Shown here: piece by piece, positions 1 through 64,000 of the stretch
How the letters are laid out: each line of letters opens with the position of its first letter
How positions within the stretch are numbered: position 1 is the stretch's first letter
Assembly: GCA_028284585.1 (NCBI GenBank)
Contig: JANQRK010000008.1
Coordinates: 1,695 to 65,694 of the forward strand
Source of the DNA: Chromatiales bacterium
GTDB taxonomy: Bacteria > Pseudomonadota > Gammaproteobacteria > Chromatiales > Chromatiaceae
Direction of reading: 5' to 3'
DNA: 64,000 nucleotides
Notes under the pieces: model-generated
The model's database searches: none
The model's input: the letters and a program-made list of their open reading frames with translations, nothing else
Told to the model about the DNA's origin: nothing
Program-made: the position numbers and the translations under genes

Positions 1-3000
1 TCAGTGACTTGGCATCGAGCACCGAGAGGTTGAATGCCTCGACGCTGATGTCTGCGTCGGCATCTGAGGTAATCAGCTCACTGTCCGTCACATAGGCCCG
101 TGCTGTGCTCAGGAGCTGGTTGTTTGCAATGACCCCGCCCCGCGAGCCCGAACCGCCAGAGCTGGAGGTGTTTTCGACCGTGCTCTCGTCCAGCGCCGTG
201 ATGCGTGCCATCTCGGTGGCGGTCACCGTGATGCCGCTGCCGGCGGTGATCAGGCTGTCGTCGATGAAGGCCTCGGTGCGGGCATCGACGTCATTGCGCG
301 CAATCAACCCGAAATTATTCTTGGCGGTGCCACCCGAGAGGCCGACCAGGGTGCGCACTGCTTTACCGATACTGCCCAGCGCGTTGAACTCGTCGACGCG
401 CTGCCAGATGCCGAAGTTCGTGTAGTCCGTTGTGCTGAGGACCTGCGTGGTGCCGTCCGCACCCATATAGCGGAAGATATCGCCCTCTTCGAGATCGTCA
501 TTCGGATCGAGGTCGGCGACATTCTTGCCGATGCGCACCTGGTCGCCGAATTCCATCGACGCGGTGCCGGACTCGGTGGTGAACTGGTAGTCCTGGAGTA
601 CCGTCGAGATGGCCTCGTCGACAATGCTGAAGCCGAGCGTATTGGTCTCGCTGGCCTCGGGCTCCATGGAGGTGGTCGCATCGATAATCGCGCTGTCGGT
701 CGCCGTGACATTTACGGCCCCCTCCGCGACCGGCGGGTCACCAAAGGTACCCCGCTCATCGACGTTGTCCATGCTGGCCTGCACCTCTGTGGCGAGCAGG
801 TTCGAGGCCAGGATGAAGGAGGTATTGACGCCGTCCGCACCATAGGCCGCCGCGGCCGCAGAGGTCGCCTGGGTATCTACCCGCGCCGTAATCAGCGCTT
901 CATTCATCGCCGTGACGTTCACATCGCCTAGGACATCCAGGTCGGAATCCACGACCGTTGCCATCACCCTGGCCGGATTGGCCGTGCCGATCGCATCGAT
1001 CAGGGCATCGATGCCCTGTGACAAGACATCCTGCGACTCGTAGCCGATGGTGTTGTAGGCGAGCATCACGCCGACTGACTCGGAGCCGGTCGAGACCGCG
1101 GTACTGTTGGTGGCGGTGATGGTCGACGAGTTCGTGGCGCTGACCGCAAAGTTGCCGGTAGCACCGCCACCGGCAACGCCGGCATCGACAGTGCTGTCCT
1201 CCACCGTCGCCAAGGCACTGCTAAGGATACCGTTGGTGGCGATGACGCCATTGTTGGCGGTCGATGTGCCTTTGCCGAAGATATTGCCGCCGGACGACTC
1301 GGCATCGGTGTCGGCAGTCGCTGTGATCTCGGCGTCGACGCTCGCCGTGACCGCGATATCGCCGGATGCAGTGCGTGCCGCGACATTGCTCAAGCGCGCC
1401 TCGACCTCGGTGGAGACTTCGTTGCGTACCAAAACGCCGCCGTAGGACAGCGAATTCGACGGCAGAAAATTATTGCCCTGCGGGATCAGGTCGGTCTCGA
1501 GGATCTCCTTCCAGAGATCGAGATTGCCGAAGTCCTCGTCGGCGAGGTCGAGATTGCGATTACTGCCGACGAACTCGTAGACCCGACCCGGCGATCCACC
1601 CTCGTCCGGGTCGGCCGCGAAGTCGGTGGTGAGGAATACGCTGTCGCCGAACTCCACCAAGGTGGTGCCGACCAGCTCGTTGCCGTCGGCGTCGAACACC
1701 ATGGTGCCGTCGGTCGAGAAGTCCGCGTCCTCTAAGCCGGCGATGGCCGTCCCGAGCAGGTTGGCACCGCCATCGCTTGACGTAATCGACGACGAGACCA
1801 GCTTGGAGTTGGAGAAGATGCCGGCGCTATCGCTCGCGTTGACCGTGATGCTGCCAGCGGCAAACACGGTCTCGGGCGACGCGGCCCCTGCGGTCTCGAT
1901 GTAGGCACGCGCCGAGGTGTTGGTGCGATTGGCCGCGATAGAGCCACTGACCGCCACACTGGCGACGCCCGCTGCGCCGAACAGCGCATCGGCAGTCGAA
2001 GAGGCTGCGTTGCTGACCGTCGCGTTGATCGCCGGTGAGGACTCGGCGTCGACGACGATGTCGCCACTGGTCGAGACCTCCGTGTCGACGATGAAGGCGC
2101 TGGTGTTACCGCCGTTGCTCGCGACCAGCTGGTCGAAGCCGACCACCACGTCACCGAAGCCCTCACCGACGGTCGCGCCGGTGGGGTTCGCGATTTCGAT
2201 ACCGATGGCATTATAGGCAAAGGCACCGCTGCCATTGCCGGTGACCGCGCCCGAGGTCGAGGACCCGGTCTTGGCCGTTGCCGTGATCAGCGCGTCATTG
2301 CTGGCCTGCACCTCGACGCCGCCGTCGGTCTCGACGAGGCTGTCGAGGATACTTGCCGTGATGTCACCGCCGATGATATTGGTCGCGATGGTCCCGTTGA
2401 AGGTCAGCTCGAGCGGATCGATCTGGGCACCGCCGCTATCAAGAATCTGTGCGTCGGTGAATGCCACTGCCTGGATCGCGCTGACCGCAGTGACGGCGAG
2501 CCCGCCGGACGCTACGGAAATCAGGCTGGAGTTGCCGTCGGTATCGTCGATGGTCGCCGATACCGAGCGCACGATGTCGTTGACCGCCGTGGCCGAACCC
2601 AGCTCCAACGGAAAGGTCAGCGCGCCGGGATCGAGCTGGAACTCCGATGAGGTGGCAGTGAGCTGGGCGGTGTCGCTGGCGCTGAGGTTGACGCCGGCAG
2701 CACCATCTATTTGCACCTCTGAGCCGGCGATGGACGCACTGGTCCCGCCGGTCACGGTGTTCTCCGCGCGCTTGGCCGTCGCCGTATAGGTCGCCATATT
2801 ACTGGCCTCGACATTCAGGCCATCGGCATTGATCTGCGCATTGGTGATACTGGCGGTTGCGGTGTCGCTGGCCGTGGTGACGTGTTGGCCGTACAGATCG
2901 GAAACGATGGTGCCGGCCGTCCCACCACCCGCATCATCGGCAATGCTCGCCGAGACGCTGGTGACACCGGCGTTGGTACTGCTGGTTCCAGATACTGTGG

Positions 3001-4606
3001 CAATGCCATTGGTGGCGTCACCAATGGCAGAAGTCGCCGAACGGGTCAGATCGATGGCCGAGCTGGCGTCGCTCAGATCGAGCTCGGTCAAATCAATGAG
3101 ATCGGCGCTGTCCTCGCTCGGGTCGTAGTCGATACGCACCGCAGAGGCGTCGGCGGCGTTCAAGCTCAAGCTGGTGTCGGCCACCACGGCGACGCCGCCC
3201 GCGATCGTGGCACTCGCGGTATGCGTACCGGTCACACTGGTGTCGCCATCGTCCAACAGACTGGCATCTTGGACCAGCACAGTGTAGAGACCGGAGACGT
3301 CGGCCGTGATGCCGACGACGCCACCGCTTAGCGCCGCATCGACCGCGACGCTCGCGTTGGCCTGATAGCTGAAATCGTCCAGCGTGGACTGACTGTCGCT
3401 GATATCGACCGAGGCATCCAACGTGATGTCGCCGGCCGCATCCAGGGCACCATCGACCACGATGGCCGCGTCCAGTCCGGTATCGACGTCGGCCGCGGCA
3501 GTGATGCTGACATCGCCAGCGGTCGAGGTGATGCTGGCGGTCTCGGTAAGGGTTACGCTCTCCGCGGTCGCGGAGAAATCGCCCGGCATACTCAGGATGG
3601 CATCGATTATCAGGGTATCGGTGCCGGTACCCAGGTCGATCAGCAGTGAATCAAATCCGGTTTCGAAGGTAACGAATTCGAAGGTGTCGGGCGTATCCGT
3701 GCTCTCGAAGGTGAAGACATCGCCGGACCTCGTCAGCGTCGCATTGTCGTCGCTGGCCAAGCTCAATAGGCCGAAGTCGAGCTCGATGGCGCTGACCGTC
3801 GCACCGAGAGGAATCGGTTCCAAGCCATCATAGCGCAGCGTCGCACCGTCCAAGACGACAACACCGGAATGGGGGCCGCTAAAACCGAAGGTCACGGTGT
3901 CATAGTGGCCGTCATTGATCTCCAGGGTATCGAAACCGCCGACGCCGCCGTCGAGCAGGCCGCTCGAGCCGGCACCTTGGTTCAGTACGAAGGTATCCTG
4001 GTTGTGCGCGGCGCCGAGCAGATTTTCCACCCCGCGGAAGCCGACGTGCTCGTTGAGGGTCCCGGCGTCGACGCCTGTGAGTTCCCAGAGGCTGTCCGTG
4101 GCATCGCCGGCCAGGGCATCGTCGCCGCCCCGGCCGTCGAAGGTGATCACCAGAGAACTCAGATCGTGTTCGAGACCCAGATCCAGGGTCAATAGATCAT
4201 CGAGCTCAGATCCCGTGATGACGACCTCGCTGACCGCGACCAATTGCCGTTGGGCGATTATTGGGGTCTGGGCATCCGTGTTATCCAGGATTTGGAGCAC
4301 CGGCGTGCCCGCATGTTCGACCAACCTCAGCGTAAGGTCGAAAGGGTTGTCGGCTTGTGCCGCAAAGCTCAGGGGGTCGGCTGACAGCAGCAGCCGGGGT
4401 TCGAGCGCCTCGAACTGAATCTTGGGGTGGCCCGGCAATGACCGTCGGATCGGGGGAGCCACACGCGGCCCTTCACGCCCTTTGATGCCGCCGCCCGGCC
4501 TGAGGAAAGGGGGTGTCGCTAGGGTCCGGCGGCCGGTTCGCCACAGTCGACTGCAAGCGGCCCGGAACGGCGTCTTGCCAGTCGCAGACACAAACGGGTG
4601 CGCCAT
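1..4606 (-). CDS. Giant LEPR-XLL-motif extracellular/surface protein, N-terminal part (>1535 aa, continues beyond left edge)
   Basis: Manual translation: ATG at 4606 with GGGGAAGAG RBS, then ...IQFEALEPRLLLSAD... (about 4380-4420), Gly/Asp-rich segments (FDGRGGDDAL, LDGGVGGFDTL) and long A/S/V/I/T/D-rich sequence. The ORF track lists no minus-strand ORF in this frame anywhere in 1-4606, consistent with no stop codon; spot checks agreed. Confidence 0.92.
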   Translation of the reverse strand, partial: MAHPFVSATGKTPFRAACSRLWRTGRRTLATPPFLRPGGGIKGREGPRVAPPIRRSLPGHPKIQFEALEPRLLLSADPLSFAAQADNPFDLTLRLVEHAGTPVLQILDNTDAQTPIIAQRQLVAVSEVVITGSELDDLLTLDLGLEHDLSSLVITFDGRGGDDALAGDATDSLWELTGVDAGTLNEHVGFRGVENLLGAAHNQDTFVLNQGAGSSGLLDGGVGGFDTLEINDGHYDTVTFGFSGPHSGVVVLDGATLRYDGLEPIPLGATVSAIELDFGLLSLASDDNATLTRSGDVFTFESTDTPDTFEFVTFETGFDSLLIDLGTGTDTLIIDAILSMPGDFSATAESVTLTETASITSTAGDVSITAAADVDTGLDAAIVVDGALDAAGDITLDASVDISDSQSTLDDFSYQANASVAVDAALSGGVVGITADVSGLYTVLVQDASLLDDGDTSVTGTHTASATIAGGVAVVADTSLSLNAADASAVRIDYDPSEDSADLIDLTELDLSDASSAIDLTRSATSAIGDATNGIATVSGTSSTNAGVTSVSASIADDAGGGTAGTIVSDLYGQHVTTASDTATASITNAQINADGLNVEASNMATYTATAKRAENTVTGGTSASIAGSEVQIDGAAGVNLSASDTAQLTATSSEFQLDPGALTFPLELGSATAVNDIVRSVSATIDDTDGNSSLISVASGGLAVTAVSAIQAVAFTDAQILDSGGAQIDPLELTFNGTIATNIIGGDITASILDSLVETDGGVEVQASNDALITATAKTGSSTSGAVTGNGSGAFAYNAIGIEIANPTGATVGEGFGDVVVGFDQLVASNGGNTSAFIVDTEVSTSGDIVVDAESSPAINATVSNAASSTADALFGAAGVASVAVSGSIAANRTNTSARAYIETAGAASPETVFAAGSITVNASDSAGIFSNSKLVSSSITSSDGGANLLGTAIAGLEDADFSTDGTMVFDADGNELVGTTLVEFGDSVFLTTDFAADPDEGGSPGRVYEFVGSNRNLDLADEDFGNLDLWKEILETDLIPQGNNFLPSNSLSYGGVLVRNEVSTEVEARLSNVAARTASGDIAVTASVDAEITATADTDAESSGGNIFGKGTSTANNGVIATNGILSSALATVEDSTVDAGVAGGGATGNFAVSATNSSTITATNSTAVSTGSESVGVMLAYNTIGYESQDVLSQGIDALIDAIGTANPARVMATVVDSDLDVLGDVNVTAMNEALITARVDTQATSAAAAAYGADGVNTSFILASNLLATEVQASMDNVDERGTFGDPPVAEGAVNVTATDSAIIDATTSMEPEASETNTLGFSIVDEAISTVLQDYQFTTESGTASMEFGDQVRIGKNVADLDPNDDLEEGDIFRYMGADGTTQVLSTTDYTNFGIWQRVDEFNALGSIGKAVRTLVGLSGGTAKNNFGLIARNDVDARTEAFIDDSLITAGSGITVTATEMARITALDESTVENTSSSGGSGSRGGVIANNQLLSTARAYVTDSELITSDADADISVEAFNLSVLDAKSL

Positions 4607-5022
4607 ACTCTTCCCCCTCGTCAACATTCCAGCCGCAAGATCGAATCCGGCTCAGTCAGCAGCAGCCGGCGGAAGACGCACACCCCGTCATCGACGGCGG
4701 GACCGGGCGCACCCAGCCGTCAGCGCAACCTACACTGCAGCGATACTCCGCCCAGACACCACCGCGTCACGCAGGGCTTGACGTGCCATCAGCCGATAGA
4801 CCGGACAGTTGCAATCTGGCACCGCAAAGGACGGTCCGTTGGGCCAGCTGAAGGTAGAGGGATCGCTATCCTAGTTCGAGGTTATTCTATGCTCAGCTTC
4901 CGAATTTCTTTCCTAAAGGATAGCGGCAAAACTATCGAATGCAATCCGCGGGATGCCCTGATGTGCACTCGGACTAGGCGCCGAGTCGAGACCTATTTGA
5001 GCAGTGCGGGCTATAAATAAAA

Positions 5023-5060
5023 TCAGTAAAAACTGAATTTTACAGACTACATTCAATGTA
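5023..5060. promoter_or_regulatory. Two short palindromes in an AT-rich patch upstream of the giant gene
   Basis: TCAGT-AAAA-ACTGA (5023-5036) and TACATT-C-AATGTA (5048-5060). Confidence 0.35.
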
Positions 5061-5086
5061 ACTTAGGAAGAGCTGCACGCGGGCTG

Positions 5087-5899
5087 CTAATCGGCGACGG
5101 TAGGCAGAAAGCGAATACCGCAACGTACACCGGCCGGTACGCGAAACTCGGTATTGGGCAGTACCAATCGAACGCCGAAGGTGTCGCTGGCCGGATCGAT
5201 CACGTTATCCACCACGCTGACGGTAGCAGTCTGGACCTCGGCACCCGGATAGCGGGGACTTACCTCGGCCTGCTGTCCTGCCTTAACGGCCCCAAAACGC
5301 TCCACGGGGAGGAGGACTTCGACATTCAGCGGATCGACTTCGGCGATCCGCAGTATCGTCGTGTTCTCGACCGACTCGCCGGGCGAGAGCAAGCGTTCGA
5401 CCACGATGCCTGCCACCGGACTGACCAGCGTCCTGCGCTTCAAGATCTTGCGCGCCCGTTCGAACTCCAGCTGGGCCAGCTTGCGCTGGTGTTGGGTCTG
5501 ACGCAGCCGCAACTGGGCGCGTCGCGCCTCGGTCGCCGCACGATCTTTCTCGGTCAAAGAGATCACCTTTTTCTCGAACAGATTCTCGATCCGCGCGAGT
5601 TCGCGCCGCGTCAAACCGACATCAGCGCGCCGCTCGGCCAGTTCGGCATCCATTTGCGCCCTCGCCTCGGCCAAGGCGACGCTAGCCTTCTCGACGTCCG
5701 CTTCCAACTGGACCACCACTTGCCCCGACTCGACCACATCACCCCGAGCGGCCAGGATGGACTCGACGATGCCCTCTTCGCGGGTGCTCAGGTCTATCAC
5801 CGAGCTGGGCTCGATCAGGCACCCGAAGCTCTTATCGTCCGACGCCTGACCGGCCGGCACCAAGACGCCGACGAACAACAGAACATGCCATTTCTTCAA
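5087..5899 (-). CDS. HlyD/RND-type periplasmic adaptor (membrane fusion protein), 270 aa
   Basis: Signal-like N-terminus, lipoyl-hybrid half motifs (GIVESILAARGDVVESGQVVVQL; LVSPVAGIVVER), coiled-coil hairpin, IDPASDTFGVRL beta-barrel; TTG start. Confidence 0.9.
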   Translation of the reverse strand: MKKWHVLLFVGVLVPAGQASDDKSFGCLIEPSSVIDLSTREEGIVESILAARGDVVESGQVVVQLEADVEKASVALAEARAQMDAELAERRADVGLTRRELARIENLFEKKVISLTEKDRAATEARRAQLRLRQTQHQRKLAQLEFERARKILKRRTLVSPVAGIVVERLLSPGESVENTTILRIAEVDPLNVEVLLPVERFGAVKAGQQAEVSPRYPGAEVQTATVSVVDNVIDPASDTFGVRLVLPNTEFRVPAGVRCGIRFLPTVAD

Positions 5900-5925
5900 A
5901 ATTCTAGACCCATGCGTGATTGCCC

Positions 5926-7962
5926 TTACTCGGCTGTGCCGCCGAAGGCAAGTAACTCATTCAACTGCTCGTCGGCGCGTAACAGCCTTTTGCGAAGCCG
6001 CGAGTTGCGTCGCTCCAGTTTACGTTGCAGATGGCCGAGCAGTAGCCGACCCGCGGTCCCCATAACCGGCTTGGCACGCGAACGCGCCGGACCGAACAAG
6101 CGATCCAGCCAGTGTTTCGAGCACCCCTGCGCCAACTCGTCCTGCAACGACACCAGGTATTCATGCGATCCAGGGTCACCCTGGCGCCCGCTGCGGCCGG
6201 TCAACTGTCGATCGATACGCCTTGCTTCGTGAAACTCGGTCACTATCACGTGCAAACCACCCGCTTTGGCGGCAGCCGGTGACAATTTGATATCCGTGCC
6301 CCGGCCGGCCATGTTGGTCGCCACGGTCACGCACCCGGCCTGTCCCGCCTGCGCGATCACTTGTGCCTCTTGCCGGTCCTGACGTGCATTAAGGATTTGA
6401 TGCGGAATACCCGCCGCCCGCAACCGCTCGCCGAGCACTTCGGATGCACCAAGGGTTCGGGTACCCACCAACACCGGGCGTTGCTCGGTACGCAATTCGC
6501 AAACCCGCGCCACCACCGCATCCCATTTGTCATCCAGGGTGCGATACACAGCCCCGGGCATGGCACGGCGCTGCGAGCGCCGATGGGTGGGTACTTCCAC
6601 GACATCGAGCCCGTAGACCGCCCACAGCTCGTTCACCACTTCCCGTGCTGTTCCGGTCATTCCGGCAAGCTTCAGGTAGCGCCTAAAGAAGCGTTGGTAG
6701 CTGATACGGGCCAAAGTGCGTGGTGTGCTGGTGATATCGCATGCCTCCTTCGCCTCGATCAGCTGGTGTAGATTACGCTGCCAGGAGCGATCAACCATCG
6801 TGCGGCCGGTGTTTTCATCAATGATTTCGATGCGGCCGTCCCGGACCAGGTAGTGAATGTCCCTCTCGTACAGGTGTAACGCGCACAGCGCCTGGCCCGC
6901 CAACTCTTCGCGGCGACGAGTCGACGACCAAGGGCCACCCAGCGATGCCGCCAGCGCTCGCAAACGGGACTTGCCCGCATCAGTGAAAGTGACGTCGCGA
7001 TGGGCGGCATCGATAGTAAACTCACGCTCCGGTGTGAACTGCTCAGCAACCCAAAGGGCTTGTTGATACATATCCTGATTCACTTCGCCTTGATCACGCC
7101 GTGAGATGATCAATGGCGTGCGCGCCTCATCCACCAACACGCTGTCCGCCTCATCGACGATCGCATAACAAAGGCCTCGCAACATCAGGCGCTGTGATCG
7201 CGGCTGCTCGGTATGTAGGCCTTCCAGCTCCATTCGCAATCGACCGTGCGACGTATCGGTCACTAGCCGATCCCTTAGATAATCGAAGACCAGTTGCTTG
7301 TTGGTGCAGTAGACGATATCGCAGGCATAGGCCGCCTGGCGTTCAGTCGTGCTCATCGCCGCGGTGACGCTCCCCACGGTAAGCCCCATGTAGTCGTAAA
7401 CGGGGGCCATCCACTGGGCATCGCGGGTCACCAAGTAATCGTTCAAGGTGACGATGTGAACAGGCACACCGGCGAGCGCCGATACCCCTGCCGGCAAAGT
7501 CGCCGTCAGGGTCTTGCCTTCGCCGGCCTCCATCTCCGCGACCACGCCGCTGTATATCAGCCATCCACCGAGGAGTTGCACGTCGAAGTGCCGCATGCCC
7601 AGGGTGCGAGACGCAACCTCTTGAACCATGGCGAAACCACGCGCAGCGTCTTTGCGGTGGTTGCCGGTAGCGGACAGACGCCGGCGCAGCAAGCTGATCT
7701 CGGCCTTTAGGGCCTGATCCGACAACCGACGCAGTTGCTCCGCCTCTTTGTGTATCAAGGGCAGAATTTTGCAATTCAGATCGGCACGGCGACGCATGAG
7801 TTGGCGTCTTTGCCCGCTGATCGCTGCGACGGCGCAATCAAGGGCGCCTAGGGGAGTTTCTGGTCGCTGTGGGTAACTGCCTAAGGCGACCCCTGGCCGC
7901 AATGCTGAGCTGAACATCGACTTATACCGTGCGTTGGAAATCTGCCAAATCTCGCGGCCCAT
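5926..7962 (-). CDS. SecA-like DEAD ATPase paralog lacking the C-terminal part (accessory SecA)
   Basis: MEAGEGKT Walker A (7510-7524 for GEGKT), DEADSVLVDEARTPLIIS, GMTGTA, ATNMAGRGTDIKL, RRIDRQLTGRSGRQGDPG; ends about 70 aa later. Likely start is ATG 7917 (MFSSALRPG). Confidence 0.93.
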   Translation of the reverse strand: MGREIWQISNARYKSMFSSALRPGVALGSYPQRPETPLGALDCAVAAISGQRRQLMRRRADLNCKILPLIHKEAEQLRRLSDQALKAEISLLRRRLSATGNHRKDAARGFAMVQEVASRTLGMRHFDVQLLGGWLIYSGVVAEMEAGEGKTLTATLPAGVSALAGVPVHIVTLNDYLVTRDAQWMAPVYDYMGLTVGSVTAAMSTTERQAAYACDIVYCTNKQLVFDYLRDRLVTDTSHGRLRMELEGLHTEQPRSQRLMLRGLCYAIVDEADSVLVDEARTPLIISRRDQGEVNQDMYQQALWVAEQFTPEREFTIDAAHRDVTFTDAGKSRLRALAASLGGPWSSTRRREELAGQALCALHLYERDIHYLVRDGRIEIIDENTGRTMVDRSWQRNLHQLIEAKEACDITSTPRTLARISYQRFFRRYLKLAGMTGTAREVVNELWAVYGLDVVEVPTHRRSQRRAMPGAVYRTLDDKWDAVVARVCELRTEQRPVLVGTRTLGASEVLGERLRAAGIPHQILNARQDRQEAQVIAQAGQAGCVTVATNMAGRGTDIKLSPAAAKAGGLHVIVTEFHEARRIDRQLTGRSGRQGDPGSHEYLVSLQDELAQGCSKHWLDRLFGPARSRAKPVMGTAGRLLLGHLQRKLERRNSRLRKRLLRADEQLNELLAFGGTAE

Positions 7963-8007
7963 TCTTCGCTCGGCCCCTCGCGTTGGACTGCCTGCGCGCG
8001 ATCGCCG

Positions 8008-10155
8008 CTATACCCCGAAATGGCTCAGAAACAACTGTCTGAGACTGCGGTACCACTGGCGTGCCAATGGCTCGACGCCATGATCAAAGCGCACATAGAC
8101 GCGATTGCCGATGCGCTCAATCGCCTGTAGACCCGGAACGGCCAAATCGAGCTGAAATACCCTCTGCAGCGTCTTCAATCCCGCGGGATCCTGTGGATCA
8201 AGCGCTAACGCACCACCGCCTTCGGTCGCCAAGGCCGCAGTCGGCAGACGATCCGCAGCCCCTGGCACAAAGCGGCTGATACTGGCGCGCATCGGTTCTG
8301 CTGTCCAGTCCGCCAAGCGTACATCAACCCGATGGGTTTGCTCGCGAACCAGCCCGATCTGCTCTTGATCGACGACAACTCTCACCGCGATATCTTCGGG
8401 TGAAAGAACATAGCCGACCAATTCGCCGCGTCGCAGGAACCGGCCCGGTAGATCTTCGGCATTGGGCACAATGAATACGCCGTCGGTCGGGCTAAGGATA
8501 ACCAGTGCCGCCAGGCGCTCGCTGGCGCGTGTCAACTCGGCGCGCACGCTCTCGATCTCAGCACGAATGACATCGGCACGGGTCGGATTGGCGAACTCTT
8601 GCTGCATATACCTGGCATCCAACTCCTCCAATCGGCTTTGCAGTAAGCGCACGTTCGCTTGCTGCAAAGTCGCTTCACAACGCACCAGGGGTTGGCCCTT
8701 GCGTACCAAGTCATTCGGTTGCGTCATCAGCTCCGCTACGAAGCCCTCCGCCTCGCTGCGTACCAGCGATTGTTGAGGCATCCAGACGACGCCTTCCGCA
8801 CGCGTCCACAAGGGCGCAGGAACGAGCAGCAGCAACCCGAGCATGCCACCCAGGATACACCCGGTCGACACCAGGGCACGTGCCCGAGTACGTTGCAACA
8901 CCGGGCTATGAAACACAAACCAAAGGCTCTTGAGCGACGGATAGACCACCATCACAACAACAGCCCAAATCGCCAAGATTAGCCCCAGCACAAAGAACTT
9001 GCCCGAAACAAACAGGACAATGACGAACACGATAAACAGGCGATAAACGAAGGAGGCGATGCCATAAATCAAGAACCAAGCCCGCTCGCCGGGCGCGGTT
9101 ACCGGTGAGCTGGCTTGCTCGGCCTTGAAGAGATAGCGCTGCACCAGGTACCCCAAGTACTTTTTGGAGCGCGTGGCAAGATTGGGGATCTCTATGGTGT
9201 CCGCGAGGACATAGTAGCCATCAAATCTAAGCAAAGGATTGCCGTTGAAAAGTAGCGTCGAAATACTGCCAATGAGCACGACATTGAAGGCGAAGGTACG
9301 AACCAATCCCGGCTCGACCAGCAACCAGATCATCAAGGCCAATGCCGCCAGCAGTAGCTCGACCATGATCCCTATTGCGCCCACGATCATGCGTTGGTGT
9401 TTGTCGCTGAACGCAGCCGCCGATGACGCCTCGACATAGGGTATGGGGGCCAGGACCAGCAAGATGATCCCCATCTCGTGTACCTCTCCCCCCCATACCT
9501 TGACCGCATAGCCGTGGCCGAACTCGTGCACCATCTTGATCAGGGGATAAGCCGCCCACAGCATCAATAGATTCTGGAACGTCAGCACACGATCCACGAC
9601 ATTGTCGGTCAATTCGCTCCAGTGCATACCGGCCAAGACAGCACCGGCACCGACGACGAGTAGCCACGCAAAGAACCCGAACCAACTAAACAGAGGGCGA
9701 ACCAACGGCAAGGTGGCGGACAAGAATCGTTCAGGATCGAGCAAGGGGAAGCGAATGGCCAAGGGATTTGTGAACCGCTGCCGCCACTTGGCGCGCCGCT
9801 GACGTTGGCCGCGCTGAAATACCTCTCGCGTATCCGGTATCACGTCCGATTGTAGGACGTCGGCCGCGTGTAGCTGGCCTAGCAGCCGCAGCAGTTCATC
9901 TTGCGTGGGGGCATGCTCACCGAGTTCGCGTTCGGCCAGTTCCCAAACCTGCTGGAGTGTGCGGTGCCCGTCGAGCAGGCCGATCACGAAGTTGGCCGCT
10001 GGGGTGAAGCGGAACGAGCGTTCGTTGGATGGATCGCGCAGCACGTACCAGATTTGGCCTCGGTACTCGTGTCGATCGAACTGCGCATGCCGCCGAATGC
10101 TCGGCTTCAGCGCCGCCACGCGGTACCAAGATGTGCTGGTCAGTGCCTCCCGCAT
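8008..10155 (-). CDS. PqqD/RRE-like domain + site-2 (M50) metalloprotease + HlyD-like adaptor fusion, 715 aa
   Basis: HEFGH (9514-9528) and NPLLRFDG (9217-9240) M50 motifs, multiple TM helices, C-terminal lipoyl-hybrid/coiled-coil region; N-terminal about 90 aa resembles the PqqD pattern (YVLRDP...FRF...LLDGHRTL). Confidence 0.88.
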   Translation of the reverse strand: MREALTSTSWYRVAALKPSIRRHAQFDRHEYRGQIWYVLRDPSNERSFRFTPAANFVIGLLDGHRTLQQVWELAERELGEHAPTQDELLRLLGQLHAADVLQSDVIPDTREVFQRGQRQRRAKWRQRFTNPLAIRFPLLDPERFLSATLPLVRPLFSWFGFFAWLLVVGAGAVLAGMHWSELTDNVVDRVLTFQNLLMLWAAYPLIKMVHEFGHGYAVKVWGGEVHEMGIILLVLAPIPYVEASSAAAFSDKHQRMIVGAIGIMVELLLAALALMIWLLVEPGLVRTFAFNVVLIGSISTLLFNGNPLLRFDGYYVLADTIEIPNLATRSKKYLGYLVQRYLFKAEQASSPVTAPGERAWFLIYGIASFVYRLFIVFVIVLFVSGKFFVLGLILAIWAVVVMVVYPSLKSLWFVFHSPVLQRTRARALVSTGCILGGMLGLLLLVPAPLWTRAEGVVWMPQQSLVRSEAEGFVAELMTQPNDLVRKGQPLVRCEATLQQANVRLLQSRLEELDARYMQQEFANPTRADVIRAEIESVRAELTRASERLAALVILSPTDGVFIVPNAEDLPGRFLRRGELVGYVLSPEDIAVRVVVDQEQIGLVREQTHRVDVRLADWTAEPMRASISRFVPGAADRLPTAALATEGGGALALDPQDPAGLKTLQRVFQLDLAVPGLQAIERIGNRVYVRFDHGVEPLARQWYRSLRQLFLSHFGV

Positions 10156-10171
10156 GTTGTGACTCCGCGAT

Positions 10172-12073
10172 CTACGGCTTCCAGGACCACAGCCAGAATC
10201 GCAGCCAGTGGATCAGCTTGTGGGTCCAGATCCAAACCTGCTTGCGCTGACCGATCTGGATCTTGCCGACGCCCTCCATTCCCGGACGAAGTCGCGACGA
10301 GGACCCTTCTAGGTTTGCTTCAACCCTGAAATAGTTGCCCCCTCCCTTAGCACTGGAGATCGGGGTGATCTTGGTGATCCGCATGGGCAAAATCTCGGTG
10401 CTCAATCCAGCTAGCACCAACTGACCTACCTGCCCCGGCTGCACCTGCGAGGCATCTCGCTCATCCACGTTGAGAATGACCCGATAGCTGTTCAGGGGTG
10501 CGATCTCGAACAAGGTATCGCCGCGTGCCACAGGTACGCCCAGTGACTGACTCATATCACCGGATACCACGACACCGTCGAACGGTGCCTTCAATCGGGT
10601 GCGCGCCAACTGCTCGTCTAGCAGCAACAATTGACTGTCGGCCTGGTCGATCTGCGCCTGTAACACACGTACTTGCGCACGATCGCGGTCTGCAAGCGCC
10701 TCGCTGTATTCGCGCTGTCGTTGTTCTTTCTGGCTCGCCCACTTGGCCCGTTGTAGGCGCAGATCTTTGTCTTCGAGCGTACACAAGACGTCGCCGGCCT
10801 GGACCACATCACCTGCCCGGTAGAACGCCTGGTCGACATAGCCATCGAGCAGTGCGGTGACTACCCGTTGAATCGAACCCTGCAGATGGGCATCAGCGGT
10901 AACCCGATAATCGCCTTCGGCGAAGTACGCGTAGGCCGCGACACAAGTCAGCAATGTTGCGGCCAACTTGAGTCCAAGGTGCCGGGGTCCGATCAACCGC
11001 CCTCCGAATCCCACTACAGAATCCCAGAGCTTGCTAACGATCCAGCGGTCGTCGCGGCGCTTGACCTCGAGGATTGGGCCGGCCAAGGTCGCAATGTTGC
11101 GACACAATTCCACAGTCGCTTGATCGAAAGATTGTCCCAGGGGACGGGCCAAAGTCATTGCGCCGACAAGCCGATCACCGTCTACCAAGGGGATGGTGCA
11201 AACGCCACCCAGGGTCGCCTGCTCCAAGAGCTGCGTCTGGGCACGAATCTGGACCAGGCTCGCCTCCGACTGATCGGGTGCTGGGCTGACCAAGACCCTT
11301 GCCTGCTCTATGGCTTCGTCCATCGCAGCACCGATCGAACGATGCAAGTTGGTCTTCTCGTTGATTGCCGCACTATGCGACCAGGCTGACACCCGAACTC
11401 GTCGGCCCGACCCGAAGCCCAGCGCGGCCCATTCGCAATCCAAATGCGTGGCAAGCTCGGTGGCCAGGGCGGTCACCGCAGCGCGAAAACTTGCTTGCTC
11501 CAAAGGCACAGCGATCAGTTCGAGCAGCGTCACCAGCCGCTCCTTGGAAGTGAAGGCTTTGCGCCTGACCAAGGCCTCCAACCATCCGCAGCTCCACTGC
11601 AATTGGCGCATGATGGAGCCTAGCTCGGTCGAGTCGCGGTCCTTGACTTCGACGGCGGCAACCCCGTGCAACAGTTCATCGACGACGATAGGGAAAGCTA
11701 CCGCATCTGGTCCACGGCGATCGCTGACTGTCGTCGAGTCACTACTACGTACGACACCCCGCCGCTCTGCCATGGCCAACTCGGCCGCCGCCACCAACAG
11801 AGGACTGCCGGATCCACCAACCGGCCAATAGGCGAGCGGCCGGTACGGGCCCACTCCGGCCTTGCCGAGGACGACAGCTGCATGTTGTACACCGCCGGTG
11901 AAGCGGCACAGCAATTCCAACCAGGCGGCCGCGAAGGCCTCGGGCGAAGATGCCCGTTGGAATTCGACCCAAGCTTGTTTATCGATGTAAGGTGCATCCG
12001 CCGCCGCGGTGACCTCACCCTCGCACTCGACCGAGGCAGAATCGTGCGACGTATCCTCAAGCCCAGTTGCCAA
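10172..12073 (-). CDS. GAF-domain-containing HlyD-family adaptor, 633 aa
   Basis: Two GAF-like segments (AFPIVVDELLHGVAAVE; CTIPLVDGDRLVGAMTL), one TM (LGLKLAATLLTCVAAYAYF), then hybrid motif, coiled coil, LKAPFDGVVVSGD, LRPGMEGVGKI. Confidence 0.88.
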   Translation of the reverse strand: MATGLEDTSHDSASVECEGEVTAAADAPYIDKQAWVEFQRASSPEAFAAAWLELLCRFTGGVQHAAVVLGKAGVGPYRPLAYWPVGGSGSPLLVAAAELAMAERRGVVRSSDSTTVSDRRGPDAVAFPIVVDELLHGVAAVEVKDRDSTELGSIMRQLQWSCGWLEALVRRKAFTSKERLVTLLELIAVPLEQASFRAAVTALATELATHLDCEWAALGFGSGRRVRVSAWSHSAAINEKTNLHRSIGAAMDEAIEQARVLVSPAPDQSEASLVQIRAQTQLLEQATLGGVCTIPLVDGDRLVGAMTLARPLGQSFDQATVELCRNIATLAGPILEVKRRDDRWIVSKLWDSVVGFGGRLIGPRHLGLKLAATLLTCVAAYAYFAEGDYRVTADAHLQGSIQRVVTALLDGYVDQAFYRAGDVVQAGDVLCTLEDKDLRLQRAKWASQKEQRQREYSEALADRDRAQVRVLQAQIDQADSQLLLLDEQLARTRLKAPFDGVVVSGDMSQSLGVPVARGDTLFEIAPLNSYRVILNVDERDASQVQPGQVGQLVLAGLSTEILPMRITKITPISSAKGGGNYFRVEANLEGSSSRLRPGMEGVGKIQIGQRKQVWIWTHKLIHWLRFWLWSWKP

Positions 12074-12238
12074 AGCTTTCCCCCACCCGCCAGCGGTAAA
12101 CTTTCGTCACTCCACATTAGCGCCAGGTGGCAGAACAGCACGGATCGCGGACGCGGCGACCACCCGTAGATGCGCGCCCGCGAGACCTAAGATTCACCGG
12201 CAACTGAATGCTAGAGGAATCCCTGGGGCTTCACCAGT

Positions 12239-12263
12239 CCGGCAGTGAGGGGAACACTGCCGG
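12239..12263. other. GC-rich hairpin, possible terminator or 5' UTR structure
   Basis: Perfect 9-bp inverted repeat CCGGCAGTG-AGGGGAA-CACTGCCGG between the M12 peptidase gene and the secretion cluster; no clear U-tract. Confidence 0.3.
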
Positions 12264-12598
12264 CCCAACCTTGCTTGACCCAAGGGGCCTGCTACCGCAA
12301 CCGGGGGCGTCAGCATCACCTGACGACACATGGGACACCCAGACTTGGATCATTTTGAGAGTTGTCTTTCGAGACAATACGCTAGCGTGAAGAATCTAGC
12401 GCCGAATACAGGCGATGGCGCTGAATTGCGGGGCATACTCATGCGGCATGCGGTGAATGTGACCACCTTGGCCGCATGGCCTCCCAAGAGGATTTGCCTC
12501 TTGGGAGGGTACGGCCAAGGCATCTTTCATTGCCCTATTCGCAAGATCACGCTATCCGAAACAGGGTCTCAAATGCAGCTGCGTTCGTAGTGACAGGT

Positions 12599-14767
12599 TC
12601 AAGGCGCTGCATCGGCCTTGACATTGTCAATGATGACGACAGTCCTTTCGTCGGAATAGGTCTTTTTGTTGTTGAATCCACCAATGGCGACCCTGTGCTC
12701 GCCGGCCGAGAGTTCGCCGAGGTCGACTTGGAACCTCTGCCAACCGGACGTCTTCCAAGGACCACCGTTTCCGTCACCCCTGATCCGCTTCAGAAAGCTA
12801 CCACCAGGTGCACCAATCAGGTTTCCATCGACAGACAGAAGTGCATCACTGTACTCGTCGCTCTCATAACCTGGGGCCTGGGCTATGCGATAGTCAAAGG
12901 ATAGGGTTACCTTGCTCGGGCTACTCAAGGAAAAGGTCCTCTGCCATCCACCCGACATATCCTGGACTGCGCGGTTGTCCCGGCCGCCCAGCACCACTGC
13001 TAGGAAGCCGTCGCCATTTCGCCAGGCGGCATGTCTTCCCGAGGCGTAACGCGGGTGATTGGTATTGCGGAAAGCATCAGCGACGAACTCGAAGCCCTCG
13101 GTGTCTTCAGTGAAGTCCGAATGAAAAATTGCCGGCCCGTCGTCACCGCGGACGTTGATTCTTACCTCTGCCGTATTGTTCGAAGGATTGTCGTCATTGT
13201 CCGCTGCCGAGTTCACGGTGCTTGTCAGCGTATCCGCTGCCGGCCCGGCTTGTAATCGCATGACGACCGTCCGTGTGGAACTGCTGTCAATGTCGCCAAA
13301 GTCACAGCTCACCTCCGACTGACTCTCAAAACACTGCGCCCCGCCGTCGGCGACGTCGATCATCGCCAAACTCTCTGGTATCGAGATCGCAGCCGTTACA
13401 TTTGTCGCGACGGCCACACCGCTGTTTCTCACCTCCACTCGATACTCGAATTCGCTCAGGACCGTCGTTTCGATCGGGTTCGTCGGAATGATCACTCGAA
13501 CGTCCGTGGTCGCAGGAGGCGGCTGATCAGGGTCGTCAACTTCTGTGATACAGACCGCGCGATCAATATGCGGTTGCATCTGGTCCAAACTGCACTGAGA
13601 GAATTGATCGCTGCCATTGCCGAACGGATTCATAATGAAGTTCCCTGCCGTATTCGCACAGGGTGAGCCGCCCTGATTATCGTGCGGCGCACCGAAGTTG
13701 TGGCCCATCTCATGCGCGACTATCAAGGCTCCCGCCGTGCCTCTACCAGTGGTTTGACTCAGCCCGACACCAAAGGCCTCGCGACACAAGGTGCCGACGT
13801 AGGCAATGCCGACGACGCCACCATTTAGATCTCTCCCGGTAAACAGGTGCGCCAAACCAGGATTGACAAAGTCGCTAGCGGCCACAAAGTCGCTGAACTG
13901 GTCCAGAAGAGTGCCGGCTTGCGAGGAACTCAATCCTCCGTTGCTCCGCAATGCACGAATCTCAGTGACATTGATTTGAACACCCACCTGCTCAGAGTAG
14001 ATGCCGTCAACAATGTTCATACGGGCCACCACAGCGGCATCCGGATTGCTGGGATTGGCGTCGACAAACTGCCTGTCCGCGACCACGGCGATGTCGAGCT
14101 TTCGAGCCGCCGCCGGGAGAGCCTGTCTCAATGTACGCAGCTCGTCCACCAAGCCTTGGTAATCATCCATAGGCCTCGCGCTTGGATGTACCGCACAGCT
14201 TCCCGTACAGGACTCGGTATCTGAAAGCCGATATATCACTGGATACGGCTGGCGCTGTCGTGCCTTTGGTGCCGCAGCGCCTTGCTGATCATCCAGCATC
14301 GGTTCCACTCGGTCGGATGTATCGATGATGTACAGCTCCTCGCCATCCCACATGGTTCCGGAGATCTGCTCTCCCGCACGATTGATGCGTACCCAAGACC
14401 CATCGATGCCTTCGATGTAGCCCTCGTAGGCCGTCATGGATTTTTCGAGTCGCTGTCTCTGCTCTTCGGGCAGATCAGCAATCAACCGGGTATTCGGCTT
14501 GAGGACTACAGCGAACCGCTTTCCAAAGGCCTCGAAAGTCAGCGTGGCCTCAGATGCCTGCTCGGCTTGCTGCGCCGCTTGGGCGTTATCAGTTGATAAG
14601 GAGGGCGGTAGGCCGAACTCCACCGATTGCATGGGCTCATGATGGAGTATGCGGAAATCTTCATCGACGGTGAGGGCACCTTCGTGAACACCATGAGCGA
14701 GTGAGGCTCGCCCTTGAATACCGATACACAGTATTGCTAACAAAATATACGTTGTAGATCTTCTCAT
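12599..14767 (-). CDS. Secreted reprolysin-like (M12B) zinc metallopeptidase with DUF11/Ig-like and C-terminal beta-sandwich domains
   Basis: Signal peptide, prodomain, HEMGHNFGAPHD zinc motif, Met-turn FIMNP, DUF11-like NSAADNDDNPSNNTA; ATG 14767 has a GGAG RBS. Confidence 0.9.
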   Translation of the reverse strand: MRRSTTYILLAILCIGIQGRASLAHGVHEGALTVDEDFRILHHEPMQSVEFGLPPSLSTDNAQAAQQAEQASEATLTFEAFGKRFAVVLKPNTRLIADLPEEQRQRLEKSMTAYEGYIEGIDGSWVRINRAGEQISGTMWDGEELYIIDTSDRVEPMLDDQQGAAAPKARQRQPYPVIYRLSDTESCTGSCAVHPSARPMDDYQGLVDELRTLRQALPAAARKLDIAVVADRQFVDANPSNPDAAVVARMNIVDGIYSEQVGVQINVTEIRALRSNGGLSSSQAGTLLDQFSDFVAASDFVNPGLAHLFTGRDLNGGVVGIAYVGTLCREAFGVGLSQTTGRGTAGALIVAHEMGHNFGAPHDNQGGSPCANTAGNFIMNPFGNGSDQFSQCSLDQMQPHIDRAVCITEVDDPDQPPPATTDVRVIIPTNPIETTVLSEFEYRVEVRNSGVAVATNVTAAISIPESLAMIDVADGGAQCFESQSEVSCDFGDIDSSSTRTVVMRLQAGPAADTLTSTVNSAADNDDNPSNNTAEVRINVRGDDGPAIFHSDFTEDTEGFEFVADAFRNTNHPRYASGRHAAWRNGDGFLAVVLGGRDNRAVQDMSGGWQRTFSLSSPSKVTLSFDYRIAQAPGYESDEYSDALLSVDGNLIGAPGGSFLKRIRGDGNGGPWKTSGWQRFQVDLGELSAGEHRVAIGGFNNKKTYSDERTVVIIDNVKADAAP

Positions 14768-15190
14768 TGGCACTCCAAGTTGGTGGATTGGGAAAGTGAG
14801 ATCCAGTCATATTTTTATTTCATTTAGATAGCTCCACGGCCGACCAGATACGTCCGAAAAATTGATTTCCACAGCTCTGCTTCACGGCCACCGATGGATA
14901 ATTCGCCAATTGGCAACATTGAGATATTGGAGAGTCATGCCACGGATAAGCGAAAAACCGAGATAATTGATAGTTGCTAGGAATATGGACTAGCGAAATC
15001 AACGAATACTCTCCACATCGATGTCCAATAAATGTCGTTCGGCGTCATTCAGATCGATCGTCGAAAACAAACCCAGTTCGAACATCCAGTTAGAGGTACC
15101 GCGGTCGTGCGCCAATGCATCACGCTCGCTTGGATGACCCATGGGTCAAAGCGACCTTAGCGCTTCAACAGGCATTCGGTCTGTTGGATT

Positions 15191-15215
15191 TTTGTAGCCT
15201 ATTTGTAGCCTTTGT
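15191..15215 (-). promoter_or_regulatory. Tandem direct repeat, putative OmpR-family (RstA-like) binding site
   Basis: TTTGTAGCCT repeated at 15191 and 15202 (11-bp period) plus a partial third copy; reads TACA-N7-TACA on the minus strand. Confidence 0.4.
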
Positions 15216-15418
15216 TTCATACATGGATACCTTGTCTAAGGTTTCATTTCATGCACTAGGCCGTTATAAACAGTAGCAATCCGAGAACTATATGAACGAG
15301 AAGCTCGATCTTTGACGGAAAGCGACTAGGTCGCTTACGGCACAGCGAAATGCCGCAAGAGAATGGGGGCTGACGATTGTCAATTCGCCCGAGAGATCAG
15401 TGGCATCGGTTATAGATC

Positions 15419-15454
15419 CCTAAGGAACTTCTGAAAAATCAGAGGTTCCTTAGG
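15419..15454. repeat. 16-bp near-perfect palindrome overlapping the kinase stop codon
   Basis: CCTAAGGAACTTCTGA-AAAA-TCAGAGGTTCCTTAGG, one mismatch. Confidence 0.7.
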
Positions 15455-16787
15455 TGCCTTTGCCGGAGTGCGCCACCTGAGCTTCGGCGGAAGCTGTGGC
15501 CAGGGGCCAGTCCAGGCGAAACCGCGCACCGCCGAGTGGGCTATCCTCGACGGTTACCCTCCCCTTGTGCTTGCGAGCAATGCGGGCAACGATTGCAAGG
15601 CCGAGTCCAGTGCCGCCGGAGATACGAGAACGGCTTGGATCCAGTCGGGTGAAGGGTTCGAAGATACGTTTGTGTTGGTAAGTTGGAATACCTAGGCCGT
15701 CATCGTCAACGGCTAGCCAGAACTCGTCGCCCCGTTTTTCCCAAGCAATCCGTACCCGACCCTGCGCAAAGCGAGACGCGTTACTGACCAGGTTCGATAA
15801 GGCGCGTTGAAAATACACCGGATCCACCTGGGCGCGCAGCGGAATGGTCATAGCTGGCTGGGTAGTGAATTCAATATCCGGGTTCGACTCTCGCTGATTC
15901 TGGACAATCTGCTCGACCAGCGGGTCCACTGCAACCCATTGCAGGGTAAGCAGTGGCGTGCCGGGTTGGAGACGGACATAGCCCAGCACCTCGGCCACGA
16001 GGTTGCGCAAATCGTCGATTGCTTCGTCCATGTCATTCCAGGCCATGCCACGGGGCTCATTCACGTCGACAGCAGCGATCTCGACAGCAAAACTCAAGCG
16101 GGAGAGCGGTGCCCTGAATTCGTGAGCCACGGCTTGCAATAGTTCTTGCTGTTCCTGCAGTAGCTGCTGGATCTCCGCAGCCATTCGGTTCAATGCCAAG
16201 GCAAGATCACCGATGGCATCGGGATAGCGATCATCGGCGCGCACATGCCAATTGCCTTGGCCGATAGCGCGCGCTGCCGACTCCAATGACTTCAACCGCC
16301 TTACCACAGGTATTGTCAGGAGGACACCGAACAAGCCGATGACCAAGGTTGCACCAATCGCAGCAGTCAGAATGTCCGAGGGATAAGGGTCTGCCAATGG
16401 CTCGGGCGGCATAATATGGGCCACCGTCGGGGTACCAGGGATCTTTAGAGTTAATTTGGGGCCGCCCTCGTTCTCGGTTACTACCAGGGGCTCACCCGCT
16501 GCAAGCACCGCCCTGATATCTTCGGGCCAGTCAGCTTCATCCAGCGGTGCCAGAGAGACCTTGAGACGAGACTGCTTGAAGTAGCGCTCTATCTCCTCGC
16601 TCCATTTGCCGCGATCCGTCGCAGCCAGTCTCTGCACCATACTGTGTCCGGTTGTTTGCAGTTCTGCCAGAAGTTCCTCAGTGTCTGGCCGGCCGGGCGG
16701 GTAACGTAACAACCAGTACACAATCGCGGATGCCGCCAGCAAGGCAAGCAGCATGCCGGCGAAAAACCGGAAAAAGAGCTGGATCAT
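15450..16787 (-). CDS. Sensor histidine kinase, RstB/CpxA-like (2 TM, HAMP, HisKA, HATPase)
   Basis: AVAHEFRAPLSRL H-box, NLVSNA, VDDDGLGI, GGTGLGL; ATGA overlap with the regulator. Confidence 0.95.
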   Translation of the reverse strand: MIQLFFRFFAGMLLALLAASAIVYWLLRYPPGRPDTEELLAELQTTGHSMVQRLAATDRGKWSEEIERYFKQSRLKVSLAPLDEADWPEDIRAVLAAGEPLVVTENEGGPKLTLKIPGTPTVAHIMPPEPLADPYPSDILTAAIGATLVIGLFGVLLTIPVVRRLKSLESAARAIGQGNWHVRADDRYPDAIGDLALALNRMAAEIQQLLQEQQELLQAVAHEFRAPLSRLSFAVEIAAVDVNEPRGMAWNDMDEAIDDLRNLVAEVLGYVRLQPGTPLLTLQWVAVDPLVEQIVQNQRESNPDIEFTTQPAMTIPLRAQVDPVYFQRALSNLVSNASRFAQGRVRIAWEKRGDEFWLAVDDDGLGIPTYQHKRIFEPFTRLDPSRSRISGGTGLGLAIVARIARKHKGRVTVEDSPLGGARFRLDWPLATASAEAQVAHSGKGT

Positions 16788-17530
16788 TGCATCAGAATGT
16801 AACCCACACCGCGCACGCTTTTGATTAGCGCGGGGTCTCTTGGGTCGTCGCCCAGCTTCTTGCGCAACTTGGAGATACGCAAATCGATCGTTCGATCCTG
16901 TCCGTCATGTGCTAGACCGCGCGTATGCCAGTGCATCACATCCCTACTCAGCACATGGCCGGCGTGGCGAGCCAGCAGCCACAGCAGCTCGAACTCGGCA
17001 CTCGTCAAGAAGACAGCTTGACCCCGCAAGAACGCGGCACGTGAGCCTGCAGTCAGCTCCAAGTCACCCACTCTTATCGATCGCGCCCCCTCCTTCCAAA
17101 CATCGCTTTTCGCGGGCACTCGACCGATCCGGTGTGATTCTTCAGTAGCGTCCTCCTTACAGCGGCGCAGTAAAGCTCGCACCCTGGCCAGCAGAACACG
17201 TGGTCGAACTGGCTTGGCAAGATAATCGTCAGCACCAGTTTCAAGCCCGGCAACTTCGTCAACGTCGTCACCCAAGGCTGTCAGAATCATGATCGGGCCA
17301 GCATAGGAGCTTCGAACGCTGCGACATATAGTGAGGCCGTCTGTGCCCGGCAGCATGACATCCAATATGACCAATGTCGGCTGCTCGCGAGCAATGCGTT
17401 CCAACGCGCGCGCCCCATCTGCTTCGGTATCCACTTGGAACCCGTTGCTCGTGAGGAACTTTGCAACCAATCTTGTGAGTTCAGCATCATCGTCGACCAA
17501 GAGGACCGGTGAAGACTGTGGATTCGACAT
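16784..17530 (-). CDS. OmpR-family response regulator, RstA-like
   Basis: VLLVDDD, ILDVMLPGTDG, ADDYLAKP, DGQDRTIDLRISKLRKKLGDDP, IKSVRGVGY; start refined to ATG 17530. Confidence 0.95.
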   Translation of the reverse strand: MSNPQSSPVLLVDDDAELTRLVAKFLTSNGFQVDTEADGARALERIAREQPTLVILDVMLPGTDGLTICRSVRSSYAGPIMILTALGDDVDEVAGLETGADDYLAKPVRPRVLLARVRALLRRCKEDATEESHRIGRVPAKSDVWKEGARSIRVGDLELTAGSRAAFLRGQAVFLTSAEFELLWLLARHAGHVLSRDVMHWHTRGLAHDGQDRTIDLRISKLRKKLGDDPRDPALIKSVRGVGYILMQ

Positions 17531-17994
17531 AGCTGGCAAGGTCACCCTTCTTTGCTAACCGCAGTCATCTCTACAACCAAAGCGCTACGGACTTTAGGGA
17601 AACTTTTGGGTCCCGTTTGGATCGCAAAGAAGGCTAACAAACGAGTATCCCGGGATGTTGGGCAACTGATCACAAAAGGTGGCGACGCGCACTGCTGCGG
17701 AGTTGGCCAACGACACCGGTCAATAAACCAACGAGGCCATCGCAAAGTGGAGCGTGGCAGCGGGCAGAAACCCAGAATACGGAGCAACCGTGACGGGCAG
17801 TCTGCAACGCAGCAGTCACAGCATATCGGCAGCCGCCTTAACGGCCGTTTCCTCGGTCGGCATAGCTCTGTGAGCTCCCTATCCGAACTGCGGATCCCGA
17901 GGGTGAGATTTCGTGCCCAGACTTTGTGATCGAGATCTGCTAACACTTAACCGCTTTCGGACCCTTTTCATCCGCTGACCTAGAGCAACAATCA

Positions 17995-18774
17995 GTGCAG
18001 AAAATTCGAAACATTGATCTGTATACCCAAGACCAGAGGATAGATATCAGGATTCCCGGCATGCGACGCGAGGTCACGCCGGAGGTGGTGCGACACGTCG
18101 ACACTTCGTCCCTGGGTGAGGGCATCATTACGTACAGCCAGCTAAGTGGGGTTGATGTTTCGAATGCAATTCGCGAGCAGATTGATTACTTCGAAGCCAT
18201 AGTTCAGGACTTTGAATGGAAAGTCTTCGACTATGATCGACCGCTAGATCTGAAAAGGCGGCTGGAAGCATTCGGATTCAAGGTAGGAGACGCTGAGGCG
18301 ATCATGGTCCTCGACCTCGAACATGCTCCAGAAGCGCTTTGGTATCCGGTCACCCATGATGTGCGGCGCATCACTGATGATGGACGTTTAGATCATGTTC
18401 AGGCCATCGAAGAACAAGTCTGGGATGAGGATTTTTCGTGGATAGACGATCATTTGCGCTGTCTGTTGACCGAGCATACTGAACGGGTAAGCGTGTACAT
18501 AGCTTACGTCAATGGGCAGCCAGCGAGCGCGGCCTGGGCGTTTTTCCCTGAACAGAGTCGCTATACCAGCTTGTGGGGAGGAGCCACAATAGATGCCTTT
18601 CGTGGGCAAGGATTGTATACCGCGCTCTTGGCGGTCCGTGCCCAAGAGGCCAAAGCGCGCGGAGTACGCTATCTAACAGTGGATGCGAGCCCCATGAGTC
18701 GTCCCATATTGGAAAGGTTTGGTTTTGAATTGCTTGCCAGCAGTCACCCCTGCAAATGGGTGACCAGTGCCTAG
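17995..18774 (+). CDS. GNAT-family N-acetyltransferase
   Basis: LWGGATIDAFRGQGLYTALL acetyl-CoA motif A; TVDASPMSRPILERFGF. Confidence 0.9.
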   Translation: MQKIRNIDLYTQDQRIDIRIPGMRREVTPEVVRHVDTSSLGEGIITYSQLSGVDVSNAIREQIDYFEAIVQDFEWKVFDYDRPLDLKRRLEAFGFKVGDAEAIMVLDLEHAPEALWYPVTHDVRRITDDGRLDHVQAIEEQVWDEDFSWIDDHLRCLLTEHTERVSVYIAYVNGQPASAAWAFFPEQSRYTSLWGGATIDAFRGQGLYTALLAVRAQEAKARGVRYLTVDASPMSRPILERFGFELLASSHPCKWVTSA

Positions 18775-18882
18775 TCGCTATTTGTTGTTACGATGCGCGG
18801 ACGCCACGCTTGGTGAAACCTGTCACATCCAACCGATTGACGCTAGGGAATATGATCTCAATCTTGTCCTCGTACCGTCGCC

Positions 18883-19506
18883 TCATAAGGCGTCGCGGAT
18901 CGACGGATTGTTAAACAGATATCCGATACGTTTGCTGAACTCTTGTGCCATATGCTGAGAGTTGCGGATTCCTGTCAGCTTGCCACCACCGACCGCGCTG
19001 TCACCCTGCATGGCTTTCTCGGCGAGCAGTTTGCCGTCGGCGTCCTGTACCGTTAGCTGAAGGTCGTACTGCAGACTTATCCCCATGAAGATATCGCTTC
19101 GCCACTCCCGCACCTTCAGCCGAATGATCCGCGTGGCCTGCTGCTGACGAGCGAGGTCGATCAGTGCGCGCGGTTCCAACCCGGGGTTCGCACCGACGAC
19201 CTGGTACGCGGCATTGCTCAGGCCGCCGGCGACGGCAACTTGCATGTCTTCGGTCAGCGGCTGACCCGATGCCGTCGTAACATCGAAGGGGTTTCCCCAG
19301 CCGCCGCGCTGCAGCCCGACGAACTCAGCATGCTTTTCACCGTTGAGTACATAGGGCCGTTGCTCTTCGATAGACAACACTACAGTTGTCGGTTCGGTGA
19401 CACGCAGCGGTAGAGTCACGGCCTGAGACCGATAATTGTAGCGATTACCAGAGGCACATCCGACAATCACCGGGCACAAGGCCAAGATGGTGGTCTTCTT
19501 CCACAT
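18883..19506 (-). CDS. Lipoprotein, YajG-like
   Basis: Lipobox VIVGC; alpha/beta pattern ending LFNNPSIRDAL. Confidence 0.7.
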   Translation of the reverse strand: MWKKTTILALCPVIVGCASGNRYNYRSQAVTLPLRVTEPTTVVLSIEEQRPYVLNGEKHAEFVGLQRGGWGNPFDVTTASGQPLTEDMQVAVAGGLSNAAYQVVGANPGLEPRALIDLARQQQATRIIRLKVREWRSDIFMGISLQYDLQLTVQDADGKLLAEKAMQGDSAVGGGKLTGIRNSQHMAQEFSKRIGYLFNNPSIRDAL

Positions 19507-19529
19507 AGTTTTATTCCCGTCTGACGAGG

Positions 19530-19976
19530 CTATTCTTCCGACATCGGGGACTTACGCAGCATATCTCGTAAGACTTCCTCGATCATGTATTCCTTGGATT
19601 TTCGGACCAGTGAGGTGCGGTAGCTGTTTCCGCTGGCGAACACATAGCGTGTTTCCGGATCGCGGAACTCGATGGTAATTTCTAACATGTACATTGTGAT
19701 GTCCCACATCCAGCGGTCGACATAGGTCACCACTGCATCGACCGGATCGGGTGGCGCTTCGGCCGTACCAGAGGCGACTTGATAACCGAGGGACTCCAAT
19801 TTTGCAGCGAGAAGAAGGTGCAGATCGCGCCCATCAGGCTCAAACTTTTGCACGTAAAAGGTGTTGAGTTCACTTAGATCGACGTTGGGGTCGCTATCGG
19901 ATTTCAACACCGTCTTGGCACAGCCCGATAGGAGTACGACCGCCACCAAAAGAACGGCAATTCTTACGATTTTCAC
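19530..19976 (-). CDS. Lipoprotein, DUF4136-like
   Basis: Lipobox LLSGC; DPNVDLSELNTFYV; RWMWDITMYMLEITIEFRD. Confidence 0.75.
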   Translation of the reverse strand: MKIVRIAVLLVAVVLLSGCAKTVLKSDSDPNVDLSELNTFYVQKFEPDGRDLHLLLAAKLESLGYQVASGTAEAPPDPVDAVVTYVDRWMWDITMYMLEITIEFRDPETRYVFASGNSYRTSLVRKSKEYMIEEVLRDMLRKSPMSEE

Positions 19977-20012
19977 AACGCTAACCTCCCTGTGTTAGTT
20001 CGACGTTTGTGC

Positions 20013-20627
20013 TCACTCCGCGATAGTCCCGCGCGAGGTCTTTCGAAGGTCCGCGCGAATCTCCTTGAAGATTGTCTGTAGTGCATCCAGCGACGACTGG
20101 CGCATCGCCGATTTCATTCCAAATGCACCGCCCCAGACCATTTTTGATCCCTGGCGCTTGCCCTCCGAGTCGTATCGACGATCATGCACTAGGACCATGT
20201 CCTCATCATAGACCTGGGTGCGGACGCTGAAGTAGGCGTGGAAGTCCTTGAACTCATAGTTGGGCACGGTCATCACGACGATCAATGCGTCCTGTTTTGT
20301 CTCCAGGGCACTAGCCGTATGCGAGAAACGGTAGTGGCGATACGTCTGGGGAAACTCGATATCCACCACCTGCTTCAACATCTCACCTGGGTAGGCATCC
20401 CAGCTATGCGCGATACCCGTGGCCCAGGACTTGATCGGAACCGCCTGCTGCATAGTGCCCTGGTCAATGACGGCGACCAGCGTGGTTGGTGACTGCTCGG
20501 TCGCCACCTCGTAATGCAGTTCTTGGAAGGACACATGGTGAGCGCACCCGTAGAACTGGGTTGCGAGGATCAATACGAAAAGCGCTTGCCAAAATTTCAC
20601 ACGCGCAACCGAGGTAATCAAGTGCAT
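20013..20627 (-). CDS. Hypothetical lipoprotein
   Basis: Hydrophobic leader ending FYGC; 204-aa ORF co-directional with two other lipoproteins. Confidence 0.7.
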   Translation of the reverse strand: MHLITSVARVKFWQALFVLILATQFYGCAHHVSFQELHYEVATEQSPTTLVAVIDQGTMQQAVPIKSWATGIAHSWDAYPGEMLKQVVDIEFPQTYRHYRFSHTASALETKQDALIVVMTVPNYEFKDFHAYFSVRTQVYDEDMVLVHDRRYDSEGKRQGSKMVWGGAFGMKSAMRQSSLDALQTIFKEIRADLRKTSRGTIAE

Positions 20628-20795
20628 GTGGCTGCCTACGAAGTTAGTCTCTATGATCGGATGGGGGGGGGTAGGAAACCCCTAAAAATGCCATTATGAT
20701 TATTGCGCTGTTGCGCTTCGGCCACACGCAACTGGTCGCCGCATCAATGAACGCCAGACACTATAAGTCTGCTAACCGGCTTAAGCCTTTGCGAT

Positions 20796-21611
20796 ATGAC
20801 CCTCCCTGCTGCTGATCAACGCGCGCTCGAAGTCGCTTGCCAACGGCTGGAGAACCCTTCCCTGGCCATCCGCCTGAGCTCGTCGATCGGCGTCCCAGTC
20901 GAAGCGATGATCAAGCGGGTCGGCGAGAAAGTCCCACCAGCGCTTGCTGATGCGGTCGGACAAGCGACCAATGACGCGCTCGAGTACGTGTTACTCAATA
21001 CCGCAAGGACAGTGAGCGACCGCGGGCCCTCAGGGGCAAAGGCCGGCCTGCATAAGGCGGCGGCCACGGCAACAGGCGCTGTCTCGGGTTTCTTCGGCCC
21101 ACATGCACTGATCGTCGAGCTACCAGTCACTACCGCAATCATGTTTCGTTCGATTGTCGACATCGCGCGTGCCGAGGGTGAGAACCCCCAAGATCAGGCA
21201 ACCATGCTGGAGGCAATGCAAGTATTCGCGATGGGCAGCGGCCATACTTCTGCAGACGACGCTGCCGACACCACCTATTATGGGGTGCGCTTGGCGCTTG
21301 GCAAGGCAATGAACGACGCGCTGAAGTACGTTGCTTCTCAGGGTGCGAGTAGTGCCACCGCGCCCGCACTCGTGCGCTTTATAACCGCCGTCGCCAGCCG
21401 CTTTGGTGTCGTCGTCTCGCAAAAGGCGATGGCCCAGACACTTCCCGTCATCGGCGCCGTTGGCGGAGGACTGGTCAACACCGTTTTTATCTCGCACTTT
21501 CAGGACATGGCGCGTGGCCACTTCGCGATTCGCCGACTCGAGCGCAGCTATGGGGAAGAGGAGATTCGCGAGGCCTACCGCCGACTGGCCGAAAATGCAG
21601 CACAGGTCTAG
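20796..21611 (+). CDS. EcsC family protein
   Basis: LENPSLAIRL, VELPVTTAIMFRSIVDIARAEG, QTLPVIGAVGGGLVN, ARGHFAIRRLERSYG. Confidence 0.9.
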   Translation: MTLPAADQRALEVACQRLENPSLAIRLSSSIGVPVEAMIKRVGEKVPPALADAVGQATNDALEYVLLNTARTVSDRGPSGAKAGLHKAAATATGAVSGFFGPHALIVELPVTTAIMFRSIVDIARAEGENPQDQATMLEAMQVFAMGSGHTSADDAADTTYYGVRLALGKAMNDALKYVASQGASSATAPALVRFITAVASRFGVVVSQKAMAQTLPVIGAVGGGLVNTVFISHFQDMARGHFAIRRLERSYGEEEIREAYRRLAENAAQV

Positions 21612-21724
21612 GCGCGCCGGCAGTCGTCCATCCACCGTGGAGAGGCCGTGTCACCCGATATGACACTTGTCTCTTCTGCTTGAAGATGACCACATCGCCT
21701 TCAGCGAACTCCACCTCAGTAGGC

Positions 21725-21751
21725 CGGCACGCCTCGAGTCTGGGCGTGCCG
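21725..21751. terminator. Possible bidirectional terminator hairpin between convergent genes
   Basis: CGGCACGCC-N9-GGCGTGCCG perfect 9-bp stem; no U-tract. Confidence 0.35.
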
Positions 21752-21770
21752 AACCACGCGCCTAGGAACC

Positions 21771-22943
21771 TCAGGGCATCCAAATCGACTTGAGCACGTT
21801 GGCGGCTGCGTCTGCGGTGGGGACGTCGGCGTGCAGTCCATCGCTGATCGTGTTGTAGACCCCTGTCCACGGCTGCACAGTGTTCCCACCGAACGTGCTC
21901 AAATAATCGGTCGCATTACTGTAGTAGCCCTGACCCTGACCTGGACAGGTGATCAAGCCCAAATTGAAGGTCGTGGGCAAGGGCCCAAAGTTCGTCATAT
22001 AGCCCGAGACGGTTGGCAGTGCCAGGCCGTGGTTGTGGAACAGCTTGAGCACGCGGTTCACGTTGACCTTTTTCTTGGTCCAATTTGGGGAGGGACACAA
22101 CACCTCGGCGCTCAGGCCTACGAGCACTTTGTCGATATTGTCCATTCTCTGCACGGCCGGCAACATCCAGGCGGCAATGTCAATAAAACCGTTCGAGCCA
22201 GGACACCAGGCAAGCACAATATTATGGGTGGTGCCGCTGATGTTGCTCTTGCGCATCGACTCAGCAAGGCGGGCATCAACGCTAGCACCGACCACCATCA
22301 CGGTCTTTTTGTTCTGGTCAATCGAACTGATCCCACTGGGGTAGAAGGTGCCGTTGTCATTCCAGCCCTGGGTCGAGCCATCCCAAATGGCCGCGGTGCA
22401 GGGCGGCGTACCGTTCGGGTACACCGAGCTCTTGACATAGCCCTGAAGACCTTCCAGAAAGCAGCCCTGATTGAGTAACGATTGCCTTCGGTGCGGGTCG
22501 GCGGTGCTGATATGGTTGGTGTTGGCCGGGCACCTCACTCGATACATTTCCCTCCAGCCAGGCTGGTTCACGGTCGACACGAAGCCGATCGGGTCCCCTC
22601 CCGCCTCCTCATGCCACAGCGGGTTGCTTTTCAGCGCCTGGCGTTCGGACTCCGACGTGGTGATCAAGTGGTCGCTGTTGCTCGGGGAGAAAAACCGGTA
22701 GATCGCGGCGCGGTCGTCCCCGCCCGAAGTATAAACGTAGCCGTCGACTCCGAAGTATCGCCACGACAAAGAATCAAGCAACGTCAACCTCTCGGCCGGT
22801 GCCACTGAGGTCAGCGAATCTGCCCCTGATTTCAGGTCGAAGGCCCAGAGTGGCTTGGTAGCGTTGGGGTCGGACGACACCTCGTGGCTGGTGAGAAAAC
22901 CAGTGGCCAACACAATGGCAAGGTACGCAATCAGACTCTTCAT
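21771..22943 (-). CDS. Secreted protein, DUF5648-like repeats + SGNH/GDSL-like domain
   Basis: Signal peptide from ATG 22943 (AAGGA RBS); AIYRFFSPSNSDHLITTSESE and MYRVRCPANTNHISTAD repeats; VMVVGAS and C-terminal DGLH. Confidence 0.7.
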   Translation of the reverse strand: MKSLIAYLAIVLATGFLTSHEVSSDPNATKPLWAFDLKSGADSLTSVAPAERLTLLDSLSWRYFGVDGYVYTSGGDDRAAIYRFFSPSNSDHLITTSESERQALKSNPLWHEEAGGDPIGFVSTVNQPGWREMYRVRCPANTNHISTADPHRRQSLLNQGCFLEGLQGYVKSSVYPNGTPPCTAAIWDGSTQGWNDNGTFYPSGISSIDQNKKTVMVVGASVDARLAESMRKSNISGTTHNIVLAWCPGSNGFIDIAAWMLPAVQRMDNIDKVLVGLSAEVLCPSPNWTKKKVNVNRVLKLFHNHGLALPTVSGYMTNFGPLPTTFNLGLITCPGQGQGYYSNATDYLSTFGGNTVQPWTGVYNTISDGLHADVPTADAAANVLKSIWMP

Positions 22944-23201
22944 GGTCGTTGTCCTTAACGGTGGCGAGAGTAGTGTAAACATATAGCACAGCTCGGCGTG
23001 ATGAGACGTGACCCGCGTTGTCTGGCAGCCGACTCACTGCGACGGGCAGGGCGCTCAACTCGCCCCGGGTGATGCGCCGACCAGGCCCTCGATCAGCACG
23101 CCGTGAGCGGCCGCCTCGCGGCGGGTTGCGGGGATTACCCATGTAGCATCTCGAAACTCTATCGATTCATATCAAGTGATGCGCCCCGCGAACGGTGCCC
23201 G

Positions 23202-24404
23202 TCAATCGAGTTCCACCGGCTCCTCCAAGCGGTGCAGCACGAAGCCACAGGGCACATCGAGGCTGCGACAGATATCCCGCAGAACCTGGAGCTCCGCAGC
23301 GGTGATCTCGCTGTCGGCGCGCGCCACTACACAGAGATCGCGCATTACCTGCATGCGCCGAGTGACACTGGCCTGCGACTTGACCGCCGCGATACGTGCG
23401 GGGAGCATCTGCCGCAGGCGCTCAGGGTTGAGCTTGCCCACATCCAGCTCGTCATCGAAGAACTTCTTTAGCACTGTCGTCTCGTCAGCGGCTAGCTCGC
23501 CGTCGGCAGTCGCAACAACCATGGCACCGGCCACTAGTAGGTCGCGCATCGCTTTCGCCTCGGCTGTCGTGCCTTTGATGTAGCTCGGCTCCATGAGGCT
23601 CATTGCCTCTTGCACGCTGAGCTCGAGGTCTTCCTTGGTCGTACCACCGTCCCGCATGAGTACAGAACGCTCGAAATACACCAGCGCCTTGACCCGAAGT
23701 GGGCTGAACGGATGGGTAGAGAACCAGTCCTGGGTCGGCGCGCCCTGTCCCGGCTCGCCGTCGACCACCGTCATGTCATCCACCTGACTCAGAAAGTTAT
23801 CGAGATCGAAGCGCACCACGCGATCATCGGTGAGACCCGAGGCCAACTTGAACAGTGCCCGTGCTACCGCCGACTTGTTTTGGGCACAGAACGCACCGGC
23901 GCGGTCGGCAGAGATTTCCGCATAACGCGACCAGGCGAACAACTGCAAGGCCAGCTCGGCCGATGGCTGCTCGCGGCCGCGCAGCAAATAGCCGATGGGT
24001 ACCGCGTGATGATCGTAGACATGATGTCCCAGCTCATGCCCCATTACGAACAGCAGCTCATCGTCCTGGAAGGCCTCGAGCAGACCAGATGAAAACATGA
24101 TGAAGACCCGCCCCGCTTCCGGCTTGAAGCAAGCAGCGTTGAACTGCGGGCTGTTGTACGCGTAGAGCTCGAGCGGTGTATCTATGCCCAGGCGCCCAAC
24201 ACAGTGATCGGCCATTGTATGGAGGGGCTCGGCCATGCTGCGGTCTAGACGCACCGAGGTGGCAAGGAGATGTCGCCGCGTACTCGGACCGCTGCCGTCC
24301 TCGGCACGCTCGATCTCCTCGCTGACACGCTTGACCAAGCGATCCTCGCACAGCGAGCGGTATAGTTCGAGGTCGTTGACACAGCGGATCTGCTTAGCGT
24401 TCAT
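23202..24404 (-). CDS. M48-family metallopeptidase with C-terminal TerB-like domain
   Basis: VMGHELGH, WSRYAEISADRAG, FSTHP; TerB-like VATADGELAADE and VARADSEITAAE; ATG 24404 with GGAGG RBS. Confidence 0.88.
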   Translation of the reverse strand: MNAKQIRCVNDLELYRSLCEDRLVKRVSEEIERAEDGSGPSTRRHLLATSVRLDRSMAEPLHTMADHCVGRLGIDTPLELYAYNSPQFNAACFKPEAGRVFIMFSSGLLEAFQDDELLFVMGHELGHHVYDHHAVPIGYLLRGREQPSAELALQLFAWSRYAEISADRAGAFCAQNKSAVARALFKLASGLTDDRVVRFDLDNFLSQVDDMTVVDGEPGQGAPTQDWFSTHPFSPLRVKALVYFERSVLMRDGGTTKEDLELSVQEAMSLMEPSYIKGTTAEAKAMRDLLVAGAMVVATADGELAADETTVLKKFFDDELDVGKLNPERLRQMLPARIAAVKSQASVTRRMQVMRDLCVVARADSEITAAELQVLRDICRSLDVPCGFVLHRLEEPVELD

Positions 24405-24734
24405 GGATAGCCCTCCACGGGTAGAAATGCACACGTTCGGCTTTGTTGGCAGTTCGGATCCTGATGTTGATCCTCGCGCTGACGCTGCATACACTCGAAC
24501 CGGACACGCCACACACGCCTGTCGGTGCACGGGCCGCAGAAATGCCCGTAATCCTGATCAGCACTACCTGGTAGTGTAATCGGGCCAGGCGCAGAAAAGA
24601 CCGCAGAGGGCCACTGATTATTCAGTCTTCCCTTGCCGTCGATGGACATTTCTTGGCCGACATTTCTTGGGTCTACCAAAAGGGTATCCATGGTAGCCTT
24701 TTGGCCTACTAACCGTGATGCGGGAAGAAAAATA

Positions 24735-25229
24735 ATGAAATCCGCTCGTCGCTTTCTTGGGTCAAAACTGCTACCGGGAATCCTGATCTTGCTGGGCGGG
24801 CTCGCGATGTGGGCCGCTATCGGTAACGTCTTGGACGGCTGGTCGAGCGATGATTGGCCGTATGTCGAGGGTGTGATCACCGCCTCGGAAGTGAGTTCGT
24901 CCAGTCAGAGTATGGGTTCATCCACCAGGTCGCGGACTTCTACGTCGTACTTTCCGAGCGTCGAGTATCAGTACACTGTCAATGGCGCGCCGCAAGAGGG
25001 CTATGAAATCGTGTTTGGTGGCTACTCGTTCAGCAGCCGGCAAGAAGCAGGGGCAATACTGCAAAAGTATCCTCTGGGCCAGAAAGTCAGGGTGTACTAC
25101 AAACCCAGAAAGTATCACAGATCAGTTCTTGAACCAGGATTACATGGACTACCCTACATCTTGCTGTTTGGCGGCACGATATTTGTCGGTGCCGGTTTCC
25201 TGATGATCAAGCTCTTCCCCAAAAAATAA
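24735..25229 (+). CDS. DUF3592-like membrane protein
   Basis: TM, WPYVEGVITASEV, YFPSVEYQYTVNG, YPLGQKVRVYYKP, TM. Confidence 0.8.
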   Translation: MKSARRFLGSKLLPGILILLGGLAMWAAIGNVLDGWSSDDWPYVEGVITASEVSSSSQSMGSSTRSRTSTSYFPSVEYQYTVNGAPQEGYEIVFGGYSFSSRQEAGAILQKYPLGQKVRVYYKPRKYHRSVLEPGLHGLPYILLFGGTIFVGAGFLMIKLFPKK

Positions 25230-25340
25230 TACACAGAAAGCAGACGTTCGACTGACTCGGTCTTCTCCCGATCGTCGCGATAGGTCCTGGCTGGAGAGTT
25301 CGCCTCGCTCCTAATAATCGAGTGCTATGCCCTGTGGCAT

Positions 25341-26441
25341 CTAGCGCGGAATACAATAAAGGACCGTGCTCAAGCCCATATGCGAGTGCACCCGCAGGTA
25401 CATGTGGTAATTGGGATTGAGTTCGGAGATCAGTATCGGCAGGTCCCAGAGATCTTCGGGCTTGTGGTAAACGCAGATCGCCAGAATGGGGGACGCTTCG
25501 GCAATGAGCTGCCGAGCCCCGAGAATTGCCTCTCGCTCCACGCCTTCGATATCCATTTTGATGAAGTTGGGCGCGGCAGCCATGAACATGTCGTCGAGAC
25601 ACACGACCTGGATCGTGCTTGCAAACTCATCGACACACTCCCCCGTCACAATGTTGCTGGAACTTGTATTGCCGGCGTTGAAACTCAGAACGGCGTTCTC
25701 TGACCACACCCCCTGGCAACAAGCGAAGAGGCGGGAACCAGGATGCACACATTGCTGTCTGGCCAACTCGCGGGTCAGTTTCCGGTAGTTTTTGGGATCG
25801 GGTTCGAAAGAAACCGCATACTCCAGCGGCACCCCCTTATTTGATAGAGCGCCGCTCAGCTCCACGATTGTGTCTCCCACATAGGCGCCACAGTCCACGA
25901 AGCGCAGTGCATCCAGGCCATGGAACAAATCAATATCATCGGGAAAGTACTCTAGCTGCCCATCCGGCGGCACATAGGTCATCCCTGACGGTGCTCGCCT
26001 GAAAGCGATAATGCGCTCCAGCAGGTCTCGGCTCTTGTCATCAGAGAGGAGCTCAGCGACATATGAGAGCCTCTCCTCGTCAAGCATCTCGGAAGACGCT
26101 GAGCGCATCCACAGATGCTGCAGGTTGAACAAGCCTGGGACGATACCCGAATAGTCATTCAGTGATTGTGCAAAACCAACGACATCTGTGAAACCGGAAT
26201 CACGAAGGTTTGAGAGAATGTCTGTGCTGGGATCCGATGGTAGCGGCACCAAGCCGACAGAAATGTGTATCCTGGCATCCCGGTTAGGGACTTCATTCGA
26301 TCGAAATACCGGGAGCCCTTCGACTTCCTTGCTACTGCAATACTGATCGATGAAGAAGTCGGGTTCGACACCTTGCTCCCGCATCGCTTGGAGGAACACT
26401 CTTCCGTACCCGCCAGCACCGTAGATCCCAATTGCAGACAT
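25341..26441 (-). CDS. FkbM-family SAM-dependent methyltransferase with N-terminal Rossmann-like segment
   Basis: FVDCGAYVGD, SFEPDPKN, FIKMDIEGVE, LAICVYH; N-terminal IYGAGGYG. Confidence 0.9.
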   Translation of the reverse strand: MSAIGIYGAGGYGRVFLQAMREQGVEPDFFIDQYCSSKEVEGLPVFRSNEVPNRDARIHISVGLVPLPSDPSTDILSNLRDSGFTDVVGFAQSLNDYSGIVPGLFNLQHLWMRSASSEMLDEERLSYVAELLSDDKSRDLLERIIAFRRAPSGMTYVPPDGQLEYFPDDIDLFHGLDALRFVDCGAYVGDTIVELSGALSNKGVPLEYAVSFEPDPKNYRKLTRELARQQCVHPGSRLFACCQGVWSENAVLSFNAGNTSSSNIVTGECVDEFASTIQVVCLDDMFMAAAPNFIKMDIEGVEREAILGARQLIAEASPILAICVYHKPEDLWDLPILISELNPNYHMYLRVHSHMGLSTVLYCIPR

Positions 26442-26597
26442 TTCATCCCCTCGCAAACCGTTTGTCGGGCTGAGACTAGGGAATGTAGCGGAGGAGTCAG
26501 TGAGAACTTAAGTCCCAGAGCCGCTCGTTCGGGCATGCCACCCGGGAGGGCACATGTGACCAGCTATCCCACCCTTGGGACACTCGGTCGGTATTGT

Positions 26598-26996
26598 TCA
26601 GTTCGCCAGAACCCAAACCAGCCTGCCGATCCAGACCATCACTAGCGTGTACAGGATCCAAGCCCCCAGCAGCACCCCTGCACGATTACGGAGCGCCCGC
26701 TGATCGAGTGCACTCACCATCATCGGGACAAATCGTGTTATCGCAGCCCATGGTCCTAGGACGAACACACCGAGCGCAGACAGCAGTAAGGTCATTGCTA
26801 GCTCGGGATCATCGGTGTTGTGGGCGACGAGCGCGAGTCCACAACTGATGGCCAATGACCCGACGAAGAGCAAGGCGCTGAACCCTGCACGCTGGATCAG
26901 CGCGTCGACAAACCCGGGCGCGGCGCCGCGCCAAACATGCTCGAGTCTGTGTCGGAAGCGCTGGATCAGTGTCGCCCTAGTCGCCGGCAAAACCAA
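26598..26996 (-). CDS. Hypothetical membrane protein
   Basis: 132-aa ORF with three hydrophobic helices; overlaps the upstream gene stop. Confidence 0.5.
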   Translation of the reverse strand: MVLPATRATLIQRFRHRLEHVWRGAAPGFVDALIQRAGFSALLFVGSLAISCGLALVAHNTDDPELAMTLLLSALGVFVLGPWAAITRFVPMMVSALDQRALRNRAGVLLGAWILYTLVMVWIGRLVWVLAN

Positions 26997-27711
26997 TCGA
27001 GGTAAGGCGCAGGCCCTGTAGATCTATACCTTTCTCGAGCAGATTGGCCTGCGTCGCATCAGCCAGCTCACGCTGGCGTGCCCGATCGCGGCGGCGCTCG
27101 GCGTCCGCCCGCTGACCCAGTGCAAACATCGTTTCATACACCAAGCCTTCCGCCACTTCCTGCCGCTGTCTTGGCGATGCCTTCGCGAGCATCGCATTGT
27201 CGAGCAGGTTGGTGGCAACCTGGCTGCGTACAGCGGCGACGCGTTTGCGTGTCGGTGCTGCCTTTTGATGCGCGATCATCCACATCGTGATCCAGTAGGC
27301 ACTCATGGCATCGGCGACATTGTTTGAGCGCAACCCATAGGGCGCCATATCACGGTCGAAATCGACGAGCACGTTATTCGAGGCCATCACTGCTGCGATG
27401 TGACCGGCCTTGGCGGGATCTGCCTTCTGCACAGCCGTGGTAAATTTCTGTTTGACGCGCTTGGAGACGAGCGGATCTGGTGTATAGGTGAGGGCTTGTT
27501 TTGCCCGAGCATGCAGCGCATCACTGGCCTGACCTTGGCGGCTACTCGCAGCATCACCCGCCTGTTTCTTGATTGCCGCATTGACTGCAATCGTCCCCGC
27601 GATATTGACACCGGCGGTGTTCGAAGCATTGAACATCCCCAGGTAATCCATGGCAGCCGCATGCTGCACGCAGCCGATCAGAACCAGCGAAACCCACAGT
27701 CGAAACATCAT
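26977..27711 (-). CDS. Secreted hypothetical protein, DUF6683-like
   Basis: AGGAG RBS 6 nt before ATG 27711; signal peptide (CVQHAAA); GLRSNNVADAMSAYWITMWMIAH; GIDLQGLRLTSIGF. Confidence 0.7.
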   Translation of the reverse strand: MMFRLWVSLVLIGCVQHAAAMDYLGMFNASNTAGVNIAGTIAVNAAIKKQAGDAASSRQGQASDALHARAKQALTYTPDPLVSKRVKQKFTTAVQKADPAKAGHIAAVMASNNVLVDFDRDMAPYGLRSNNVADAMSAYWITMWMIAHQKAAPTRKRVAAVRSQVATNLLDNAMLAKASPRQRQEVAEGLVYETMFALGQRADAERRRDRARQRELADATQANLLEKGIDLQGLRLTSIGFAGD

Positions 27712-28100
27712 CGTCATCTCCTTGTAGTCCTGGCAGCACCCGCTTCGAGAGTCGAGAACAACGCGGCTTAGCAAGCCCGTGAGCAGATCTGCCACTATCG
27801 AAGTGCCTCTTAAAGATACAGGGCACGGAACACGGGCGCAGGGTACTGACGCACAAACGCGGTTCGATCGGGAGAGACAGTCGAAGATGGGCGCCATGTT
27901 GATCTCAAGTCGTCCCAGAGTATGACTGAGAGACCATAGAGGCCTGCCCGTCGGATCGCAATATCAACGCCTTGGTGACTAATCCCACATAGGCGAGGCG
28001 CTCAGTGGGCTGTAATTCACTTAGGCGCCAATGCAACGGTCAGGTGTACCCGCGACAGCCGCGCGTCCCGGTATGCGGCATGAGATAAGGAGACAGGCTG

Positions 28101-28652
28101 ATGAAGACCTCTGTCGACGCGACCCGTAGGTCGAGCCGCCTACGCAACGCTTCCGTATCAACCAACAGCGCACTGTGCCTGCTCGTTGGAGTCGCTTTGT
28201 ATTTTCCTGATTCAATGGCCGACAATGCCTCAGGGTCGAAGCTCGCGACACTGCCCAGTGCGCTACAAGTCTATTTTCCCCCGCCCGGACTCCTCCCGCC
28301 GTGCGAATGTCTGGATGTCACGGATATCGATGTCGACGGCAAGAGAGACGAGTGGCGCCCCTGCGCAGACATTAATGGCTACAACGAATTCCTGAGCGGT
28401 TGCATCACCATTGATGGCCTAAGCCGTTCTGATTCGCCGCACGGTGTTGGGCCACAATCTCATCAGTTATTCTTCCCACCACCGGGTTTTCTTCCCTCAT
28501 GCAAGTGTCAAGACGTTACGGACTTGGACAGCGACGGCAGTACCCAGGAGCAACGCGCCTGTGCCGTCATCAACGGCTATAACGAATACCAAAAAGGCTG
28601 TATCCAGATCGACACCGGCGACCATGGTCCAGGATCACTGACTAGCCGTTGA
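28101..28652 (+). CDS. Small secreted Cys-rich protein with two tandem 50-aa repeats
   Basis: Signal-like N-terminus; repeats at 28266-28415 and 28464-28613, 32/50 residues identical by manual alignment, with divergence concentrated at synonymous positions. Confidence 0.8.
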   Translation: MKTSVDATRRSSRLRNASVSTNSALCLLVGVALYFPDSMADNASGSKLATLPSALQVYFPPPGLLPPCECLDVTDIDVDGKRDEWRPCADINGYNEFLSGCITIDGLSRSDSPHGVGPQSHQLFFPPPGFLPSCKCQDVTDLDSDGSTQEQRACAVINGYNEYQKGCIQIDTGDHGPGSLTSR

Positions 28653-29005
28653 CCCAATGATGCGCAGCCGGCCTGCGGTGTCCTAACCTGGGACCGAGTT
28701 GAGGCAGATGCCAAGTCGCCGACAGAGCAACCGGCGCGACAACAGATCGCAGTTCAAGTTGGGCCTGCCCTGGGAACCCAGTGCGCGCTGATTTGTCGCA
28801 ACCTAAGGTGCAGCGTGGTCGTGTGATCTCGACTACGACGAACCTGATCTGCAAGCTGCCAGCCTAGGATTTTCCCTCGGCAGCGGCCAGCCCCCTAGTA
28901 GCTGGTAGCATAGTAAGGAAATCAGCAGGTAGCAGCATGTGTATCTCGGGTATGGGCCCGAGAGCCACTGAGTGAAATTTCGCATCGGTAGAGTTGAGTC
29001 GTTGA

Positions 29006-29911
29006 ATGAGTAGCGCAAAATCGGCCAGTAGCGACTGTAGGAGCTCGACCCGCAGGCTAACGGGCACACAGCGTAGCGGCTATCTGGCGCGGCTATGCTC
29101 GATCGCCTTGTTCGCCGCATCACTGCAGGCCGCCGCACTACCGCCGAATGAACCGCTTGGGCGACCAGTGAATACTGGGTTGACGCTTCATTTCGATGAC
29201 CATGGTCTCGACATCGATGCGCGCAATGCGGAACTGTCCGAGGTATTGTCGCAGCTAGGCGAACAGGCGGGCATCCGTATTCGCTATAGCAAACAGCGGC
29301 TGGGACAAACCACCGTCTCGCTGTCGTTGAATGACACCCCTTTGAACAAGGCCATTGCGCTCATCTTGCAGGGCCACTCCTATCTTCTGAATCTCGATGA
29401 CCAAGCGCGCACCTTGGTTGTGCTGTCGACCGGTCGCGGGACGAAGAATAGGTCCGTCATTCCAAAGAGCATAGGTGTACGTAACCTCAAGACCAAGGCC
29501 AGCACAGCGCCATCCTCAACCAAGGATAAAAAAAACCCGGATAGCACCACTGCAACCGCCTCAGAACCGGCCTTGGAGTCGGTAATCGAAGACGCGGCGA
29601 ACAGCTTGTATGGCGAGGACTCCGATGAAGTGTCGGCGTTGGAGCCATCGATGGCCATGGAGCAACTCGCTGCAATCGATCACCCCGATGCCACCGAGCT
29701 GATCATTCGGGCAACGTCTGACAATAGTAATGTGGTCGATAGGGCACTGGCAGCAGATGCACTATGGCAGCATGCATCGAACCAAAGCTTCGCCGACCCC
29801 GAGGTGAACCAGGCCCTTGAAAGACTGGCCGCCGATGCCGATGCGTCGGTGCGCAACATTGCCGAGCAGGCGCTCAGCGATATGCAGGCCTATCTCGACA
29901 AGGAACAATAG
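29006..29911 (+). CDS. Hypothetical exported protein: secretin/TonB N-terminal (STN)-like domain + HEAT-like repeats
   Basis: LDIDARNAELSEVLSQLGEQAGI...SLNDTPLNKAIALIL; C-terminal ALERLAADADASVRNIAEQAL; start uncertain. Confidence 0.65.
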   Translation: MSSAKSASSDCRSSTRRLTGTQRSGYLARLCSIALFAASLQAAALPPNEPLGRPVNTGLTLHFDDHGLDIDARNAELSEVLSQLGEQAGIRIRYSKQRLGQTTVSLSLNDTPLNKAIALILQGHSYLLNLDDQARTLVVLSTGRGTKNRSVIPKSIGVRNLKTKASTAPSSTKDKKNPDSTTATASEPALESVIEDAANSLYGEDSDEVSALEPSMAMEQLAAIDHPDATELIIRATSDNSNVVDRALAADALWQHASNQSFADPEVNQALERLAADADASVRNIAEQALSDMQAYLDKEQ

Positions 29912-29987
29912 GTCACCGCGTAGATACGGTCCCAGTTGCCGCGCATTGTGGAGAGATGATGGGCACTTCCCAAGATGGACGTGCCGG

Positions 29988-30407
29988 TCAGTCGCCGATC
30001 CGCCGAAACTCGCGTTCCAACCGGTACTCCTCCGAAGCGACGAACGCTTCGATCCGCTTGGCACGTCGCTCGAGCTCCGCGAAGCGCTCTCGTAGGTCGG
30101 CAGCGGCACTCGGCCCGGCGGGTGGCACCTGAGATGATTCGTCCTGGTCGAGGTTGGAACCCGGAGTAGCCGTGTCAGAAACCCGCTCAGCGGACCGACG
30201 CTTCCTCTCTGTACGGCCGTTCCAGTACCAGAAGGCCAACAGGGCCGGCACGGTCAATAGCGGTGCCAAGATTAGGCCGATGACTAACAACGCGATGCTG
30301 GTCCCACGGCTGCAGCCGAAGGTGTCGGACAGTCGGCGGATGGCCTGCTGGATCGCGCCATCGCGATGGGGGTTGCGGCCTGGGCCGTCGTGTCGATATC
30401 CGCTCAC
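29988..30407 (-). CDS. pspC: PspC-like protein with atypical N-terminus
   Basis: C-terminal LERRAKRIEAFVASEEYRLEREFRRI; follows pspB with ATGA overlap. Confidence 0.75.
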   Translation of the reverse strand: MSGYRHDGPGRNPHRDGAIQQAIRRLSDTFGCSRGTSIALLVIGLILAPLLTVPALLAFWYWNGRTERKRRSAERVSDTATPGSNLDQDESSQVPPAGPSAAADLRERFAELERRAKRIEAFVASEEYRLEREFRRIGD

Positions 30408-30643
30408 TTGTGCCTCCAGTCCGGGGCGTCCGCGTCGAGTATGGTCTCGATGGAGACGAGCCTCTGCTCGAGCCTGTCCGCAAGCCCACGAAGCTCATCC
30501 AGTTCAGCGCTCGCAGTAGGATCCGCGCTGTCTCCCGAACGCATCCGCATCCATAGCGTGATGTAGTGAAAGACGATCCAGGTCGGAATGATGATCCCGA
30601 GAAAAATGATCACCGGAATCATCAGGGCCCAGAAGATGCTCAT
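30404..30643 (-). CDS. pspB: Phage shock protein B
   Basis: PTWIVFHY, LADRLEQRLVSIETILDADAPDWR. Confidence 0.92.
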   Translation of the reverse strand: MSIFWALMIPVIIFLGIIIPTWIVFHYITLWMRMRSGDSADPTASAELDELRGLADRLEQRLVSIETILDADAPDWRHK

Positions 30644-30801
30644 CGTTTGCTCCGATCGGGGTGATGGGATAGGCAGGCCAGGCTATGACGCTGCAACTTA
30701 CCCGGCGTCCATGGGCTCACCGGCGACGGCAGTGCGCCGGCCGACGCTTTCGCATGCCACATGGACTTCAACGAGAAATCCATTGGATAGCTGCCTCCCG
30801 A

Positions 30802-31473
30802 TCAATCGCGTACCTCAGTGCCTACCTGCGCCTTGAGGCGCTCGAGGTCGGCCTCGATCTCCGCCTCGGCCTCGAGATCTTCGAACTGTTCCTCGAGGGT
30901 CTTGGATTTCCCGAGATCATAGACCTCGGCGTTGGCTTCCAAGTCGTCGATGCGCCGCTCTAACGACTCATAGCGATTGAGTGCGTCGTCGACTCGACCG
31001 TCGTGCAGCGTAAGGCGAATTTTGACGCGTTCCTTGGCACTCTTCATCCGCATCTCGAGACCCTTTTTACGCGCCTTTGCCTCGTTGAGCTTGGCCTGAA
31101 GTTGCGCGAGGTCGGCATCGTGGCGCTGCAGACTCTCCTCGACCAGCATTAGCTCGTCGCGCAAGGTGCCCGCTTGCTCCTCCAGCTTGTGCTTGACCAC
31201 CAGCGCACTCTTGGCAAGGTCCTCACGGGACTTGCGCAGCGCGAACGTCGCCTTCTCCTCCCAGTGCGCTTGCTTTGCGACCAGCTTTTCTAACCTGCGC
31301 TCCAGCTCCTTCTTGTCGGCGATGGTCCGCACCGCCTGCGAGCGGACCTCGACGAGGGTGTCCTCCATTTCCTGGATCATCAGCCGGATCATTTTCTCGG
31401 GATCCTCGGCCCTCTCCAGAAGGGAGTTGATGTTGGCGTTCACGATGTCGGTGATGCGCGAAAAGATACCCAT
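30802..31473 (-). CDS. pspA: Phage shock protein A
   Basis: MGIFSRITDIVNANINSLLERAEDPEKMIRLMIQEMEDTLVEVRS. Confidence 0.97.
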   Translation of the reverse strand: MGIFSRITDIVNANINSLLERAEDPEKMIRLMIQEMEDTLVEVRSQAVRTIADKKELERRLEKLVAKQAHWEEKATFALRKSREDLAKSALVVKHKLEEQAGTLRDELMLVEESLQRHDADLAQLQAKLNEAKARKKGLEMRMKSAKERVKIRLTLHDGRVDDALNRYESLERRIDDLEANAEVYDLGKSKTLEEQFEDLEAEAEIEADLERLKAQVGTEVRD

Positions 31474-31517
31474 TGCCTGCTTGCCTCTCGGTAGAGTGAT
31501 TTGCCTATCTCCACCAT

Positions 31518-31533
31518 TGCGAACAGCATGCCA
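31518..31533 (-). promoter_or_regulatory. sigma54 (-24/-12) promoter of pspA
   Basis: TGGCATGCTGTTCGCA matches TGGCACG-N4-TTGCW with correct GG/GC spacing. Confidence 0.85.
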
Positions 31534-31538
31534 ACCCC

Positions 31539-31551
31539 TAAGGCGTTGATT
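31539..31551 (-). promoter_or_regulatory. IHF binding site
   Basis: AATCAACGCCTTA is a full match to WATCAA-N4-TTR, lying between promoter and UAS. Confidence 0.7.
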
Positions 31552-31585
31552 CCTGGTGCGTGAACCCGGCCAATCGAAGAAAAAT

Positions 31586-31599
31586 GGCGAATTACACTA
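31586..31599 (-). promoter_or_regulatory. PspF upstream activating sequence
   Basis: TAGTGTAATTCGCC, closely matching the enterobacterial psp UAS as recalled. Confidence 0.7.
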
Positions 31600-31641
31600 C
31601 CCATTATCGCTAATTAGTAGCTAAAAAAGTATTATTAGGCG

Positions 31642-32658
31642 ATGGAGACCCTACCTCCCATCCATGGTGAAGACCCCGTATTCCTGGAGGTGGTCGAGGA
31701 AGTCTCTCGCATCGCGGCACTCGACCGGCCCTGCCTGGTGGTCGGAGAGCGCGGCACCGGGAAAGAGCTGCTTACGTCCCGGCTGCACTATCTTTCGCTG
31801 CGCTGGGACGGCCCGCTGATCAAAGTCAACTGCGCCGCGCTGAGCGAATCCTTGCTGGAGACTGAGCTGTTCGGCCATGAGGCCGGCGCCTTCACCGGCG
31901 CGCAACGGCAGCATATGGGACGCTTCGAGCGCGCTGACGGCGGGACGCTGGTGCTGGACGAGATCGCAACGGCGTCGGCCGCGGTGCAGGAGAAAGTCCT
32001 GCGCATCATCGAATACGGCGAGTTCGAGCGAGTCGGCGGTCGCGAGACCATAAAGGTGGACGTAAGGGTGGTCGGCGCAACCAACGTCGACCTCCCCGGT
32101 CTTGCGATCGAAGGCGAGTTCCGGCCAGATCTCTTGGATCGCCTCGCGTTCGAGGTAGTCACCGTGCCGCCACTGCGCGCCCGCCCGGCGGACGTGACGG
32201 CGCTCACTGACGAGTTCGGTCTAGAGATGACTCGGACATTGGGGCGCGACCTCTATCCGGGTTTCAGTTCGCGCGCCCGCGCCGCGCTGCTCTCCCACGA
32301 TTGGCCCGGCAATGTGCGCGAGCTCAAGAACGTGGTCGAGCGCGCGGTAAGTCGAGCAAGAAATCTCCAGGCGCCGATCGACGCCTTGGTGATCGATCCC
32401 TTCGACAGTCCCTGGCGGCCCGGTATCGCCACCCACTCGCCCCCAGCCGCAACACAGGCCCGAACTGCAGCCTCGACCGCCGCAGCCGAGCGCCCGACGG
32501 CCACCGGATTCTCGGAGCGAGTCGCCGCCTTCGAGCGCCAACTGCTGGTAGACGCAATGTCTGAAACGGGCAATAACCAGACCAAGACCGCTCGCCGTCT
32601 CGACCTCAGCTACCACCAACTGCGCCGCCTTCTCGCCAAGCACGACTTGCGGAACTGA
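31642..32658 (+). CDS. pspF: Phage shock operon sigma54 activator
   Basis: GERGTGKE, ELFGHEAGAFTGA, LVLDE, WPGNVRELKN, C-terminal HTH; no N-terminal regulatory domain; divergent from pspA. Confidence 0.96.
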   Translation: METLPPIHGEDPVFLEVVEEVSRIAALDRPCLVVGERGTGKELLTSRLHYLSLRWDGPLIKVNCAALSESLLETELFGHEAGAFTGAQRQHMGRFERADGGTLVLDEIATASAAVQEKVLRIIEYGEFERVGGRETIKVDVRVVGATNVDLPGLAIEGEFRPDLLDRLAFEVVTVPPLRARPADVTALTDEFGLEMTRTLGRDLYPGFSSRARAALLSHDWPGNVRELKNVVERAVSRARNLQAPIDALVIDPFDSPWRPGIATHSPPAATQARTAASTAAAERPTATGFSERVAAFERQLLVDAMSETGNNQTKTARRLDLSYHQLRRLLAKHDLRN

Positions 32659-32838
32659 CAACTTATCACCAACGTGCCTCCCGCAAGGTCGGCCAAGCGG
32701 CTTGTTGGCAAGGACAGCGCATACCAATCAGCCCAGCAAGGCCGAATGTGGACGATCCCAGGGCAGCAAGTGCAGTCACCGACTTTTGGAAATCATCTTG
32801 ATCCGCAGCCGCCTTTTTTGCACTGCCCCGCAATGGCT

Positions 32839-32855
32839 CTAGACATCATGTCTAG
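32839..32855. repeat. 17-bp palindrome sharing a 13-bp core with the IS110 remnant end
   Basis: CTAGACAT-C-ATGTCTAG; ACATCATGTCTAG recurs at 41427-41439. Confidence 0.6.
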
Positions 32856-32881
32856 TTGACCTGGTGCCCTGGACCATCGTT

Positions 32882-33754
32882 TTACGCGGCAAAGAGCTCC
32901 CGCGCCAACGCGCGCACACCGGTTATTTGGCCACTCAGTTGATCGCTGACTGCATCGACATAGGGACTCATCTTGCCATTGCGCAGTGCTTGGTGCTTGG
33001 GCGCCTGGCGTGGTGCCTCTTCATCATCAAGCAGGATCGAGGCCATGGCCATGGCGGCCCGGACCACGCTGCCGATAGGCGTTGGTGCATCACCATCCTC
33101 TGACCCACCATGCGTCATCGCGTCAAGGATGGGTTCGGGAAGCCCCCAGGCGCGCCCGAGATGGGCACCGGCGAGTACATGGTCGATTCCCAAACGGTCA
33201 CGCAGCAAGCCGCCAAGCGAGCGCTCAGCGTCGGCCTGCTGCAACGCAAATATTGCATCCATTTCGCGCGGCAACTGGCTCGCCAGCCAGACCAAACCGA
33301 TGTTGTACAACAAGCCGGCCGTGTGTGCCGCTTGCGGGTCGACGGCCGCATCCATCATCGACCGGGTAGCAAACGCCTGTGCAGCCGAGGCCGTCAGCAT
33401 CGCATGCATCCAGTAGCGTTCACCATCGAAACCGGGACACCGCCGGAGATCGAATGGAGCCGCCACGGTCAAGGCGATCCCCACAGTGCGTACGATATCC
33501 CGACCCAGTCGTGCACAGGCGCCGGTAAGTGAATCGATCGGACTGGCGGGCGACGACCAGCCGGAATTGGCCAAGCTGACCAGGCGCAGGGTGACCGAGG
33601 GAAAGCGCTCCACCACCTCGACCAACTGTTGCAGATCATTGTCGCCGCTGGAAAGTGCCTGCAACAAAAATGGTGCACCCGGTGTCAGTACGGGCAGACC
33701 GTTCGCGTTCAGGCGATCGAGCACATCGTCTGTTGTCATCGGGAGGTCGCTCAC
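32882..33754 (-). CDS. HDOD-domain protein
   Basis: RLVSLANSGW, ACARLGRD, AHTAGLLYNIG, LGIDHVLAGAHLGRAWGLPE. Confidence 0.9.
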   Translation of the reverse strand: MSDLPMTTDDVLDRLNANGLPVLTPGAPFLLQALSSGDNDLQQLVEVVERFPSVTLRLVSLANSGWSSPASPIDSLTGACARLGRDIVRTVGIALTVAAPFDLRRCPGFDGERYWMHAMLTASAAQAFATRSMMDAAVDPQAAHTAGLLYNIGLVWLASQLPREMDAIFALQQADAERSLGGLLRDRLGIDHVLAGAHLGRAWGLPEPILDAMTHGGSEDGDAPTPIGSVVRAAMAMASILLDDEEAPRQAPKHQALRNGKMSPYVDAVSDQLSGQITGVRALARELFAA

Positions 33755-33769
33755 AACAAAAACCCGCCG

Positions 33770-36700
33770 CTAGGCAGAGGCGTTGAGCCCCGCCATCGCA
33801 GTCGAGAGGAAGTCTGTCGTGACCAACCCAGGTATCGCTGCGGGTTCAACCGGCGCACTGAAGTAATCGCCCTGAGCATCATCGCAACCGATCCCCGATA
33901 GCGCAGCGACCTCGTCCCGGGACTGAACGCCCTCGGCAACGACTCGGCATCCCATGGCGTGGGCAAGGCCGGTAACCGCCCCCACCAAGGTCGCTGCCGT
34001 CGGATTCTTGAGCATGGCGTTGACGAACTGCTGGTTTACCTTTAGACAATTCACCGGCAGATAAATAATCGATGCCAGCGAAGAATATCCGGTACCGAAG
34101 TCGTCGATCACAATATTGATCCGATGATCCCTGAAATCGGCGAATATGGCCTCGTGGTCATCACCGAACTGCATGGTGCTCTCGGTGATCTCCAATTCCA
34201 GATCCACTGCCGACAGGCCATTCTCGTGCAGGGTACGCACGAAGAACGCGAGCAGATCCGGATTGCGGAAATGCATCGGTGAAACATTCACCGCCACGGT
34301 AAACTCGGGCAGATCGCTGCGTCGCCACTCCGCCAATTGCTGGCAGGCGGTTTTAATTGCCCACTCGCCGAGCTGATCGATGACACCGGTCCGTTCGGCG
34401 ATCTTGATGCACTCGTCAGATGTCAACAGGCCACGTGCTGGGTGCCGCCATCGCAGCAGGGCCTCGACGCCGCTGACACGACCCTGCTGAAGATTGACCT
34501 TCGGCTGGTAGACGAGTTCGAGTTGCTCGCCCTCGATCGCAGCCTTCAAGTCGCCTTCGATCTGCAAGCGCTGCGAGGCATGCAAAGTCAGTTCGGGGTG
34601 ATAGAAGGCATAGCGATGCTTGCCAGCCTTCTTGGCTGCATACATGGCACTGTCGGCTGCCTTGAGCAAGCTCTGAGCGTCTGCACCGTCGTCGGGGAAT
34701 CGCGCGATCCCGACACTGGTCCGCGGATGCCGCAGTGCACCACCCAGCTCAAGCGGTTCCGCAACCGCCTGCAGACAGCGCTCGGCAATGTTCGCCAGGG
34801 CCTCGTCATCACTCCAGCCGTCGATCAGCACGCAAAACTCGTCACCACCGAGGCGGGCGGCAAAGTCCGACTCGCGCAGCAGTGCCTTGAGCCGTTGTGC
34901 CACGGCCTTCAGCAACTGATCACCAACGTCGTGCCCAAGACTGTCATTGACGTCCTTGAACGAGTCCAGATCCAGATAAAACAGGGCAAACGACTCCCCG
35001 CGCCGTGCGGAGGCCTTCAGTTGGTTTTCGAGATGTCGATGGAAGTAGGCCCGGCTGGCAAGGCCGGTCAGGGTATCTTCGTATGCCAACTGGCGGATGC
35101 GCTCCTGGTTTTCCCGCTGCCGCGTGACGTCCTGGACAGTACCCAGCACCGTCTGTGGCTCGTCTTCCGGGCGGCCGATCTCCTGGTGGATGACGATGAC
35201 CTTGTTGACATCTTCGAGTAAGCGATAGTCCATGACCCGGTTCGCGTCCCGGTCGACAGAGGCCCGGATATGTTGGCGTAGGTAATCGCGGTCTTCCGGA
35301 TGCACATGCTCGAGATAGCCATCCAGCGTAAGATCGCATTGCGTATCGCCGATACCACACATGCTGGCCAGCTGCTCTGAGACAGTGAATACGTCTTCCT
35401 CCTCGCTCCATCGCCAGTAACCCAGCTTTGCCATGCGTTGTGCAGCAGAAAGCTGTCGCTGCGACTCGCGCAATGCGCGGGCATCTGCTGCGGCGCGCAG
35501 CTGGAAGAGTATCCGCTGGGCGGTCGCCGCATAATTGAGCGGCTTAGACTCGAAGCCATTGGCACCGGCGGCGAAGGCAGAACGCGCCGCGCCCACGTCG
35601 TTGAGCCCGGTGACCATCAGGATCGGGACGTGTTTCATCGACCGTAGCTGGCGCAGTCGACGACAGGTCTCGAAACCGTCCATGTCGGGCATCAGCCCGT
35701 CGAGCAGGACCAACTCGGGTGGATTGTGTCGACAGATATCGATCGCCTCTGCACCGCCCGTTACCTCCCGCACATCGAAGCCCTCGACGGCCAGTGCTTC
35801 GGCCGTTGTGGCACGAAACGCGGCATCGTCGTCAACCAGCAGGAGGGTCGGCCCGTCCACCGCGCTCGCCGCCGGCAGCGGTGTCACCGACGGCGACGTC
35901 TCACGCTGGGCCCTGAGTGCCTGCAGGACCGCCGGGATGGCATTGCATAGCTCGCCAACCCCATGCTGTGCCTCATCCAAGCGCCCCGCCCGGGCACTGG
36001 CTTCGGTCATGGCGCACAATGCCGAGAACGCCGCGGCACCCAGGTTGGCACTGCCCGACTTGAGGCTGTGCGCAAGCCGCCGGACCGTCTCGGCATCGCC
36101 TTGGGCGCAGGCCTGGCGCAGTGCGTCCAGGTCGTCCGGCACGCTCTCCAAATAGCGATCAATCGCCTTGCCAAGCACATCCCTACCGCTATCGGCGCCG
36201 ATTGCACGCAATTGTTCGATGATTTTCTCATCGAGCACATCGGCCTCGGCGGCCCTGACAATGGTGGCTGGCGGCGCTGTGGCGTTCGGGACGGTCGCGA
36301 CCGCTGTCGCCGCGGGCAGCCATGTGTTCAGCAAGCCCGCCAATGCCCCCTGGCTGAATGGTTTGCTCAGGTAGTCGTCCATGCCGACCGCCATACAACG
36401 CTCCTGCGTGCCTTCCTGGATGTCGGCCGTCAGCGCGATGATGGGCACGCGCTGGCGTTGCTCGCGCTGTTCCCATTGGCGAATCGCCTCGGTCGCGGCG
36501 AACCCGTCCATCTCCGGCATGTGACAGTCCATCAACACCAGGTCATAGGTCTGCCGCGCCAGCGCTTCCATCGCAAAATTGCCGTTGTCCGCGACATCCA
36601 CGCCAAACCCCAGGCCCTCGAGCATGCCGACCGCCACTTCTTGATTGACCAGGTTGTCTTCGGCCAACAGGATGCGGAGGTCCCGTTGCGTTACCGGCGG

Positions 36701-38737
36701 CGTTGTCGCCGGCGGTTCACCCGGCTGCTCACCCACCAACCGCAGCAGGCAGCTGCGCAATCGCTCCTGGCGCACCGGCTTGTCGAGATAACAGTCGATG
36801 CCATATTCCTTTGCCTTCGCCGCTTGGTCGGCCAACCCACCCGAACTGAGCAGGACGAGATGCATCCGGGGCATGTCGGATGCTGCGCGAATCGCTGATG
36901 CCAGTTCCATGCCGTCCACGTCCGGCATGTGCAGGTCGAGCAACACCATGTCGAACGCCGACCCCGATGCCGTCGCACGGCGCAGGCTCTGCAATGCGTG
37001 GAATGCCGAGCCGACGCATTCGTCCGACATGCCCCAAGCGGTGACTTGCTCGTGCAGGATCTGCCGATTGACCTCATGGTCATCGACCACCAGCACACGC
37101 ACCCCGTTGAGACGCTCGGTCGGTGGTGCCGGCTGCGCCGGCGTCAAGGCCTCACGCAATGGGATGCGACATTCGAAACAGGTGCCCTTCCCCGCGTCGC
37201 TGTGCAACTCGATCGTGCCTTTCAACAATCGGACCAGCTGTTTGACGATGGCCAGTCCCAGGCCGGTACCGCCGTACCGCCGGGTCGTCGAGGCATCGGC
37301 CTGGGTGAAGGCCTCGAAGATACGCGAGCGCAACCCATCGTCGATGCCCGGCCCGGTATCCATGACGCTGAAATTCAACCAGTAGCCACCCGATGATTCG
37401 GCGATGACCTGGGCCTTGAGGCGCACCTCACCCTGCTCGGTAAACTTGACCGCGTTGCCTAACAGATTGACCAGGACCTGGCGCAGCCGGACCGGATCAC
37501 CGCGCACGTCGCTGTGCATATTCGGCGGTAGGTCGGCGAGCAGCTCCAGACCCTTGCGGTGGGCCGATTCGGCAAGCAATTCGAGCGCATCCTCAAGCAG
37601 CTCGCGCAGGTCGAAGTCCTCATCGACTAGTTCCAGTCGACCCGCCTCGATCTTGGAGAAGTCGAGGATGTCGTTGAGGACGGTGAGCAGTGATTCGGCG
37701 GAGCGATGCGCCGTGGCGGCCAGGCGTTGCGCACGCTCGCTTAGACCGGCGTCCAGCAGCAATTCGGTCATCCCCAGTACACCGTTCATCGGGGTACGTA
37801 TCTCATGGCTCATGGTCGCCAGGAACTCACTCTTGGCACGACTCGCGGCCTCGGCGGCCTCTTTGGCATCGACCAGTTCCTGGGTCCGATTCTCGACCTC
37901 GGTCTCCAGATTCTGCTGGTGCAGCAACAGCCTTTCCCGGCTGGCCCGCAGGTTTGAGCTCATTTGCGCAAACACCTTGCCGAGCTCACCGATCTCGTCG
38001 TTGCGCTTAATTTCGATCGCAGCTGTGTCGTCACCGCGGCCGATCTGCTCGGCATGACGGGACAACTGCTTGATTGGCCTGACCAGGTTGCGCGACACCA
38101 GAAAGGCCATCAAGAGTGCGATAAACAACATCCCCAGCAGGGCCCAGGCGGTGGTGATGAGACTGCTACGCACGCCCTCATCCCTGATCCCATCCAGGCG
38201 CTGGCGCACCTCGCTGACGTCGCCTTCGATCGTGGTCAACGACAGCCCCAGACGCAGCGTGCCGATTCGCTCATCGCCAATGTTCAGGGGCAAGGCGATA
38301 TCGACAAGACCCGGCGCCTGCTGGAACAACAGGCTCTCAGCGGCAATGGCCGCCGCAGTCAAGCCGTCGTCACTGACCTTGCCAAAACCCCTTAGCTCTT
38401 CGGTACCGTCATGGATGAGCTTACCGTCTGCTCCGATAATGTAGACATACAACACCTCATCCAACGCCAGTGCGGTACTGATGAGCTCATAGATGCCCTG
38501 CATGTCGTATTCGTAGAGCGGATTCACCAGGTTCTCGGCCAGTAACTTGACCATGCTCTCACCACGGTCCCGCAACTGTGACAGCAGACGCTGCTCCATC
38601 TGTTCGGCCGTGATCGCCGACAGCGCTTGTGCACTGCGCTGAAATTGCGTGGACAAGGCCGTGGCCAATGTCACCACGGCCACCATGACCAGGGCGAGAA
38701 TGGTCAGGGTATAGCGTACCTGGAGGGGTATCCGCAT
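33770..38737 (-). CDS. Hybrid sensor kinase fused to GGDEF-EAL (TM-HAMP-HisKA-HATPase-REC-REC-HPt-REC-PAS-GGDEF-EAL), 1655 aa
   Basis: [10 protein letters not shown]; [10 protein letters not shown]; three REC aspartate motifs (LLDLHMP, LMDCHMP, LLDGLMP); [13 protein letters not shown]; HVHPEDR; RLGGDEF; VEALLRW; [10 protein letters not shown]. Confidence 0.95.
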
Positions 38738-38739
38738 TA

Positions 38740-39708
38740 TCAGAGGTCGGCCCTGATGGCCTCCCTGATCTGCCGTGCCCGTTCGATCCCGGCTTGTACC
38801 TCGGCGTCGATTTCTTCGAATCGCTTGGTCCGCTGGTAACTGTGTAGCACGGAGTTCGCCGCCGGGTCGTTATGCGCAGCCAAGAGCGCCGCTTTCAGGC
38901 GCTCTTTGACATCGGGCCGCAGACCCTTGCGCACCAGTTCAAGTGCCCTTGGGAAGGGCTCACTGCGGTGAAAGATGTGCATGGAATCCCTGAAGGTACT
39001 GGGCAGGTGATCCTCTTTTTCCCAATCCAGGTTGGCAAAGGCACCGGCATCTACCAGGCCCTTGTGAACCCAGGTGGACATATTGATCTCCTCCTTGCCG
39101 AACACATAGCCGACCATACCGCTGGTCGGCACATCACGTGGCGTGTCCAGGCGTTCGAGCTGCAGGCCAGCATCGAGCAGAATCGCTGCAGGTACGAAGA
39201 AACTGGAAGTTGAGCCGGCATCCTCAAAGGTGATGACACGCCCCTTGAGGTCGGCCAGCGTCTTTATGCCTCTATCCTGACGGGCGAAGAAGACGGTATG
39301 GTACCAGGGCATGCCTTTTTTCTGTTTCAATAGCAGGATCTCGGCGCCCGCCTTCTCTTCAAATTCGATCGCCGAAAAGACCGTCTCGGTCACCCAGTCG
39401 ACCCGCCCCCGTTTCAGATAGCGGACCATCTGGCGGTTGTTGCGCGCCATCAACACCTTGACCTGGTCGATACCGAGGTCGCGCATGTGCTCGACCGCAT
39501 ATTGGGCCATCGGCTTCAGGTAACGGTAGTGTTTCTTTGGGTTGCTGCTGACTTTGCCGATGATCAGCGTCCGGTCGCGGTCGGATTCGGCAGCCGATAC
39601 GCCGCCACAGACCACCACCAGCGCACAAACCAGCAGCATCGGGAGTGCCCGATCGACCGGCATGGCGAAGTATCTAAGCAGGCGCATAGCAGCTGCCCTC
39701 GAAATCAA
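38740..39708 (-). CDS. PhnD/PtxB-like phosphate/phosphite/phosphonate-type periplasmic binding protein
   Basis: Signal peptide, [43 protein letters not shown]. Confidence 0.88.
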
Positions 39709-41021
39709 AAATCGAGCTGCGCGCGCAACTGAAAGATGCTGGGGTCGTCGTCTCCGGCCAGATCACCGGCGTCATCCGCGGCAGCATCGTTGTCGACAAT
39801 AATGTAGTTGGCCATGAACCGAAGGTGTGGATTGACATACCAATTGAGTCCCAGCGTAATCTGTTCGGCCTCGCCGCCAGAGATGTCATTGTCACTCAGG
39901 TCCAGCGAACTGTAGCGTAGCGCGAGTTCCCAAGCACCGCTGTCAGTGACCGGGTTGATACGCCCGAACTTACCACTCTTGGGCTTGTAGATACGCGATT
40001 CACCAGTAAGAAACCAGCTACCGTAGACATACCAACCGTCGAAATCGAGGCCGGACTGACCGGCATGACGATCGATGGTCGCGGCGACATATTCACCCTG
40101 CAGCGAAAACGGCCCCTCGACCCATGCCGCCTCCAGCCCGACCAAGTTGATATGGCTCACGTCGGCGATGTCGTCGGTATTGAGATACTTTACATCGGTG
40201 ACATGGCTCTCGGGCCGCGCATTGAACTTGATCTCGTCGGTATCGTCCGGCTCGCGGTGTGACACTGCCGCCCCCAGGTGCAAGGCGCGACGGTCGTCGC
40301 GCAAGGGCGCATAGGTCACACGGCCCGTCACACCCCATCCCTCATCACCCTCATCCTTGACATCATCATCGAACGACTCGCCGAACAGCCCAGCGGCTGC
40401 GGTCCAGCCGTCGCCACGCGACTGTACGCCGACACCGACATGCCGACCTGGCGCAAACTCGTTCGGCAATGCACGTTCCATGAACGTGATGTATTTGGAA
40501 CTCGTCAGCTCTTCTAAGCTGAACGGCTCCTTGAACTGACCAATTTTCACTTTCGTTGGCCACCAGCCCCGATACTCGATAAAGGCATCCTTGACGTCTG
40601 CGTCGCCACCACCGAAATCCACGCCAAACTCATACCCGTAGTCGGAGAACAGCACCCCCTCCACATCCAACCGGGCACGGCGCAACTCTGTGCCGTTACC
40701 CAAGTCGTTCTGGTCTTCTTGGTAATAGGCGCTGTCCACCATCAGCCGTCCGCCGAGCTCGAAACTAAAGGCGCCGTCATAAGTACTGGCCTCCAGACCG
40801 CCTTCGGTCTTCACTTGGACCTGCTGGTCTCGATCCGCCGCGGCCGCGCTGTCGTCCAGTGCCGCGACCAGCGAGTCGTATTGCTGTTGGGTCAGAGTGC
40901 CGTTCTGTAGCAGGATCTCCAGGAGCTGGTAGAACTCCTCCTGACCGGCGAACACAGGGGTGGCTATCAGATAGGAAAAAAAGCAGGCAGCGACCACCTG
41001 CTTGATGCGCGAGTTGGGCAT
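39705..41021 (-). CDS. OprO/OprP-like phosphate-selective porin
   Basis: LRRARL, GQFKEPFSLEELTSS, FMERA, FSLQGEY, GAWELALRYS, LGLNWY, terminal QLDF; ATG 41021 with GGAG RBS. Confidence 0.92.
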   Translation of the reverse strand: MPNSRIKQVVAACFFSYLIATPVFAGQEEFYQLLEILLQNGTLTQQQYDSLVAALDDSAAAADRDQQVQVKTEGGLEASTYDGAFSFELGGRLMVDSAYYQEDQNDLGNGTELRRARLDVEGVLFSDYGYEFGVDFGGGDADVKDAFIEYRGWWPTKVKIGQFKEPFSLEELTSSKYITFMERALPNEFAPGRHVGVGVQSRGDGWTAAAGLFGESFDDDVKDEGDEGWGVTGRVTYAPLRDDRRALHLGAAVSHREPDDTDEIKFNARPESHVTDVKYLNTDDIADVSHINLVGLEAAWVEGPFSLQGEYVAATIDRHAGQSGLDFDGWYVYGSWFLTGESRIYKPKSGKFGRINPVTDSGAWELALRYSSLDLSDNDISGGEAEQITLGLNWYVNPHLRFMANYIIVDNDAAADDAGDLAGDDDPSIFQLRAQLDF

Positions 41022-41113
41022 GAATTGCTCTCCAGGGGTGGGTGCCACGATCTGGCACACTCCTGGCAGCTATCGGCTAATCGGCTTGGTTTCTTTAGGA
41101 AGCAAAAGCTACT

Positions 41114-41439
41114 CCGCGACCGGACGAGGCGATGCAGCTCGGCATTCAAATCACCCGACCTCAGCAGCCGCACCAGCTTCAGCACATCACGGCGGTCCGT
41201 CTTGACCCGCTCGCTGGCCTTCTTCGGGATCAACGACGGGGCCACCACCTGGCAATCATGCCCGGCCGCGATCAGCTGCCGATACAACCCGTAACTATAC
41301 GGCCCTGCCTCGTAGCAGAACAGCAGCAACATGCCGCCAAATTCCTCATGCAACCACTTCAGCCAGCGCCTCACGGCTTGCGGTTCGTTATAACCCACGT
41401 GCGTTGAGGCTGGGCAGGTCAAAAGAACATCATGTCTAG
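41114..41439 (-). mobile_element. IS110-family transposase remnant (internal fragment of DEDD domain plus probable end)
   Basis: FCYEAGPYSYGLYRQL...VVAPSLIPKK..ERVKTDRRD..KLVRLLRSGDL; both N- and C-termini missing; boundaries approximate. Confidence 0.85.
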
Positions 41440-41452
41440 CCCGAATATCTCA

Positions 41453-43443
41453 GTGCGCCGTGAAAAGGCGCGTTCTCTCAGTGGGTGAGATTCCCACCCG
41501 GCAACTATCGCTCCAGCCGGTAGCAATCGGAGCGGCTGTGGAGGTAACGAAGCAGTCGAAGCCTCTGGTGTAGAGGGTCATTTTGGTGACTTGGCGAGCA
41601 TGCAGGCCGAACGAGCAGTGAACGCTGAGCAGGCCTCGAAAAGGGTAATGCGGAAGCCGACCCGCCTGACATACGGGGAAGGCCGCCGTTGCTGGGGAAG
41701 CGAGCGATGAGCGCACCCAGCGGTTCCGCCGGGGTAGTGGCGACGGCATGCATGCACAAGGGAGGACGACGCAACACGGGAAGCCCCAGGCGGTGGTGGG
41801 ACGTGCCCGCCAACCGGTCGCCCGCGAGGGCCAGTCCGGGCTGCTTGAGGTGGCGGGAGGCCCGTAGTACCGATGAAGCCGGGTAATGTCGGTAGAGGCA
41901 AGGGGCCTCAGTTCGAGGGCAGTGTTGAAAGAAGTGAGGACGAGGAGACTGGCATGGGCCTACAAGCTCCAAGCAAGGTACAGAAACTTCAGCAGACACT
42001 TCATGCGAAAGCGAAGGAGTTGCCCGATTTTCGCTTCTACGCCCTGTACGACAAGCTCTACCGGGAAGACATGCTCACCCATGCCTACTGGCTGGTCCGC
42101 CACAATGCTGGCAAGCCGGGAGTTGATGGTGAGGATTTCGCGGCCATCGAAACGTACGGGGTGGAGCGGTGATTGGGTGAACGGGCGCAAGCCTTGAGGG
42201 AGAAGCGCTACCGGGCGAGTCCGGTGCGCCGGGTATATATCCCCAAACCGAATGGCCAGCAGCGCCCGTTAGGTATACCGACGATCCGGGATCGGGTGGT
42301 CCAGACGGCGGCAGTCTTGGTACTGACGCCGATCTTCGAGGCCGACCTGCAACCGGAGCAGTATGCCTATCGGGAAGGACGCAATGCCCATGACGCAGTA
42401 CGTCAGGTGCACAAGCTGCTCAACACAGGTTACACGGACGTCATCGATGCAGACCTGTCAGGCTATTTCGATTCGATACCCCATGCCGAGTTGACGCAGA
42501 GCGTAGCGCGGCGGATCAGTGATCGCTACGTCCTTGCGCTGATCAAGCAATGGCTGGTGGTATCGGTCGAGGAGGAGGACGGGCGTGGCCGGCGGAAGCG
42601 GACGACGGTGGCGAAGGACAGTAAGCGCGGTATCCCGCAAGGGGCGCCGATCTCGCCGCTGCTAAGCAACCTGTATATGCGCCGATTCGTGCTGGGGTGG
42701 AAAACGTTGGGTTTGGAGGCACGCCTGCAGGCCCGGATCGTCAACTATGCTGATGATTTCGTCATCTGCTGCCGAGGGACGGACGAACAAGCCATGGAGG
42801 CCATGCGGGCGATGATGCAAAGGCTCAAGCTGACGGTCAACGAAGAAAAGACCGGGCGCTGCCGGATCCCGCAAGCGCACTTCGACTTCCTGGGCTACAC
42901 CTTCGGGCGGTGCTTTTCGGCCAAAACGGGGCGAGCCTACATTGGCACAAGTCCCTCGAAGAAGAGCATCAAGAAGGTCTGCCGTACGATCAGCGAGGCG
43001 ACCAGCCGTCGGTGGCTATTGAAGGACGCCGAGGAGCGAGTGGCCACCCTGAACCGCATCCTTGTGGGCTGGGCGAACTACTTCCACCTTGGGCCTGTCA
43101 GCAAAGCCTACCGGGCGGTGGATAGCCACGCGAGCGAGCGGCTGCGCCGGTGGTTGCGTAAGAAGCACCAATGGCCGGGGCAGGGTACGGCACGATACCC
43201 TGACGAGCATCTTTACGAGGAGTTGGGGTTGCAACGGCTGCCGGTGCGGACACGTGATCTTCCGTGGGCGAAGGCATGAGACCTCGTCCGAGCGCCGGAT
43301 GCGGGAAATCTGCACGTCCGGTGCGACGAGCGGCGACTGGAAACGGGACTAGGGTACGGACTGAGGCACCGGCTTCTAGCGAAAGCTGCCGGCAACGGCT
43401 ACTCCCCTGTACCTGTGGTTACCGCGCCAGTCGTCGACTCTAC
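41453..43443 (+). mobile_element. Group II intron (no endonuclease domain)
   Basis: 5' GTGCGCCG; domain V GAGCGCCGGATGCGGGAAATCTGCACGTCCGGTGCG (about 43290-43325); long domain VI ending GTCGACTCTAC; internal RT ORF. Confidence 0.93.
41954..43279 (+). pseudogene. ltrA: Group II intron reverse transcriptase/maturase interrupted by an in-frame TGA (42170-42172)
   Basis: ATG 41954 with GAGGAG RBS; [40 protein letters not shown]; both ORF-track pieces are in the same frame. Confidence 0.88.
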
Positions 43444-43738
43444 CTAGCCGAACCACGCCTGCCTCACAAGCCGCTGCGCGTAAGAGAGAAAATCACAGAT
43501 TAAGGACGAGTTCGCCAGTCACAGTTTGTACCCGGCGTGGTATTATCCCGATTCCGAACGGTTTCTCGCTCGCCATGGCTTGGTTTTCACGCAAGCGATA
43601 GCCATGGCTATCACTCTTGCTCCAAACCGGCGCCACAGCGGCTGCAAATTCCGCCGGCTCTTGGGATGCTGGTGACATGTTGGGGCTATTGGGTTCGGAT
43701 CGCCGTACAGAAATGCTGTTGCCGAGATCCTAGGAAGT

Positions 43739-45001
43739 CTATCCGGCCAGTAGTAGCGCGTCTGATCGGTCGAGCGCGCATTCTGCTTCTTCGACGATCG
43801 TAAGGCTGAGCTCGGGTGACGCGGCCCTCATCCCGAGCCGGCCGAACGCGGGTATCTCTTCGTGCGGCGGGGGGCGTCGGTACTGCGAGCCAATCGTGGC
43901 ATGCCACTCCGCGACCAAGAGGATATCGGTGTAGTCCGCTTCTCCAGGGTGTTCATAGCTCCAGTGTCCACACAGTGCAGCGGCCTGGACTGCCGCCCGA
44001 GGCAGGTCCCACATGGTGAGCAGGATACGACCCAGTTCGGCGCGGTTGCCATGGATGACGTTGTCTAGCGCCGCGGGGTCGCCGAGATCCGAATGCTGCT
44101 CGGTGTAGCTCAACAGGACGGGTTCCGCGATGCCGTGCAGTAGGCCGACTAGGTGCGCAAAATCGGGATCGAAGTGTTCGCACTGGCGGGCCAGCACTCT
44201 ACTGATCGCGGCCACCCGGCGGCTGCGCTTTCCCCATTCAATTACGCGCTGGCGCACAATCGGTGACTCGCAGCGCAGCGTTTCACGCAATACGCAGTGC
44301 GCGGCGAGTGCGTAAGTGTGCTCGTTACCTAAGCGGATGACCGCCTCGCGGAGGCTGCGCAGTGGAACACGCTGCGGGCCCACACCTTTGGCAGCGCGCA
44401 GGATTTTAAGGGTCAATGCTGGACAGGCCGCAAGGGCGTCGGCCATGGTCGACGGGTTGTTGATGTTGGCTGCGAGTGAGCGCCCAATGCGGACGGCTAT
44501 CTCGGGGTCGGATGGTACCACTATGCGCCCACCGTTGAGGTCGTGAAACACGTCGAACAGCAGCGGATGGGTCGCACTGTCATCGAGTAGCTCGTTTGGC
44601 GTATTTACAGGTAGGTTCTCTTCGACCACCATGGTTTTGGTTGGTTTAGGCGTGGTCAGGTCGTCAAGTAACTGCTCATCGAGAAGTAGATAGCGTACAT
44701 CGCTGCGTGCACCCACTCGGTAGCGCGATGGGCGTAGGCGTGAGACGGGCCCGGCGGCGGCTTTATCTGTGTCGCGAACGCAGTGGGCGATACCGTCGGC
44801 CGCGATCAACTCCAGCTCACCCTCCAGTAGAAACAATTGGCGTGGCTCGCGATCACCGAGTTCCAGCACGCATGACCCGCTTGCAGCTTCGTGCACTTGG
44901 GCCTGTTCGGCAATGCGATTGAGTTGCGTCTCGTCCAGGCCGGCCAGGCGATCGAAACGCCGCAGGGCATCGTTGATGAGGGTTTGCTTTGGCACAGACA
45001 T
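43739..45001 (-). CDS. cNMP-binding-like domain + HDOD protein (paralog 1)
   Basis: LFLLEGELEL...RLRPSRYRV; PALTLKILRAA, AVIRLG, LVGLLHGI, ILLTMWDLP. Confidence 0.88.
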   Translation of the reverse strand: MSVPKQTLINDALRRFDRLAGLDETQLNRIAEQAQVHEAASGSCVLELGDREPRQLFLLEGELELIAADGIAHCVRDTDKAAAGPVSRLRPSRYRVGARSDVRYLLLDEQLLDDLTTPKPTKTMVVEENLPVNTPNELLDDSATHPLLFDVFHDLNGGRIVVPSDPEIAVRIGRSLAANINNPSTMADALAACPALTLKILRAAKGVGPQRVPLRSLREAVIRLGNEHTYALAAHCVLRETLRCESPIVRQRVIEWGKRSRRVAAISRVLARQCEHFDPDFAHLVGLLHGIAEPVLLSYTEQHSDLGDPAALDNVIHGNRAELGRILLTMWDLPRAAVQAAALCGHWSYEHPGEADYTDILLVAEWHATIGSQYRRPPPHEEIPAFGRLGMRAASPELSLTIVEEAECALDRSDALLLAG

Positions 45002-45116
45002 TCAGTTCACCCCCGGTGCCCCATCTGGCATCGGGTCGATGGGAATCGATGTTATCGCTGTGCCGGTGGAATGGCTACGCTTCGGCCGGCTCAAGCGGCC
45101 CCCAGCGTGCCGGAAA

Positions 45117-46370
45117 TCACGCGTTTAGCTGGCGCCGCGCGGTCTCGATCTCTTCCTGGGCTTCGTTCAAGACTTCCAGGCCACCATCGATTTGCTCCTG
45201 AGTCAGGCCTAGCCTGTCCAAGGCGGGCACCTGAGCGGGGTCGAGATCGCCACCGATGCCCTCGTGCAGTTGGGCAACGATCACCAGGTCCGCAAGGTCG
45301 GCGGGCCCGGATTTAGCGCGATACCAGTTCTCGGCCTCTTTGGCGGCGTTGACCAGGTCAGAGGGGAGCTGCCATTTGGACAGGATCATGCCACTGAGCT
45401 GGGTGCGCAACGCTTGGATGCTCGATTCCAATGCCACCGGATCGCCTGCGACCTCAGGGAACTCGCGCGCATAGCCGATGACTGCGACCACGCCGATATC
45501 GTGTACCAACCCTGCTAGCAGCGATTCATGGCCATTGAAGTCGCCCACTTTTTCACCCAAGACTTGGGTCAGTACGGCGATCCGACGACTATGCTCCCAC
45601 AGCTCGAGCATGCGCTGTTCCAGATCTTTAGAGCCAGTCCGAAATAACTCGCGCAGTGCGAAGGTAATAACCAAGACCTGGGTATCTTGCAGCCCGACCC
45701 GGGCCACCGCCTCGACCACGGTCGAGATGCGCGAAACACCGCCATAGCGAGCGCTGTTGGCCGCTTTGACGATCTTCAGCGCGATCGCCGGGTCGGTCTC
45801 GATCACCTTCGCGACCCGACGCGCGTCGGCATCCTCGTCATTGACTGCTTCTCCGATGCGCAGTGCGACCAGCGGTAGGCTGGGCAGTAGCAGGCGATCT
45901 TCGTTCAAGTCTTCATAGATTTGCAGTGTCAGTCGGTTCTCTGCGGCCATGTGGCCGAGATCGTCTTCCTCCTCGACCTGATAGGTCTCGAGAGTCAGCG
46001 ACGAGGTCGGTTCGAACTTGCCGAGCGACTGTTCGAGCATGGCATTATCGATGCGCAGATAGCGTATCGAGGTCTCGGCCACCACCTGATAGTGGCTGGG
46101 ACGCAGCCTAGCCAGAGGCGCTAGGGCTGAGGGATCGGTGTGGTTGACGATCTTCTCTCCCCCGTCTTCGGCCACGAGCCGGCAGCTGCCCTCGAGCAAG
46201 TACAGGGTGGTTTCATCGGTGGCACCTAGTGCCAATAGCTCTTTTCCGGGCTGTTCTTCGCGTATTGAGAGCTCCTGTCTGAGCCGTTCAAGGCGGTCTT
46301 GCGGGATGTCACGCAGGGTACTGAGGCGCCGCAGGACGGCAAGGGAAGGGTGGTTGGAGCTATCTGTCAT
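45117..46370 (-). CDS. cNMP-binding-like domain + HDOD protein (paralog 2)
   Basis: LYLLEGSCRL...RLRPSHYQV; LPSLPLVALRI, DPAIALKIVKAANS, LAGLVHDIG, ILSKWQLP; start refined to ATG 46370. Confidence 0.9.
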   Translation of the reverse strand: MTDSSNHPSLAVLRRLSTLRDIPQDRLERLRQELSIREEQPGKELLALGATDETTLYLLEGSCRLVAEDGGEKIVNHTDPSALAPLARLRPSHYQVVAETSIRYLRIDNAMLEQSLGKFEPTSSLTLETYQVEEEDDLGHMAAENRLTLQIYEDLNEDRLLLPSLPLVALRIGEAVNDEDADARRVAKVIETDPAIALKIVKAANSARYGGVSRISTVVEAVARVGLQDTQVLVITFALRELFRTGSKDLEQRMLELWEHSRRIAVLTQVLGEKVGDFNGHESLLAGLVHDIGVVAVIGYAREFPEVAGDPVALESSIQALRTQLSGMILSKWQLPSDLVNAAKEAENWYRAKSGPADLADLVIVAQLHEGIGGDLDPAQVPALDRLGLTQEQIDGGLEVLNEAQEEIETARRQLNA

Positions 46371-46574
46371 CGCGGCCCTGGCTGTTTCATACTTCTCGTT
46401 CCCTAGGCATCGGCGAGAGCTTGAGAGTCTTGAACCTGCGATGTGCACTAGGCATCGGCCGTAAGGCCTAGGCTAGAGCGATTTCGGGCGGGGTTGGCGC
46501 GCGGACCGAGCGGCAACTCGGGCGGCGGCCCCATCAGGCGGATCGCTGTGCATTCTTCCCGCTGACCGGCGAGG

Positions 46575-47543
46575 TCAACCGCTACATTCGGATGCCCTCT
46601 CGGGTGCATTCAAGCGCAGCGCGCCGGTGATCTGCGCGACCTGATGGAGGCCGTGGCGGTCAAGGTAGTCGAGGATGCCCTGATTGATCTTGGGCAAGAT
46701 CAGCGGGTCGTAGAACAGCGCCGTGCCCACGCCGACCGTGCTGGCGCCGGCGAGCAAAAATTCGATCGCATCTTCGGGTGTCGTAATGCCACCTTGGCCG
46801 ATGATGGGGACGCCATGCGGCTTGCTGACCTGATAGACCTGGTGCACCTTGAGCAGAGCGATTGGCTTTATTGCCGGTCCCGACAGGCCACCTTGGTTGT
46901 TACCGATCCAGGGCCGGCGTGCCTCGATATCGATCGCCATCCCCATGAGGGTATTGATTACCGCCAGGCCGTCACTACCGGCCTCGATGCAAAGCCGTGC
47001 ATTGCCGGCGATGTCGGTTTGATTCGGCGATAGCTTGGTGATCAAGGGTTTGCGAGTCGCAGTGCGGCATGCCTCGACCACACGTGCCGACATAGCCGGG
47101 TCGTTGCCGAAGGCAACACCGCCTTCCTTGACGTTTGGACAGGAGATGTTGATTTCAATCGCATCGATCGGGGAATCGTCAAAGCGTTTGGTTACCTCGA
47201 TGTATTCCTCGAGTGTCGAACCCGAGACGTTGGCGATGAAACGGGTTTCCTCGAAATCCAAGGTCGGTAGGATCTCGTCGACCACGGTGTCGACCCCGGG
47301 GTTTTGAAGACCGATGGCGTTCAACATGCCGGCTGGGGTCTCGTAGACACGATGCGGCGGGTTGCCCAAGCGACGCTGGTCGGTCGTCCCCTTCAGACAG
47401 ATCGCACCGGCATCCCGGTTGGAGAAGCCCGCTACTCGCGTGTACTCTTCGCCGAAACCCACGCACCCTGAGAGCAGCACCAGGGGGGTCGCGAACGGCA
47501 TCCCGCAAAATTCCAGGGCCAGGCGCGGGTTGCGGTCAGCCAT
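46575..47543 (-). CDS. pyrD: Dihydroorotate dehydrogenase, class 1 catalytic subunit
   Basis: GMLNAIGLQNPG, EINISCPNV, KLSPN, INTLMGM, GGLSGPAIKP, IIGQGGI. Confidence 0.93.
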   Translation of the reverse strand: MADRNPRLALEFCGMPFATPLVLLSGCVGFGEEYTRVAGFSNRDAGAICLKGTTDQRRLGNPPHRVYETPAGMLNAIGLQNPGVDTVVDEILPTLDFEETRFIANVSGSTLEEYIEVTKRFDDSPIDAIEINISCPNVKEGGVAFGNDPAMSARVVEACRTATRKPLITKLSPNQTDIAGNARLCIEAGSDGLAVINTLMGMAIDIEARRPWIGNNQGGLSGPAIKPIALLKVHQVYQVSKPHGVPIIGQGGITTPEDAIEFLLAGASTVGVGTALFYDPLILPKINQGILDYLDRHGLHQVAQITGALRLNAPERASECSG

Positions 47544-47562
47544 CGAGTTCGAGTTCCTCGTA

Positions 47563-48027
47563 GTGTTTCATATCGTCCTGTACCAACCGGAGATACCGCC
47601 TAACACCGGCAACATCATACGCCTGTGTGCCAACACCGGCAGCACCCTGCATCTGATCCATCCGTTGGGATTCGAGCTCGACGACAAGCGCCTGCGGCGG
47701 GCTGGGCTGGACTATCGTGAAGCTGCGCGGGTTCACCAGCACGACGATTTCAGTGCCTTCCTCGGTGCGGTGGCTCCGCAGCGTTGGTTTGGTTTCTCTA
47801 CCCGCAACCGGCAACGCTACGATGCGATCGACTACCAATCTGGGGATGCGTTCGTCTTTGGACCAGAGACTCGAGGTCTACCGTCGGCGCTTCTCAACGG
47901 CCTACCCGCTGCACAACGTATCCGCCTGCCGATGCTCGCCGGCCAACGCAGCATCAATCTTTCGAACTGCGTTGCGGTGGTGCTGTTTGAAGCCTGGCGT
48001 CAGCACGGGTTTCCAGGGGGGACCTGA
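47563..48027 (+). CDS. trmL: tRNA (cytidine/uridine-34-2'-O)-methyltransferase
   Basis: GTG 47563, FHIVLYQPEIPPNTGNIIRLCANTG, LRRAGLDY, FGPETRGLP, RSINLSN. Confidence 0.95.
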   Translation: MFHIVLYQPEIPPNTGNIIRLCANTGSTLHLIHPLGFELDDKRLRRAGLDYREAARVHQHDDFSAFLGAVAPQRWFGFSTRNRQRYDAIDYQSGDAFVFGPETRGLPSALLNGLPAAQRIRLPMLAGQRSINLSNCVAVVLFEAWRQHGFPGGT

Positions 48028-48148
48028 GGTCGCCTGGATACCTGGCTGCGTCATATAGCTTGCCGGATTCGGGACTATTGTTGCTGCTCGCATTGCCGGT
48101 GCAGTCAAGAATGGTCAGCTAGCGCCGATTTATGCTGGAAGGGATCGC

Positions 48149-50185
48149 ATGCCCCTCGCCGGCTGCGACCGCGCTCATGGAGACCTCATGCAACACCCCA
48201 GTGGCAGGATGAGCGACCTGCACACCAGTTCGCGATTCGAACCGAGTGACGCGCTGCCTCGGCCACGCCGACCTGCTCGTCGTGGCCTGCTGCGATCGAT
48301 GTTTTTCCAGGCAGAGGCCGAGGTGACGCAGGAGCAAGGACAGGCCCTAGCTCGGATCGTACTGGCCGCCTTGGGCACCCTACTATTTTTTATGGCGCGC
48401 CAATTCGGCTATGGGGATCAGCCTTTGCTGGTGGCATTGGCCTACATGCTGGCGAGTTTTTTCTATTTGTCGTTCGTATCACGCAACAAAGAGCGCTATC
48501 TATGGCGGCGCTATGTACTCATCTTGCTCGATCTGGCAGTGGCGACGTACATCACGGCCTATTTTTCTTCGGCCGGGCTGGCTTTCTACCCGCTGTTCCT
48601 CTGGGTGATGATCGGTAACGGGATCCGCTACGGCGAGCGCTGTATGCAATTTGCGACCCTGTTCGGCCTGCTGAGTTTTAGTGGCGCAATGGCTATCAGT
48701 GGGTTCCTCTGGGAGCACCCGGGCACCTATCTCGGGTTGATGATCGGGCTGGTACTGATGCCCAAGTTCTTCATGGTGATGATCGACCGGCTCAGTGCGG
48801 CCAATATCGAACTCAAGGTCCAGAAAGAGCAGGCCGAGTTCATGGCCACCCATGATGTGTTGACCGGATTGCCGAATCGGGCCTATCTGCATACTCGAAT
48901 GGAGCAGACCTTGGCCGACGCCAAACGCACCGATACGCAGGTGGCCGTGGCCTTCATCGACCTGGATTCGTTCAAGTCGATCAACGACAGCTTTGGCCAT
49001 GAGTATGGTGATTTTCTACTTTGCCAGGTGGCCGATGCGATGCGCGGGGTGCTGCGTGCCGGCGACACCGTATCGCGGTTGGGCGGTGACGAATTCGTGG
49101 TCGTGGTCGAGGATTCAGACGACGGCGTACGAGTCAGTCGGGTGATCGAGCGCTTGTTTTCCTGCGTCGGGCGCTACTACACGATCGGTGAATATGAAAC
49201 CTATGTCACCTGGAGCTGTGGCGTGGCTGTGTATCCACGTGATGGCACGGATATTCACAGCCTGTTGAAGCATGCCGATACCGCAATGTACGCCGCCAAG
49301 TCTCAGGGGACGAATCGATTCGCTTTCTATGATGCGGCGATGTCTGCCCGAGTCGGGGAGCAGTTGGCCTTGCGCGATGATTTGCGCCAGGCACTGGATC
49401 GCGACCAGCTTGAGGTCTATTTCCAGCCGATCATCGATGTCCACACGGGCCGCGTAGTCTCGGCCGAGGCCCTGTTGCGCTGGCATCATCCGCAAAAGGG
49501 GACCTTGTCACCCGTGTGTTTCATCGAGGTGGCTGAGCAGAGTGGCCTGATCAACCCTATCGGTGAATGGGTGCTACGTGAGGCGCTGCGCATGGCGGTG
49601 CGCTGGCGCGCGCAGAGCGCTTCCGATTTCAAAGTGCATGTCAATGTCTCAGCACATCAGTTAAGGCAAGCTGGTTTCGAAGGTCTGGTTGCATCTTCAC
49701 TGCGTAGTGCCGGTCTGCCATCGCAGACACTGGAGCTGGAAATGACCGAGAGTGCGTTGATCGAAGACAGCGCACGCACCGGCGCCTTGCTCGAGGCCCT
49801 GAAGGCGATAGGCGTCAAGATTGCACTGGACGATTTTGGCACCGGATTCTCGTCGTTGTCCTATTTGAAATCGCTACCGGTCGACTCGATAAAGATCGAC
49901 AAGTCGTTCATCGACGACCTGCCCGCGGGCGGACGTAGCGGGGCATTGGTCGAGTCGATCCTGATGCTCGGCAAGCGACTCGACAACCACATCGTTGCCG
50001 AGGGGGTCGAGCGGCAGGCGCAGTTGGAGTGGCTGATTGCGCATGGCTGCCGCTACCTGCAGGGCTTTCATTTCAGCCCGCCAGTCCCCATGGAGCGTTT
50101 TCTGGCGCTGGCCGGCACCCGCTTCGAGATTTCCTCTGCATACCAACCGCCGCGCCGTGCCGATTGGGCCCAGCGTTCCCACTGA
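48149..50185 (+). CDS. Membrane-bound diguanylate cyclase/phosphodiesterase (TM sensor-GGDEF-EAL)
   Basis: 5-6 TM with LWVMIGNGIRYG; RAGD-TVSRL-GGDEF; AEALLRW, DDFGTGFSSL, KIDKSF, EGVE; true start may be 48188 or 48209. Confidence 0.93.
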   Translation: MPLAGCDRAHGDLMQHPSGRMSDLHTSSRFEPSDALPRPRRPARRGLLRSMFFQAEAEVTQEQGQALARIVLAALGTLLFFMARQFGYGDQPLLVALAYMLASFFYLSFVSRNKERYLWRRYVLILLDLAVATYITAYFSSAGLAFYPLFLWVMIGNGIRYGERCMQFATLFGLLSFSGAMAISGFLWEHPGTYLGLMIGLVLMPKFFMVMIDRLSAANIELKVQKEQAEFMATHDVLTGLPNRAYLHTRMEQTLADAKRTDTQVAVAFIDLDSFKSINDSFGHEYGDFLLCQVADAMRGVLRAGDTVSRLGGDEFVVVVEDSDDGVRVSRVIERLFSCVGRYYTIGEYETYVTWSCGVAVYPRDGTDIHSLLKHADTAMYAAKSQGTNRFAFYDAAMSARVGEQLALRDDLRQALDRDQLEVYFQPIIDVHTGRVVSAEALLRWHHPQKGTLSPVCFIEVAEQSGLINPIGEWVLREALRMAVRWRAQSASDFKVHVNVSAHQLRQAGFEGLVASSLRSAGLPSQTLELEMTESALIEDSARTGALLEALKAIGVKIALDDFGTGFSSLSYLKSLPVDSIKIDKSFIDDLPAGGRSGALVESILMLGKRLDNHIVAEGVERQAQLEWLIAHGCRYLQGFHFSPPVPMERFLALAGTRFEISSAYQPPRRADWAQRSH

Positions 50186-50293
50186 GTCGTGCGTGCCCCC
50201 AAATTGGCCACGCCAGGTCGTGTTGTGTACGCCGGTATCTGCTAGCTTTGGCCTCTCACACCAAGTAATACCAACAGCGTAGAGGAGCAGCCG

Positions 50294-50497
50294 ATGTCAG
50301 TGGCGAAAGTAACCGAGATCATCGCTTCGTCAGAAACCAGCTTCGACGATGCCGTCAAGCAAGGTATCGAGCGTGCGACCAAGACACTCAAGGGCGTCAG
50401 CTCGGCCTGGGTCAAGGATCAGCAGGTCGTCGTGAACGACGGAAAAATCACCGCCTATCGAGTCAACCTCAAGGTGACCTTCGTGCTCAACGACTGA
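50294..50497 (+). CDS. Dodecin (flavin-binding) family protein
   Basis: SVAKVTEIIASSETSFDDAVKQGIERA...AYRVNLKVTFVL. Confidence 0.92.
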   Translation: MSVAKVTEIIASSETSFDDAVKQGIERATKTLKGVSSAWVKDQQVVVNDGKITAYRVNLKVTFVLND

Positions 50498-50526
50498 GCT
50501 GCCGCCGATGCGATGTCTCGTTCACG

Positions 50527-51069
50527 CTAGCCGCTGAAGGCCTCGGCCGAAGCCAGATAGTCCAGCTCGTCGGGCGTACTGGCCCGGCCGAGGATCGCAT
50601 TGCGGTGCGGGAAGCGCCCGAAGCGTCGAATCAGATCGCGGTGATGCCGGGCGAATCGGGCGTTCGCCACGAGCCCTGCGGCCTCGAATAGCTGCACCGC
50701 GCGGTCCTGATGCGACCGGTCTTCGCTGTGCATCAGCGGCATGTACAAAAACGCCTGGTGGTCGTTCTCGAGCTGCTGGTCGAGTCCGGCATCGACTGCG
50801 TCGAGCGCTATCTGCACAGCCTTTGCCTCGGTTGCGAAGGCCTTGGGAGTCCCGCGATACATGTTGAGCGGCAACTGGTCGAGTACAACCACCAGGGCCA
50901 ACGCACCCTCGGCGCTCGCCGACCAGTGGTCATACTCGCCGTTAGCCGCCCGATGCCACAATGACTCAAAGCGGGTGCGGATTTGCTCATCAAGTTCCGG
51001 CGTCGAGCGAAACCAGCGTTTTTGCATTCCGTCGGCAAACCAAAATGCCAAGACGTCTTTGGGATCCAT
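50527..51069 (-). CDS. DUF924 family protein
   Basis: VLAFWF, LDQLPLNMYRGTPKAFATE, FLYMPLMHSE, RFGRFPHRNAILGRAST. Confidence 0.93.
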   Translation of the reverse strand: MDPKDVLAFWFADGMQKRWFRSTPELDEQIRTRFESLWHRAANGEYDHWSASAEGALALVVVLDQLPLNMYRGTPKAFATEAKAVQIALDAVDAGLDQQLENDHQAFLYMPLMHSEDRSHQDRAVQLFEAAGLVANARFARHHRDLIRRFGRFPHRNAILGRASTPDELDYLASAEAFSG

Positions 51070-51128
51070 GGTGCAATATTCGCACAGGTTGTCCGCGGGC
51101 ACGCAGTGACCTGGCGGGGTGCTGCGTG

Positions 51129-54100
51129 CTACGCAATAGGTTTGTGCAGGTGCGCCGGGCGTTGTTCGAGCACCGGGTGGTGTCGCCTCCAGAGCAGGTA
51201 GACGCTCGGGATCACGAACAAAGACAACAAAGGAGCCGTGATCATTCCGCCGATCATCGGCGCCGCGATCCGGCGCATCACCTCGGAACCGGTGCCTTCA
51301 CCGAAAAAGATGGGTAGCAGTCCGGCGACGATCACCGCGACCGTCATCGCCTTGGGTCGTACCCTTAGCACGGCACCCTCGATGATCGCGGCCCGCAGAG
51401 CCTTTTCATCAACTGGGCCCTGAGCGGTGCGCTCGCGCAAGGCGGCTTCCAAGTAGACCAGCATTATCACGCCGAACTCGGCAGCGACCCCGGCCAGCGC
51501 GATGAAGCCGACGCCGACGGCGACCGAGAGATGATAGCCGAGCAGGAAGATCAGCCAGAAGCCACCGACCAGCGCGAACGGCAGCGAGGCCATCACGATC
51601 AGTGCCGGAGTGACTTGGCGGAAGGTCAGATAAAGCAACACTAAGATAGTCAGCAATGTCAGCGGTATAACTTGCGCGAGCTTGGTCTGCGCGCGCAGCA
51701 TGTACTCGTACTGCCCCGACCAGGTGATCGAGTAACCGGCCGGCAGGTCAATCCCTCCGCGCACGGCGCGCTGGGCATGCGCTACATAACTGCCCAGATC
51801 GACGTCTCGGATGTCCACGAAGGTCCAACCATTCAGCCGCCCGTTCTCACTTTTGAGCATCGGCGGGCCGTCGACGATCCGGACCTCGGCGACCTGGGCC
51901 AGCGTGATTTGCGCGCCCGTTGGCGTGGCCAGCGGCAGGGCGCGCAGCCGTTCGAGGTTGTCTCGCCGCTCGCGTGGAAAGCGCAGGTTGACCGGATAAC
52001 GCTCCAAGCCTTCAACTGTCTGGGTGATATTGATACCGCCGACCGCGGCCGCGATGACCTGATTGAGGTCGTCGATACTAAGCCCATAGCGCGCCGCGGC
52101 CAGCCGATCCGGCACGATGTCGATATAGCGTCCACCGGTGACCCGCTCAGAGTAGGCCGAAGCGGTGCCCGGCACGTCGAGCAGTACCTGCTCGATGGCA
52201 CGCCCGATACGCTCGATCTCCGCCAGATCCGGGCCGGCGACCTTGATCCCCACCGGGGTCTTGATCCCGGTGGCGAGCATATCGATTCGGGTCTTGATCG
52301 GCATCACCCAAGCGTTGGTGACACCGGGATACTGCACTGCGGCATCCAGTTCGGCGATGATCGCCTGGGTGGTCATGCCCGGGCGCCAGGCAGTCCTCGG
52401 CTTGAGTTGGATAACGCTCTCGATCATGGTCAATGGCGCCGGGTCGGTGGCGGTGTCGGCCCGCCCGATCTTGCCGAACACTTGGGCGACCTCGGGCACC
52501 TGCCGGATCAGGCGATTGGTCTGCTGCAACAGTTCCTGCGCCTTGCCGATCGACAGCCCGGGCAGCGTGGTCGGCATGTACATCAGGTCGCCTTCGTCGA
52601 GCGCGGGCATGAACTCCGAGCCCAGCCCATCCGCAAAGCGCGCCAACCAAGGTGTTGTCCGAAAGGTATGTTGCCATCGCGTAACCAGGCGCCGCTGCAT
52701 GGCCTCCATCCGGGCGACGCCTGGTTGGTCGTCCCCGGTCAAGGTCTCGATGGCCTGGAACGGCCACTTGAGTGGCGCCAAGAGCCCGCCGATGCCGCCG
52801 AGCGGGATCGCCAGGCTCAGGGTTGTCAGCAGTGCGATCAGCAGGGCCGTCTTGGGCGTGTTCAACACGCGGTTCAGCAGCGGGCGATACAGCCAAATCA
52901 AGACACGATTGAGTGGGTTTCGGTGTTCATCGGGTAGGCGACCGCGGATGAAGTAGCCCATCAGTACCGGCACCAGGGTGACGGCGAGGCCGGCCGAGGC
53001 CGCCATGGCATAGGTCTTGGTATAGGCCAGGGGGGAGAACAGCCGACCTTCCTGGGCCTCGAGGGCGAATACCGGCAGGAAGCTCAGAGTGATGATCAGC
53101 AACGAGAAGAACAAGGCCGGCCCTACCTCGCAGGCGGCGCGCGTGATCAATTCCCAGTGTTCATTACCGCGTGGATTGCACCCGTGCCGCTGGCGATAGC
53201 GTTCGAGGTGCTTGTGAGCGTTTTCGATCATCACGATAGCAGCATCGACCATGGCACCGATCGCGATGGCGATACCGCCCAGTGACATGATGTCTGCATT
53301 GATGCCCTGCTGGCGCATGATGATGAATGCAGCCAATATGCCAAGCGGCAGGGTCACGATCGCGACCAGCGCCGATCGCAGATGGAACAGGAAGGCCACA
53401 CAGACCAGCGCTACCACGAGCAGCTCCTCGACCAGCTTGTCTTGCAGGTTGTGCACCGCGCGCTCGATCAGTGCCGAGCGGTCGTAGGTGTCGACGATCT
53501 CGACTCCAGGTGGCAGGCCCTGGCGCAACTGGTCGAGTTTGTCTCGCACCCGTGCGATCGTGGCCAGCGCGTTCTCACCGGAACGCATCACGATGATCCC
53601 GCCGGCCACCTCGCCCTCGCCATCGAGATCGGCCACCACTCGGCGCATCTCGGGCCCGATCTGCACTCGCGCGATATCGCGTAGCAGCACCGGGGTACCG
53701 GCTGCATCGACCTGGACCGGGATGTGCTCGAGGTCTTTGAGGCCGCGCAAGTAGCCACGGGTGCGCACCATGTACTCGGCCTCGGCCAACTCGATGACCG
53801 AGCCGCCGACCTCGCGGTTGGCTGCGCGGATCGCTGCCGACACGCTGGCAAGCGCGATGCCGTAGGCACGCAGCTTGTCCGGGTCCACGACGACCTGGTA
53901 CTGGCGCACCATGCCACCGACGCTCGCTACCTCGGCGACACCGGGCACGGCCTGTAGTTCGTATTTGAGGAACCAGTCCTGCAGGCTGCGCATCTCGGCC
54001 AAGTCGTGCCGTCCGCTGCGATCGACCAAGGCATAGCTGTATACCCAACCGACCCCTGTCGCGTCCGGCCCGAGACGGGGCTGCACGCCGTCCGGTAGGT

Positions 54101-54458
54101 CGGCGGTGGCCTGGTTGAGGTACTCGAGCACGCGCGCCCGTGCCCAATAAAGGTCTGTGCCGTCTTCGAAGATCACATAGACATAGGAATCGCCGAAGAA
54201 GGAATAGCCGCGCACGACCTGAGCGCCCGGGACCGCGAGCATGGTGGTTGTGATCGGGTAGGTGACCTGCTCCTCGACCACCCGTGGTGCTTGGCCTGGA
54301 AACCCGGTGTGGATGATGACTTGGACGTCGGACAGGTCGGGGATGGCGTCCAAGGGTGTCTTGTGCAGCGCAAGCCAGCCCCACCCAGTGATCACCAGCG
54401 CGGCGAGCAGGACCAGGAAGCGGTTGTGTACGGACCAAAGGATGACTCTTTGCAGCAT
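51129..54458 (-). CDS. cusA: CusA/CzcA-family heavy-metal efflux RND transporter
   Basis: [62 protein letters not shown]. Confidence 0.96.
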
Positions 54459-54468
54459 GCTATGGCCC

Positions 54469-55740
54469 TCAGTGTCGATGGCCGCCGGCCGGCGAGTTAG
54501 CTTCTTGCATGCGTAGGAAGCTGGCCTGCAAGCTGGATTCCGAATCGATCAGAAACTGTCCGGAGACCACGACTTGGTCACCCGGCGCCAGGCCGCTGAG
54601 GATCTCGACCTGCCCGTTGCTGGTCATGCCGGTGGTGACGTCCATCGCGCGGAAGCGCCCATCACCCAGTGCGCGTACCACACTCGATCGCCGGCCGGTT
54701 TCGATCACCGCCTCGGCCGGGACTGCGAGTACCTGGCGTTTGGGGCCTCCATAGATCACTACTCTGGCGAACATGTGCGCCTTGAGTAGTCCGTCCCGGT
54801 TGTCGAAGGCCAAGCGCACCTTGAGCGTGTGCGATCTTGGGTCGAGTTCCGGGTAGATGTACTCGACTGCGCCTTTCCAGACCCGTCCCGGGTAGGCCGG
54901 TACCCTGATCTCGGCACGCGCCCCGCTACGCAGCCAGTCGATCTGGTGCTCATAGACGTCGACCATCACCCAGATTCGCGTTAGGTCGGCGATGGTCAGA
55001 ATCTCCATCTCCGGGGTTACATACATCCCCTGGCGCACGCCGAGTCGGGTGACCACGCCACCGGCGTTGGCGACGATGGGTACGCGATTGAGCGACTTGC
55101 GGCGCCGCTGGATCGAAGAGATGGTGTCCTCGGTGACCCCGAGCAGGCGCAGGCGGTTGCGTGCCTTGTCTATCCTGATTCGGCTTCCCGACTGGTCCAG
55201 CGCGATCAGAAAATCGACCTGGGCGGACAGGATCTCTTCGGAGTACAGCTCTCCGATCGGTTGACCGCGTTGTATCGGGTCGCCCTCGGCGCGCAGCTTT
55301 AGGGTCTCCATCCAGCCGGTGGCCCGTGGGTGGACATGGGCCAGCCGGGTCTCGTCATAGGTAACTCGTCCGACCGTCTCGATGTGGCGCCACAGCGTCG
55401 TGGAACGCGCCGGCGCGGTGCGCACGCCGAGGCTGTTGATCACCGCGTTGCTGATCTCAACGGTCGGGGTGTTGCCGTGCTCTGCATCGATGATCTTCTG
55501 CACCAGGTCCATACCGCAGATCGGGCAACTGCCTGGTACCTCGCGCACGATGTGGGGGTGCATTGGGCAGACGTATTTGGCGTCACCCTGATGGGTGGCT
55601 TTGCCTAAGGTGTTGTCGCCCGCAGGCATGGTAAGTAGATCGGCTAGGGGTGCAGTGTCGGGTGCCGATCTGCCGTCTTCACAGCCGGACAGTAGAAGCG
55701 CTGCACAGGCGGCGCATACAAAATGTGTGTAAGTGTTCAC
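54469..55740 (-). CDS. cusB: CusB-like efflux adaptor with N-terminal metal-binding domain
   Basis: Lipobox LLSGC; YVCPMHP...CPICGM; [15 protein letters not shown]; YIYPELD. Confidence 0.92.
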
Positions 55741-55835
55741 TTTTTATATCTCCAAACAAGCAATAGGCATACATGCCAATGGCCCCGCTGTGGACCGGAA
55801 GGCTCGGCAGCGGTGGTCGGATGGCTAGCCGGTGC

Positions 55836-56240
55836 TTAGCTCAGGAGATGAATCGGGGGACGAAACCGGCCCTCGCCGGGTGATTCGGGCAGGCGGGTAG
55901 TGAGGCCATCGCGCAGCGGAGCCCCAGACGGCGTGTTATCGACCACCGACTCGGGTGGGCCGGAGATACCGGCGGGCACCGACTGAGCCGGGCAGGGACA
56001 GTGCGCCGCCGTCGCATCGCCAGTGCAATGCGGGGTGGTTGGAGGCGCCTGAGACGTGAGGTCGCCCATCGAGTGGCAAGGTGGTGTGCTCAGGGCCGCA
56101 GGATCGGAGTCTGGCAGGCAGGTCTTCGCCAGGGTTTGTGTGGCCGAGAGCAGCGGTGACAGCGCAATCAACAAGGCCAGCGCCATGCTGAGACAGCGCG
56201 TTGCGGAGTGGCTAGGTCGTTGCTTGCGGTACGGATTCAT
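55836..56240 (-). CDS. Small exported Cys/His-containing protein, CopL-like
   Basis: Hydrophobic leader, PCH...HC...HCPCP, ends FRPPI; located directly upstream of cusB. Confidence 0.55.
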   Translation of the reverse strand: MNPYRKQRPSHSATRCLSMALALLIALSPLLSATQTLAKTCLPDSDPAALSTPPCHSMGDLTSQAPPTTPHCTGDATAAHCPCPAQSVPAGISGPPESVVDNTPSGAPLRDGLTTRLPESPGEGRFRPPIHLLS

Positions 56241-56297
56241 CGCTCGTTGCGCGACAGATTGGGGGAGGGCCCCCGGGTTGGATGCCTTCGGCCACGG

Positions 56298-56591
56298 CTA
56301 GCCGCCAGGGTTGCCGGCCCGGTCGACTCGACCGATTGCGCAACTCACGAATGATTTGGCCTTTGCGGCAGCAGACTTAAATCCCTCGACTGAACCCACC
56401 TCGGGGTAGCCCAGCGCGGTGAGGGCCTGGACCGCCTGGGCGCGGCCCGCCGGGTCGCCCTGGATGCGCACCGCACCCTGTTCGACATCGATCGTTACCG
56501 CCTCGACCAGCGCATGATTTAACAGACGGTGGCGAATCGAATTAGCGCAGCCGCCACACTTGATGTTTTCGACAGCGATGCTGTAAGTCAT
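56298..56591 (-). CDS. Heavy-metal-associated (CopZ-like) protein
   Basis: VENIKCGGCAN (CxxC); AKAKSFVSCAIGR tail. Confidence 0.88.
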   Translation of the reverse strand: MTYSIAVENIKCGGCANSIRHRLLNHALVEAVTIDVEQGAVRIQGDPAGRAQAVQALTALGYPEVGSVEGFKSAAAKAKSFVSCAIGRVDRAGNPGG

Positions 56592-56769
56592 GGTCGTCCC
56601 CCAGTAAATTGACTGAGTCGATACTTCCTATGATGGCCCCGGCGTTATATTGGTTCAATCGGGGCCGGGATTGGCGTACCTGCTGACCCAATGCTCATGT
56701 CGCAACACTGCTGGCTGCCGCGCCAAGTCATTCGCTCTGTTAGGTGCTGCTGGGTCTGGGGCCAGGGCG

Positions 56770-57771
56770 CTACTCCGCTTTTGCCTGGCGACTCAGTAGG
56801 TTGTGCACGGCCGTCTTCGGCCGAAGACCCTCATAGAGCACCTGGTAAGTCTGCTCAGTTATCGGCATCTCGACGCCAAAGCGCTGCGCCAACATGCGCA
56901 CCTCGCGCGCGGTCGCTATCCCCTCGACCTCTTGCCCGATTTCACGTCGTGCGGCGGCGATGTCGCGGCCATCGGCCAACGCCAGGCCTAGGCGTCGGTT
57001 ACGCGACTGGTCGTCGGTACAGGTGAGGGCCAGGTCGCCCAGTCCGGCCAGACCCATGAAGGTGTCATGTCGTCCGCCCATCGCCAGGCCGAGCTGGGTA
57101 ATCTCATGTAGGCCACGCGTTATCAGCGCAGCGCGTGCATTGGCACCGAAGCCCAGACCATCGGATATGCCAGCAGCGATCGCCATGACGTTCTTGGTGG
57201 CGCCGCCGATTTGCACGCCGATCAAGTCGTCGCTGGTATAGGCGCGGAGATTGTCGCCGTGCAGGAAGGATACAACGCGCTCAGCGTGGCTCGGGTTGTT
57301 CGCGGCGACCGTAATCGCAGTGGGTAGTTTTCGTGCGACCTCATTGGCAAAGCTCGGGCCGGACAGTGCGGCAAGTTCGCAGCTCGGTAATTGGCGAGCC
57401 GCGACCTCACTGAGCAACTCGTGGCTGGCCGGGTCGAATCCCTTGGTGGCCCAGGCCAGCGCCGAGAGTTGCGGCCGAGCCACTGCGATCTGCTCGCAGA
57501 TCTTGGCAAAGGCGTGGCTGGGCACGGCTAGCAGGATATCGTCGGCGCTGCACACGCATGCCGGCAGGTCGAGCGACGGCGCGATACCTTCGGGTAGGGG
57601 TATGCCAGGCAGATAGCGCCGGTTTTCCCGGTCGCGGCACAGTGCCTCGACCTCGTCGGGATCGTGGCCCCATAAGACGACTTGGGCCCCCTTGCGAGCC
57701 AGGTGAATCGCTAATGCGGTCCCCCAGGATCCGGCGCCTAAGACTGCCAGCATACGGGCTGCGGTGGCCAA
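56770..57771 (-). CDS. gpsA: NAD(P)H-dependent glycerol-3-phosphate dehydrogenase
   Basis: GAGSWGTALA, ALSGPSFA, GGATKNVMAIAAG, GLAGLGDLALTCTDDQSRNRR. Confidence 0.97.
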   Translation of the reverse strand: MATAARMLAVLGAGSWGTALAIHLARKGAQVVLWGHDPDEVEALCRDRENRRYLPGIPLPEGIAPSLDLPACVCSADDILLAVPSHAFAKICEQIAVARPQLSALAWATKGFDPASHELLSEVAARQLPSCELAALSGPSFANEVARKLPTAITVAANNPSHAERVVSFLHGDNLRAYTSDDLIGVQIGGATKNVMAIAAGISDGLGFGANARAALITRGLHEITQLGLAMGGRHDTFMGLAGLGDLALTCTDDQSRNRRLGLALADGRDIAAARREIGQEVEGIATAREVRMLAQRFGVEMPITEQTYQVLYEGLRPKTAVHNLLSRQAKAE

Positions 57772-57772
57772 A

Positions 57773-58246
57773 TCAGTTCAAAGCTTCGCCCTGACCGGCT
57801 GCTGCCCGGTCCGATTTCTCTTGTCGCGTGCGCGCGAACATGGCTTCGAAGTTCACCGGTTGTAGAACCAGCTGTGGGAAACCACCACGGGTTACCAGAT
57901 CGGTTACCACCTCGCGGGCATACGGGAACAGTATGTTAGGGCCGGCGATGCCCATCAGTGATTCTTGCTCCTCCTCGTTGAACCCAGTTACGGTGAATAG
58001 GCCGGCGTGTTTAACCTCGACCAAGAAGACCGTCTTGGCGTCGTGTTTGGCATCGACACTGACGGTGAGAACCAGCTCCATCAAACCTTCACTGAAGGAT
58101 TTGTGCTCGGTGTTCAGGTTGATTTTTATTTCCGGCTTCCAGTTTTCTTGGAAGATTTGGGGGGTGGCGGGGGACTCGAAAGAGATGTCTTTCGTATAGA
58201 TTCGCTGCACTAGAAACTGCCGTGCGGGCTGCTGTTGTTCGCTCAC
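57773..58246 (-). CDS. secB: Protein-export chaperone SecB
   Basis: QRIYTKDISFESP, PNILFPYARE, RGGFPQLVLQPVNFEA. Confidence 0.97.
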   Translation of the reverse strand: MSEQQQPARQFLVQRIYTKDISFESPATPQIFQENWKPEIKINLNTEHKSFSEGLMELVLTVSVDAKHDAKTVFLVEVKHAGLFTVTGFNEEEQESLMGIAGPNILFPYAREVVTDLVTRGGFPQLVLQPVNFEAMFARTRQEKSDRAAAGQGEALN

Positions 58247-58271
58247 TGTGCTCTCCTAAAATTTAATGCGC

Positions 58272-58694
58272 TTAGGTGCGTTTCACCGGCAGATTGGCGC
58301 TTTCCCAGGCCATCATCCCGCCGCGTAGGTTTTTGACGTTTTCAAAGCCGTGTTTGCGCAGTCGGCGGCAGGCGCTGACAGACCGGGAGCCTGACTGACA
58401 CACGGCTAAGATGGGTTTCTTTCGATGTTTTTCGAGCTGTTTAAGGCTATTGCCGAGCCCATTTAAGGGGATATTGAGCGCGTTGACGATATGGCCGCGC
58501 TTGAACTCGGCCATCGAGCGTACGTCGACCACCACGGCGTCTTGGTGGTTGATAAGGGTGGTCGCACCCGCCGGGTCGACCCCGAACTTGCCACCAGGAT
58601 CGGCGATCAAGTGGATGATCAGGGCCAAGAGCACGGCGACGAAGGAGCCAACCAGGATGTAATGGTTGGAGGCGAACTCGATGATTTGATCCAT
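58272..58694 (-). CDS. Rhodanese-like domain protein (YibN-like)
   Basis: N-terminal TM, VVDVRSMAEFKRGHIVNALNIP, VCQSGSRS, LRGGMMAW; ATG 58694. Confidence 0.92.
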   Translation of the reverse strand: MDQIIEFASNHYILVGSFVAVLLALIIHLIADPGGKFGVDPAGATTLINHQDAVVVDVRSMAEFKRGHIVNALNIPLNGLGNSLKQLEKHRKKPILAVCQSGSRSVSACRRLRKHGFENVKNLRGGMMAWESANLPVKRT

Positions 58695-58811
58695 AGATAC
58701 CCCGCCAGAGCCGGCGCGCGGGCCGACATGGCAAACAACGGATGGGCGGCATGGGCCTGCCCTCAAGGTAAAAGACGACTGCCCGCAGGCACGCCACCGG
58801 GCGGGTGGCTG

Positions 58812-59168
58812 TCAGTGTTCCTGTGTGCAGAACACCTCGCGCATCATGCAGATCAGGCGCAGCGTGCGGCTGTCACTAACGCGATAAAATACCCGGTTGG
58901 CATCTTTGCGGGACGTGAGGATACCTTTATCGCGCAAGATCGCAAGGTGTTGCGAGATGTTGCTCTGTGAGGTCCCTACCTTGTCGACGATATCCTGCAC
59001 ACTCACCTCCTGGTCACCGAGCGTGCAGAGGATCTTAAGGCGCAGCGGATGCGACATGGCCTTGAGCGAGCGCGAGGCGCGATCGATGTCCTCGTCGCCT
59101 TTCAGCAGTGGGAGTTCTTTGTCAATTCCGTCATGCATGGCTACAACTGACTTTTCTTGAAGACTCAC
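58812..59168 (-). CDS. ArsR/SmtB-family regulator, BigR/SqrR-like
   Basis: LKAMSHPLRLKILCTL, SQSNISQHLAILR, terminal VFC; GGAGGAG RBS. Confidence 0.92.
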   Translation of the reverse strand: MSLQEKSVVAMHDGIDKELPLLKGDEDIDRASRSLKAMSHPLRLKILCTLGDQEVSVQDIVDKVGTSQSNISQHLAILRDKGILTSRKDANRVFYRVSDSRTLRLICMMREVFCTQEH

Positions 59169-59193
59169 TGGGATTCTCCTCCATCGGGCTATT

Positions 59194-59215
59194 TCATTAG
59201 CCTCTGATCTAATGA
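59194..59215. promoter_or_regulatory. Inverted repeat, putative ArsR-family operator
   Basis: TCATTAG-N8-CTAATGA, 25 bp upstream of the arsR-family start. Confidence 0.45.
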
Positions 59216-59456
59216 TAGATCGCTATTGGAACAGTAATTTGAAGCCGAGGGCGAGCTTTTTCCCAACGAGGTAGTTTTTTTAGCGCGCGGCGACAGTGGG
59301 CGATCGTGCCTCCCCCGGCTGGTGCGCCTTCAGCTAAGATGGTTCAATGCGGAACATCGGACGAATCCCGACATTCCGCTTTAGTGCGGCAAATCATCTA
59401 ACATCTTAGGGTAATTGGTCGCTGCCCATGCAGAGCCGGCTACAGCGAAGTGCAAA

Positions 59457-61007
59457 ATGAGTAATCGGGTACGCCCAGCGTCTCTCCTGATCCTCGACGG
59501 CTGGGGCTTGAGCGAAGACGCCGATCACAACGCCATCATGGCGGCCGAGACACCTGTCTGGGATCGTCTCTGGAATGATTTTCCTAGTACAGCCATCCGC
59601 ACCTCAGGATCGGCAGTAGGGTTGCCGGCTGGGCAGATGGGCAATTCCGAAGTCGGGCATATGAACCTCGGTGCCGGCCGGGTGGTGTACCAAGAGTTTA
59701 CGCGCATCAGCCGATCGATTCGAGCCGAGTCGTTTTTCAGCAACCGCACCCTTACCGACGCAGTCGATCTCGCCGTGGAGAACGGCAAAGCGGTGCATAT
59801 TCTCGGCTTGCTCTCGCCGGGCGGCGTGCACAGCCACGAGGAACATCTCCACGCCATGGCGCAATTGGCGGCGCAGCGGGGTGCCCGGCAGCTTTACATA
59901 CATGCCTTCCTGGACGGTCGCGATATGCTACCCAAGAGTGCCGAGCCGTCATTGGTGGCGATGGAGGAAGTCTTGGCGCGACTTGGCCACGGCCGCATCG
60001 CAACGCTGATCGGTCGCTACTATGCGATGGATCGAGACAACCGGTGGGACCGCGTCCAACAGGCCTATGATCTGATCACACAGGGTCGGGCGAAGCACAC
60101 GTCGGATGGTGTGGTCGAGGCCCTGCAAATGGCTTATCGGCGGGGCGAGACCGATGAGTTTGTCGCCGCCACGTGTATCGGGCCGCCGGTCACCGTCGCG
60201 GACGGCGATGTCCTGATAAATATGAATTACCGGTCTGACCGTGCCCGCCAGATAACGCGTGCCTTCATCGAACCGGACTTCTCAGGGTTCGAGCGCCAAT
60301 ACACACCCAGGCTAGCGGGATTCGTTTCGCTGACCGAGTACAGCAAGGATTTCGATATCCCAGTCGCCTATCCGCCGGAGCGGCTCGAAAATACCTTCGG
60401 CGAGTACATCGCCAACCTGGGTCTGCACCAACTGCGCATCGCCGAAACCGAAAAGTATGCCCATGTGACTTTTTTTCTCAATGGCGGAATAGAGACCCCG
60501 AACAGGGGAGAAGAGCGAATTTTGGTCCCCTCGCCGCAGGTCGCCACCTACGACTTGTTGCCGGAGATGAGCGCAAGGGAGGTGACCGATCGTTTGGTGG
60601 AGGCGATCCGAAGTGACCGTTTCGACGCCGTGATCTGCAACTATGCCAACGGCGACATGGTGGGCCATACCGGCAACTTCAGTGCCGCAGTCCAGGCGAT
60701 CGAGGTGTTGGATGAGTGCATCGGTCGCGTTGTCGAGGCGGTGCGCGAAGTCGGGGGCGAAATGCTCATCACCGCCGATCATGGCAACGCAGAGCAGATG
60801 ATGGATCCTAAATCCGGTCAGCCGCATACCGCACACACTACCAACCTGGTCCCTCTGATCTATGTCGGTGATCGGGCCCCGGCCCTAATGGAGAACGGGG
60901 CCTTGTGCGATGTTGCGCCGACCTTGCTCCAGATCATGGGACTGCGTCAGCCGGCTGAAATGACCGGCCGTTCGCTTTTATTGAAGGCCGACGCCGACGC
61001 TGCTTGA
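59457..61007 (+). CDS. gpmI: 2,3-bisphosphoglycerate-independent phosphoglycerate mutase
   Basis: [54 protein letters not shown]. Confidence 0.98.
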
Positions 61008-61044
61008 CCCATTCGCAAGCGCGAATGCGCTGCCAGGCTCCAAG

Positions 61045-62241
61045 ATGCGGTTTGTGCCGAATTCTATGCACTGCTCATGGCTCGCCGTGGCGATCTTGCT
61101 GGTCTTGTGTCCGGCCCTGGGTTGGATTGAGCACTCGGCTGCGGCAGAGAACACCGAACATCGTCAACGACTGGATAGCTTGCGCACCCGAATCCGGGGA
61201 CTGCGCGAGCGCATGGAGGCCAATCGCGGCGAATCGAATGAACTGTCGCGCCTGCTAAAGGCGTCGGAACAGGCGATTGGACGCTTGGCACGATCGCTAC
61301 GCTTGCTCGACGATCGCCTCCGTCGACAGCGTGCTGAACTCGGCCGACTGCGCAACGAACAAACCACGCTGCGTGCTTCGCTCGACTCGCAACGGCAGGT
61401 CTTGGCGCGCCAGGTGCGCGCCGCCTATCTGATGGGACGCCAGGAGCGACTAAAGATCCTGCTCAATCAGCAGGACCCCGCTACTGTTGGCCGCATCATG
61501 GTCTATTACGATTACCTCAGTCGGGCACGAGCGCACAAAATGCTTCAGATCCAAACAGATATGCAACTGCTTGCGGAGACGGAGGAGGGTATCCGCGACC
61601 AAGAGCGCAAGCTCAGCGGGCTGCAGATCGCTCAACAAAAAGAGCTGGCCGAGCTGCGCCAGTCTCAGGACAAGCGCCAAGGGGTGCTCGTCGTATTGGC
61701 CCGTGAATTCAACGATCAAGGTCAGCAATTGAGTCGGCTGCAAACCGATGAGCGGGAATTGCGTACCCTGCTCGAGGGAATCGAGGAGGCCTTGGCCGAC
61801 ATCGCAGTCGAACACCCACAACAGCTCGCCTTCGCCGATCAGCGCGGGCGCTTGGCGTGGCCGGCCCGTGGGCAGGTTGCCAATCGCTTTGGCGCCGCGA
61901 GGCTCGGAAGGCTAGTCTGGGACGGTGTTATGATCTCGGCACCCGAAGGACAGGAAGTACGGGCCATCCATCATGGCCGCGTAGCTTTCGCTGATTGGCT
62001 TAGAGGGTTCGGGCTATTGATGATCGTTGATCATGGAGACGGGTTCATGAGCCTGTACGGCCATAATCAGAGCCTGTTCAAAGAGGCTGGGGATTGGGTA
62101 GAAGTGGATGAGCCGATCGCGCTGGTCGGTAGCAGCGGGGGGCGTGAACGCTCGGGCGTTTACTTTGGCATCAGGCATCACGGTCGCCCGGTCGACCCAG
62201 TCAAGTGGTGTCGCCGGCTCGCCGGTAACAAGGTTGGTTGA
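61045..62241 (+). CDS. envC: Murein hydrolase activator EnvC (coiled coil + M23)
   Basis: RAAYLMGRQERLKILLNQQDP; ADWLRGFGLLMIVDHG; LYGHNQSL. Confidence 0.94.
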   Translation: MRFVPNSMHCSWLAVAILLVLCPALGWIEHSAAAENTEHRQRLDSLRTRIRGLRERMEANRGESNELSRLLKASEQAIGRLARSLRLLDDRLRRQRAELGRLRNEQTTLRASLDSQRQVLARQVRAAYLMGRQERLKILLNQQDPATVGRIMVYYDYLSRARAHKMLQIQTDMQLLAETEEGIRDQERKLSGLQIAQQKELAELRQSQDKRQGVLVVLAREFNDQGQQLSRLQTDERELRTLLEGIEEALADIAVEHPQQLAFADQRGRLAWPARGQVANRFGAARLGRLVWDGVMISAPEGQEVRAIHHGRVAFADWLRGFGLLMIVDHGDGFMSLYGHNQSLFKEAGDWVEVDEPIALVGSSGGRERSGVYFGIRHHGRPVDPVKWCRRLAGNKVG

Positions 62242-62279
62242 AGAGATCTCCGCGCCGGCAGGTGGAGTTTGAGGTTGTT

Positions 62280-63599
62280 ATGAAGCAGAGATTGGTCGCA
62301 TTGCTGGTGCTCGCGAGCTTGGTGTCCGCTAGCCCGCTGGCGGCGGATACGACACCGGCCGAGGATCAAGAGAAGAGCCCAGGTCTTCCGCTCGACGAGT
62401 TGCGGGTGTTCGCCGAGGTATTCAGCCGCATCAAAAATGATTACGTCGAGCCGGTACACGATCGCAAGCTACTGAACTTTGCGATTGAGGGCATGCTCAG
62501 CGGGCTCGACCCGCATTCGGCTTACCTCGACGAAGAGGACTACCGCGATATACGGGTAGGCACCAGCGGCCAGTTCGGCGGATTGGGTATCGAAGTCGGC
62601 ATGGAAAACGGCTTCGTGAAAGTCATATCGCCGATCGACGATACCCCAGCACAACGCGCCGGAGTCCTGGCTGGCGACTTGATTATTCGACTCGACGAGA
62701 AGCCGGTGAAGGGCATGGCGCTGGAAGATGCGGTCAAATTGATGCGCGGCAAGCCCGGTACGGCGATCCGTTTGACCATAGTGCGCGAGGGCCAGGACAA
62801 GCCAGTCGAGATCAAGGTGGTACGCGACATCATCAAGACGGTCAGCGTCAAACAGCGCATGCTGGAACCTGGCTTTGCCTATCTGCGGGTCTCGCAGTTC
62901 CAGGCGCGCACGCCGGAGGACTTGCTGAAGAGTATCAGCAAGCTGAAACGCAGCGCCGGTGGCTCGCTCAAGGGCTTGGTGTTGGACCTACGCAACAACC
63001 CGGGTGGGGTGCTCAATGCCGCGGTGGCGATCAGTGATGCCTTCCTCACCAGTGGCACCATCGTCTACACCGAAGGCCGGATTCGAGATTCCCAGCTCAA
63101 GTTCAAGGCCGCGCCGGATGACGTACTCGAGGGGGCGCCGATCGTCGTTTTAGTCAACAGTGGCTCGGCCTCGGCCTCTGAGATCGTCGCCGGTGCATTG
63201 CAAGACCACAAACGGGCCGTGATCATGGGCCAGCAGACGTTTGGCAAGGGCTCGGTTCAGACCATCGTGCCGGTTAACGAGCGGACTGCGCTCAAGCTGA
63301 CCACAGCCCGCTATTTCACCCCTAACGGACGCTCCATTCAGGCCGAGGGCATCGTCCCCGACATCGAACTCGCTAACCTGCGCCTGACGCTGCGCGAGGA
63401 GGCCGGCGATCCACTCAAAGAGGCGGATTTAGCCCGCCACCTCATCAACTCGGAAGATGATGATAAGGGCGACGCCGAAGAACCGGCCGCCAAGAAGCCC
63501 AAAAAAGATGATGGTGAAGCCCAGACTGACTATGCTCTTAGCGAGGCGCTCAATCTGCTCAAAGGGCTGGCCATACTGCGCCCGGGTGACGAGGCCTGA
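62280..63599 (+). CDS. ctpA: S41-family carboxyl-terminal processing protease
   Basis: GLDPHSAYL, PDZ, LDLRNNPGG, GSASASEIVAGALQD, FGKGSVQT. Confidence 0.95.
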   Translation: MKQRLVALLVLASLVSASPLAADTTPAEDQEKSPGLPLDELRVFAEVFSRIKNDYVEPVHDRKLLNFAIEGMLSGLDPHSAYLDEEDYRDIRVGTSGQFGGLGIEVGMENGFVKVISPIDDTPAQRAGVLAGDLIIRLDEKPVKGMALEDAVKLMRGKPGTAIRLTIVREGQDKPVEIKVVRDIIKTVSVKQRMLEPGFAYLRVSQFQARTPEDLLKSISKLKRSAGGSLKGLVLDLRNNPGGVLNAAVAISDAFLTSGTIVYTEGRIRDSQLKFKAAPDDVLEGAPIVVLVNSGSASASEIVAGALQDHKRAVIMGQQTFGKGSVQTIVPVNERTALKLTTARYFTPNGRSIQAEGIVPDIELANLRLTLREEAGDPLKEADLARHLINSEDDDKGDAEEPAAKKPKKDDGEAQTDYALSEALNLLKGLAILRPGDEA

Positions 63600-63612
63600 T
63601 CGGCGGATCCGC

Positions 63613-64000
63613 ATGCGGTTTTTGCTACTCGCGATTTGCTGCCTGCTGTCGATACCATCGATGGGCGAGTCGCCGGAGGCCAAGATCGCCGTTATCATCG
63701 ATGATCTTGGCAACAATTGGGAACTTGGTCGGCAGGCTGTCGACTTGCCCGGGGCGATAACCTATGCCGTGTTGCCGCGGCGGGTCTACAGTGTAGCGCT
63801 CGCGCAGCGCGCCCATGTCGCCGGTAAAGAGGTCATGTTGCACCTGCCAATGCAGGCTTCCGATGGACGAAGGCTCGGCCGGGGCGGCTTGCACCTGGGT
63901 CTGAATCGCGCCGAGTTCGCCCGTCAAGTGCGCCTTGGACTCGCTGCGATCCCGCACGCGGTCGGTGTGAACAATCATATGGGTAGCCTGCTCACACGCC
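63613..64000 (+). CDS. Divergent polysaccharide deacetylase (YibQ-like), runs off right edge
   Basis: Manual translation from ATG 63613: KIAVIIDDLG, MLHLPMQ, GVNNHMGSLLT; not in ORF track. Confidence 0.92.
   Translation, partial: MRFLLLAICCLLSIPSMGESPEAKIAVIIDDLGNNWELGRQAVDLPGAITYAVLPRRVYSVALAQRAHVAGKEVMLHLPMQASDGRRLGRGGLHLGLNRAEFARQVRLGLAAIPHAVGVNNHMGSLLTR

Follow-up and report, generated by a model that had tools for sequence, protein, structure and literature searches.

The locus described here raises the question of how a giant protein that bears an N-terminal LEPR-XLL motif, and no Sec-type signal, leaves the cell, and whether the four genes immediately upstream of its own encode the machine that exports it. 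In this study, we analysed a 64,000-nucleotide stretch of DNA from a Chromatiales bacterium (hereafter the window) together with the remainder of the source genome, related loci from other bacteria and a 401-genome sample.

Organization of the locus and its giant gene

The initial annotation had described four tightly spaced, co-directional genes upstream of a LEPR-XLL giant gene whose product has no Sec signal, and both parts of this description were confirmed. The genes of the cassette lie on the minus strand (Table 1) with gaps of 16, 45 and 26 bp between them, and 459 bp separate the cassette from the giant gene. Pfam and neighbour inspection of the 8 kb upstream of the cassette revealed an M12B protease, a two-component system and a GNAT protein, and no ABC, RND or OMF genes; likewise, no TolC gene adjoins the cassette in the window.

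Table 1. Genes of the cassette, the giant gene and paralogues of the small adaptor gene. Coordinates refer to the window unless a contig of the source genome is named.
Gene	Product or position	Coordinates	Strand	Length	Annotated with
P0001	GAF-HlyD	12073-10172	minus	633 aa	Pfam + NCBIfam
P0002	Putative PqqD-like/M50-protease/HlyD fusion	10155-8008	minus	715 aa	Pfam + NCBIfam
P0003	Shortened SecA paralogue	7962-5926	minus	678 aa	Pfam
P0004	Small HlyD with N-terminal signal peptide	5899-5087	minus	270 aa	Pfam + NCBIfam
P0005	LEPR-XLL giant gene, 5' part	4627-2	minus	1542 aa in window	NCBIfam NF012209
P0004 paralogue	Just 5' of another LEPR gene	C91:51511-50690			
P0004 paralogue	Just 5' of another LEPR gene	C91:67854-67054			

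The giant protein P0005 matches NF012209, a 24-residue N-terminal motif with a curated cut-off of 17 bits, at residues 71-92 with 32.9 bits (40 bits in the whole-genome search), and so belongs to the LEPR-XLL family. Its N-terminus is a basic leader with FEALEPRLLLSAD at its end, and a hydrophobic core of the Sec type is absent from the first 120 aa, where the Kyte-Doolittle mean over 11 residues peaks at 1.35, as against 2.8 for the P0004 signal. A leader of this kind was present in all 21 of the loci whose giant gene 5' end is included. The leader is followed by Ala/Ser/Thr/Val-rich tandem repeats of the LktA type (NF012206), and the frame stays open past the window to the end of the contig, giving a protein of at least 2107-2115 aa; the orthologue at a related locus (L003) reaches 6703 aa, and in complete genomes a LEPR frame of 8,389-19,202 aa abuts the cassette. 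In the manner of type I substrates, RTX repeats were found within the C-terminal 1,200 aa of six of seven related cargos, the C-terminus of P0005 itself lying beyond the contig end.

Two ABC exporters are encoded in the source genome, one of LssB/LapB type, which passes the cut-off with 945 bits, and another that is HlyB-like. These T1SS ABC genes lie on contigs C81 and C13, and each of the two loci is accompanied by cargo and OMF genes of its own. Classical ABC-driven secretion with the C-terminus leading, such as these two exporters provide, would suit the RTX repeats of the cargo equally well.

The M50-HlyD fusion and its partner adaptors

P0002 is composed of three parts, namely a putatively leader-binding RRE/PqqD-like domain (residues ~18-100), a membrane domain and a periplasmic adaptor domain (446-715). 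The seven-helix, site-2-protease-like membrane domain carries HEFGH at 210-214 and NGNPLLRFDGYY at 304-315. Residues H210, E211, H214, N304 and D312 are invariant across 59 homologues, and in the AF2 model (pLDDT 84.7) HEFGH 210-214 and NGNPLLRFDG 304-313 sit in helices, in keeping with the motifs of the site-2 protease/M50 family; the Pfam Peptidase_M50 score is 17.7 bits, under the gathering cut-off of 27.2. Residues 41-404 align with NF041824, the daptide intramembrane metalloprotease (HExxH), at E = 2e-47. With 162 bits, far below the equivalog cut-off of 300 bits, and with no RiPP genes nearby, P0002 is not assigned to the daptide leader peptidases.

The N-terminal domain of P0002 is putatively PqqD-like/RRE, as suggested by sub-threshold sequence scores and a predicted fold: Pfam PqqD matches weakly at 37-100 (18.3 bits, where 23.4 are required), the top two matches of a PDB profile search are PqqD and weak (3g2b, E = 0.06; the next, E = 0.44), and the AF2 model has a beta3-alpha3 N-domain (beta strands at 25-50, then helices at 52-97). 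The C-terminal adaptor is recognised by Pfam as HlyD (HlyD_3, 462-634) and by Foldseek, which matched MexA/AcrA/MacA at E ~1e-10.

The other two adaptors flank the fusion and SecA genes. P0001 has about 360 cytoplasmic residues with a GAF domain (Pfam GAF/GAF_2 at 199-336), a moderately hydrophobic anchor (~365-384) and, beyond it, a periplasmic adaptor that includes a coiled-coil hairpin (HlyD_3/HlyD_D23 at 402-599; 98 bits against TIGR01730 RND_mfp), and its orthologue is the first cassette gene in 72 loci. In P0004, HlyD_D23/HlyD_3 matches (TIGR01730, 108 bits) follow a hydrophobic N-terminal signal with VLLFVGVLVPA (Kyte-Doolittle mean 2.8). A P0004-type paralogue lies immediately upstream of each of the three LEPR-XLL genes in the source genome (Table 1).

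A shortened SecA paralogue

Pfam assigns SecA_DEAD, SecA_PP_bind and P-loop_SecA to P0003 and no further SecA domains. The protein retains NBD1, the preprotein cross-linking domain, NBD2 and one scaffold helix, and has no helical wing domain, two-helix finger or C-terminal tail; its alignment spans residues 20-649 of the 871 of Thermotoga maritima SecA and 34-604 of Bacillus subtilis SecA, and its C-terminal end is modelled by AF2 as a single helix (635-673). The ATPase motifs are intact, GEGKT, DEAD, TGT and GRxGRQGDPG all being conserved. Canonical SecA is encoded separately, on contig C88 of the source genome, and P0003 scores under every SecA2 cut-off.

Among the relatives surveyed, the short SecA gene always lies immediately beside the M50-HlyD gene. 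The initial annotation had counted the SecA paralogue as a part of the system, which holds for this cassette and does not hold universally: the two further cassettes of the source genome (three in all) both have no short SecA, as do about 11 of 42 LEPR-XLL genomes, thus it is a frequent and not an obligatory component. Many LEPR-XLL genomes can do without the short SecA, which leaves their systems with no recognised energy source. Its presence is associated with cargo length: all LEPR frames longer than about 4,600 aa occur in genomes with the short SecA, and the longest LEPR frame has a median of 7,126 aa in genomes with it versus 2,611 aa in those without (Mann-Whitney p = 4e-4).

Conservation and association with LEPR-XLL proteins

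The gene order GAF-HlyD, M50-HlyD, short SecA and small HlyD is kept in practically every one of about 80 loci, each from a different species, with carriers in Alpha-, Beta-, Gamma- and Deltaproteobacteria and in Myxococcota, and so consistent a recurrence goes far beyond what chance would give. In 81 loci, the conserved neighbours never included a type I ABC exporter. Within the 401-genome sample, M50-HlyD was present in 41 of 42 LEPR-XLL genomes versus 56 of the 359 others (Fisher p = 7e-28), and distant M50-HlyD cassettes without SecA likewise adjoin LEPR frames. Together with the abutting cargo genes of complete genomes, this co-occurrence supports the earlier proposal of a dedicated module that has no ABC or RND pump and is tied to LEPR-XLL proteins; a survey asking whether the cluster is mostly found apart from such substrates did not refute it. 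M50-HlyD as such was found in 97 of the 401 genomes, 56 of these 97 having no LEPR match; the family is much wider than LEPR-XLL, thus the module must have substrates or functions besides LEPR-XLL proteins. The accompanying statement that TolC is not encoded here was borne out for the immediate surroundings of the cassette in the window, and needs the correction that TolC is part of the system in relatives: of 81 loci, 18 have an OEP (TolC-family) gene next to the cassette, and the source genome has six OMF genes, all away from the window cassette.

A possible export route and its alternatives

We consider it reasonably probable that the cassette is an envelope-spanning, ABC-less machine for the export and processing of proteins with an N-terminal LEPR-XLL leader, its most likely function being leader-guided, TolC-coupled export with cleavage of the leader, by a putative inner-membrane route. 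Judging from homology, the PqqD-like domain of M50-HlyD would bind the short basic leader, ending in (F/Y)ExLEPRxL(L/F)SA(D/G), while it is still in the cytoplasm, and the site-2-type zinc protease domain would cut the leader off as the chain enters the machine. The active site of this protease would be placed close to the cytoplasmic side of the membrane; for the cleavage step, the closest analogy may be the C39 peptidase of leader-dependent ABC exporters. The adaptor domains of GAF-HlyD, M50-HlyD and small HlyD could form a mixed periplasmic sleeve that docks on a TolC-family channel, putatively encoded elsewhere in the source genome; the unfolded chain would exit through this channel, and calcium-driven folding of RTX repeats outside may help to pull it. 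The shortened SecA, with the ATPase core and polypeptide clamp kept and the SecY-engaging parts lost, might serve very long chains as an accessory motor, feeding them in with the N-terminus ahead and possibly during translation. An oligomer of the M50 domain is a candidate for the inner-membrane pore, and the portal role of M50 and the threading by SecA put forward in the initial annotation are to be taken as hypotheses. It counts against the export model that, to our knowledge, none of the cassette proteins is a known protein-conducting inner-membrane channel and site-2 proteases are not known as pore formers. The cassettes without SecA, the wide spread of M50-HlyD and the good fit of the RTX repeats to ABC-driven secretion, all noted above, count against it as well.

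The same components could be read otherwise. Three periplasmic adaptors, accompanied in 18 of 81 loci by a TolC-family gene of their own, are export hardware that a leader peptidase would not need, and this argues against a cassette that merely cleaves the leader, or tethers and releases the N-terminus at the surface in the manner of LapG/LapD-LapA, with the giants crossing C-terminus first by an ABC-type T1SS encoded elsewhere. Such a division of labour would suit the RTX nonapeptide repeats in the C-terminal regions of six of seven cargos, the bona fide LssB/LapB-type and HlyB-like ABC exporters of the source genome and the fact that the protease is the sole cassette enzyme with a clear substrate-directed activity, and a T1SS/Sap-type, C-terminus-first route is preferred by the authors of the Chlorochromatium preprint (bioRxiv 10.64898/2026.03.19.712371). 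However, an ABC exporter is never a conserved neighbour, both classical T1SS loci of the source genome are already provided with cargo and OMF, and a SecA-type polypeptide motor would be left without a role; we regard this explanation as unlikely.

Two-step accessory Sec export, in which the short SecA would hand the giant to SecYEG as in Gram-positive SecA2 systems and the adaptors and TolC would serve only the passage from periplasm to outside, appears quite improbable. While the homology of P0003 to SecA is beyond doubt, its ATPase core and preprotein cross-linking domain being intact, and SecA2 of Gram-positives is established as an exporter of unusual large adhesins, P0003 has lost the two-helix finger, wing domain and C-tail that couple SecA to SecY and SecB, the cargo has no hydrophobic signal core, no SecY-like, SecY2 or accessory Sec genes were found among the window neighbours or the conserved neighbours of relatives, and a SecA paralogue is missing altogether from many LEPR-XLL systems. 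It would be more surprising still if the cassette matured or exported a small RiPP-like peptide, or effluxed a small molecule, with the giant as a mere passenger of the same island. The family nearest to the protease domain is indeed a daptide (RiPP) leader peptidase, and many M50-HlyD genomes have no LEPR-XLL match, but the 41/42 co-occurrence (p = 7e-28) and the adjacency across several proteobacterial classes and Myxococcota speak against such a coincidence, and neither a RiPP precursor nor a modification enzyme occurs among the conserved neighbours or the neighbours in the window.

Returning to leader-guided export, we advance as a tentative extension, about which we are more doubtful than confident, that the cassette represents a distinct and widespread secretion system of diderms, and the missing route for proteins with LEPR-XLL and with the related planctomycete motif (RRLxxExLExRxLLA). 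The RRE-S2P/adaptor fusion would then be both leader receptor and inner-membrane portal, two adaptors would lead to TolC, and the motor-only SecA would have been recruited to thread, with the N-terminus leading and possibly during translation, chains that are 5,000-36,000 residues long. If true, a route would have been found for a protein class that includes the largest known bacterial proteins.

Comparison with known systems

Type I secretion of giant RTX adhesins (HlyB-HlyD-TolC; LapB-LapC-LapE) resembles the cassette in its HlyD-type adaptors, TolC-family channel and huge, repeat-rich RTX cargo with no Sec signal, but the cassette has three adaptors and not one, a conserved signal that is N-terminal and not C-terminal, and a membrane metalloprotease and a SecA-type ATPase in the place of the ABC protein. 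A dedicated ABC transporter (HlyB/PrtD/LssB type) is absent from the window and from the conserved neighbours of 81 loci, and the cassette is not classed as a classical T1SS. In PCAT exporters such as colicin V CvaAB-TolC, as proposed for the cassette, an N-terminal leader is recognised and cut by the exporter's own protease, and adaptor and TolC complete the route; however, the cytoplasmic C39 cysteine peptidase of PCATs has its counterpart in an intramembrane zinc protease that bears a putative RRE-like domain, the ABC ATPase gives way to a SecA-like motor or to none, and the cargo counts thousands of residues and is not a peptide. RRE-fused RiPP leader peptidases (daptide NF041824; YydH/LiaK NF058609) share HExxH, NPxxxxDG and, putatively, an N-terminal PqqD-like domain with P0002, which differs in its added C-terminal periplasmic adaptor and in a context of giant proteins. 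SecA2 systems of Gram-positives and mycobacteria also dedicate a second SecA to a few unusual and often very large surface proteins, but SecA2 retains scaffold, wing and two-helix finger and partners SecY or SecY2, whereas P0003 stops after one scaffold helix and lies among adaptor genes in diderm hosts. With its single scaffold helix, sub-cut-off scores and no SecY-like neighbour, the system does not fall within accessory Sec (SecA2/SecY2).

For the related planctomycete motif, a putative role as a signal for export at the N-terminus was described by Studholme 2004 (cited in PMC8567305). In Chlorobium chlorochromatii, LEPRxLL giants with sapC/tolC neighbours were reported to be expressed and exported, and a horizontally acquired secA shares their expression cluster (bioRxiv 10.64898/2026.03.19.712371). 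The closest precedent is the four-protein locus described in silico by Kamneva, Poudel & Ward (2015, PLoS One), e.g. Methylobacterium extorquens AM1 META1p2399-2402, which comprises GAF+HlyD, Peptidase_M50+HlyD, a SecA_DEAD-only paralogue and a small HlyD/biotin-lipoyl protein, with an occasional OEP and no ABC; SecA was suggested to be the ATPase and M50 the membrane pore, and the biological role was termed 'completely unknown' (PMC4452313). Our locus belongs to this 'secondary SecA_DEAD / type-I-secretion-related' module: it has a short SecA beside canonical SecA, the M50+HlyD, GAF+HlyD and small HlyD proteins and no ABC, with OEP adjacency in relatives and not in the window. As to novelty, for which the initial annotation called for a literature check, the locus and the SecA/M50 hypothesis had been published, while the cargo assignment is new. 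PMC4452313 names no cargo, LEPR-XLL motif or PqqD/RRE domain, and to that description the present analysis adds the tie to LEPR-XLL, the SecA-less variants and the relation of SecA presence to cargo length; the interpretation is only partly new, and the cargo link, the putative leader-binding domain and the cargo-length relation appear to be unpublished.

Results

Gene content of the locus

Five co-directional genes occupy bases 1-12073 of the window on the minus strand, namely the four cassette genes GAF-HlyD, M50-HlyD, short SecA and small HlyD (P0001-P0004) and the 5' part of a giant gene (P0005), as the initial annotation had described them (see table). P0005 carries the LEPR-XLL leader, with an NF012209 score of 32.9 bits against the NCBIfam cut-off of 17, followed downstream by LktA-type tandem repeats, and no Sec-type hydrophobic core was found in its residues 1-120. 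Export of the giant protein via Sec was rejected owing to this missing signal core. Since the frame of P0005 is open to the contig end, the protein comprises at least about 2,110 aa; its closest orthologue has 6,703 aa. The absence of a nearby ABC or RND pump and of TolC, also noted in the initial annotation, was borne out for the 8 kb upstream of the cassette, where a secreted M12B protease, a two-component system and a GNAT protein but no ABC, RND or TolC-family outer-membrane (OMF) gene were found. Scanning window bases 4300-12800 for promoters and terminators was uninformative, as nothing promoter-like was found and shuffled sequence contained more terminator-like sites. The M12B protease gene lies directly upstream of the cassette and was not seen beside the cassette in any other locus searched, and kinases similar to the HAMP kinase of the window form a neighbour cluster across 8 loci, the window included.

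Positions of the cassette genes, genes upstream of them and related loci of the same genome
Feature	Position	Strand	Description
P0001, GAF-HlyD	window 12073-10172	-	633 aa; GAF 199-336; HlyD-type periplasmic adaptor 402-599
P0002, M50-HlyD	window 10155-8008	-	715 aa; match to daptide-type intramembrane HExxH metalloprotease 41-404; HlyD 462-634
P0003, short SecA	window 7962-5926	-	678 aa; only SecA_DEAD, SecA_PP_bind and SecA P-loop domain
P0004, small HlyD	window 5899-5087	-	270 aa; small adaptor with preceding hydrophobic signal
P0005, giant gene, 5' part	window 4627-2	-	LEPR-XLL (NF012209) at residues 71-92
Secreted reprolysin-like (M12B) zinc protease	window 12599-14773	-	DUF11 repeat; C-terminal choice-of-anchor-J-like region
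HAMP histidine kinase and OmpR-type response regulator	window 15450-17545	-	upstream of cassette
SecA-less cassette	C91:50690-57976 (L098:11878-19976)		RR-GGDEF-EAL gene also precedes
Lone small HlyD, then LEPR-XLL protein	C91:60921-67854 (L099)		LEPR-XLL protein of 2,003 aa
Third GAF-HlyD/M50-HlyD pair	C115:4320-8242 (L100)
Classical LapB-type locus	C81:26263-36865		ABC, HlyD, 218-aa protein, 1,591-aa protein, OMF

Anatomy of the cassette proteins

In P0001, the GAF domain and the adaptor are separated by a stretch of moderate hydrophobicity around residue 370. The match of P0002 residues 41-404 to the daptide-type metalloprotease (E = 2e-47) is under the equivalog cut-off, and those to Peptidase_M50 and PqqD are weak. 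An AlphaFold2 model of P0002, built on 59 homologues with a mean pLDDT of 84.7, has at its N-terminus three beta-strands (25-50) ahead of three helices (52-97), a predicted topology that corresponds to a RiPP recognition element (RRE). When the N-terminal 110 residues were compared as a profile with every PDB sequence, PqqD provided the two best matches, at marginal E values of 0.06 and 0.44. Seven membrane helices follow in the model (158-444), thus the N-domain would be cytoplasmic and the adaptor periplasmic, and this orientation would put the HExxH motif of the protease close to where its helix ends on the cytoplasmic side. The periplasmic domain resembles MexA, AcrA and MacA (Foldseek, E about 1e-10); with the whole model this domain dominated the search, which gave no information on the membrane domain. 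All 59 homologues share the zinc ligands, HEFGH (210-214) and NGNPLLRFDG (304-313), without variation, so the predicted protease is very probably active.

P0003 aligns with residues 20-649 (of 871) of Thermotoga maritima SecA and 34-604 of Bacillus subtilis SecA, and the last element of its model is a single long helix (635-673). NBD1 and NBD2 are both retained, as are the preprotein cross-linking domain and the first part of the scaffold helix, whereas the wing domain, two-helix finger and C-tail are missing. Conserved motifs comprise Walker A (with K150), DEAD, TGT and the arginine finger. The subfamily alignment revealed two further conserved motifs, an N-terminal 'GxYPER' (P0003 residues about 20-35, Y30 and P31 being invariant) and a C-terminal 'LAFxGxxE' (671-678); both fall outside the regions alignable to canonical SecA and are candidate docking sites for partner proteins. 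Relatives of the short SecA, about 664 aa long, number in the thousands, and the housekeeping SecA of the same genome is encoded on contig C88.

Conservation of the cassette and its neighbours

The module is real and strongly conserved. Looked up by exact protein, the same four genes were found on three contigs beside proteins of 6,703, 19,026 and >2,696 aa, with a TolC-family gene inside the cassette on one of them. An M50-HlyD profile matched in 293 species among species-representative genomes, and the order GAF-HlyD > M50-HlyD > short SecA > small HlyD was near-universal in the best 80 loci, while in Betaproteobacteria a small adaptor and a TolC-family (OEP) gene stand upstream instead. Clustering of all neighbouring ORFs in 81 loci identified OEP (18 loci), SapC (9) and DUF3467 (7), together with histidine kinases and GGDEF-EAL proteins, as recurrent neighbours; the loci contain no ABC genes, and a type I ABC exporter was not among the recurrent neighbours of these 81. 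SapC-family and small DUF3467 genes occur inside or beside the cassette, for instance at L072:12294-13154 and L037:8379-8729 in two related loci.

Association with LEPR-XLL proteins

The leader is present in 21/21 loci that contain the 5' end of the adjoining giant gene, in the form of a short basic stretch, Lys and Arg averaging about 5 of the 20 residues preceding the motif, and then (F/Y)ExLEPRxL(L/F)SA(D/G). For giant genes upstream of the cassette, the genome search placed the LEPR-XLL start 25-58 kb off in the same open frame; LEPR-XLL frames measured 11,543 aa in Neptuniibacter, 9,147 aa in Motiliproteus, 19,202 aa in Sulfuritalea, 8,389 aa in Roseobacter sp. GAI101 and 15,167 aa in a Solemya symbiont. 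RTX repeats were found in the C-terminal 1,200 residues of 6/7 cargos. At the C-terminal end of some LEPR-XLL giants there is a metalloprotease domain of matrixin/reprolysin-like type, a Calx-beta domain or a lectin-like one (L007:4245-7841, L019:4061-7657), so the cargo is not purely adhesin-like.

Co-occurrence was assessed in 401 genomes evenly drawn from the phylum, one sample searched three times. In this search, which scores only two candidates per genome, LEPR-XLL was found in 42 genomes and M50-HlyD, as proteins of about 700-820 aa, in 97 (24%; E <= 1e-20). M50-HlyD was present in 41 of the 42 LEPR-positive and 56 of the 359 LEPR-negative genomes (Fisher p = 7e-28), and the sole LEPR-positive genome without it is an assembly 86% complete. 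A close-type M50-HlyD (E <= 1e-120) was present in 38 genomes, 32 of which also had a LEPR-XLL match, and more distant types (150-250 bits) also adjoin LEPR frames, in genomes G173, G342, G096 and G127. The concern raised in the initial annotation that the cluster might usually occur without such substrates was thus not borne out. We consider it highly likely that the module is dedicated to LEPR-XLL proteins. Since 56 of its 97 genomes have no LEPR-XLL match, the M50-HlyD fusion probably serves other substrates too.

The short SecA and cargo length

The short SecA is an accessory part of the cassette. The genome that contains the window encodes three LEPR-XLL proteins, each directly preceded by its own small adaptor, and three M50-HlyD/GAF-HlyD pairs, yet only one short SecA. 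On contig C91, a SecA-less cassette of GAF-HlyD, M50-HlyD and small HlyD is followed by a 3,344-aa LEPR protein; the longest frame of this small HlyD is 558 aa and has a C-terminal SPOR peptidoglycan-binding domain. Downstream of both C91 cargo genes lie genes for PAS-GGDEF proteins or hybrid kinases, a hint that these loci may be controlled by c-di-GMP. No LEPR-XLL gene or SecA was found near the third pair, on C115, whose neighbours are a PEP-CTERM protein, a divergent VpsR-like sigma-54 activator and a 225-aa product without assigned family.

About 29 of the 42 LEPR-positive genomes contain the short SecA, abutting M50-HlyD in every listed case, and about 11, including the complete G173, G282 and G342, have canonical SecA only. 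The SecA-less cassettes inspected read small HlyD - GAF-like HlyD - M50-HlyD, optionally preceded by an OMF gene, and no other ATPase was found in them. Every LEPR frame longer than about 4,600 aa belongs to a short-SecA genome. The longest LEPR frame had a median of 7,126 aa with SecA vs 2,611 aa without (Mann-Whitney p = 4e-4), lengths being blurred by fragmented assemblies; in complete genomes only, the ranges were 8,464-16,090 aa and 3,939-4,385 aa, respectively (p = 0.005). Genome G306 was rejected as an instance of a SecA cassette with large cargo beside a SecA-less one with small cargo, as its second cassette has a SecA paralogue too. This second cassette adjoins a 3,067-aa cargo, thus the relation is one-sided: long cargo implies SecA, not the converse.

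Discussion

How bacterial proteins of 5,000-36,000 residues without a Sec signal are exported is the question addressed here, and to our knowledge neither the LEPR-XLL nor the planctomycete N-terminal motif has been assigned a pathway since 2004. Judged from sequence, it is rather probable that the module is the export route of LEPR-XLL proteins. The RRE-like domain would bind the leader in the cytoplasm and the intramembrane protease would cut it off, while the short SecA, with its ATPase and clamp kept and the SecY-engaging parts lost, may feed very long chains N-terminus first. The three adaptors could build a mixed sleeve docked on a TolC-family channel, and calcium-driven folding outside the cell might help to pull the chain.

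The most serious rival to this route is that a classical ABC type I secretion system exports the RTX-bearing giants C-terminus first, the cassette merely trimming or tethering the N-terminus. The genome does encode an LssB/LapB-type ABC exporter, on contig C81, and a second, HlyB-like one; however, both sit beside a large cargo of their own, the C81 exporter also with its own OMF, and a mere peptidase would have little use for three adaptors and an often-present TolC gene of its own. Judging by its N-terminal sequence, the 1,591-aa protein of C81 is probably a LapA-like adhesin. The HlyB-like exporter, on contig C13, adjoins a 2,313-aa ORF. A SecA2-like route dependent on SecYEG would also employ a second SecA, but is unlikely because the SecY-coupling elements are missing from the short SecA and the cargo has no hydrophobic signal. 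That cassette and giant adjoin by coincidence is excluded by the co-occurrence and adjacency statistics.

Separate publications already cover the locus, the motif and export of the LEPRxLL giants. This locus, with GAF, Peptidase_M50, SecA_DEAD and HlyD proteins, sometimes an OEP gene and no ABC transporter, was described by Kamneva, Poudel and Ward (PLoS One 2015, PMC4452313), who proposed SecA_DEAD as the ATPase and M50 as a possible pore, called its biological role 'completely unknown', and made no mention of cargo, giant proteins or PqqD; no later papers on 'secondary SecA_DEAD' were found in the literature searched. For a related planctomycete motif, RRLxxExLExRxLLA, Studholme et al. (2004; cited via PMC8567305) proposed a role in export as an N-terminal signal. 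Recently, two Chlorobium chlorochromatii proteins of 36,806 and 20,647 aa with LEPRxLL domains were reported to be expressed and to reach the partner cell, with sapC and tolC as neighbours and the horizontally acquired secA Cag_1676 in the same co-expression cluster (2026 preprint, 10.64898/2026.03.19.712371). Stating that these giants 'lack known signals', the authors propose a Sap/T1SS route and draw no link to an M50/SecA cassette, of which Cag_1676 is a candidate short SecA. In the literature searched, no report was found that assigns this locus to the motif, predicts the leader-binding domain or relates SecA to cargo length.

The idea is testable in cultured carriers such as Neptuniibacter sp. 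QD48_55, Roseobacter sp. GAI101 and Methylobacterium extorquens AM1, the last reported to carry the locus (META1p2399-2402) in PMC4452313. If true, it would supply an annotation rule that leads from an orphan signal to its machine, and a SecA motor would be newly used outside the Sec translocon. The module is best filed with type I-like tripartite secretion and with the locus type of 2015. As proposed, it would be type I-like, with a protease/adaptor fusion and a stripped-down SecA in place of the ABC transporter, and would be the second case, after peptide exporters, of TolC secretion guided by a leader that is later cleaved. The proposed removal of the leader by the intramembrane protease would parallel that by the C39 domain in leader-dependent ABC exporters.

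Follow-up and report, generated by a model that had tools for sequence, protein, structure and literature searches.

The first 77 residues of the giant protein encoded at one end of the analysed window (64,000 nucleotides of a Chromatiales bacterium) probably form a LEPR-XLL-class leader that is cytoplasmic and independent of Sec; it would hand the protein to an envelope machine encoded directly upstream. This reading draws on analogy with characterized leader-processing systems and is given a probability of about 0.55. The LEPR-XLL motif and a related planctomycete motif mark many of the largest bacterial proteins and have been regarded as a probable export signal since 2004, with neither receptor nor route shown. 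The SecA-paralogue/M50/HlyD locus described in 2015 is an orphan machine without a known cargo, and the present locus puts the tag beside the machine. If the proposal is true, it describes a new protein secretion route in which RiPP-type leader recognition has been recruited to the export of megadalton proteins; if it is not, the LEPR-XLL tag remains an orphan.

A LEPR-XLL box on a giant repetitive protein

The reading frame occupies positions 2..4606 of the minus strand, runs past the ends of the window and of contig C113, and encodes at least 2,100 visible residues; the part within the contig is repetitive and rich in A, S, T, V and D. Read from position 4606 on the minus strand, the protein opens with MAHPFVSATGKTPFRAACSRLWRTGRRTLATPPFLRPGGGIKGREGPRVAPPIRRSLPGHPKIQ (64 aa), followed by the core box FEALEPRLLLSAD (residues 65-77, 4376..4414, minus strand), of the form phi-E-x-[LM]-E-P-R-phi-L-L-S-A-D. 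A stretch of the leader that bears the box, including F65, E66, L68, E69 and P70, reads HPKIQFEALEPRLLLSADPL. An earlier note on this DNA had placed the feature at 4378-4606; this placement is confirmed on the minus strand, 4378 being the first base of the Asp codon. The same note had taken the motif for a LEPR-XLL-type tag on a very large protein, and this is borne out by the frame length of at least 2,100 residues and by the NF012209 (LEPR-XLL) profile, which reaches 32.9 bits with the protein sequence and 40 bits in a six-frame search of the genome, above its curated cut-off of 17 bits. The profile gave zero matches at E<=0.01 in 14 control genomes. The genome-wide scan that the note had suggested returned three LEPR-XLL matches, all N-terminal, on ORFs of 2,003, 3,344 and at least 2,100 residues.

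The core is conserved across 66 N-termini. Positions -4 to +8 have a high information content, which falls off after Asp +8; E is present at -3 in 64/66 leaders, L, M or F at -1 in 66/66, and a hydrophobic residue at -4. Family-wide, R/K is enriched at -9 to -7, and hydrophobic residues are enriched at -6 and -4. In a set of 63 non-redundant leaders, the distance between the first ATG and the box is 12-94 residues (median 36), the net charge has a median of +6 and is positive in 90%, and the longest hydrophobic run has a median of 3. The box is carried on unrelated mature N-domains, and the only residues invariant across these are those of the box itself, which, judged from the alignments, marks it as a portable tag. 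The C-terminal PAWxxFDPxPVL shared by the two paralogues was considered as a general LEPR feature and ruled out, as it is not general.

The N-terminal motif RRLxxExLExRxLLA was described in Planctomycetes (Studholme, Fuerst & Bateman 2004, PF07595; Mahajan et al. 2021, PMC8567305) and proposed as a novel export signal (Studholme 2004). The present box shares with NF012209 ('LEPR-8K') and the planctomycete motif a short N-terminal ExLE(P)RxLL(S/A) placed after basic residues, and the tagged proteins are likewise very large, of surface type and without a classical signal peptide. The PF07595 consensus pattern (PMC8567305) fits, as K(-7) I(-6) Q F E A L E P R L L L S; a Pfam search with the N-terminal 168 aa and the two paralogue leaders returned no family at E<=10, PF07595 included. 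In contrast to the planctomycete motif, the host here is proteobacterial, the box is stricter (the full 13-residue core given above), and the 64-aa leader carries a conserved MA-x-PF cap, of which no published description was found. The planctomycete sources (Studholme 2004, PMC8567305) tie the motif to no machine. The label "planctomycete" used in the earlier note proves too narrow, the source genome and 80 related loci being mostly proteobacterial.

A basic leader without Sec or Tat features

The 64-residue segment contains 10 Pro, 10 Arg and 8 Gly (44% Arg/Pro/Gly) and has a net charge of +12. Composition and hydropathy scan agree with the initial description of about 63 Arg/Pro/Gly-rich residues lacking a hydrophobic core. 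Most of the segment is a basic, low-complexity Arg/Pro/Gly-rich linker (residues 6-56, 4439..4591, minus strand) of atypical codon usage, in which the basic-amphipathic patch SRLWRTGRR aligns with KRLISSL and RRLIRS of homologues. It is followed by the pre-box segment LPGHPKIQ (residues 57-64, 4415..4438, minus strand; LPGHPGIH in the Kentron homologue), which supplies the basic residue at -7 and the hydrophobic one at -6 that belong to the family pattern.

Kyte-Doolittle windows of 15 and 19 residues nowhere exceed 1.0 along the leader, which therefore lacks a Sec or Tat h-region; the best window falls on LLLSA.., and the best 15-residue value is 0.96. In a Sec signal peptide, a basic n-region precedes a hydrophobic h-region of about 7-15 residues; the longest hydrophobic run here is 4. 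As to Tat (S/T-R-R-x-F-L-K plus an h-region), RR pairs occur as GRRT and IRRS, with neither the consensus nor an h-region after them.

The leader begins at a conserved start codon

The start codon and N-terminal cap MAHPF (4592..4606, minus strand) agree with the subfamily consensus M-A-[HYFQ]-P-F, and a Shine-Dalgarno-like GAGGGGGA (4612..4619, minus strand) lies 5 nt 5' of the ATG at 4606. MA[HYFQ]PF or MSFPF stands at the first ATG in seven homologues from other genomes (L035, L120, L122, L126, L132, L138 and L139), in most of which an SD-like purine run precedes it. A Kentron relative, 49% identical, conserves LPGHPxIxFExLEPRLLLS and also keeps M-x-H-x-x-V-S near its N-terminus. Because MA-x-PF and LPGHP are conserved in homologues, ATG 4606 is preferred over the GTG and TTG starts. 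The homologue-conserved MAHPF cap at ATG 4606 also places the start upstream of the motif and not downstream of it, the outcome that the earlier note had named as fatal to its proposal. On this comparative evidence, the 77-residue leader is considered real and translated from ATG 4606.

Codon statistics point the other way. The 63 leader codons score -0.16 bit/codon against 0.30 +/- 0.15 for real genes, that is, as non-coding and below the 5th percentile of real coding windows, and GC by codon position is flat (0.65/0.70/0.71). They would fit a long leader that is an annotation artefact, with translation starting at a GTG 15 codons before the box (MAPPIRRSLPGHPKIQ-FEALEPR) and the R/P/G-rich stretch serving as 5' UTR; an AAGGG lies 5' of this GTG, and both paralogues in the genome have leaders of only 18-21 aa. 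We consider this very unlikely: the frame is open, ATG 4606 has a strong SD, the seven homologues with MA-x-PF at the first ATG (most with an SD-like run) have leaders of 50-65 aa, and the Kentron homologue keeps both M-x-H-x-x-V-S and LPGHP. The two starts favoured by codon and GC statistics, the GTG 15 codons and a TTG 7 codons 5' of the box, are thus overruled by homologue conservation, and an in-frame ATG further upstream at 4627 (MLTRGKS...) has neither an SD nor homologue support. With the start kept at ATG 4606, we read the atypical codon statistics as those of a low-complexity linker under weak constraint. Orthologues were too few for a substitution test of the dN/dS type on the leader: a single genome within the family matched, at 37% identity, and a search of 5.8 billion proteins likewise returned a single relative.

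The MA-x-PF subfamily stands out by leader length (50-65 aa, against 12-35 in most), and its basic linker may be a contact for the SecA paralogue described below. The idea that long MA-x-PF leaders are peculiar to SecA-containing cassettes was ruled out, as short leaders also adjoin SecA-type cassettes (e.g., L091).

A four-gene envelope cassette lies directly upstream

Four genes on the minus strand precede the giant gene. The first encodes a GAF-HlyD adaptor (10172..12073) and the second an RRE(PqqD-like)-M50 protease-HlyD fusion (8008..10155) with intact HExxH and NPLLRFDG, whose predicted RRE fold spans about 9856-10098 (minus strand, ~residues 20-100). The third encodes a shortened SecA paralogue (5926..7962) that has the DEAD motor and the preprotein-crosslinking domain and is without the C-terminal domains, and the fourth, directly upstream of the giant gene, a small HlyD-type periplasmic adaptor (5087..5899). 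The order GAF-HlyD, M50-HlyD, SecA paralogue, small HlyD is kept across loci; the SecA paralogue follows M50-HlyD in 73/80 loci, and most of the others stop at a contig edge. Culturable bacteria with this four-gene cassette include Neptuniibacter sp. QD57_21, Roseobacter sp. GAI101 and Methylobacterium extorquens AM1. In the source genome, a small HlyD-type adaptor gene precedes each LEPR-XLL gene, and the shortened SecA is the sole SecA paralogue beyond the canonical SecA; the cassettes of the other two LEPR proteins have no SecA paralogue. The cassette shows no evident inner-membrane channel. The 480-nt gap upstream of the giant gene contains no sigma-70 or terminator consensus sites and no Rfam family (e.g., a c-di-GMP riboswitch), and its folding energy is not beyond that of shuffles (z = -1.0). 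As a separate observation, the window is rich in c-di-GMP enzymes, and the cassette includes a GAF sensor domain.

A locus composed of a secondary SecA_DEAD, Peptidase_M50/HlyD, HlyD and GAF/HlyD has been proposed to have a secretion-related function (Kamneva, Poudel & Ward 2015, PMC4452313). The present cassette has the identical four genes in the identical order, here directly upstream of a giant gene. That paper (PMC4452313) left substrate and signal unnamed, and the giant LEPR-XLL neighbour with its leader would be the missing cargo side. No paper was found that connects the LEPR-XLL export motif with the SecA/M50/HlyD locus, each having been published separately.

Tag and machine are linked across genomes

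A 20-column motif HMM built from one genus was too narrow, placing the box in only 10/80 cassette loci, and many cassette loci have the giant gene upstream, its N-terminus falling outside the 10-kb flank; whole genomes were therefore searched again with NF012209. A sister-motif regular expression, LExRx[LM][FLM][DS][GA], added nothing new in the cassette loci. The genome-wide search found LEPR-XLL ORFs of up to 19,202 aa in 36/50 genomes picked for the cassette.

Among 301 genomes of the phylum, an M50-HlyD homologue is present in 49/50 LEPR-positive and 39/251 LEPR-negative genomes (odds ratio 266, p=8.6e-31), the one LEPR-positive genome without it being a 69%-complete assembly. Among closer relatives, a strong homologue occurs in 14/14 LEPR-positive and 4/47 LEPR-negative genomes (p=1.4e-10). 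Within the genus, 23/29 LEPR matches share a contig with an M50-HlyD gene and mostly lie 1-4 kb downstream of it on the same strand. These counts support a statistical and physical tie between the LEPR-XLL motif and the neighbouring machine.

The tie is not strict. M50-HlyD occurs in 39/251 LEPR-negative genomes, so the machine family is not exclusive to the LEPR tag; some LEPR genes are distant from any cassette (e.g., the second giant in G271); and the ~50 tagged proteins per genome in Planctomycetes (PMC8567305) argue against a strict relation of one operon to one cargo. Such observations would be expected if LEPR-XLL targeted another, unlinked pathway, as proposed for Planctomycetes, and the cassette served only as an accessory under shared regulation, for instance a quality-control protease or a periplasmic scaffold for giant fibres: the planctomycete count (PMC8567305) is far above the number of cassettes, some LEPR genes have no cassette nearby, and the 39 M50-HlyD-positive genomes have no LEPR match. 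We regard this as improbable, since M50-HlyD is missing from a single LEPR-positive genome of 50, an incomplete assembly (69%), since the machine includes a domain whose sole known job is leader-peptide binding, and since the anchor residues of the box are spaced as in the leader that the nearest characterized relative reads.

The predicted reader domain resembles that of daptide proteases

Over residues 41-404, the M50-HlyD protein is matched by NF041824, the profile of the daptide intramembrane leader peptidase (E=2e-47, 162 bits). The equivalog cut-off of that profile is 300 bits, and the M50 protease is therefore a relative of the daptide peptidase and not a member of its family. HExxH and NxxPxxxxDG are invariant among M50-HlyD proteins. 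The PqqD profile matches the protein weakly. The predicted structure of the N-domain is beta3-alpha3, with a pLDDT of about 90, and its top Foldseek matches are PqqD, TbiB1 with leader, lasso B1 with leader, TruD, ThcOx and CteB. The N-domain thus models as an RRE/PqqD leader-binding fold fused to an intact M50 protease. A PDB sequence search with the RRE region gave only a spurious match to a BurrH repeat.

In daptides, the leader motif ELExMEAP is read by RRE domains, and an RRE-fused site-2 protease has been proposed to remove the leader (Ren et al. 2023, bioRxiv 10.1101/2023.03.08.531785). RRE-dependent processing of these leaders requires L(-7) and M(-4), and the core starts right after the motif; the alanine scan used the RRE of MpaB, not that of MpaP (Ren et al. 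2023). The proposed reader of the present system has the architecture of MpaP/DapP, an RRE fused N-terminally to a site-2 (M50) protease. The leaders also compare: daptide MpaA1 has L(-7)D P M(-4)E (leader E-L-D-P-M-E-A-P) where the LEPR leaders have F E A L E or V E P M E, with the same phi-[DE]-x-[LM]-E spacing. The spacing phi(-4)-E(-3)-x-[LM](-1)-E(0) is found in 64-66 of 66 LEPR leaders; the match to the daptide motif is short, and the remainder differs (P-R versus A-P). The resemblance could be convergent or due to chance. The systems further differ in that the cargo here is at least 2,100 aa and not a ~40-aa peptide, modification enzymes are lacking nearby, the C-terminal Thr is lacking, the protease has an extra HlyD adaptor domain, and its neighbour is a SecA paralogue and not ABC transporters.

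The lasso leaders, which B1/RRE proteins bind, share with the present system an RRE fold as reader, a proposed one here, and a Pro with Leu two residues on (PxL). The resemblance to YxxPxL that the earlier note had raised breaks down beyond this, as an aromatic residue three positions before the Pro is found in 0/66 leaders and the source protein has Ala there. The daptide leader motif appears to be the better parallel.

Proposed mechanism and comparison with type I secretion

Since the tag is nearly confined to machine-bearing genomes and resembles a relative's leader, it is probably the machine's address label. Recognition of the box by the machine is plausible by analogy; cleavage, the direction of export and its route we infer as follows. 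Of the two halves of the box, the first (phi-E-x-L/M-E; here F-E-A-L-E) would dock on the cytoplasmic, N-terminal PqqD/RRE-like domain of M50-HlyD, in the way that daptide leaders E-L-D-P-M-E-A-P bind RRE domains via Leu and Met. At residue level, Phe65 and Leu68 would be read, by analogy with daptide Leu-7 and Met-4. The second half, P-R-phi-L-L-S-A-D, which is the sole hydrophobic stretch, would be brought to the active site of the intramembrane M50 protease, with the cut falling within the box or close to it. The shortened SecA paralogue would then drive the unfolded chain N-to-C via the three HlyD-type adaptors, and the export path would be completed by a TolC-type duct whose gene lies elsewhere.

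A more specific form of this scheme is offered tentatively, as a possibility: the box may be a two-part signal, combining an RRE-docking half inherited from or shared with RiPP leaders and a site-2-protease half, for an ABC-less, SecA-paralogue-driven secretion of the largest bacterial proteins, with the MA-x-PF element and the basic linker forming a separate contact, e.g., for the SecA paralogue.

Several features are common to this system and to giant RTX adhesins secreted by type I systems (HlyBD-TolC; LapBCE), namely giant repetitive surface proteins, HlyD-type adaptors and probably a TolC duct. LapA (retention module, LapG cleavage) adds an N-terminal element and proteolytic processing, the latter proposed here. 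The differences are that the T1SS signal is C-terminal and an ABC transporter is needed, whereas here the conserved element is N-terminal and the cassette has no ABC gene. In other bacteria, RTX and serralysin domains are found at the C-terminus of some LEPR-XLL giants (PMC10868602). GGxGxD (RTX) repeats number 0 in the 2,100 aa of the giant protein on the contig (its C-terminus lies off the contig) and 0 in both complete paralogues. The classical T1SS of the genome is encoded on contig C13 and adjoins a protein of its own, 2,313 aa long, in which GGxGxD occurs 43 times.

These likenesses allow a reading in which the N-terminal LEPR-XLL element is a retention or anchor module held by RRE-M50-HlyD, the giant exits otherwise (e.g., C-terminus-first by a type I route), and M50 serves regulated release, following LapA/LapG logic. 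It would account for the cassette encoding no inner-membrane pore, for the HlyB- and PrtD-type ABC exporters elsewhere in the genome, for the C-terminal RTX/serralysin domains on some LEPR-XLL giants (PMC10868602), for RTX-like repeats in several giants adjoining the cassette, and for the GAF sensor domain of the cassette together with the c-di-GMP enzymes abundant in the window. We nevertheless hold it to be unlikely. The three LEPR proteins of the genome are without GGxGxD, as far as the giant's contig reaches, and the T1SS on C13 has its own adjacent RTX substrate. Relative to the M50 membrane domain, the RRE is placed on the cytoplasmic face, and in relatives of the RRE leader reading comes ahead of processing and export. 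A SecA-type motor, moreover, runs N-to-C.

Structure of the giant gene's N-terminus

The giant LEPR-XLL gene is an open reading frame of at least 2,100 codons on the minus strand, which opens at 4627/4606 and continues leftward past the window's edge to beyond the end of its contig (C113). Translated from ATG 4606, its product begins MAHPFVSATGKTPFRAACSRLWRTGRRTLATPPFLRPGGGIKGREGPRVAPPIRRSLPGHPKIQ (64 aa), directly followed by the LEPR-XLL box FEALEPRLLLSAD (residues 65-77, nt 4414-4376, minus strand). Arg, Pro and Gly make up 44% of the 64-residue leader, and its net charge is +12. Hydropathy analysis of the N-terminus found no 15- or 19-residue window at transmembrane or h-region level; over the first 95 residues, LLLSA within the box is the sole hydrophobic patch. 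The NCBI-curated LEPR-XLL model, NF012209 (cut-off 17 bits), matched residues 71-92 at 32.9 bits and the ORF at 40 bits in a six-frame genome search, with nothing at E≤0.01 in 14 control genomes. Because translation, composition, hydropathy and profile match agree, the earlier note's description of a basic, non-hydrophobic leader ending in this motif proves correct to within one base. Studholme et al. 2004 had already put the motif forward as a possible export signal, according to PMC8567305 and PMC3343278, which cite that work.

Comparative evidence for the long leader

The main doubt about the leader is whether its full length is translated. A codon-usage model trained on the same genome rates the leader's 63 codons at -0.16 bit each, against 0.30 ± 0.15 for real coding windows (5th percentile 0.04), and the leader's GC1/2/3 values of 0.65/0.70/0.71 are without periodicity, against 0.71/0.40/0.75 for the following 63 codons. 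An alternative GTG start, with AAGGG 5' of it, lies 15 codons upstream of the box, and the leaders of the genome's other two LEPR-XLL proteins are just 18-21 aa long. These features would fit an over-called leader with the true start further downstream, but comparison with other genomes makes this unlikely. Seven homologues from other genomes (L035, L120, L122, L126, L132, L138 and L139) begin at the first ATG with MAHPFAS, MAFPFF, MAYPFG, MAYPFC, MSFPFA, MAYPFG and MAQPFG, most of them with an SD-like purine run upstream, a leader of 50-65 aa and a homologous first mature domain (DLTLRL...LQILDN). A search of 5.8 billion proteins found a single relative, 49% identical and belonging to a Candidatus Kentron symbiont; it keeps LPGHPGIHFETLEPRLLLSGD, corresponding to LPGHPKIQFEALEPRLLLSAD in the window protein, and has a candidate start, M-x-H-x-x-V-S. 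Finally, GAGGGGGA lies upstream of ATG 4606. From these comparative sequence data, we conclude that ATG 4606 is the start and that the long leader is real. It is best described as two conserved ends, the MA-x-PF cap and the box, joined by a weakly constrained, low-complexity basic linker, which would account for the poor codon statistics.

The M-A-[H/Y/F/Q]-P-F extreme N-terminus (window 4592-4606) is kept in this long-leader subfamily, 8 of 63 leaders, which also has a basic amphipathic patch in mid-leader (SRLWRTGRR, KRLISSLL, RRLIRS, RRLLRG). We know of no signal matching either the cap or the patch. Other long leaders have a different common start (M-x-x-DSKINKLS..., ..W[LF]K[NK]R..).

The box as a portable tag

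For a comparison of 63-66 non-redundant N-termini, sequences came from 50 genomes that bear the cassette as well as from the genus and the family, with starts assigned by rule as the first ATG. The distance from start to box is 12-94 residues (median 36, 63 leaders), some lengths being upper bounds because of this rule. The pre-box leader is net positive in 90% (median charge +6), and the median length of its longest hydrophobic run is 3. When 66 leaders are aligned on the box, with the Glu of LEPR as position 0, information content is high only at -4 to +8, a statistic that describes the class of sequences found with LEPR-type profiles. The conserved core, phi-E-x-[L/M]-E-P-R-phi-L-L-S-A-D, coincides exactly with the 13 residues that the earlier note had singled out. 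R/K is mildly enriched at -9 to -7 and hydrophobic residues at -6, and conservation drops sharply past Asp +8.

The mature N-terminal domains behind the box are unrelated, one type occurring in six of 80 loci fetched with the window's M50-HlyD protein and another in the window protein and Kentron. Since these proteins share no invariant residues outside the box, this sequence comparison indicates that the box is a portable tag and not part of a fold. In the six loci (L037, L091, L104, L107, L108, L109), an acidic spacer precedes a conserved domain of ~170 aa, absent from the window protein, which reads ELV.VD...DYQ.L..DIL... HIISHG.DG...LG...L ... GD.L.YGC.LAA ... LTGADVAAS.D.TG...LGGDW.LE and which we take to resemble DUF4347.

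Linkage of the tag to the cassette

Four genes lie upstream of the giant gene on the same (minus) strand with intergenic gaps of 16-45 nt: GAF-HlyD (10172-12073), a PqqD-like/M50/HlyD fusion (8008-10155), a shortened SecA paralogue (5926-7962) and a small HlyD adaptor (5087-5899). This machine locus was published by Kamneva et al. 2015 (PMC4452313), where no cargo is named, and a literature search found no paper connecting it with the LEPR-XLL motif. As far as could be seen, the start-codon proof for ATG 4606, the MA-x-PF subfamily, the exact box bounds, the rejection of a lasso motif and the residue-level parallel to a daptide leader appear to be new here.

Among 61 relatives, an M50-HlyD homologue is present in 14/14 LEPR-positive versus 4/47 LEPR-negative genomes (Fisher p 1.4e-10), the four being all incomplete assemblies or matches cut at contig ends. 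Across 301 genomes of the phylum, the figures are 49/50 versus 39/251 (Fisher p 8.6e-31, odds ratio 266); the lone LEPR-positive exception is an assembly of 69% completeness. Of 29 LEPR matches in the genus, 23 share a contig with an M50-HlyD gene, typically 1-4 kb downstream of it on the same strand. The 80 loci cover Gamma-, Beta- and Alphaproteobacteria, Desulfobacterota, Myxococcota and one Acidobacteriota MAG, and the four-gene order is conserved, with the SecA paralogue after M50-HlyD in 73/80; most of the remaining 7 stop at a contig edge. In 36 of 50 cassette genomes picked by similarity to the window's M50-HlyD protein, LEPR-XLL ORFs, the longest of 19,202 aa, are present and often end just upstream of the cassette (~2 kb before it for an 11,870-aa ORF in Neptuniibacter).

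With moderate confidence, we propose that the box is an export leader which this machine would recognize; binding, cleavage, topology and export are inferred. That the tag instead addresses the giants to some pathway unlinked to the cassette, which would then be accessory, seems improbable, even with ~50 tagged proteins per Planctomycetes genome (PMC8567305) and the 39 M50-HlyD-positive genomes without the tag.

A candidate leader-binding domain and its daptide parallel

If the box is read by the machine, the M50-HlyD protein is the candidate reader. It matches NF041824 (daptide intramembrane leader peptidase) at E = 2e-47 over residues 41-404, under the equivalog cut-off, and PqqD weakly; HExxH and NPLLRFDG are invariant in its three paralogues. 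A structure model of residues 1-145, built from a 40-sequence alignment (mean pLDDT 80, ~90 over residues 11-100), has three strands followed by three helices. Its best PDB fold matches, PqqD (5sxy), TbiB1 with leader (5v1v), lasso B1 with leader (6jx3), TruD, ThcOx and CteB, are all RRE-containing proteins, with modest E-values (best 6e-3). Together with the intact protease motifs, these matches predict that an intramembrane protease, apparently active, bears a leader-binding fold on its cytoplasmic side.

In the earlier note, the PxL of the box was seen as a loose, weak echo of the YxxPxL of lasso leaders. This likeness is rejected: 0/66 leaders have an aromatic residue at the third position ahead of the Pro.

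Daptide precursors encoded beside RRE-site-2-protease fusions offer a closer parallel. Their common leader motif is ELExMEAP, in MpaA1 E(-8) L(-7) D(-6) P(-5) M(-4) E(-3) A(-2) P(-1), and the core begins directly after it. L(-7)A and M(-4)A abolished RRE-dependent processing, both residues were modelled in neighbouring hydrophobic RRE pockets, and the authors proposed that the RRE-dependent intramembrane peptidase MpaP removes the leader (Ren et al. 2023, bioRxiv 10.1101/2023.03.08.531785). The LEPR box has equal spacing, phi(-4)-E(-3)-x-[L/M](-1)-E(0), in 64-66 of 66 sequences, and some members read V-E-P-M-E against daptide L-D-P-M-E, a short match. Given this spacing and the homology to the daptide peptidase, Phe65 and Leu68 may be the docking residues on the RRE, and P-R-L-L-L-S-A-D, the sole hydrophobic stretch, could be the part presented to the protease.

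Other LEPR-XLL genes and cassettes in the genome

The giant gene is separated by 480 nt (window 4607-5086, minus strand) from the small HlyD gene. The opening ~80 nt of this gap are strikingly AT-rich (UUACAUUGAAUGUAGUCUGUAAAAUUCAGUUUUUACUGAUUUUAUUUAUAG) for a 60% GC genome, with an A/U-rich hairpin followed by U-runs. The gap yielded no consensus promoter or terminator, Rfam family or significant fold; it probably serves the giant gene as a promoter or regulatory region of its own. Upstream of the cassette by 526 nt, a 724-aa reprolysin-type (M12B) metalloprotease with a DUF11 repeat is encoded (12599-14773, minus strand), which the LEPR-XLL profile does not match.

The genome has three LEPR-XLL genes, each with a small HlyD gene directly upstream. 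The two complete paralogues, on contig C91 (60921-66932 and 39565-49599, minus strand; 2,003 and 3,344 aa), flank a second GAF-HlyD/M50-HlyD set without a SecA paralogue. On the 12-kb contig C115 (4320-8242, minus strand), a third GAF-HlyD and RRE-M50-HlyD pair shares 40% identity with that of the window. No LEPR-XLL gene, SecA paralogue or small HlyD adjoins it, and a 225-aa ORF without a tag lies downstream. Such a cassette may be decaying or orphaned; alternatively, its cargo may lie off the contig.

A classical type I operon on contig C13 (53560-64623, minus strand) provides an internal contrast to the LEPR-XLL proteins, and bears on whether the tag could be a retention or release module on giants exported by another route. 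HlyB- and PrtD-type exporters are indeed encoded in this genome, and some LEPR-XLL giants elsewhere carry RTX domains (PMC10868602). However, the C13 operon, with its HlyB-type ABC exporter (1,026 bits, over the TIGR01846 cut-off) and HlyD, has its own adjoining 2,313-aa protein with 43 GGxGxD repeats, whereas the three LEPR proteins have 0 (the window protein being seen without its C-terminus). A retention or release role seems rather unlikely, and the machine-read leader is preferred.

The C91 paralogues also have a common C-terminal element, a ~35-residue hydrophobic TM-like segment (G.G.SL..G[YF]V.W..R.G.L..S.L) followed by PAWxxFDPxPVL and an acidic tail. It has no Pfam or NCBIfam match and does not occur in the giants beside SecA-type cassettes at 80 other loci; it looks like a membrane anchor or sorting signal.

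Follow-up and report, generated by a model that had tools for sequence, protein, structure and literature searches.

[quoted passage not shown] According to the accessible parts of that paper the gene row comprises GAF-HlyD, Peptidase_M50(-HlyD), SecA_DEAD, HlyD/Biotin_lipoyl and sometimes OEP, with no ABC transporter, and the authors proposed that M50 forms the membrane pore and that the ATPase activity comes from SecA_DEAD. The same parts report the clade as sister to actinobacterial SecA2, read the patchy distribution of the secondary proteins as suggestive of horizontal transfer, and describe the SecA, M50 and HlyD genes of M. extorquens AM1 as barely expressed in exponential phase. Our literature search found no follow-up to the study that dealt with the short SecA/M50-HlyD system.

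Among the better-known relatives, the accessory SecA2 proteins of Gram-positive bacteria (mycobacterial, clostridial and streptococcal) are likewise second SecAs dedicated to a few cargo proteins. SecA-N68, an engineered C-terminal truncation of the Escherichia coli protein (PDB 5k9t), retains the motor and the preprotein cross-linking domain (PPXD) but lacks the last third of the chain; its ATPase is deregulated and hyperactive, and the construct is unable to translocate through SecY. The type I systems for giant adhesins and RTX proteins (HlyB-HlyD-TolC, LapB-LapC-LapE) likewise combine HlyD-type adaptors with adjoining genes for giant repetitive cargo.

Here we report on a locus from a Chromatiales bacterium that lies in a stretch of 64,000 nucleotides, referred to below as the window. 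Its short SecA paralogue, P0001, agrees with the secondary SecA_DEAD proteins as far as these are described in the accessible text of PMC4452313: it is a second SecA in a genome with a canonical one, it is without all or most of SecA_SW, it belongs to a clade distinct from canonical SecA, and its neighbourhood repeats the published row of GAF-HlyD, M50-HlyD and small HlyD genes with no ABC transporter. We see no essential difference from the published family, so that P0001, judged by its sequence, is an ordinary member of it. Cargo, an RRE domain, SecA-less or ATPase-dead variants and terminal motifs were not found in those parts of the paper; measured against them, the additions made here are a statistical link to LEPR-XLL proteins, three-gene versions of the cassette without SecA, an ATPase-dead subclade and a conserved LAFSGxxE tail.

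Domain content of the short SecA

The reading frame of P0001 is open without in-frame stops and codes in its longest version for 678 residues; because homologues, which are 650-690 residues long, begin at the position of M16, this methionine is probably the true start, giving a protein of 663 residues (Table 1). Pfam assigns SecA_DEAD (PF07517) to residues 65-447 and the NBD2 family P-loop_SecA (PF21090) to the region from residue 464, and all catalytic motifs are unbroken: Walker A GEGKT, DEAD, MTGTA, motif V TNMAGRGTDI and motif VI GRSGRQGDPG. The same Pfam scan gave no match to SecA_SW (PF07516) or to SEC-C. The alignment with E. coli SecA can be followed to about residue 654 of 901, a point within the long scaffold helix, and P0001 is therefore without the wing, the two-helix finger/IRA1 and the Zn-binding tail for SecB. 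The initial annotation had read the gene as a full motor devoid of the C-terminal domains that engage SecY, a description borne out by these results. It had also called the preprotein-binding region compact, which holds for its length relative to the E. coli domain but not for its content, since Pfam SecA_PP_bind (PF01043, 3e-23) is covered from model position 2 to 110 of 110 and the PPXD is thus complete. Likewise, the short remainder of about 70 residues that it placed after NBD2 is indeed short (81 residues separate motif VI from the C-terminus, against 63-81 in relatives), but it is made up of the start of the scaffold helix, of which about 25 residues are present, and a conserved C-terminal motif.

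Table 1 Features of the short SecA locus in window coordinates
Feature	Position	Strand	Basis and remarks
GAF-HlyD adaptor (P0003, 633 aa)	10172..12073	-	Pfam GAF and HlyD_3/HlyD_D23
RRE/PqqD-like, M50 (site-2) protease and HlyD fusion (P0002, 715 aa)	8008..10155	-	Pfam, NCBIfam
Short SecA paralogue (P0001)	5926..7962	-	ORF and translation; Pfam domains
P0001: clade-specific N-terminal extension	7783..7917	-	Residues 16-60; motif LRPGxxLGxYPxR; alignments; probable start M16 at 7917
P0001: PPXD, inserted in NBD1	6754..7080	-	Residues 295-403; about 20 residues shorter than in E. coli
P0001: NBD2	6127..6573	-	Residues 464 to about 612; Pfam PF21090, alignment, motif check
P0001: stub of long helical-scaffold helix	5956..6060	-	Residues 635-669; aligns with E. 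coli SecA about 630-654
P0001: C-terminal tail LLAFGGTAE	5929..5955	-	Family consensus LAFSGxxE-COOH
Small periplasmic HlyD-type adaptor with signal peptide (P0005, 270 aa)	5087..5899	-	Pfam HlyD_D23; NCBIfam RND_mfp above cut-off
5' part of giant gene with N-terminal LEPR-XLL leader, presumed cargo	2..4627	-	NCBIfam; ORF extension
LEPR-XLL motif QFEALEPRLLLSADP	4352..4417	-	Preceded by about 70 basic residues; no hydrophobic core

The AlphaFold model of P0001 (pLDDT 81, pTM 0.76) has the SecA fold and closes in one long helix (residues 635-673), and the best Foldseek matches are SecA structures, SecA-N68 among them. With canonical SecA (E. coli b0098 and the organism's own copy) P0001 shares NBD1, PPXD, NBD2, all helicase-type motifs and the fold at 38-41% identity. 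It differs by an N-terminal gain of about 40 residues, an insert of about 19 residues in NBD1, DEAD in place of DEVD and the absence of the variable insert of E. coli-type NBD2. The N-terminal extension is modelled with low to medium confidence, and in the alignments the helix behind it (LDxxAxxxxG) coincides with the N-terminal helix of canonical SecA. P0001 has nearly the same extent as SecA-N68, a laboratory construct, but its scaffold helix runs on for about 25 further residues and it has conserved terminal motifs. Of the 70 short SecAs inspected, nearly all, those with a dead ATPase among them, end in a tail of the LAF/LSF type, which is absent from housekeeping SecA; the housekeeping copy of the source genome ends in CPCGSGKKYK. 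We regard the LAFSGxxE tail as a candidate docking peptide.

Assignment of P0001 to the Gram-positive type of SecA2 was considered and rejected, since no score reaches its cut-off and secY2 is missing. Its alignments to every NCBIfam SecA and SecA2 model reach only about position 600 of 760-815. The scores in bits are 608 against a cut-off of 814 and 602 against 800 for canonical SecA (TIGR00963/NF009538), and 542 against 1085 (TIGR04397), 493 against 930 (TIGR03714), 448 against 725 (TIGR04221) and 420 against 1100 (NF012136) for SecA2. In contrast to P0001, SecA2 proteins retain scaffold and two-helix finger and have SecY or SecY2 as their channel; the secY2 and asp genes that mark SecA2-SecY2 loci are absent here.

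A conserved family within a conserved cassette

The short SecA is not a local truncation of a full-length gene, an alternative that had been raised along with the first reading. A length of 640-690 residues is kept in at least 145 clusters drawn at 50% identity; at 90% identity the short length is seen in over 120. In a tree of 71 short against 6 housekeeping SecAs, a phylogeny of the kind suggested at the outset, the short proteins form one clade, apart from the latter (SH-aLRT 100); the branching order within the clade departs from taxonomy. Throughout the family the PPXD is kept, and there is no wing, two-helix finger or SecB/Zn tail. That P0001 might be a decaying, functionless pseudogene of a duplicated secA is a thought prompted by its shortness alone. 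We reject it, and consider it vanishingly improbable, in view of a length kept in hundreds of clusters from many phyla, a conserved synteny, a frame without internal stops, intact catalytic motifs and termini that are conserved and clade-specific. A separate housekeeping secA of full length, for which a check had been advised, encodes 935 residues with a Zn-finger tail on another contig (C88:35410-38217). The absence of a secY2 from the locus, noted in the initial annotation, extends to all Sec genes; in the genome secY is present once, on contig C95.

The four cassette genes of the window are co-directional and separated by gaps of 16, 45 and 26 nucleotides. The first gene product, GAF-HlyD, consists of about 360 cytoplasmic residues with the GAF domain, one transmembrane helix and a periplasmic adaptor part, and its gene lies directly upstream of M50-HlyD in all loci compared. 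The M50-HlyD family has a length of almost always exactly 715 residues, with HExxH and NPLLRFDG invariant in the alignment. The NCBIfam matches of P0002 include daptide_HExxH (2e-47), and the adaptor part of its AlphaFold model, a model of limited confidence overall (pTM 0.38), is matched by MexA, AcrA and MacA in Foldseek. Of 69 loci, drawn from about ten phyla, 67 have the short SecA gene directly after M50-HlyD, commonly with an overlap of 8 nucleotides, and the small HlyD gene comes after the short SecA in most loci. Among 300 sampled genomes of the class, 12 encode a short SecA, and all but one of these have M50-HlyD as well (11 of 12; p = 3e-10).

No ABC domain was detected by Pfam and NCBIfam among the six scanned products of window positions 1-14773, and no TolC-family (OEP) gene among these six or the eight products between 15450 and 24530. 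The ORF of 445 residues at 15450-16787 encodes a histidine kinase and no OEP. The best TolC candidate in the genome adjoins an ABC transporter-like gene on contig C2. Elsewhere in the family the operon itself includes TolC-family genes, as in loci of Betaproteobacteria and Acidobacteria; OEP genes of this kind were seen in L004, L014, L016, L022 and L074. One protein of 993 residues, P0394, in which a SecA breaking off within NBD2 is joined to an HlyD adaptor, was set aside as evidence of a physical link because it may be an artefact of assembly or gene calling. P0339 is an ordinary long SecA.

The cassette adjoins genes for giant proteins, our presumed cargo. In the window at least 2,107 residues of such a protein are present, and the frame runs past the end of contig C113; NCBIfam recognises the LEPR-XLL signal (NF012209) at residues 71-92 as well as LktA_tand_53 repeats. 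The signal also heads the giants adjoining eight further loci (L003, L034, L038, L057, L059, L062, L067 and L078), and giants beside the cassette measure 6,703, 8,630, 10,327, 13,848 and 19,026 residues. In the same 300 genomes LEPR-XLL proteins are found in nine of the 12 with a short SecA (p = 4e-10), and the overlap between M50-HlyD and LEPR-XLL stands at 16/19 (p = 7e-14). The LEPR-XLL leader corresponds to the planctomycete 'RRLxxExLExRxLLA' motif; by what route its bearers are exported is a question of 20 years' standing.

Two kinds of variant bear on what the short SecA contributes. Cassettes of GAF-HlyD, M50-HlyD and HlyD genes without SecA also adjoin LEPR-XLL giants; the source genome has two such copies. 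Examples are its contig C91, where the giants measure 3,344 and 2,003 residues, and L094-L097, and three genomes (G292, G148 and G291) combine the cassette and LEPR-XLL giants with no short SecA anywhere. The size of the cargo as an explanation for the presence of the SecA gene was rejected on these grounds, cargo of 3,344 to 7,543 residues being found with SecA-less cassettes. In addition, a subclade of short SecAs (L040, L055, L075, L057 and L046) has lost Walker A and B and motifs III, V and VI and yet retains the operon slot and the C-terminal tail. Four of its five genomes hold no other short SecA, so that hydrolysis of ATP by the short SecA is no universal requirement.

The role of the short SecA might accordingly be mainly other than that of a motor: as a holdase specific to the cargo, a targeting factor or a gate, it would prevent the giant chain from folding and present the leader to RRE-M50, with ATP only as a binding and release switch and the energy supplied by the housekeeping SecA, the proton-motive force or folding outside the cell. 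Such a role would suit the dead subclade, retained with its tail in genomes that have no alternative copy, as well as the family-wide retention of the PPXD and the equally large cargo of SecA-less cassettes (7,543 residues in G291, 3,344 on C91). Against it, Walker A is strictly conserved in 64 of the 70 relatives and in P0001, and the other ATPase motifs in 54 to 63, a pattern that argues for selection on hydrolysis; moreover, SecA-derived motors are, to our knowledge, processive translocases in all cases studied. We judge a non-motor role quite unlikely.

Possible export routes of LEPR-XLL proteins

How might LEPR-XLL proteins cross the inner membrane? One route would resemble that of SecA2 and run in two steps: the short SecA, alone or with the housekeeping SecA, would hand the proteins to SecYEG, M50-HlyD would act as leader peptidase, and the adaptors and TolC would collect the cargo in the periplasm. 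MacAB-TolC is a precedent for periplasmic pick-up in the case of some peptides. NBD1, PPXD and NBD2, the source of many SecY contacts in solved complexes, are intact in P0001, and its model superposes on the SecY-bound SecA structures 5eul, 6itc and 3din. Gram-positive systems with SecA2 only make do with a single SecY, as the source genome would have to, and cassettes without a short SecA would simply depend on the housekeeping protein; the placement of the clade beside actinobacterial SecA2 in PMC4452313, as far as that text is accessible, points the same way. What speaks against the route is that the wing and the finger that inserts into SecY are missing family-wide, that the LEPR-XLL leader has no hydrophobic core, that P0001 scores far under all SecA2 cut-offs, and that the tight and often overlapping gene coupling is to M50-HlyD and to no Sec gene. 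On balance we find passage through SecYEG unlikely.

We rather favour a reading in which P0001 is the cytoplasmic, SecA-derived subunit of an exporter dedicated to LEPR-XLL giants, composed of GAF-HlyD, RRE-M50-HlyD, small HlyD and a TolC-type channel, and hold it to be somewhat probable. It is suggested by gene order, co-occurrence and domain content, which also make coupling of the motor to a channel other than SecY plausible. The exporter would span the envelope without an ABC transporter, its outer channel being encoded in the operon or elsewhere. The short SecA would clamp unfolded and possibly nascent cargo between PPXD and NBD2 and use ATP to feed it, from N- to C-terminus, into an inner-membrane assembly of M50-HlyD and GAF-HlyD, where the leader would be read by the RRE-like domain and removed at the M50 site; the three adaptors would form the bridge to TolC. 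Docking could proceed through the N-terminal extension and the LAFSGxxE tail in place of the canonical SecY contacts. Because the C-terminal regulator IRA1 is missing, as in SecA-N68, the ATPase is probably under the control of a partner, for example the cytoplasmic GAF domains.

The adjacent M50-HlyD protein had been named at the outset as the probable partner of this ATPase, in agreement with the roles put forward independently, and earlier, in PMC4452313. Their partnership is strengthened by gene order and co-occurrence; the simple motor reading, by contrast, is weakened by the SecA-less cassettes and the ATPase-dead subclade. Since these variants exist, the short SecA may be better seen as an add-on feeder or gate of a core M50-HlyD machine than as its sole source of energy. 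We also know of no M50 protease with channel activity, which counts against an M50 pore. Further points against the exporter are the only moderate confidence of the M50-HlyD model, the want of a TolC gene among the scanned products of the window and the low expression of the locus in exponentially growing M. extorquens AM1.

The proposed exporter may be set beside the type I systems, with which it would share a TolC-family duct in some loci and the expected lack of a periplasmic intermediate. It would differ in having a SecA-derived ATPase instead of an ABC transporter and three different adaptors, one of which forms a single protein with an intramembrane protease and a putative leader-binding domain. 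Its probable signal, the conserved LEPR-XLL element, is N-terminal, as opposed to the uncleaved C-terminal signal of type I cargo; the C-terminus of the giant protein in the window lies past the contig end. Tentatively, and with slightly more doubt than conviction, we suggest that the cassette represents a distinct, as yet unnumbered double-membrane secretion system that would combine leader handling by RRE and M50, adaptors with a TolC duct and a finger-less motor, and would export chains of up to about 19,000 residues, possibly co-translationally. Its motor subunit would be modular, being present, catalytically dead or absent according to lineage.

The natural ATPase-dead and SecA-less variants offer ready comparisons for the contribution of the motor. 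The family is represented in cultivable bacteria (Methylorubrum/Methylobacterium, Bradyrhizobium, Mesorhizobium, a Pseudomonas isolate, Marinobacterium and Jannaschia), and the question is therefore open to ordinary genetics. If the proposal is true, SecA, the universal motor of the Sec pathway, would have been rebuilt at least once for the TolC-linked export of the largest known bacterial proteins, and the orphan LEPR-XLL signal would gain a machine.

A short SecA with an intact motor

The minus-strand ORF of the short SecA paralogue is open and encodes 678 amino acids; the true protein is probably 663 residues long with its start at M16, because homologues start at this position. The Walker A (GEGKT), DEAD, MTGTA, TNMAGRGTDI and GRSGRQGDPG motifs are intact, and a Pfam scan of the protein found neither SecA_SW (wing/scaffold) nor the SEC-C zinc tail. 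None of the NCBIfam models for SecA or SecA2 aligns beyond about position 600, and all score far under their cut-offs. Aligned with E. coli SecA and with the housekeeping SecA of the same genome, the protein breaks off partway along the long scaffold helix, at about residue 654 of the 901 in the E. coli protein; it thus lacks the wing domain, the remaining scaffold including the two-helix finger, and the Zn-binding tail. An AlphaFold model based on an alignment of 32 family members (pLDDT 81, pTM 0.76) has the SecA fold with a single terminal helix (635-673), and its top Foldseek matches are SecA structures, among them the engineered truncation SecA-N68, which likewise lacks IRA1. Pfam, motif check, E. 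coli alignment and model all bear out the initial annotation of a SecA paralogue with a full motor and without the C-terminal domains. The preprotein cross-linking domain (PPXD), described there as compact, is complete, although some 20 residues shorter than its E. coli counterpart; the end after NBD2, put at only some 70 residues, is indeed short, but the C-terminal 80 residues form a scaffold-helix stub and a conserved motif.

The genome also encodes a separate 935-aa SecA with the usual CPCGSGKKYK tail (contig C88) and a single SecY, in agreement with the earlier remark that secY2 is missing. A rival reading, a SecA2-like two-step route through SecYEG, seems unlikely.

The short length is a family trait: more than 120 clusters at 90% identity span 652-685 aa (52-59% identical to the query), and the best 150 clusters at 50% identity, from an exhaustive search of 1.84 billion representatives, are nearly all 640-690 aa long, the exceptions being fragments and three longer proteins. 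A maximum-likelihood tree groups 71 short SecAs into a single clade (SH-aLRT 100) that excludes the six housekeeping SecAs included from Gammaproteobacteria. Conserved length and single clade rule out a local truncation of otherwise full-length orthologues, and a pseudogene is likewise excluded. Branching inside the clade does not track taxonomy, consistent with horizontal transfer of the locus. Clade-specific features are an N-terminal extension carrying LRPGxxLGxYPxR, an NBD1 insert of about 19 residues, DEAD instead of DEVD, an NBD2 without the variable insert, and a C-terminal LAFSGxxE-COOH tail, seen in almost every one of 70 inspected members (LLAFGGTAE here). The tail bears a loose resemblance to LLLSAD in the cargo leader, and a docking or pseudo-substrate role is conceivable. 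The representative search also returned P0394 (993 aa), a short SecA broken off within NBD2 and joined to an HlyD adaptor, which may be a true fusion or an artefact, and P0390 (4,930 aa), which combines embedded SecA-like domains with repeats of a Fis-type HTH domain.

The cassette and its LEPR-XLL neighbours

Features of the locus and of related loci (positions in the window unless a contig, locus or protein is named)
Feature	Position	Strand	Source
Giant LEPR-XLL gene	2-4627, plus C113 (contig holding the window):1-1694	-	
Small HlyD adaptor	5087-5899	-	
Short SecA	5926-7962	-	
SecA_DEAD	short SecA residues 65-447	-	Pfam
PPXD, full model	short SecA residues 295-403	-	Pfam
SecA P-loop domain/NBD2	short SecA from residue 464	-	Pfam
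C-terminal tail	5929-5955	-	
PqqD/RRE-like domain, M50 intramembrane protease and HlyD adaptor fusion, 715 aa	8008-10155	-	
GAF-HlyD adaptor	10172-12073	-	
M12B metalloprotease	12599-14773	-	
HAMP histidine kinase and OmpR-type response regulator	15450-17545	-	
SecA-less cassette, own genome	C91:39565-67995		
SecA-less cassette, own genome	C115:4320-8242		
ATPase-dead short SecA	L040:12123-14057		
ATPase-dead short SecA	L055:12932-14866		
ATPase-dead short SecA	L075:12787-14694		
ATPase-dead short SecA	L057, SecA-like ORF ending at 8870		
ATPase-dead short SecA	L046		
GGGxxGW ORF	L055:15882-19535		
GGGxxGW ORF	L075:15558-17108		

The four cassette genes, from GAF-HlyD to small HlyD, share one strand with successive gaps of 16, 45 and 26 nt, and the giant gene begins 459 nt further downstream. 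In its product an N-terminal stretch of about 70 basic, non-hydrophobic residues precedes QFEALEPRLLLSADP, a match to the NCBIfam LEPR-XLL domain; the ORF spans at least 2,107 aa and is still open where the contig stops. Conservation of the M50-HlyD fusion is striking: its clusters number in the thousands and are almost all exactly 715 aa long, with invariant HExxH and NPLLRFDG. Its model comprises an RRE-like N-domain (three strands/three helices), a membrane domain made of helices and an adaptor portion that matches MexA, AcrA and MacA, and its N-terminal 400 residues resemble a daptide leader-peptide protease (NCBIfam, 2e-47).

No TolC-family gene was found in the window among the products scanned (six in 1-14773, eight in 15450-24530); a 445-aa ORF equal in length to the outer-membrane protein (OEP) of the related locus L004 was rejected, being the histidine kinase of the two-component pair upstream of the locus. 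The gene directly upstream of the cassette encodes a 724-aa secreted reprolysin-like (M12B) metalloprotease with DUF11, probably unrelated because it is not conserved beside the cassette in the related loci L003 and L004.

Scanning the M50-HlyD alignment against one genome per species matched at least 579 species, of which the 80 best loci were compared. These fall in Alpha-, Beta- and Gammaproteobacteria, Myxococcota, Desulfobacterota, Nitrospirota, Acidobacteriota, Methylomirabilota, Planctomycetota and Bacteroidota, with Marinobacterium, Pseudomonas, Mesorhizobium, Bradyrhizobium, Methylobacterium/Methylorubrum and Jannaschia as cultured genera. Of the 69 loci whose downstream sequence is long enough, 67 have a SecA-like gene directly 3' of M50-HlyD, often with an 8-nt overlap; GAF-HlyD is upstream and small HlyD usually downstream. 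On the flanks of the cassette lie giant ORFs (up to 6,703 and 19,026 aa among called neighbours), starting with xFExLEPRLLLSAD where the 5' end is visible, and betaproteobacterial and acidobacterial operons include TolC-family genes. In an even sample of 300 genomes of the same class, 37 carry M50-HlyD, 19 carry LEPR-XLL and 16 carry both (Fisher p = 7e-14); the twelve genomes with short SecA include 11 with M50-HlyD (p = 3e-10) and nine with LEPR-XLL (p = 4e-10). The LEPR-XLL ORFs of the sample measure 2,000-13,848 aa and mostly adjoin the cassette.

SecA-less and ATPase-dead variants

Some copies of the core machine have no SecA subunit. Two further GAF-HlyD/M50-HlyD cassettes in the same genome have no SecA gene, and the one on contig C91 is directly followed by an HlyD adaptor and LEPR-XLL proteins of 3,344 and 2,003 aa; its neighbourhood holds two small HlyD adaptors and one sensor/response-regulator pair. 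Three-gene cassettes adjoin LEPR-XLL genes in four sampled genomes (G292, G291, G148 and G112), the first three of which have no short SecA anywhere. In the M50-HlyD tree the SecA-less forms are nested within the SecA-linked family, requiring at least two state changes. In a subclade of five loci (L040, L055, L075, L057 and L046) Walker A and Walker B are gone from the paralogue, as are motifs III, V and VI, yet it retains its slot after M50-HlyD and a C-terminal LAFxGRxE tail; in four of the five genomes it is the only short SecA. As read from sequence, these two sets of variants together show that the paralogue would have a non-catalytic role (docking, holding or gating) besides any motor role and could not be the machine's sole energy source. 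That it acts mainly as a chaperone or gate, as the ATPase-dead subclade might suggest, is about as unlikely as the SecYEG route, given the intact motifs here. Beside two of the ATPase-dead cassettes lie ORFs with an N-terminal flavin-binding GGGxxGW, read from this signature as candidate FAD-dependent halogenase-like genes.

A candidate feeder for giant-protein export

Given the observed anatomy, conservation, gene coupling and co-occurrence with the presumed cargo, the best-supported reading, towards which we lean, makes the short SecA a cytoplasmic feeder, derived from SecA, of a TolC-linked exporter that handles LEPR-XLL giants and has no ABC transporter. In this scheme, for which we infer every physical interaction, the pore and the transport direction, PPXD and NBD2 would clamp the unfolded chain, and ATP (where the motifs are intact, as here) would drive it towards the RRE-M50-HlyD/GAF-HlyD assembly, which would read and then remove the leader. 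The short SecA would dock via its own terminal motifs and not a SecY-inserting finger, and its ATPase is presumably under partner control since IRA1 is missing.

The initial annotation, that a SecA lacking the C-terminal domains works with a non-SecY channel, probably the M50-HlyD protein, was already in print as a hypothesis. Kamneva, Poudel and Ward (2015; PMC4452313) describe a conserved locus of GAF-, Peptidase_M50- and HlyD-domain proteins, sometimes with an OEP, propose that ATPase activity comes from SecA_DEAD and that the M50 protein provides the membrane pore, replacing an ABC transporter, and report low operon expression in M. extorquens AM1; our literature search found no follow-up work. 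Studholme et al. (2004; cited in PMC8567305) proposed that the leader motif is an export signal, and the motif has been noted on giant Chlorochromatium proteins too. The short SecA is a genuine and intact representative of a family known from in silico work since 2015, and is not novel in kind; its interest lies in the function of the machine and in the naturally occurring forms that lack SecA or carry an ATPase-dead one.

Follow-up and report, generated by a model that had tools for sequence, protein, structure and literature searches.

Some of the largest proteins of bacteria belong to the LEPR-XLL group, and no experimentally defined export route was found for this group. The locus described here raises the question of what the neighbours of such a giant do for it, above all the 715-amino-acid product of the gene at 8008–10155. 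This gene lies in a row of five within the window, by which we mean the whole stretch of 64,000 nucleotides that was analysed.

Gene row

The row is made up of a GAF-adaptor, the M50-HlyD fusion, a shortened SecA, a small adaptor and the LEPR-XLL giant, in that order:

10172–12073, minus strand: GAF-domain protein with a single transmembrane helix and an HlyD-type adaptor, 633 amino acids, the upstream partner, 16 bp from the fusion gene
8008–10155, minus strand: whole gene of the RRE-like, M50 site-2 protease and HlyD-type adaptor fusion, 715 amino acids (stop-free translation)
5926–7962, minus strand: shortened SecA paralogue, 678 amino acids, the downstream partner (Pfam)
5087–5899, minus strand: small periplasmic HlyD-type adaptor, 270 amino acids, with a signal-peptide-like amino-terminus (profiles)
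2–4627, minus strand: giant LEPR-XLL gene, 5' part, with over 1,542 amino acids inside the window (open frame of 2,115 amino acids to the contig end)

The four machine genes are separated by intergenic gaps of 16, 45 and 26 bp. No sigma-70-like promoter was found in the region 4300–12800. Two terminator-like sites are present in the same region, one in the fusion gene and one in that of the SecA paralogue; they are uninformative, because they lie inside coding sequence and are fewer than in shuffled sequence. The SecA paralogue contains the SecA_DEAD, preprotein cross-linking and P-loop domains, while Pfam detects no SecA wing/scaffold domain in its 678 residues.

A contig scan with the single 715-residue protein gave 11 loci, the wider sampling coming from a genome-level search. 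The same row order is observed in eight loci, from Gamma- and Betaproteobacteria and from Desulfosarcinaceae. The family falls into three deep clades (A, B and C), and, with few exceptions, the M50-HlyD gene of clades A and B has a SecA paralogue as its immediate neighbour. Two paralogous modules of the window's genome, on contigs C91 and C115, are without such a paralogue, so the composition of the machine is not fixed. On contig C91, a two-component pair is located between two LEPR giants. Genes for TolC-type channels are present in relatives, no ABC, RND or MFS pump occurs in any locus examined, and no protein of the window's row has a C39 or ABC match. Genes for DUF3467 and SapC are absent from the window's genome, which is 95% complete, and are thus not obligatory.

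Domain architecture of the fusion

The fusion gene encodes the following elements, from the amino-terminus onwards:

10117–10137, minus strand: conserved amino-terminal motif S-x-S-W-Y-R-V, residues 7–13 (homologue alignment)
9853–10104, minus strand: PqqD/RRE-like winged-helix domain, residues 18–101, predicted cytoplasmic (profiles, AF2, topology)
9769–9831, minus strand: basic linker helix, residues 109–129, leading from the RRE to the first membrane helix (AF2)
8815–9756, minus strand: M50 site-2 protease membrane domain, residues 134–447 (profiles, AF2, topology)
9514–9528, minus strand: HEFGH, residues 210–214, zinc-binding and catalytic motif (sequence, alignment)
9217–9240, minus strand: NPLLRFDG, residues 306–313, of which D312 is the third zinc ligand (sequence, alignment)
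8011–8814, minus strand: periplasmic membrane-fusion adaptor (HlyD/MexA-type) with an alpha-hairpin, residues 448–715 (profiles, AF2, Foldseek)

In the amino-terminal motif, W10 and R12 are kept in clades A and B. Positive-inside counts predict that the amino-terminus is inside and the carboxy-terminus outside, so that the RRE-like domain would be cytoplasmic and the adaptor periplasmic. The first-pass annotation of this DNA had read the gene as an RRE, a site-2 protease and an adaptor in one protein, and all three parts were recovered by profiles, AF2 or Foldseek. The open reading frame is a genuine three-domain fusion. The three-domain family is far beyond chance, with over 6,900 close homologues that are almost all about 715 residues long, and with 4,464 clusters at 50% identity that have E-values below 1e-30.

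The adaptor part (residues 448–715) is a membrane fusion protein or HlyD-type periplasmic adaptor. It is matched by Pfam HlyD_3 (E 8.6e-9) and also by HlyD_D23; its best sequence match in the PDB is an HlyD chain (8dck_C, 7.8e-7), and Foldseek returns MexA, AcrA and MacA (E 3e-12, probability 1.0). In the AF2 model, helices 496–519 and 524–549 form the adaptor hairpin. With the full-length model, Foldseek returned adaptor structures only and was therefore silent on the RRE and M50 parts, for which reason residues 1–125 were folded separately.

The amino-terminal RRE-like domain

In two AF2 models with a pLDDT of about 83, the amino-terminal domain consists of three beta-strands (residues 26–31, 34–41 and 46–50) followed by three alpha-helices (52–60, 67–81 and 85–97), the pLDDT across the domain being 78–95. 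Residues 18–101 of these models thus have the predicted make-up of an RRE winged helix-turn-helix, a three-stranded antiparallel sheet plus three helices in about 80–90 amino acids. The Pfam PqqD profile (PF05402) aligns residues 37–100 of the 715-residue protein with its positions 2–66 of 67, at E 0.0029 and 18.3 bits versus a cut-off of 23.4 bits, and it matches 30 of 37 homologues at E 0.01 or better (best 2.9e-6). When a profile of residues 1–125 was searched against the PDB, two sequences only were returned, and both are PqqD (3g2b, E 0.015; 5sxy, E 0.19). Some family members are already annotated publicly as PF05402 or as "PqqD family peptide modification chaperone". The PqqD match is absent from the clade C relatives.

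When the isolated amino-terminal model was compared with known structures, Foldseek gave nothing at E below 1e-3, the best RRE match having E 0.066. Among the top matches, all with E-values of at least 0.066, are leader-bound TbiB1 (5v1v; probability 0.99, target-normalised TM 0.63) and other RiPP RREs (6jx3, ThcOx, CteB, MibB and TglHI), with target-normalised TM values of 0.58–0.63 for stand-alone RREs; the unrelated winged-helix proteins Rv2067c and NO66 rank alongside them. As no structural match passes 1e-3, the assignment as an RRE rests on fold topology, profile matches and homology to the daptide protease discussed below. The PqqD-like segment of strands followed by helices that had been noticed in the sequence agrees with the AF2 topology and the PqqD profiles, while the Foldseek matches to RREs are individually non-significant. 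In other RREs, the leader is bound as an added strand beside strand 3 and helix 3. Residues conserved across the clades include R49 in strand 3 and Q85, L91 and Q94 in helix 3.

The membrane protease domain

Residues 134–447 contain about seven predicted membrane helices and a beta-hairpin (residues 227–242). The HEFGH motif (210–214) is located inside helix 193–220, and NPLLRFDG (306–313) comes after helix 284–304, so that the polytopic membrane core, the HExxH helix and the helix with the aspartate ligand of an M50 protease are all present. Pfam M50 scores 17.7 bits on the 715-residue protein versus a gathering score of 27.2, and is found at E 0.01 or better in 32 of 37 homologues (best 4e-7); the match to the MjS2P chain 3b4r has E 0.27. 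In the 37-sequence alignment H210, E211, H214, N304, N306, P307, D312 and G313 are invariant. Beyond this alignment, HExxH is present in 267 of 269 homologues and 50%-identity representatives, the other two being amino-terminally truncated fragments. The aspartate of NPxxxxD is present in all full-length homologues, followed by glycine in 242 of them and by alanine or serine in about 25. The complete HExxH and NPxxxxDG motifs first read from the sequence are therefore both there, with the ligands conserved in 267 full-length homologues. Zinc ligands and catalytic glutamate persist in full-length homologues down to 39% identity, which argues for retained catalysis.

Known site-2 proteases mostly cleave segments that are transmembrane or strongly hydrophobic, in many cases following an initial cut, whereas the LEPR leader offers only a short LLLSA stretch, a point against the proposed cleavage. 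The classical role of these enzymes is regulatory. The conserved catalytic residues would suit a processing enzyme, but equally a switch: an uncleaved leader might keep the giant tethered to the complex in the inner membrane until a cut by the M50 domain, perhaps gated by the GAF-adaptor, frees the giant or clears a jammed channel, comparable to the action of LapG and LapD on LapA. The cytoplasmic GAF domains of the partner adaptor suggest a signal input, and the two-component pair between the C91 giants is consistent with one. However, the nearest relatives with a name act as leader peptidases in biosynthesis and not as regulatory site-2 proteases, and the row has no conserved partner of the site-1 protease or anti-sigma-like kind. 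We consider such a release switch unlikely.

Association with LEPR-XLL giants

The giant's leader is basic, short and without a hydrophobic core, having only a short LLLSA stretch, and contains a proposed recognition motif:

4376–4417, minus strand: proposed recognition motif QFEALEPRLLLSAD in the giant's basic leader (sequence, leader comparison)

Leaders of this kind, lacking a hydrophobic core, are not Sec signal peptides. They carry LEPR-type motifs and not GG motifs; the clade A type of leader reads …KIQFEALEPRLLLSADPL. The open frames of LEPR-XLL genes in the sampled genomes include some of 10,000–19,000 amino acids, and the giant symbiosis proteins of Chlorochromatium also carry the LEPR-XLL motif.

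Co-occurrence was analysed in a sample of 401 genomes of the phylum, 97 of which contain the M50-HlyD family. Genomes with a LEPR-XLL match have it in 53 of 57 cases, versus this background of 97 in 401 (odds ratio 90, Fisher p 3e-34, statistics that ignore kinship). The two kinds of gene are also neighbours, 38 of 47 tabulated LEPR genes having an M50-HlyD gene no more than about 11 kb away. The type of leader, moreover, follows the clade of the protein beside it: LEPR leaders accompany 18 of 20 clade A proteins, LE[D/E]R leaders all seven of clade B, and A-LE[P/Q]R-hhh-D[G/A]A leaders all seven of clade C. One leader of the last type (LEQR…DGAA) was missed by the leader model NF012209. In three genomes, modules of clades A and B occur together, and each module has its own leader type beside it. 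Taken from co-occurrence, adjacency and the co-segregation of leader and clade, the case for a functional link between the fusion and the giant is strong. Co-segregation implicates the whole machine and not the RRE specifically, and reading of the leader could also fall to the SecA-like clamp or to the GAF domains.

The same linkage bears on two other readings of the fusion. It might mature and export a small RiPP-like peptide, as the daptide and epipeptide proteases do, with the giant as an incidental neighbour; its best named matches are indeed RiPP proteases, and the JGI/KEGG-style name is "putative peptide zinc metalloprotease". Against this, most loci, taken over the three deep clades, have a giant LEPR gene next to the fusion, and the leader subtype tracks the clade. 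This reading was rejected as very improbable, the search, directed at RiPP modification enzymes, having found none in the window's locus or in the related loci that were read.

Alternatively, the M50 domain may be mainly an inner-membrane channel or scaffold that replaces the ABC transporter, with the winged helix docking the SecA-like ATPase or the GAF protein and the preprotein clamp of the SecA-like protein reading the leader. A pore role for the M50 domain was proposed in 2015 (PMC4452313), and ABC, RND and MFS pumps are missing from all the loci examined. The cross-linking domain retained by the SecA paralogue and the weakness of the Foldseek matches to RREs would also suit this arrangement. 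Yet a mere scaffold fits poorly with catalytic residues that are kept in every full-length homologue, and the clade C, C91 and C115 modules have no dedicated SecA. Those of C91 and clade C nevertheless keep LEPR-type leaders beside the M50-adaptor, which points to the M50-adaptor or the GAF-adaptor as the constant reader. A chiefly structural role for the M50 domain therefore seems quite improbable.

Proposed mechanism

Because it is almost always found beside giants tagged with LEPR-XLL, the fusion is probably the part of a little-known export machine that recognises and trims them. Our preferred reading, held with moderate confidence, is that it forms the recognition and processing subunit of a type-I-like envelope exporter that does without an ABC transporter and serves the LEPR-XLL giants. 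The exporter would be composed of the GAF-adaptor, the M50-HlyD fusion, the shortened SecA as motor and the small adaptor, with a TolC-type channel as present in relatives. The RRE-like domain (residues 18–101) would bind the strand-forming segment h-x-h-E-x-LEPR-h-L-L-S-A-D of the giant's basic leader, probably seated along strand 3 and helix 3 as with other RREs, and would present it to the M50 site (H210, E211, H214 and D312), which is expected to open towards the cytoplasm. The leader may then be cut off while the SecA-like ATPase threads the giant or once it has done so, and the carboxy-terminal adaptor, together with the other two, would bridge the periplasm to a TolC-like channel. Leader binding by the RRE and cleavage by the M50 domain are inferences; the mechanism put forward in the first-pass annotation is plausible and in part supported.

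More tentatively, these parts may define a distinct pathway, a possibility to which we give somewhat less than even weight. An RRE-guided protease-adaptor and a SecA-derived motor would take the place of the C39-ABC unit and export the largest bacterial proteins amino-terminus first, and the leader subtypes (LEPR, LE[D/E]R and A-LEPR..DGA) with their RRE clades would act as orthogonal codes, allowing two or three exporters per cell. If the fusion does read and clip the leader of the giants, an orphan signal gains a defined receptor together with a testable cleavage event, and a RiPP leader-recognition module acts on a substrate thousands of residues long, giving RREs a wider role. It would also mean an ABC-independent, SecA-derived drive for export through adaptors and a TolC-type conduit, and the paired subtypes of leader and machine could serve as orthogonal secretion tags for engineering.

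Comparison with known systems

Both the gene row (PMC4452313) and RRE-site-2 protease fusions (from daptides) are already known; no paper was found in the literature that gives the RRE-M50-HlyD fusion a leader-reading role. Kamneva, Poudel and Ward (2015; PMC4452313) described a "secondary SecA_DEAD" locus with type-I-secretion-like domains, no ABC transporter and an occasional OEP gene, the role of which they left unknown. The window's row corresponds to their definition, with co-directional GAF-HlyD, Peptidase_M50-HlyD, SecA_DEAD paralogue and HlyD/biotin-lipoyl genes and no ABC gene. Their text does not mention a PqqD/RRE domain or giant or LEPR-XLL neighbours ("PqqD" and "giant" occur 0 times). 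Among the carriers that it names is Methylobacterium extorquens AM1 (META1p2399-2402), and three of the eight loci with the same row order come from cultured Neptuniibacter strains.

By sequence profiles, the RRE-protease part has its closest named relatives among RiPP leader peptidases, namely the daptide RRE-site-2 protease and YydH/LiaK. In the daptide leader peptidase MpaP/DapP, an amino-terminal RRE is joined in one chain to the intramembrane site-2 protease responsible for leader removal (bioRxiv 10.1101/2023.03.08.531785, Ren et al.). The fusion has the same order, RRE then M50, and the same proposed role, recognition and removal of a leader at the membrane. The NCBIfam model daptide_HExxH (NF041824) matches its residues 41–404 with E 2e-47 and all 37 family members examined (best 7e-51). 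The idea of a repurposed RiPP-style recognition, put forward in the first-pass annotation, gains from this homology but loses its full novelty, since RRE-site-2 proteases of daptides are published. With a score of 162 bits versus an equivalog cut-off of 300, and with no daptide enzymes (aminotransferase, dehydrogenase or methyltransferase) in the window's locus, the fusion is a homologue of the daptide protease and not a member of its family. The published daptide leader motif ELExMEAP (E-L-D-P-M-E in MpaA) loosely resembles the E-x-L-E-P-R of the giant. Unlike MpaP/DapP, the fusion carries an extra periplasmic adaptor of 270 residues, and it is presumed to act on a protein thousands of residues long instead of on a peptide of about 30–50. 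Unlike daptide clusters, the window's locus is without modification enzymes or an ABC transporter, and the system belongs to Gram-negative lineages, with SecA-like and TolC-type partners. YydH/LiaK (NCBIfam NF058609), from epipeptide maturation, is likewise a RiPP leader peptidase in the membrane with a homologous M50 core. It matches all 37 members (best 3e-12), although the match is limited to the protease core (residues 175–327) and reaches 34 bits versus a family cut-off of 225.

With the lasso-peptide B1/B2 proteins the fusion shares the predicted RRE fold (TbiB1, 5v1v and 5v1u, and a B1 protein, 6jx3, rank with its best structural matches) and the principle of an RRE that hands a leader to a peptidase. 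The B2 protein differs from it in being a soluble cysteine protease of transglutaminase fold, without a membrane or secretion component. In peptidase-containing ABC transporters (PCATs), a papain-like C39 cysteine peptidase is fused to an ABC exporter, and the leader is of the double-glycine type. As in these, a cytoplasm-facing protease would be fused to a part of the export apparatus, an amino-terminal leader removed, and an adaptor and TolC-type route used. The functional likeness to the C39 peptidase of PCATs that had been suggested holds as an analogy of role only, with no C39 or ABC match in the row and no GG leader. Where PCATs have C39 and ABC domains, the fusion has an intramembrane zinc enzyme on an adaptor, with a SecA paralogue as a separate ATPase.

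Type I giant adhesins (LapA with LapBCE, LapG and LapD; SiiE; MpIBP) resemble the LEPR-XLL giants in being giant repetitive surface proteins with HlyD-type adaptors and, as genes in relatives suggest, a TolC-type channel, and the Lap system likewise has proteolytic processing at the amino-terminus. The adhesin systems use a carboxy-terminal signal and an ABC transporter, whereas the system in the window has a conserved amino-terminal signal and no ABC transporter.

Gene organisation

The M50-adaptor gene is part of a tight, co-directional row of five genes, which are, in the order of transcription:

10172–12073, minus strand: GAF and HlyD adaptor (GAF-adaptor), 16 bp upstream of the M50-adaptor gene
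8008–10155, minus strand: M50-adaptor gene, 715 amino acids, a single open reading frame with exactly the boundaries of the first-pass annotation
5926–7962, minus strand: SecA paralogue, 678 amino acids, after a 45-bp gap
5087–5899, minus strand: small periplasmic adaptor, 270 amino acids, after a 26-bp gap
2–4627, minus strand: giant gene, about 460 bp beyond the small adaptor gene and running past the window edge

The product of the giant gene carries FEALEPRLLLSAD and matches NCBIfam NF012209 ("LEPR-XLL domain-containing protein"). Its start is ambiguous (4438–4627), with an ATG at 4606 and a GTG at 4462, each preceded by a Shine-Dalgarno-like sequence. The longest frame places 74 residues ahead of the L of LEPR, while the GTG at 4462 leaves 19, like the shorter leaders in other genomes. 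Just upstream of the row, 12599–14773 (minus strand) encodes a zinc protease of the reprolysin type (M12B) that looks secreted and has a DUF11 repeat and, at its C-terminus, a choice-of-anchor-J-like region; no comparable gene occupies that position in L001, the sole related locus with its upstream side read.

The alignment of the SecA paralogue with full-length SecA models stops near position 606 of 789 in the profile, and a Pfam search found no wing/scaffold domain in it. In other genomes, the alignment of housekeeping SecA to the paralogue is limited to paralogue residues 70–561, so the last 115 residues or so are peculiar to the paralogue.

The same genome contains three LEPR-XLL giants, two of them on contig C91 and the third in the window. 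It also has three M50-adaptor paralogues, one in each of the window, C91 and contig C115; the C91 copy is 43% and the C115 copy 40% identical to the window protein. The SecA paralogue is confined to the window module, the only other SecA being the housekeeping gene, and DUF3467 and SapC, which accompany the cassette in other genomes, are absent from this genome. Two extra GAF-adaptor and M50-adaptor modules lie outside the window, neither with a SecA paralogue:

C91:39997–67995: module including a small adaptor, with giants of about 3,200 and 2,003 amino acids, both LEPR-XLL
C115:4320–8242: module of which the first two genes alone are seen

The second C91 giant has just a small adaptor ahead of it, and two genes that resemble a two-component pair, judged on their N-terminal sequences alone, lie between it and the first module.

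Structure of the M50-adaptor protein

The first-pass annotation had described a PqqD-like N-terminus, an intact site-2 protease and an adaptor, and all three are borne out; the fusion is real and strongly conserved. The PqqD/RRE-like character of the N-terminal domain emerges from the family as a whole rather than from the window protein alone, which gives a sub-threshold match to PqqD (E 0.0029, 18.3 bits). PqqD is matched by 30 of the 37 homologues (best E 2.9e-6), and a profile of residues 1–125 searched against 177,635 PDB sequences returned two matches only, both PqqD, one alignment covering the whole domain. In AlphaFold2 models of the full-length protein and of residues 1–125 (pLDDT about 83), predicted strands 26–31, 34–41 and 46–50 are followed by helices 52–60, 67–81 and 85–97, the canonical RRE order. 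Foldseek gave no statistically significant match for the isolated domain, and RiPP recognition elements (RREs) are prominent among its top, non-significant matches: TbiB1, 6jx3 (a lasso B1 protein), ThcOx, CteB, MibB and TglHI, with TbiB1 and its bound leader at probability 0.99 and a TM of 0.63 on the target. Leaders bind RREs at strand 3 and helix 3; residues conserved across clades include R49 (strand 3) and Q85, L91 and Q94 (helix 3).

The zinc-protease motifs, HEFGH (residues 210–214) and NPLLRFDG (306–313), are invariant in the 37-sequence alignment. Just two of 269 homologues and 50%-identity representatives, both N-terminally truncated fragments, lack HExxH, and the Asp ligand is kept in every full-length protein. 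This conservation indicates a protease held active by selection rather than a relic. An M50 domain serving mainly as channel or scaffold, with a SecA-like clamp reading the leader, is a less likely alternative.

The last 270 residues form a genuine membrane-fusion adaptor: they match Pfam HlyD_3 (E 8.6e-9), contain a predicted alpha-hairpin in the AlphaFold2 model and resemble MexA, AcrA and MacA in Foldseek (E about 3e-12), and their top match by sequence in the PDB is the haemolysin-exporter protein HlyD (8dck). The M50-adaptor protein is predicted to have seven hydrophobic helices, with Lys plus Arg counts of 3, 6 and 2 in the predicted inner loops versus 1, 0 and 0 in the outer ones. The skew predicts a cytoplasmic RRE and a periplasmic adaptor, the topology that leader delivery requires.

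Linkage to LEPR-XLL giants

The four-gene order is kept in Neptuniibacter, Motiliproteus, a betaproteobacterium, a Desulfosarcinaceae genome and other Gammaproteobacteria, with a giant gene flanking the row at one of its two ends. In the two closer clades, nearly every locus has the shortened SecA gene immediately next to the M50-adaptor gene. Among 401 genomes drawn evenly from the phylum, 97 have an M50-adaptor homologue and 57 a LEPR-XLL match; the two occur together in 53, an odds ratio of 90 (Fisher p 3e-34, uncorrected for phylogeny). Of 47 tabulated LEPR genes, 38 share a contig with an M50-adaptor gene, with about 1–11 kb between gene ends.

TolC-type (OEP) and SapC genes are present in some relatives' loci:

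L017/L018 (G262:C1), L001:15175–16026 and L015:1037–2530: SapC or OEP entries

L001 and L017 carry the SapC-family genes (E about 1e-74), and L015 and L017 the OEP genes, each of these being a giant and exporter locus; L015 also has a sulfotransferase gene between exporter and giant gene. A preprint describes SapC and TolC paired beside the LEPRxLL giants of Chlorochromatium.

In genome G087 (C1:5198179–5208765; L079, L016), a 3,528-residue repetitive protein lies ahead of a clade C module. It begins …HALALEQRILFDGAAAA (listed start MQAKYRSKLFQPAAHALALEQRILFDGAAAA). At E<=0.01 NF012209 gave no match to it, and the genome was scored LEPR-negative; the model is thus too insensitive, and LEPR-type leaders are under-counted.

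Leader subtypes

The leaders consist of 13–60 basic residues lacking a hydrophobic core, and are therefore not Sec signals, followed by an alternating strand-like motif. The motif varies with the clade of the M50-adaptor protein.

Leader motifs by clade, from L019–L038, L060–L067, L074–L078 and the window's own genome
Clade A; about 37% or more identity to the query; h-E-x-LEPR-h-L-L-S-[AG]-[DE]; 18 of 20 with Pro
Clade B; 30–35% identity; h-E-K-LE[D/E]R-I-L-L-S-A-[DE]; 7 of 7
Clade C, without SecA paralogue; 25–28% identity; x-x-A-LE[P/Q]R-h-h-h-D-[GA]-A; 7 of 7

The subtypes of clades A and B differ at p 4e-5, and three genomes (G006, G022, G146) each have one clade A and one clade B module, each beside its own leader type. 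This tracking, also within single genomes, argues for specific recognition of the leader by the machine, although it implicates no particular subunit.

Proposed mechanism

The first-pass annotation had the RRE select a giant secretion substrate for clipping, a mechanism that is plausible and supported in part. The best-supported reading would run in four steps: the cytoplasmic RRE would bind the LEPR-type motif in the giant's leader, the M50 site would cut the leader, the SecA-like ATPase would power movement of the chain, and the three adaptors would form the bridge to a channel of the TolC type. It draws on observed features, namely the architecture, the conserved catalytic residues, leader-peptidase homology, giant linkage and subtype matching; from them we infer RRE binding, cleavage and its timing. 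Cleavage might instead be a regulated release or unjamming step, which we consider unlikely.

Comparison with known systems

All 37 members match the NCBIfam models of the daptide intramembrane metalloprotease and of the YydH/LiaK epipeptide protease. On the window protein the daptide match spans residues 41–404 (E 2e-47), so the homology extends into the RRE. RRE–site-2 protease fusions have been in print for daptides since 2023 (bioRxiv 10.1101/2023.03.08.531785), where the RRE is joined to the N-terminus of an intramembrane site-2 protease and the enzyme takes off the leader. This domain order is common to both proteins, and the N-terminal two-thirds of the M50-adaptor protein are homologous to this class of RRE-dependent leader peptidase. 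The protein does not itself belong to the daptide family: it scores 162 bits where the cut-off is 300, and its gene neighbourhood is not that of a daptide cluster. A role in maturing a small RiPP is far less likely than the other alternatives.

Some members are already labelled "PqqD family peptide modification chaperone" in public annotation. The GAF/M50/SecA_DEAD/HlyD locus and its type-I-like nature were described by Kamneva, Poudel and Ward in 2015 (PMC4452313), who left its role unknown and mentioned neither the PqqD domain nor the giant neighbours. Full-text literature searches found no paper tying the RRE-M50-adaptor fusion to LEPR-XLL leaders. Judged from its homologies, the protein appears to be an RRE-dependent site-2 leader peptidase type joined to a secretion adaptor, both kinds already known.
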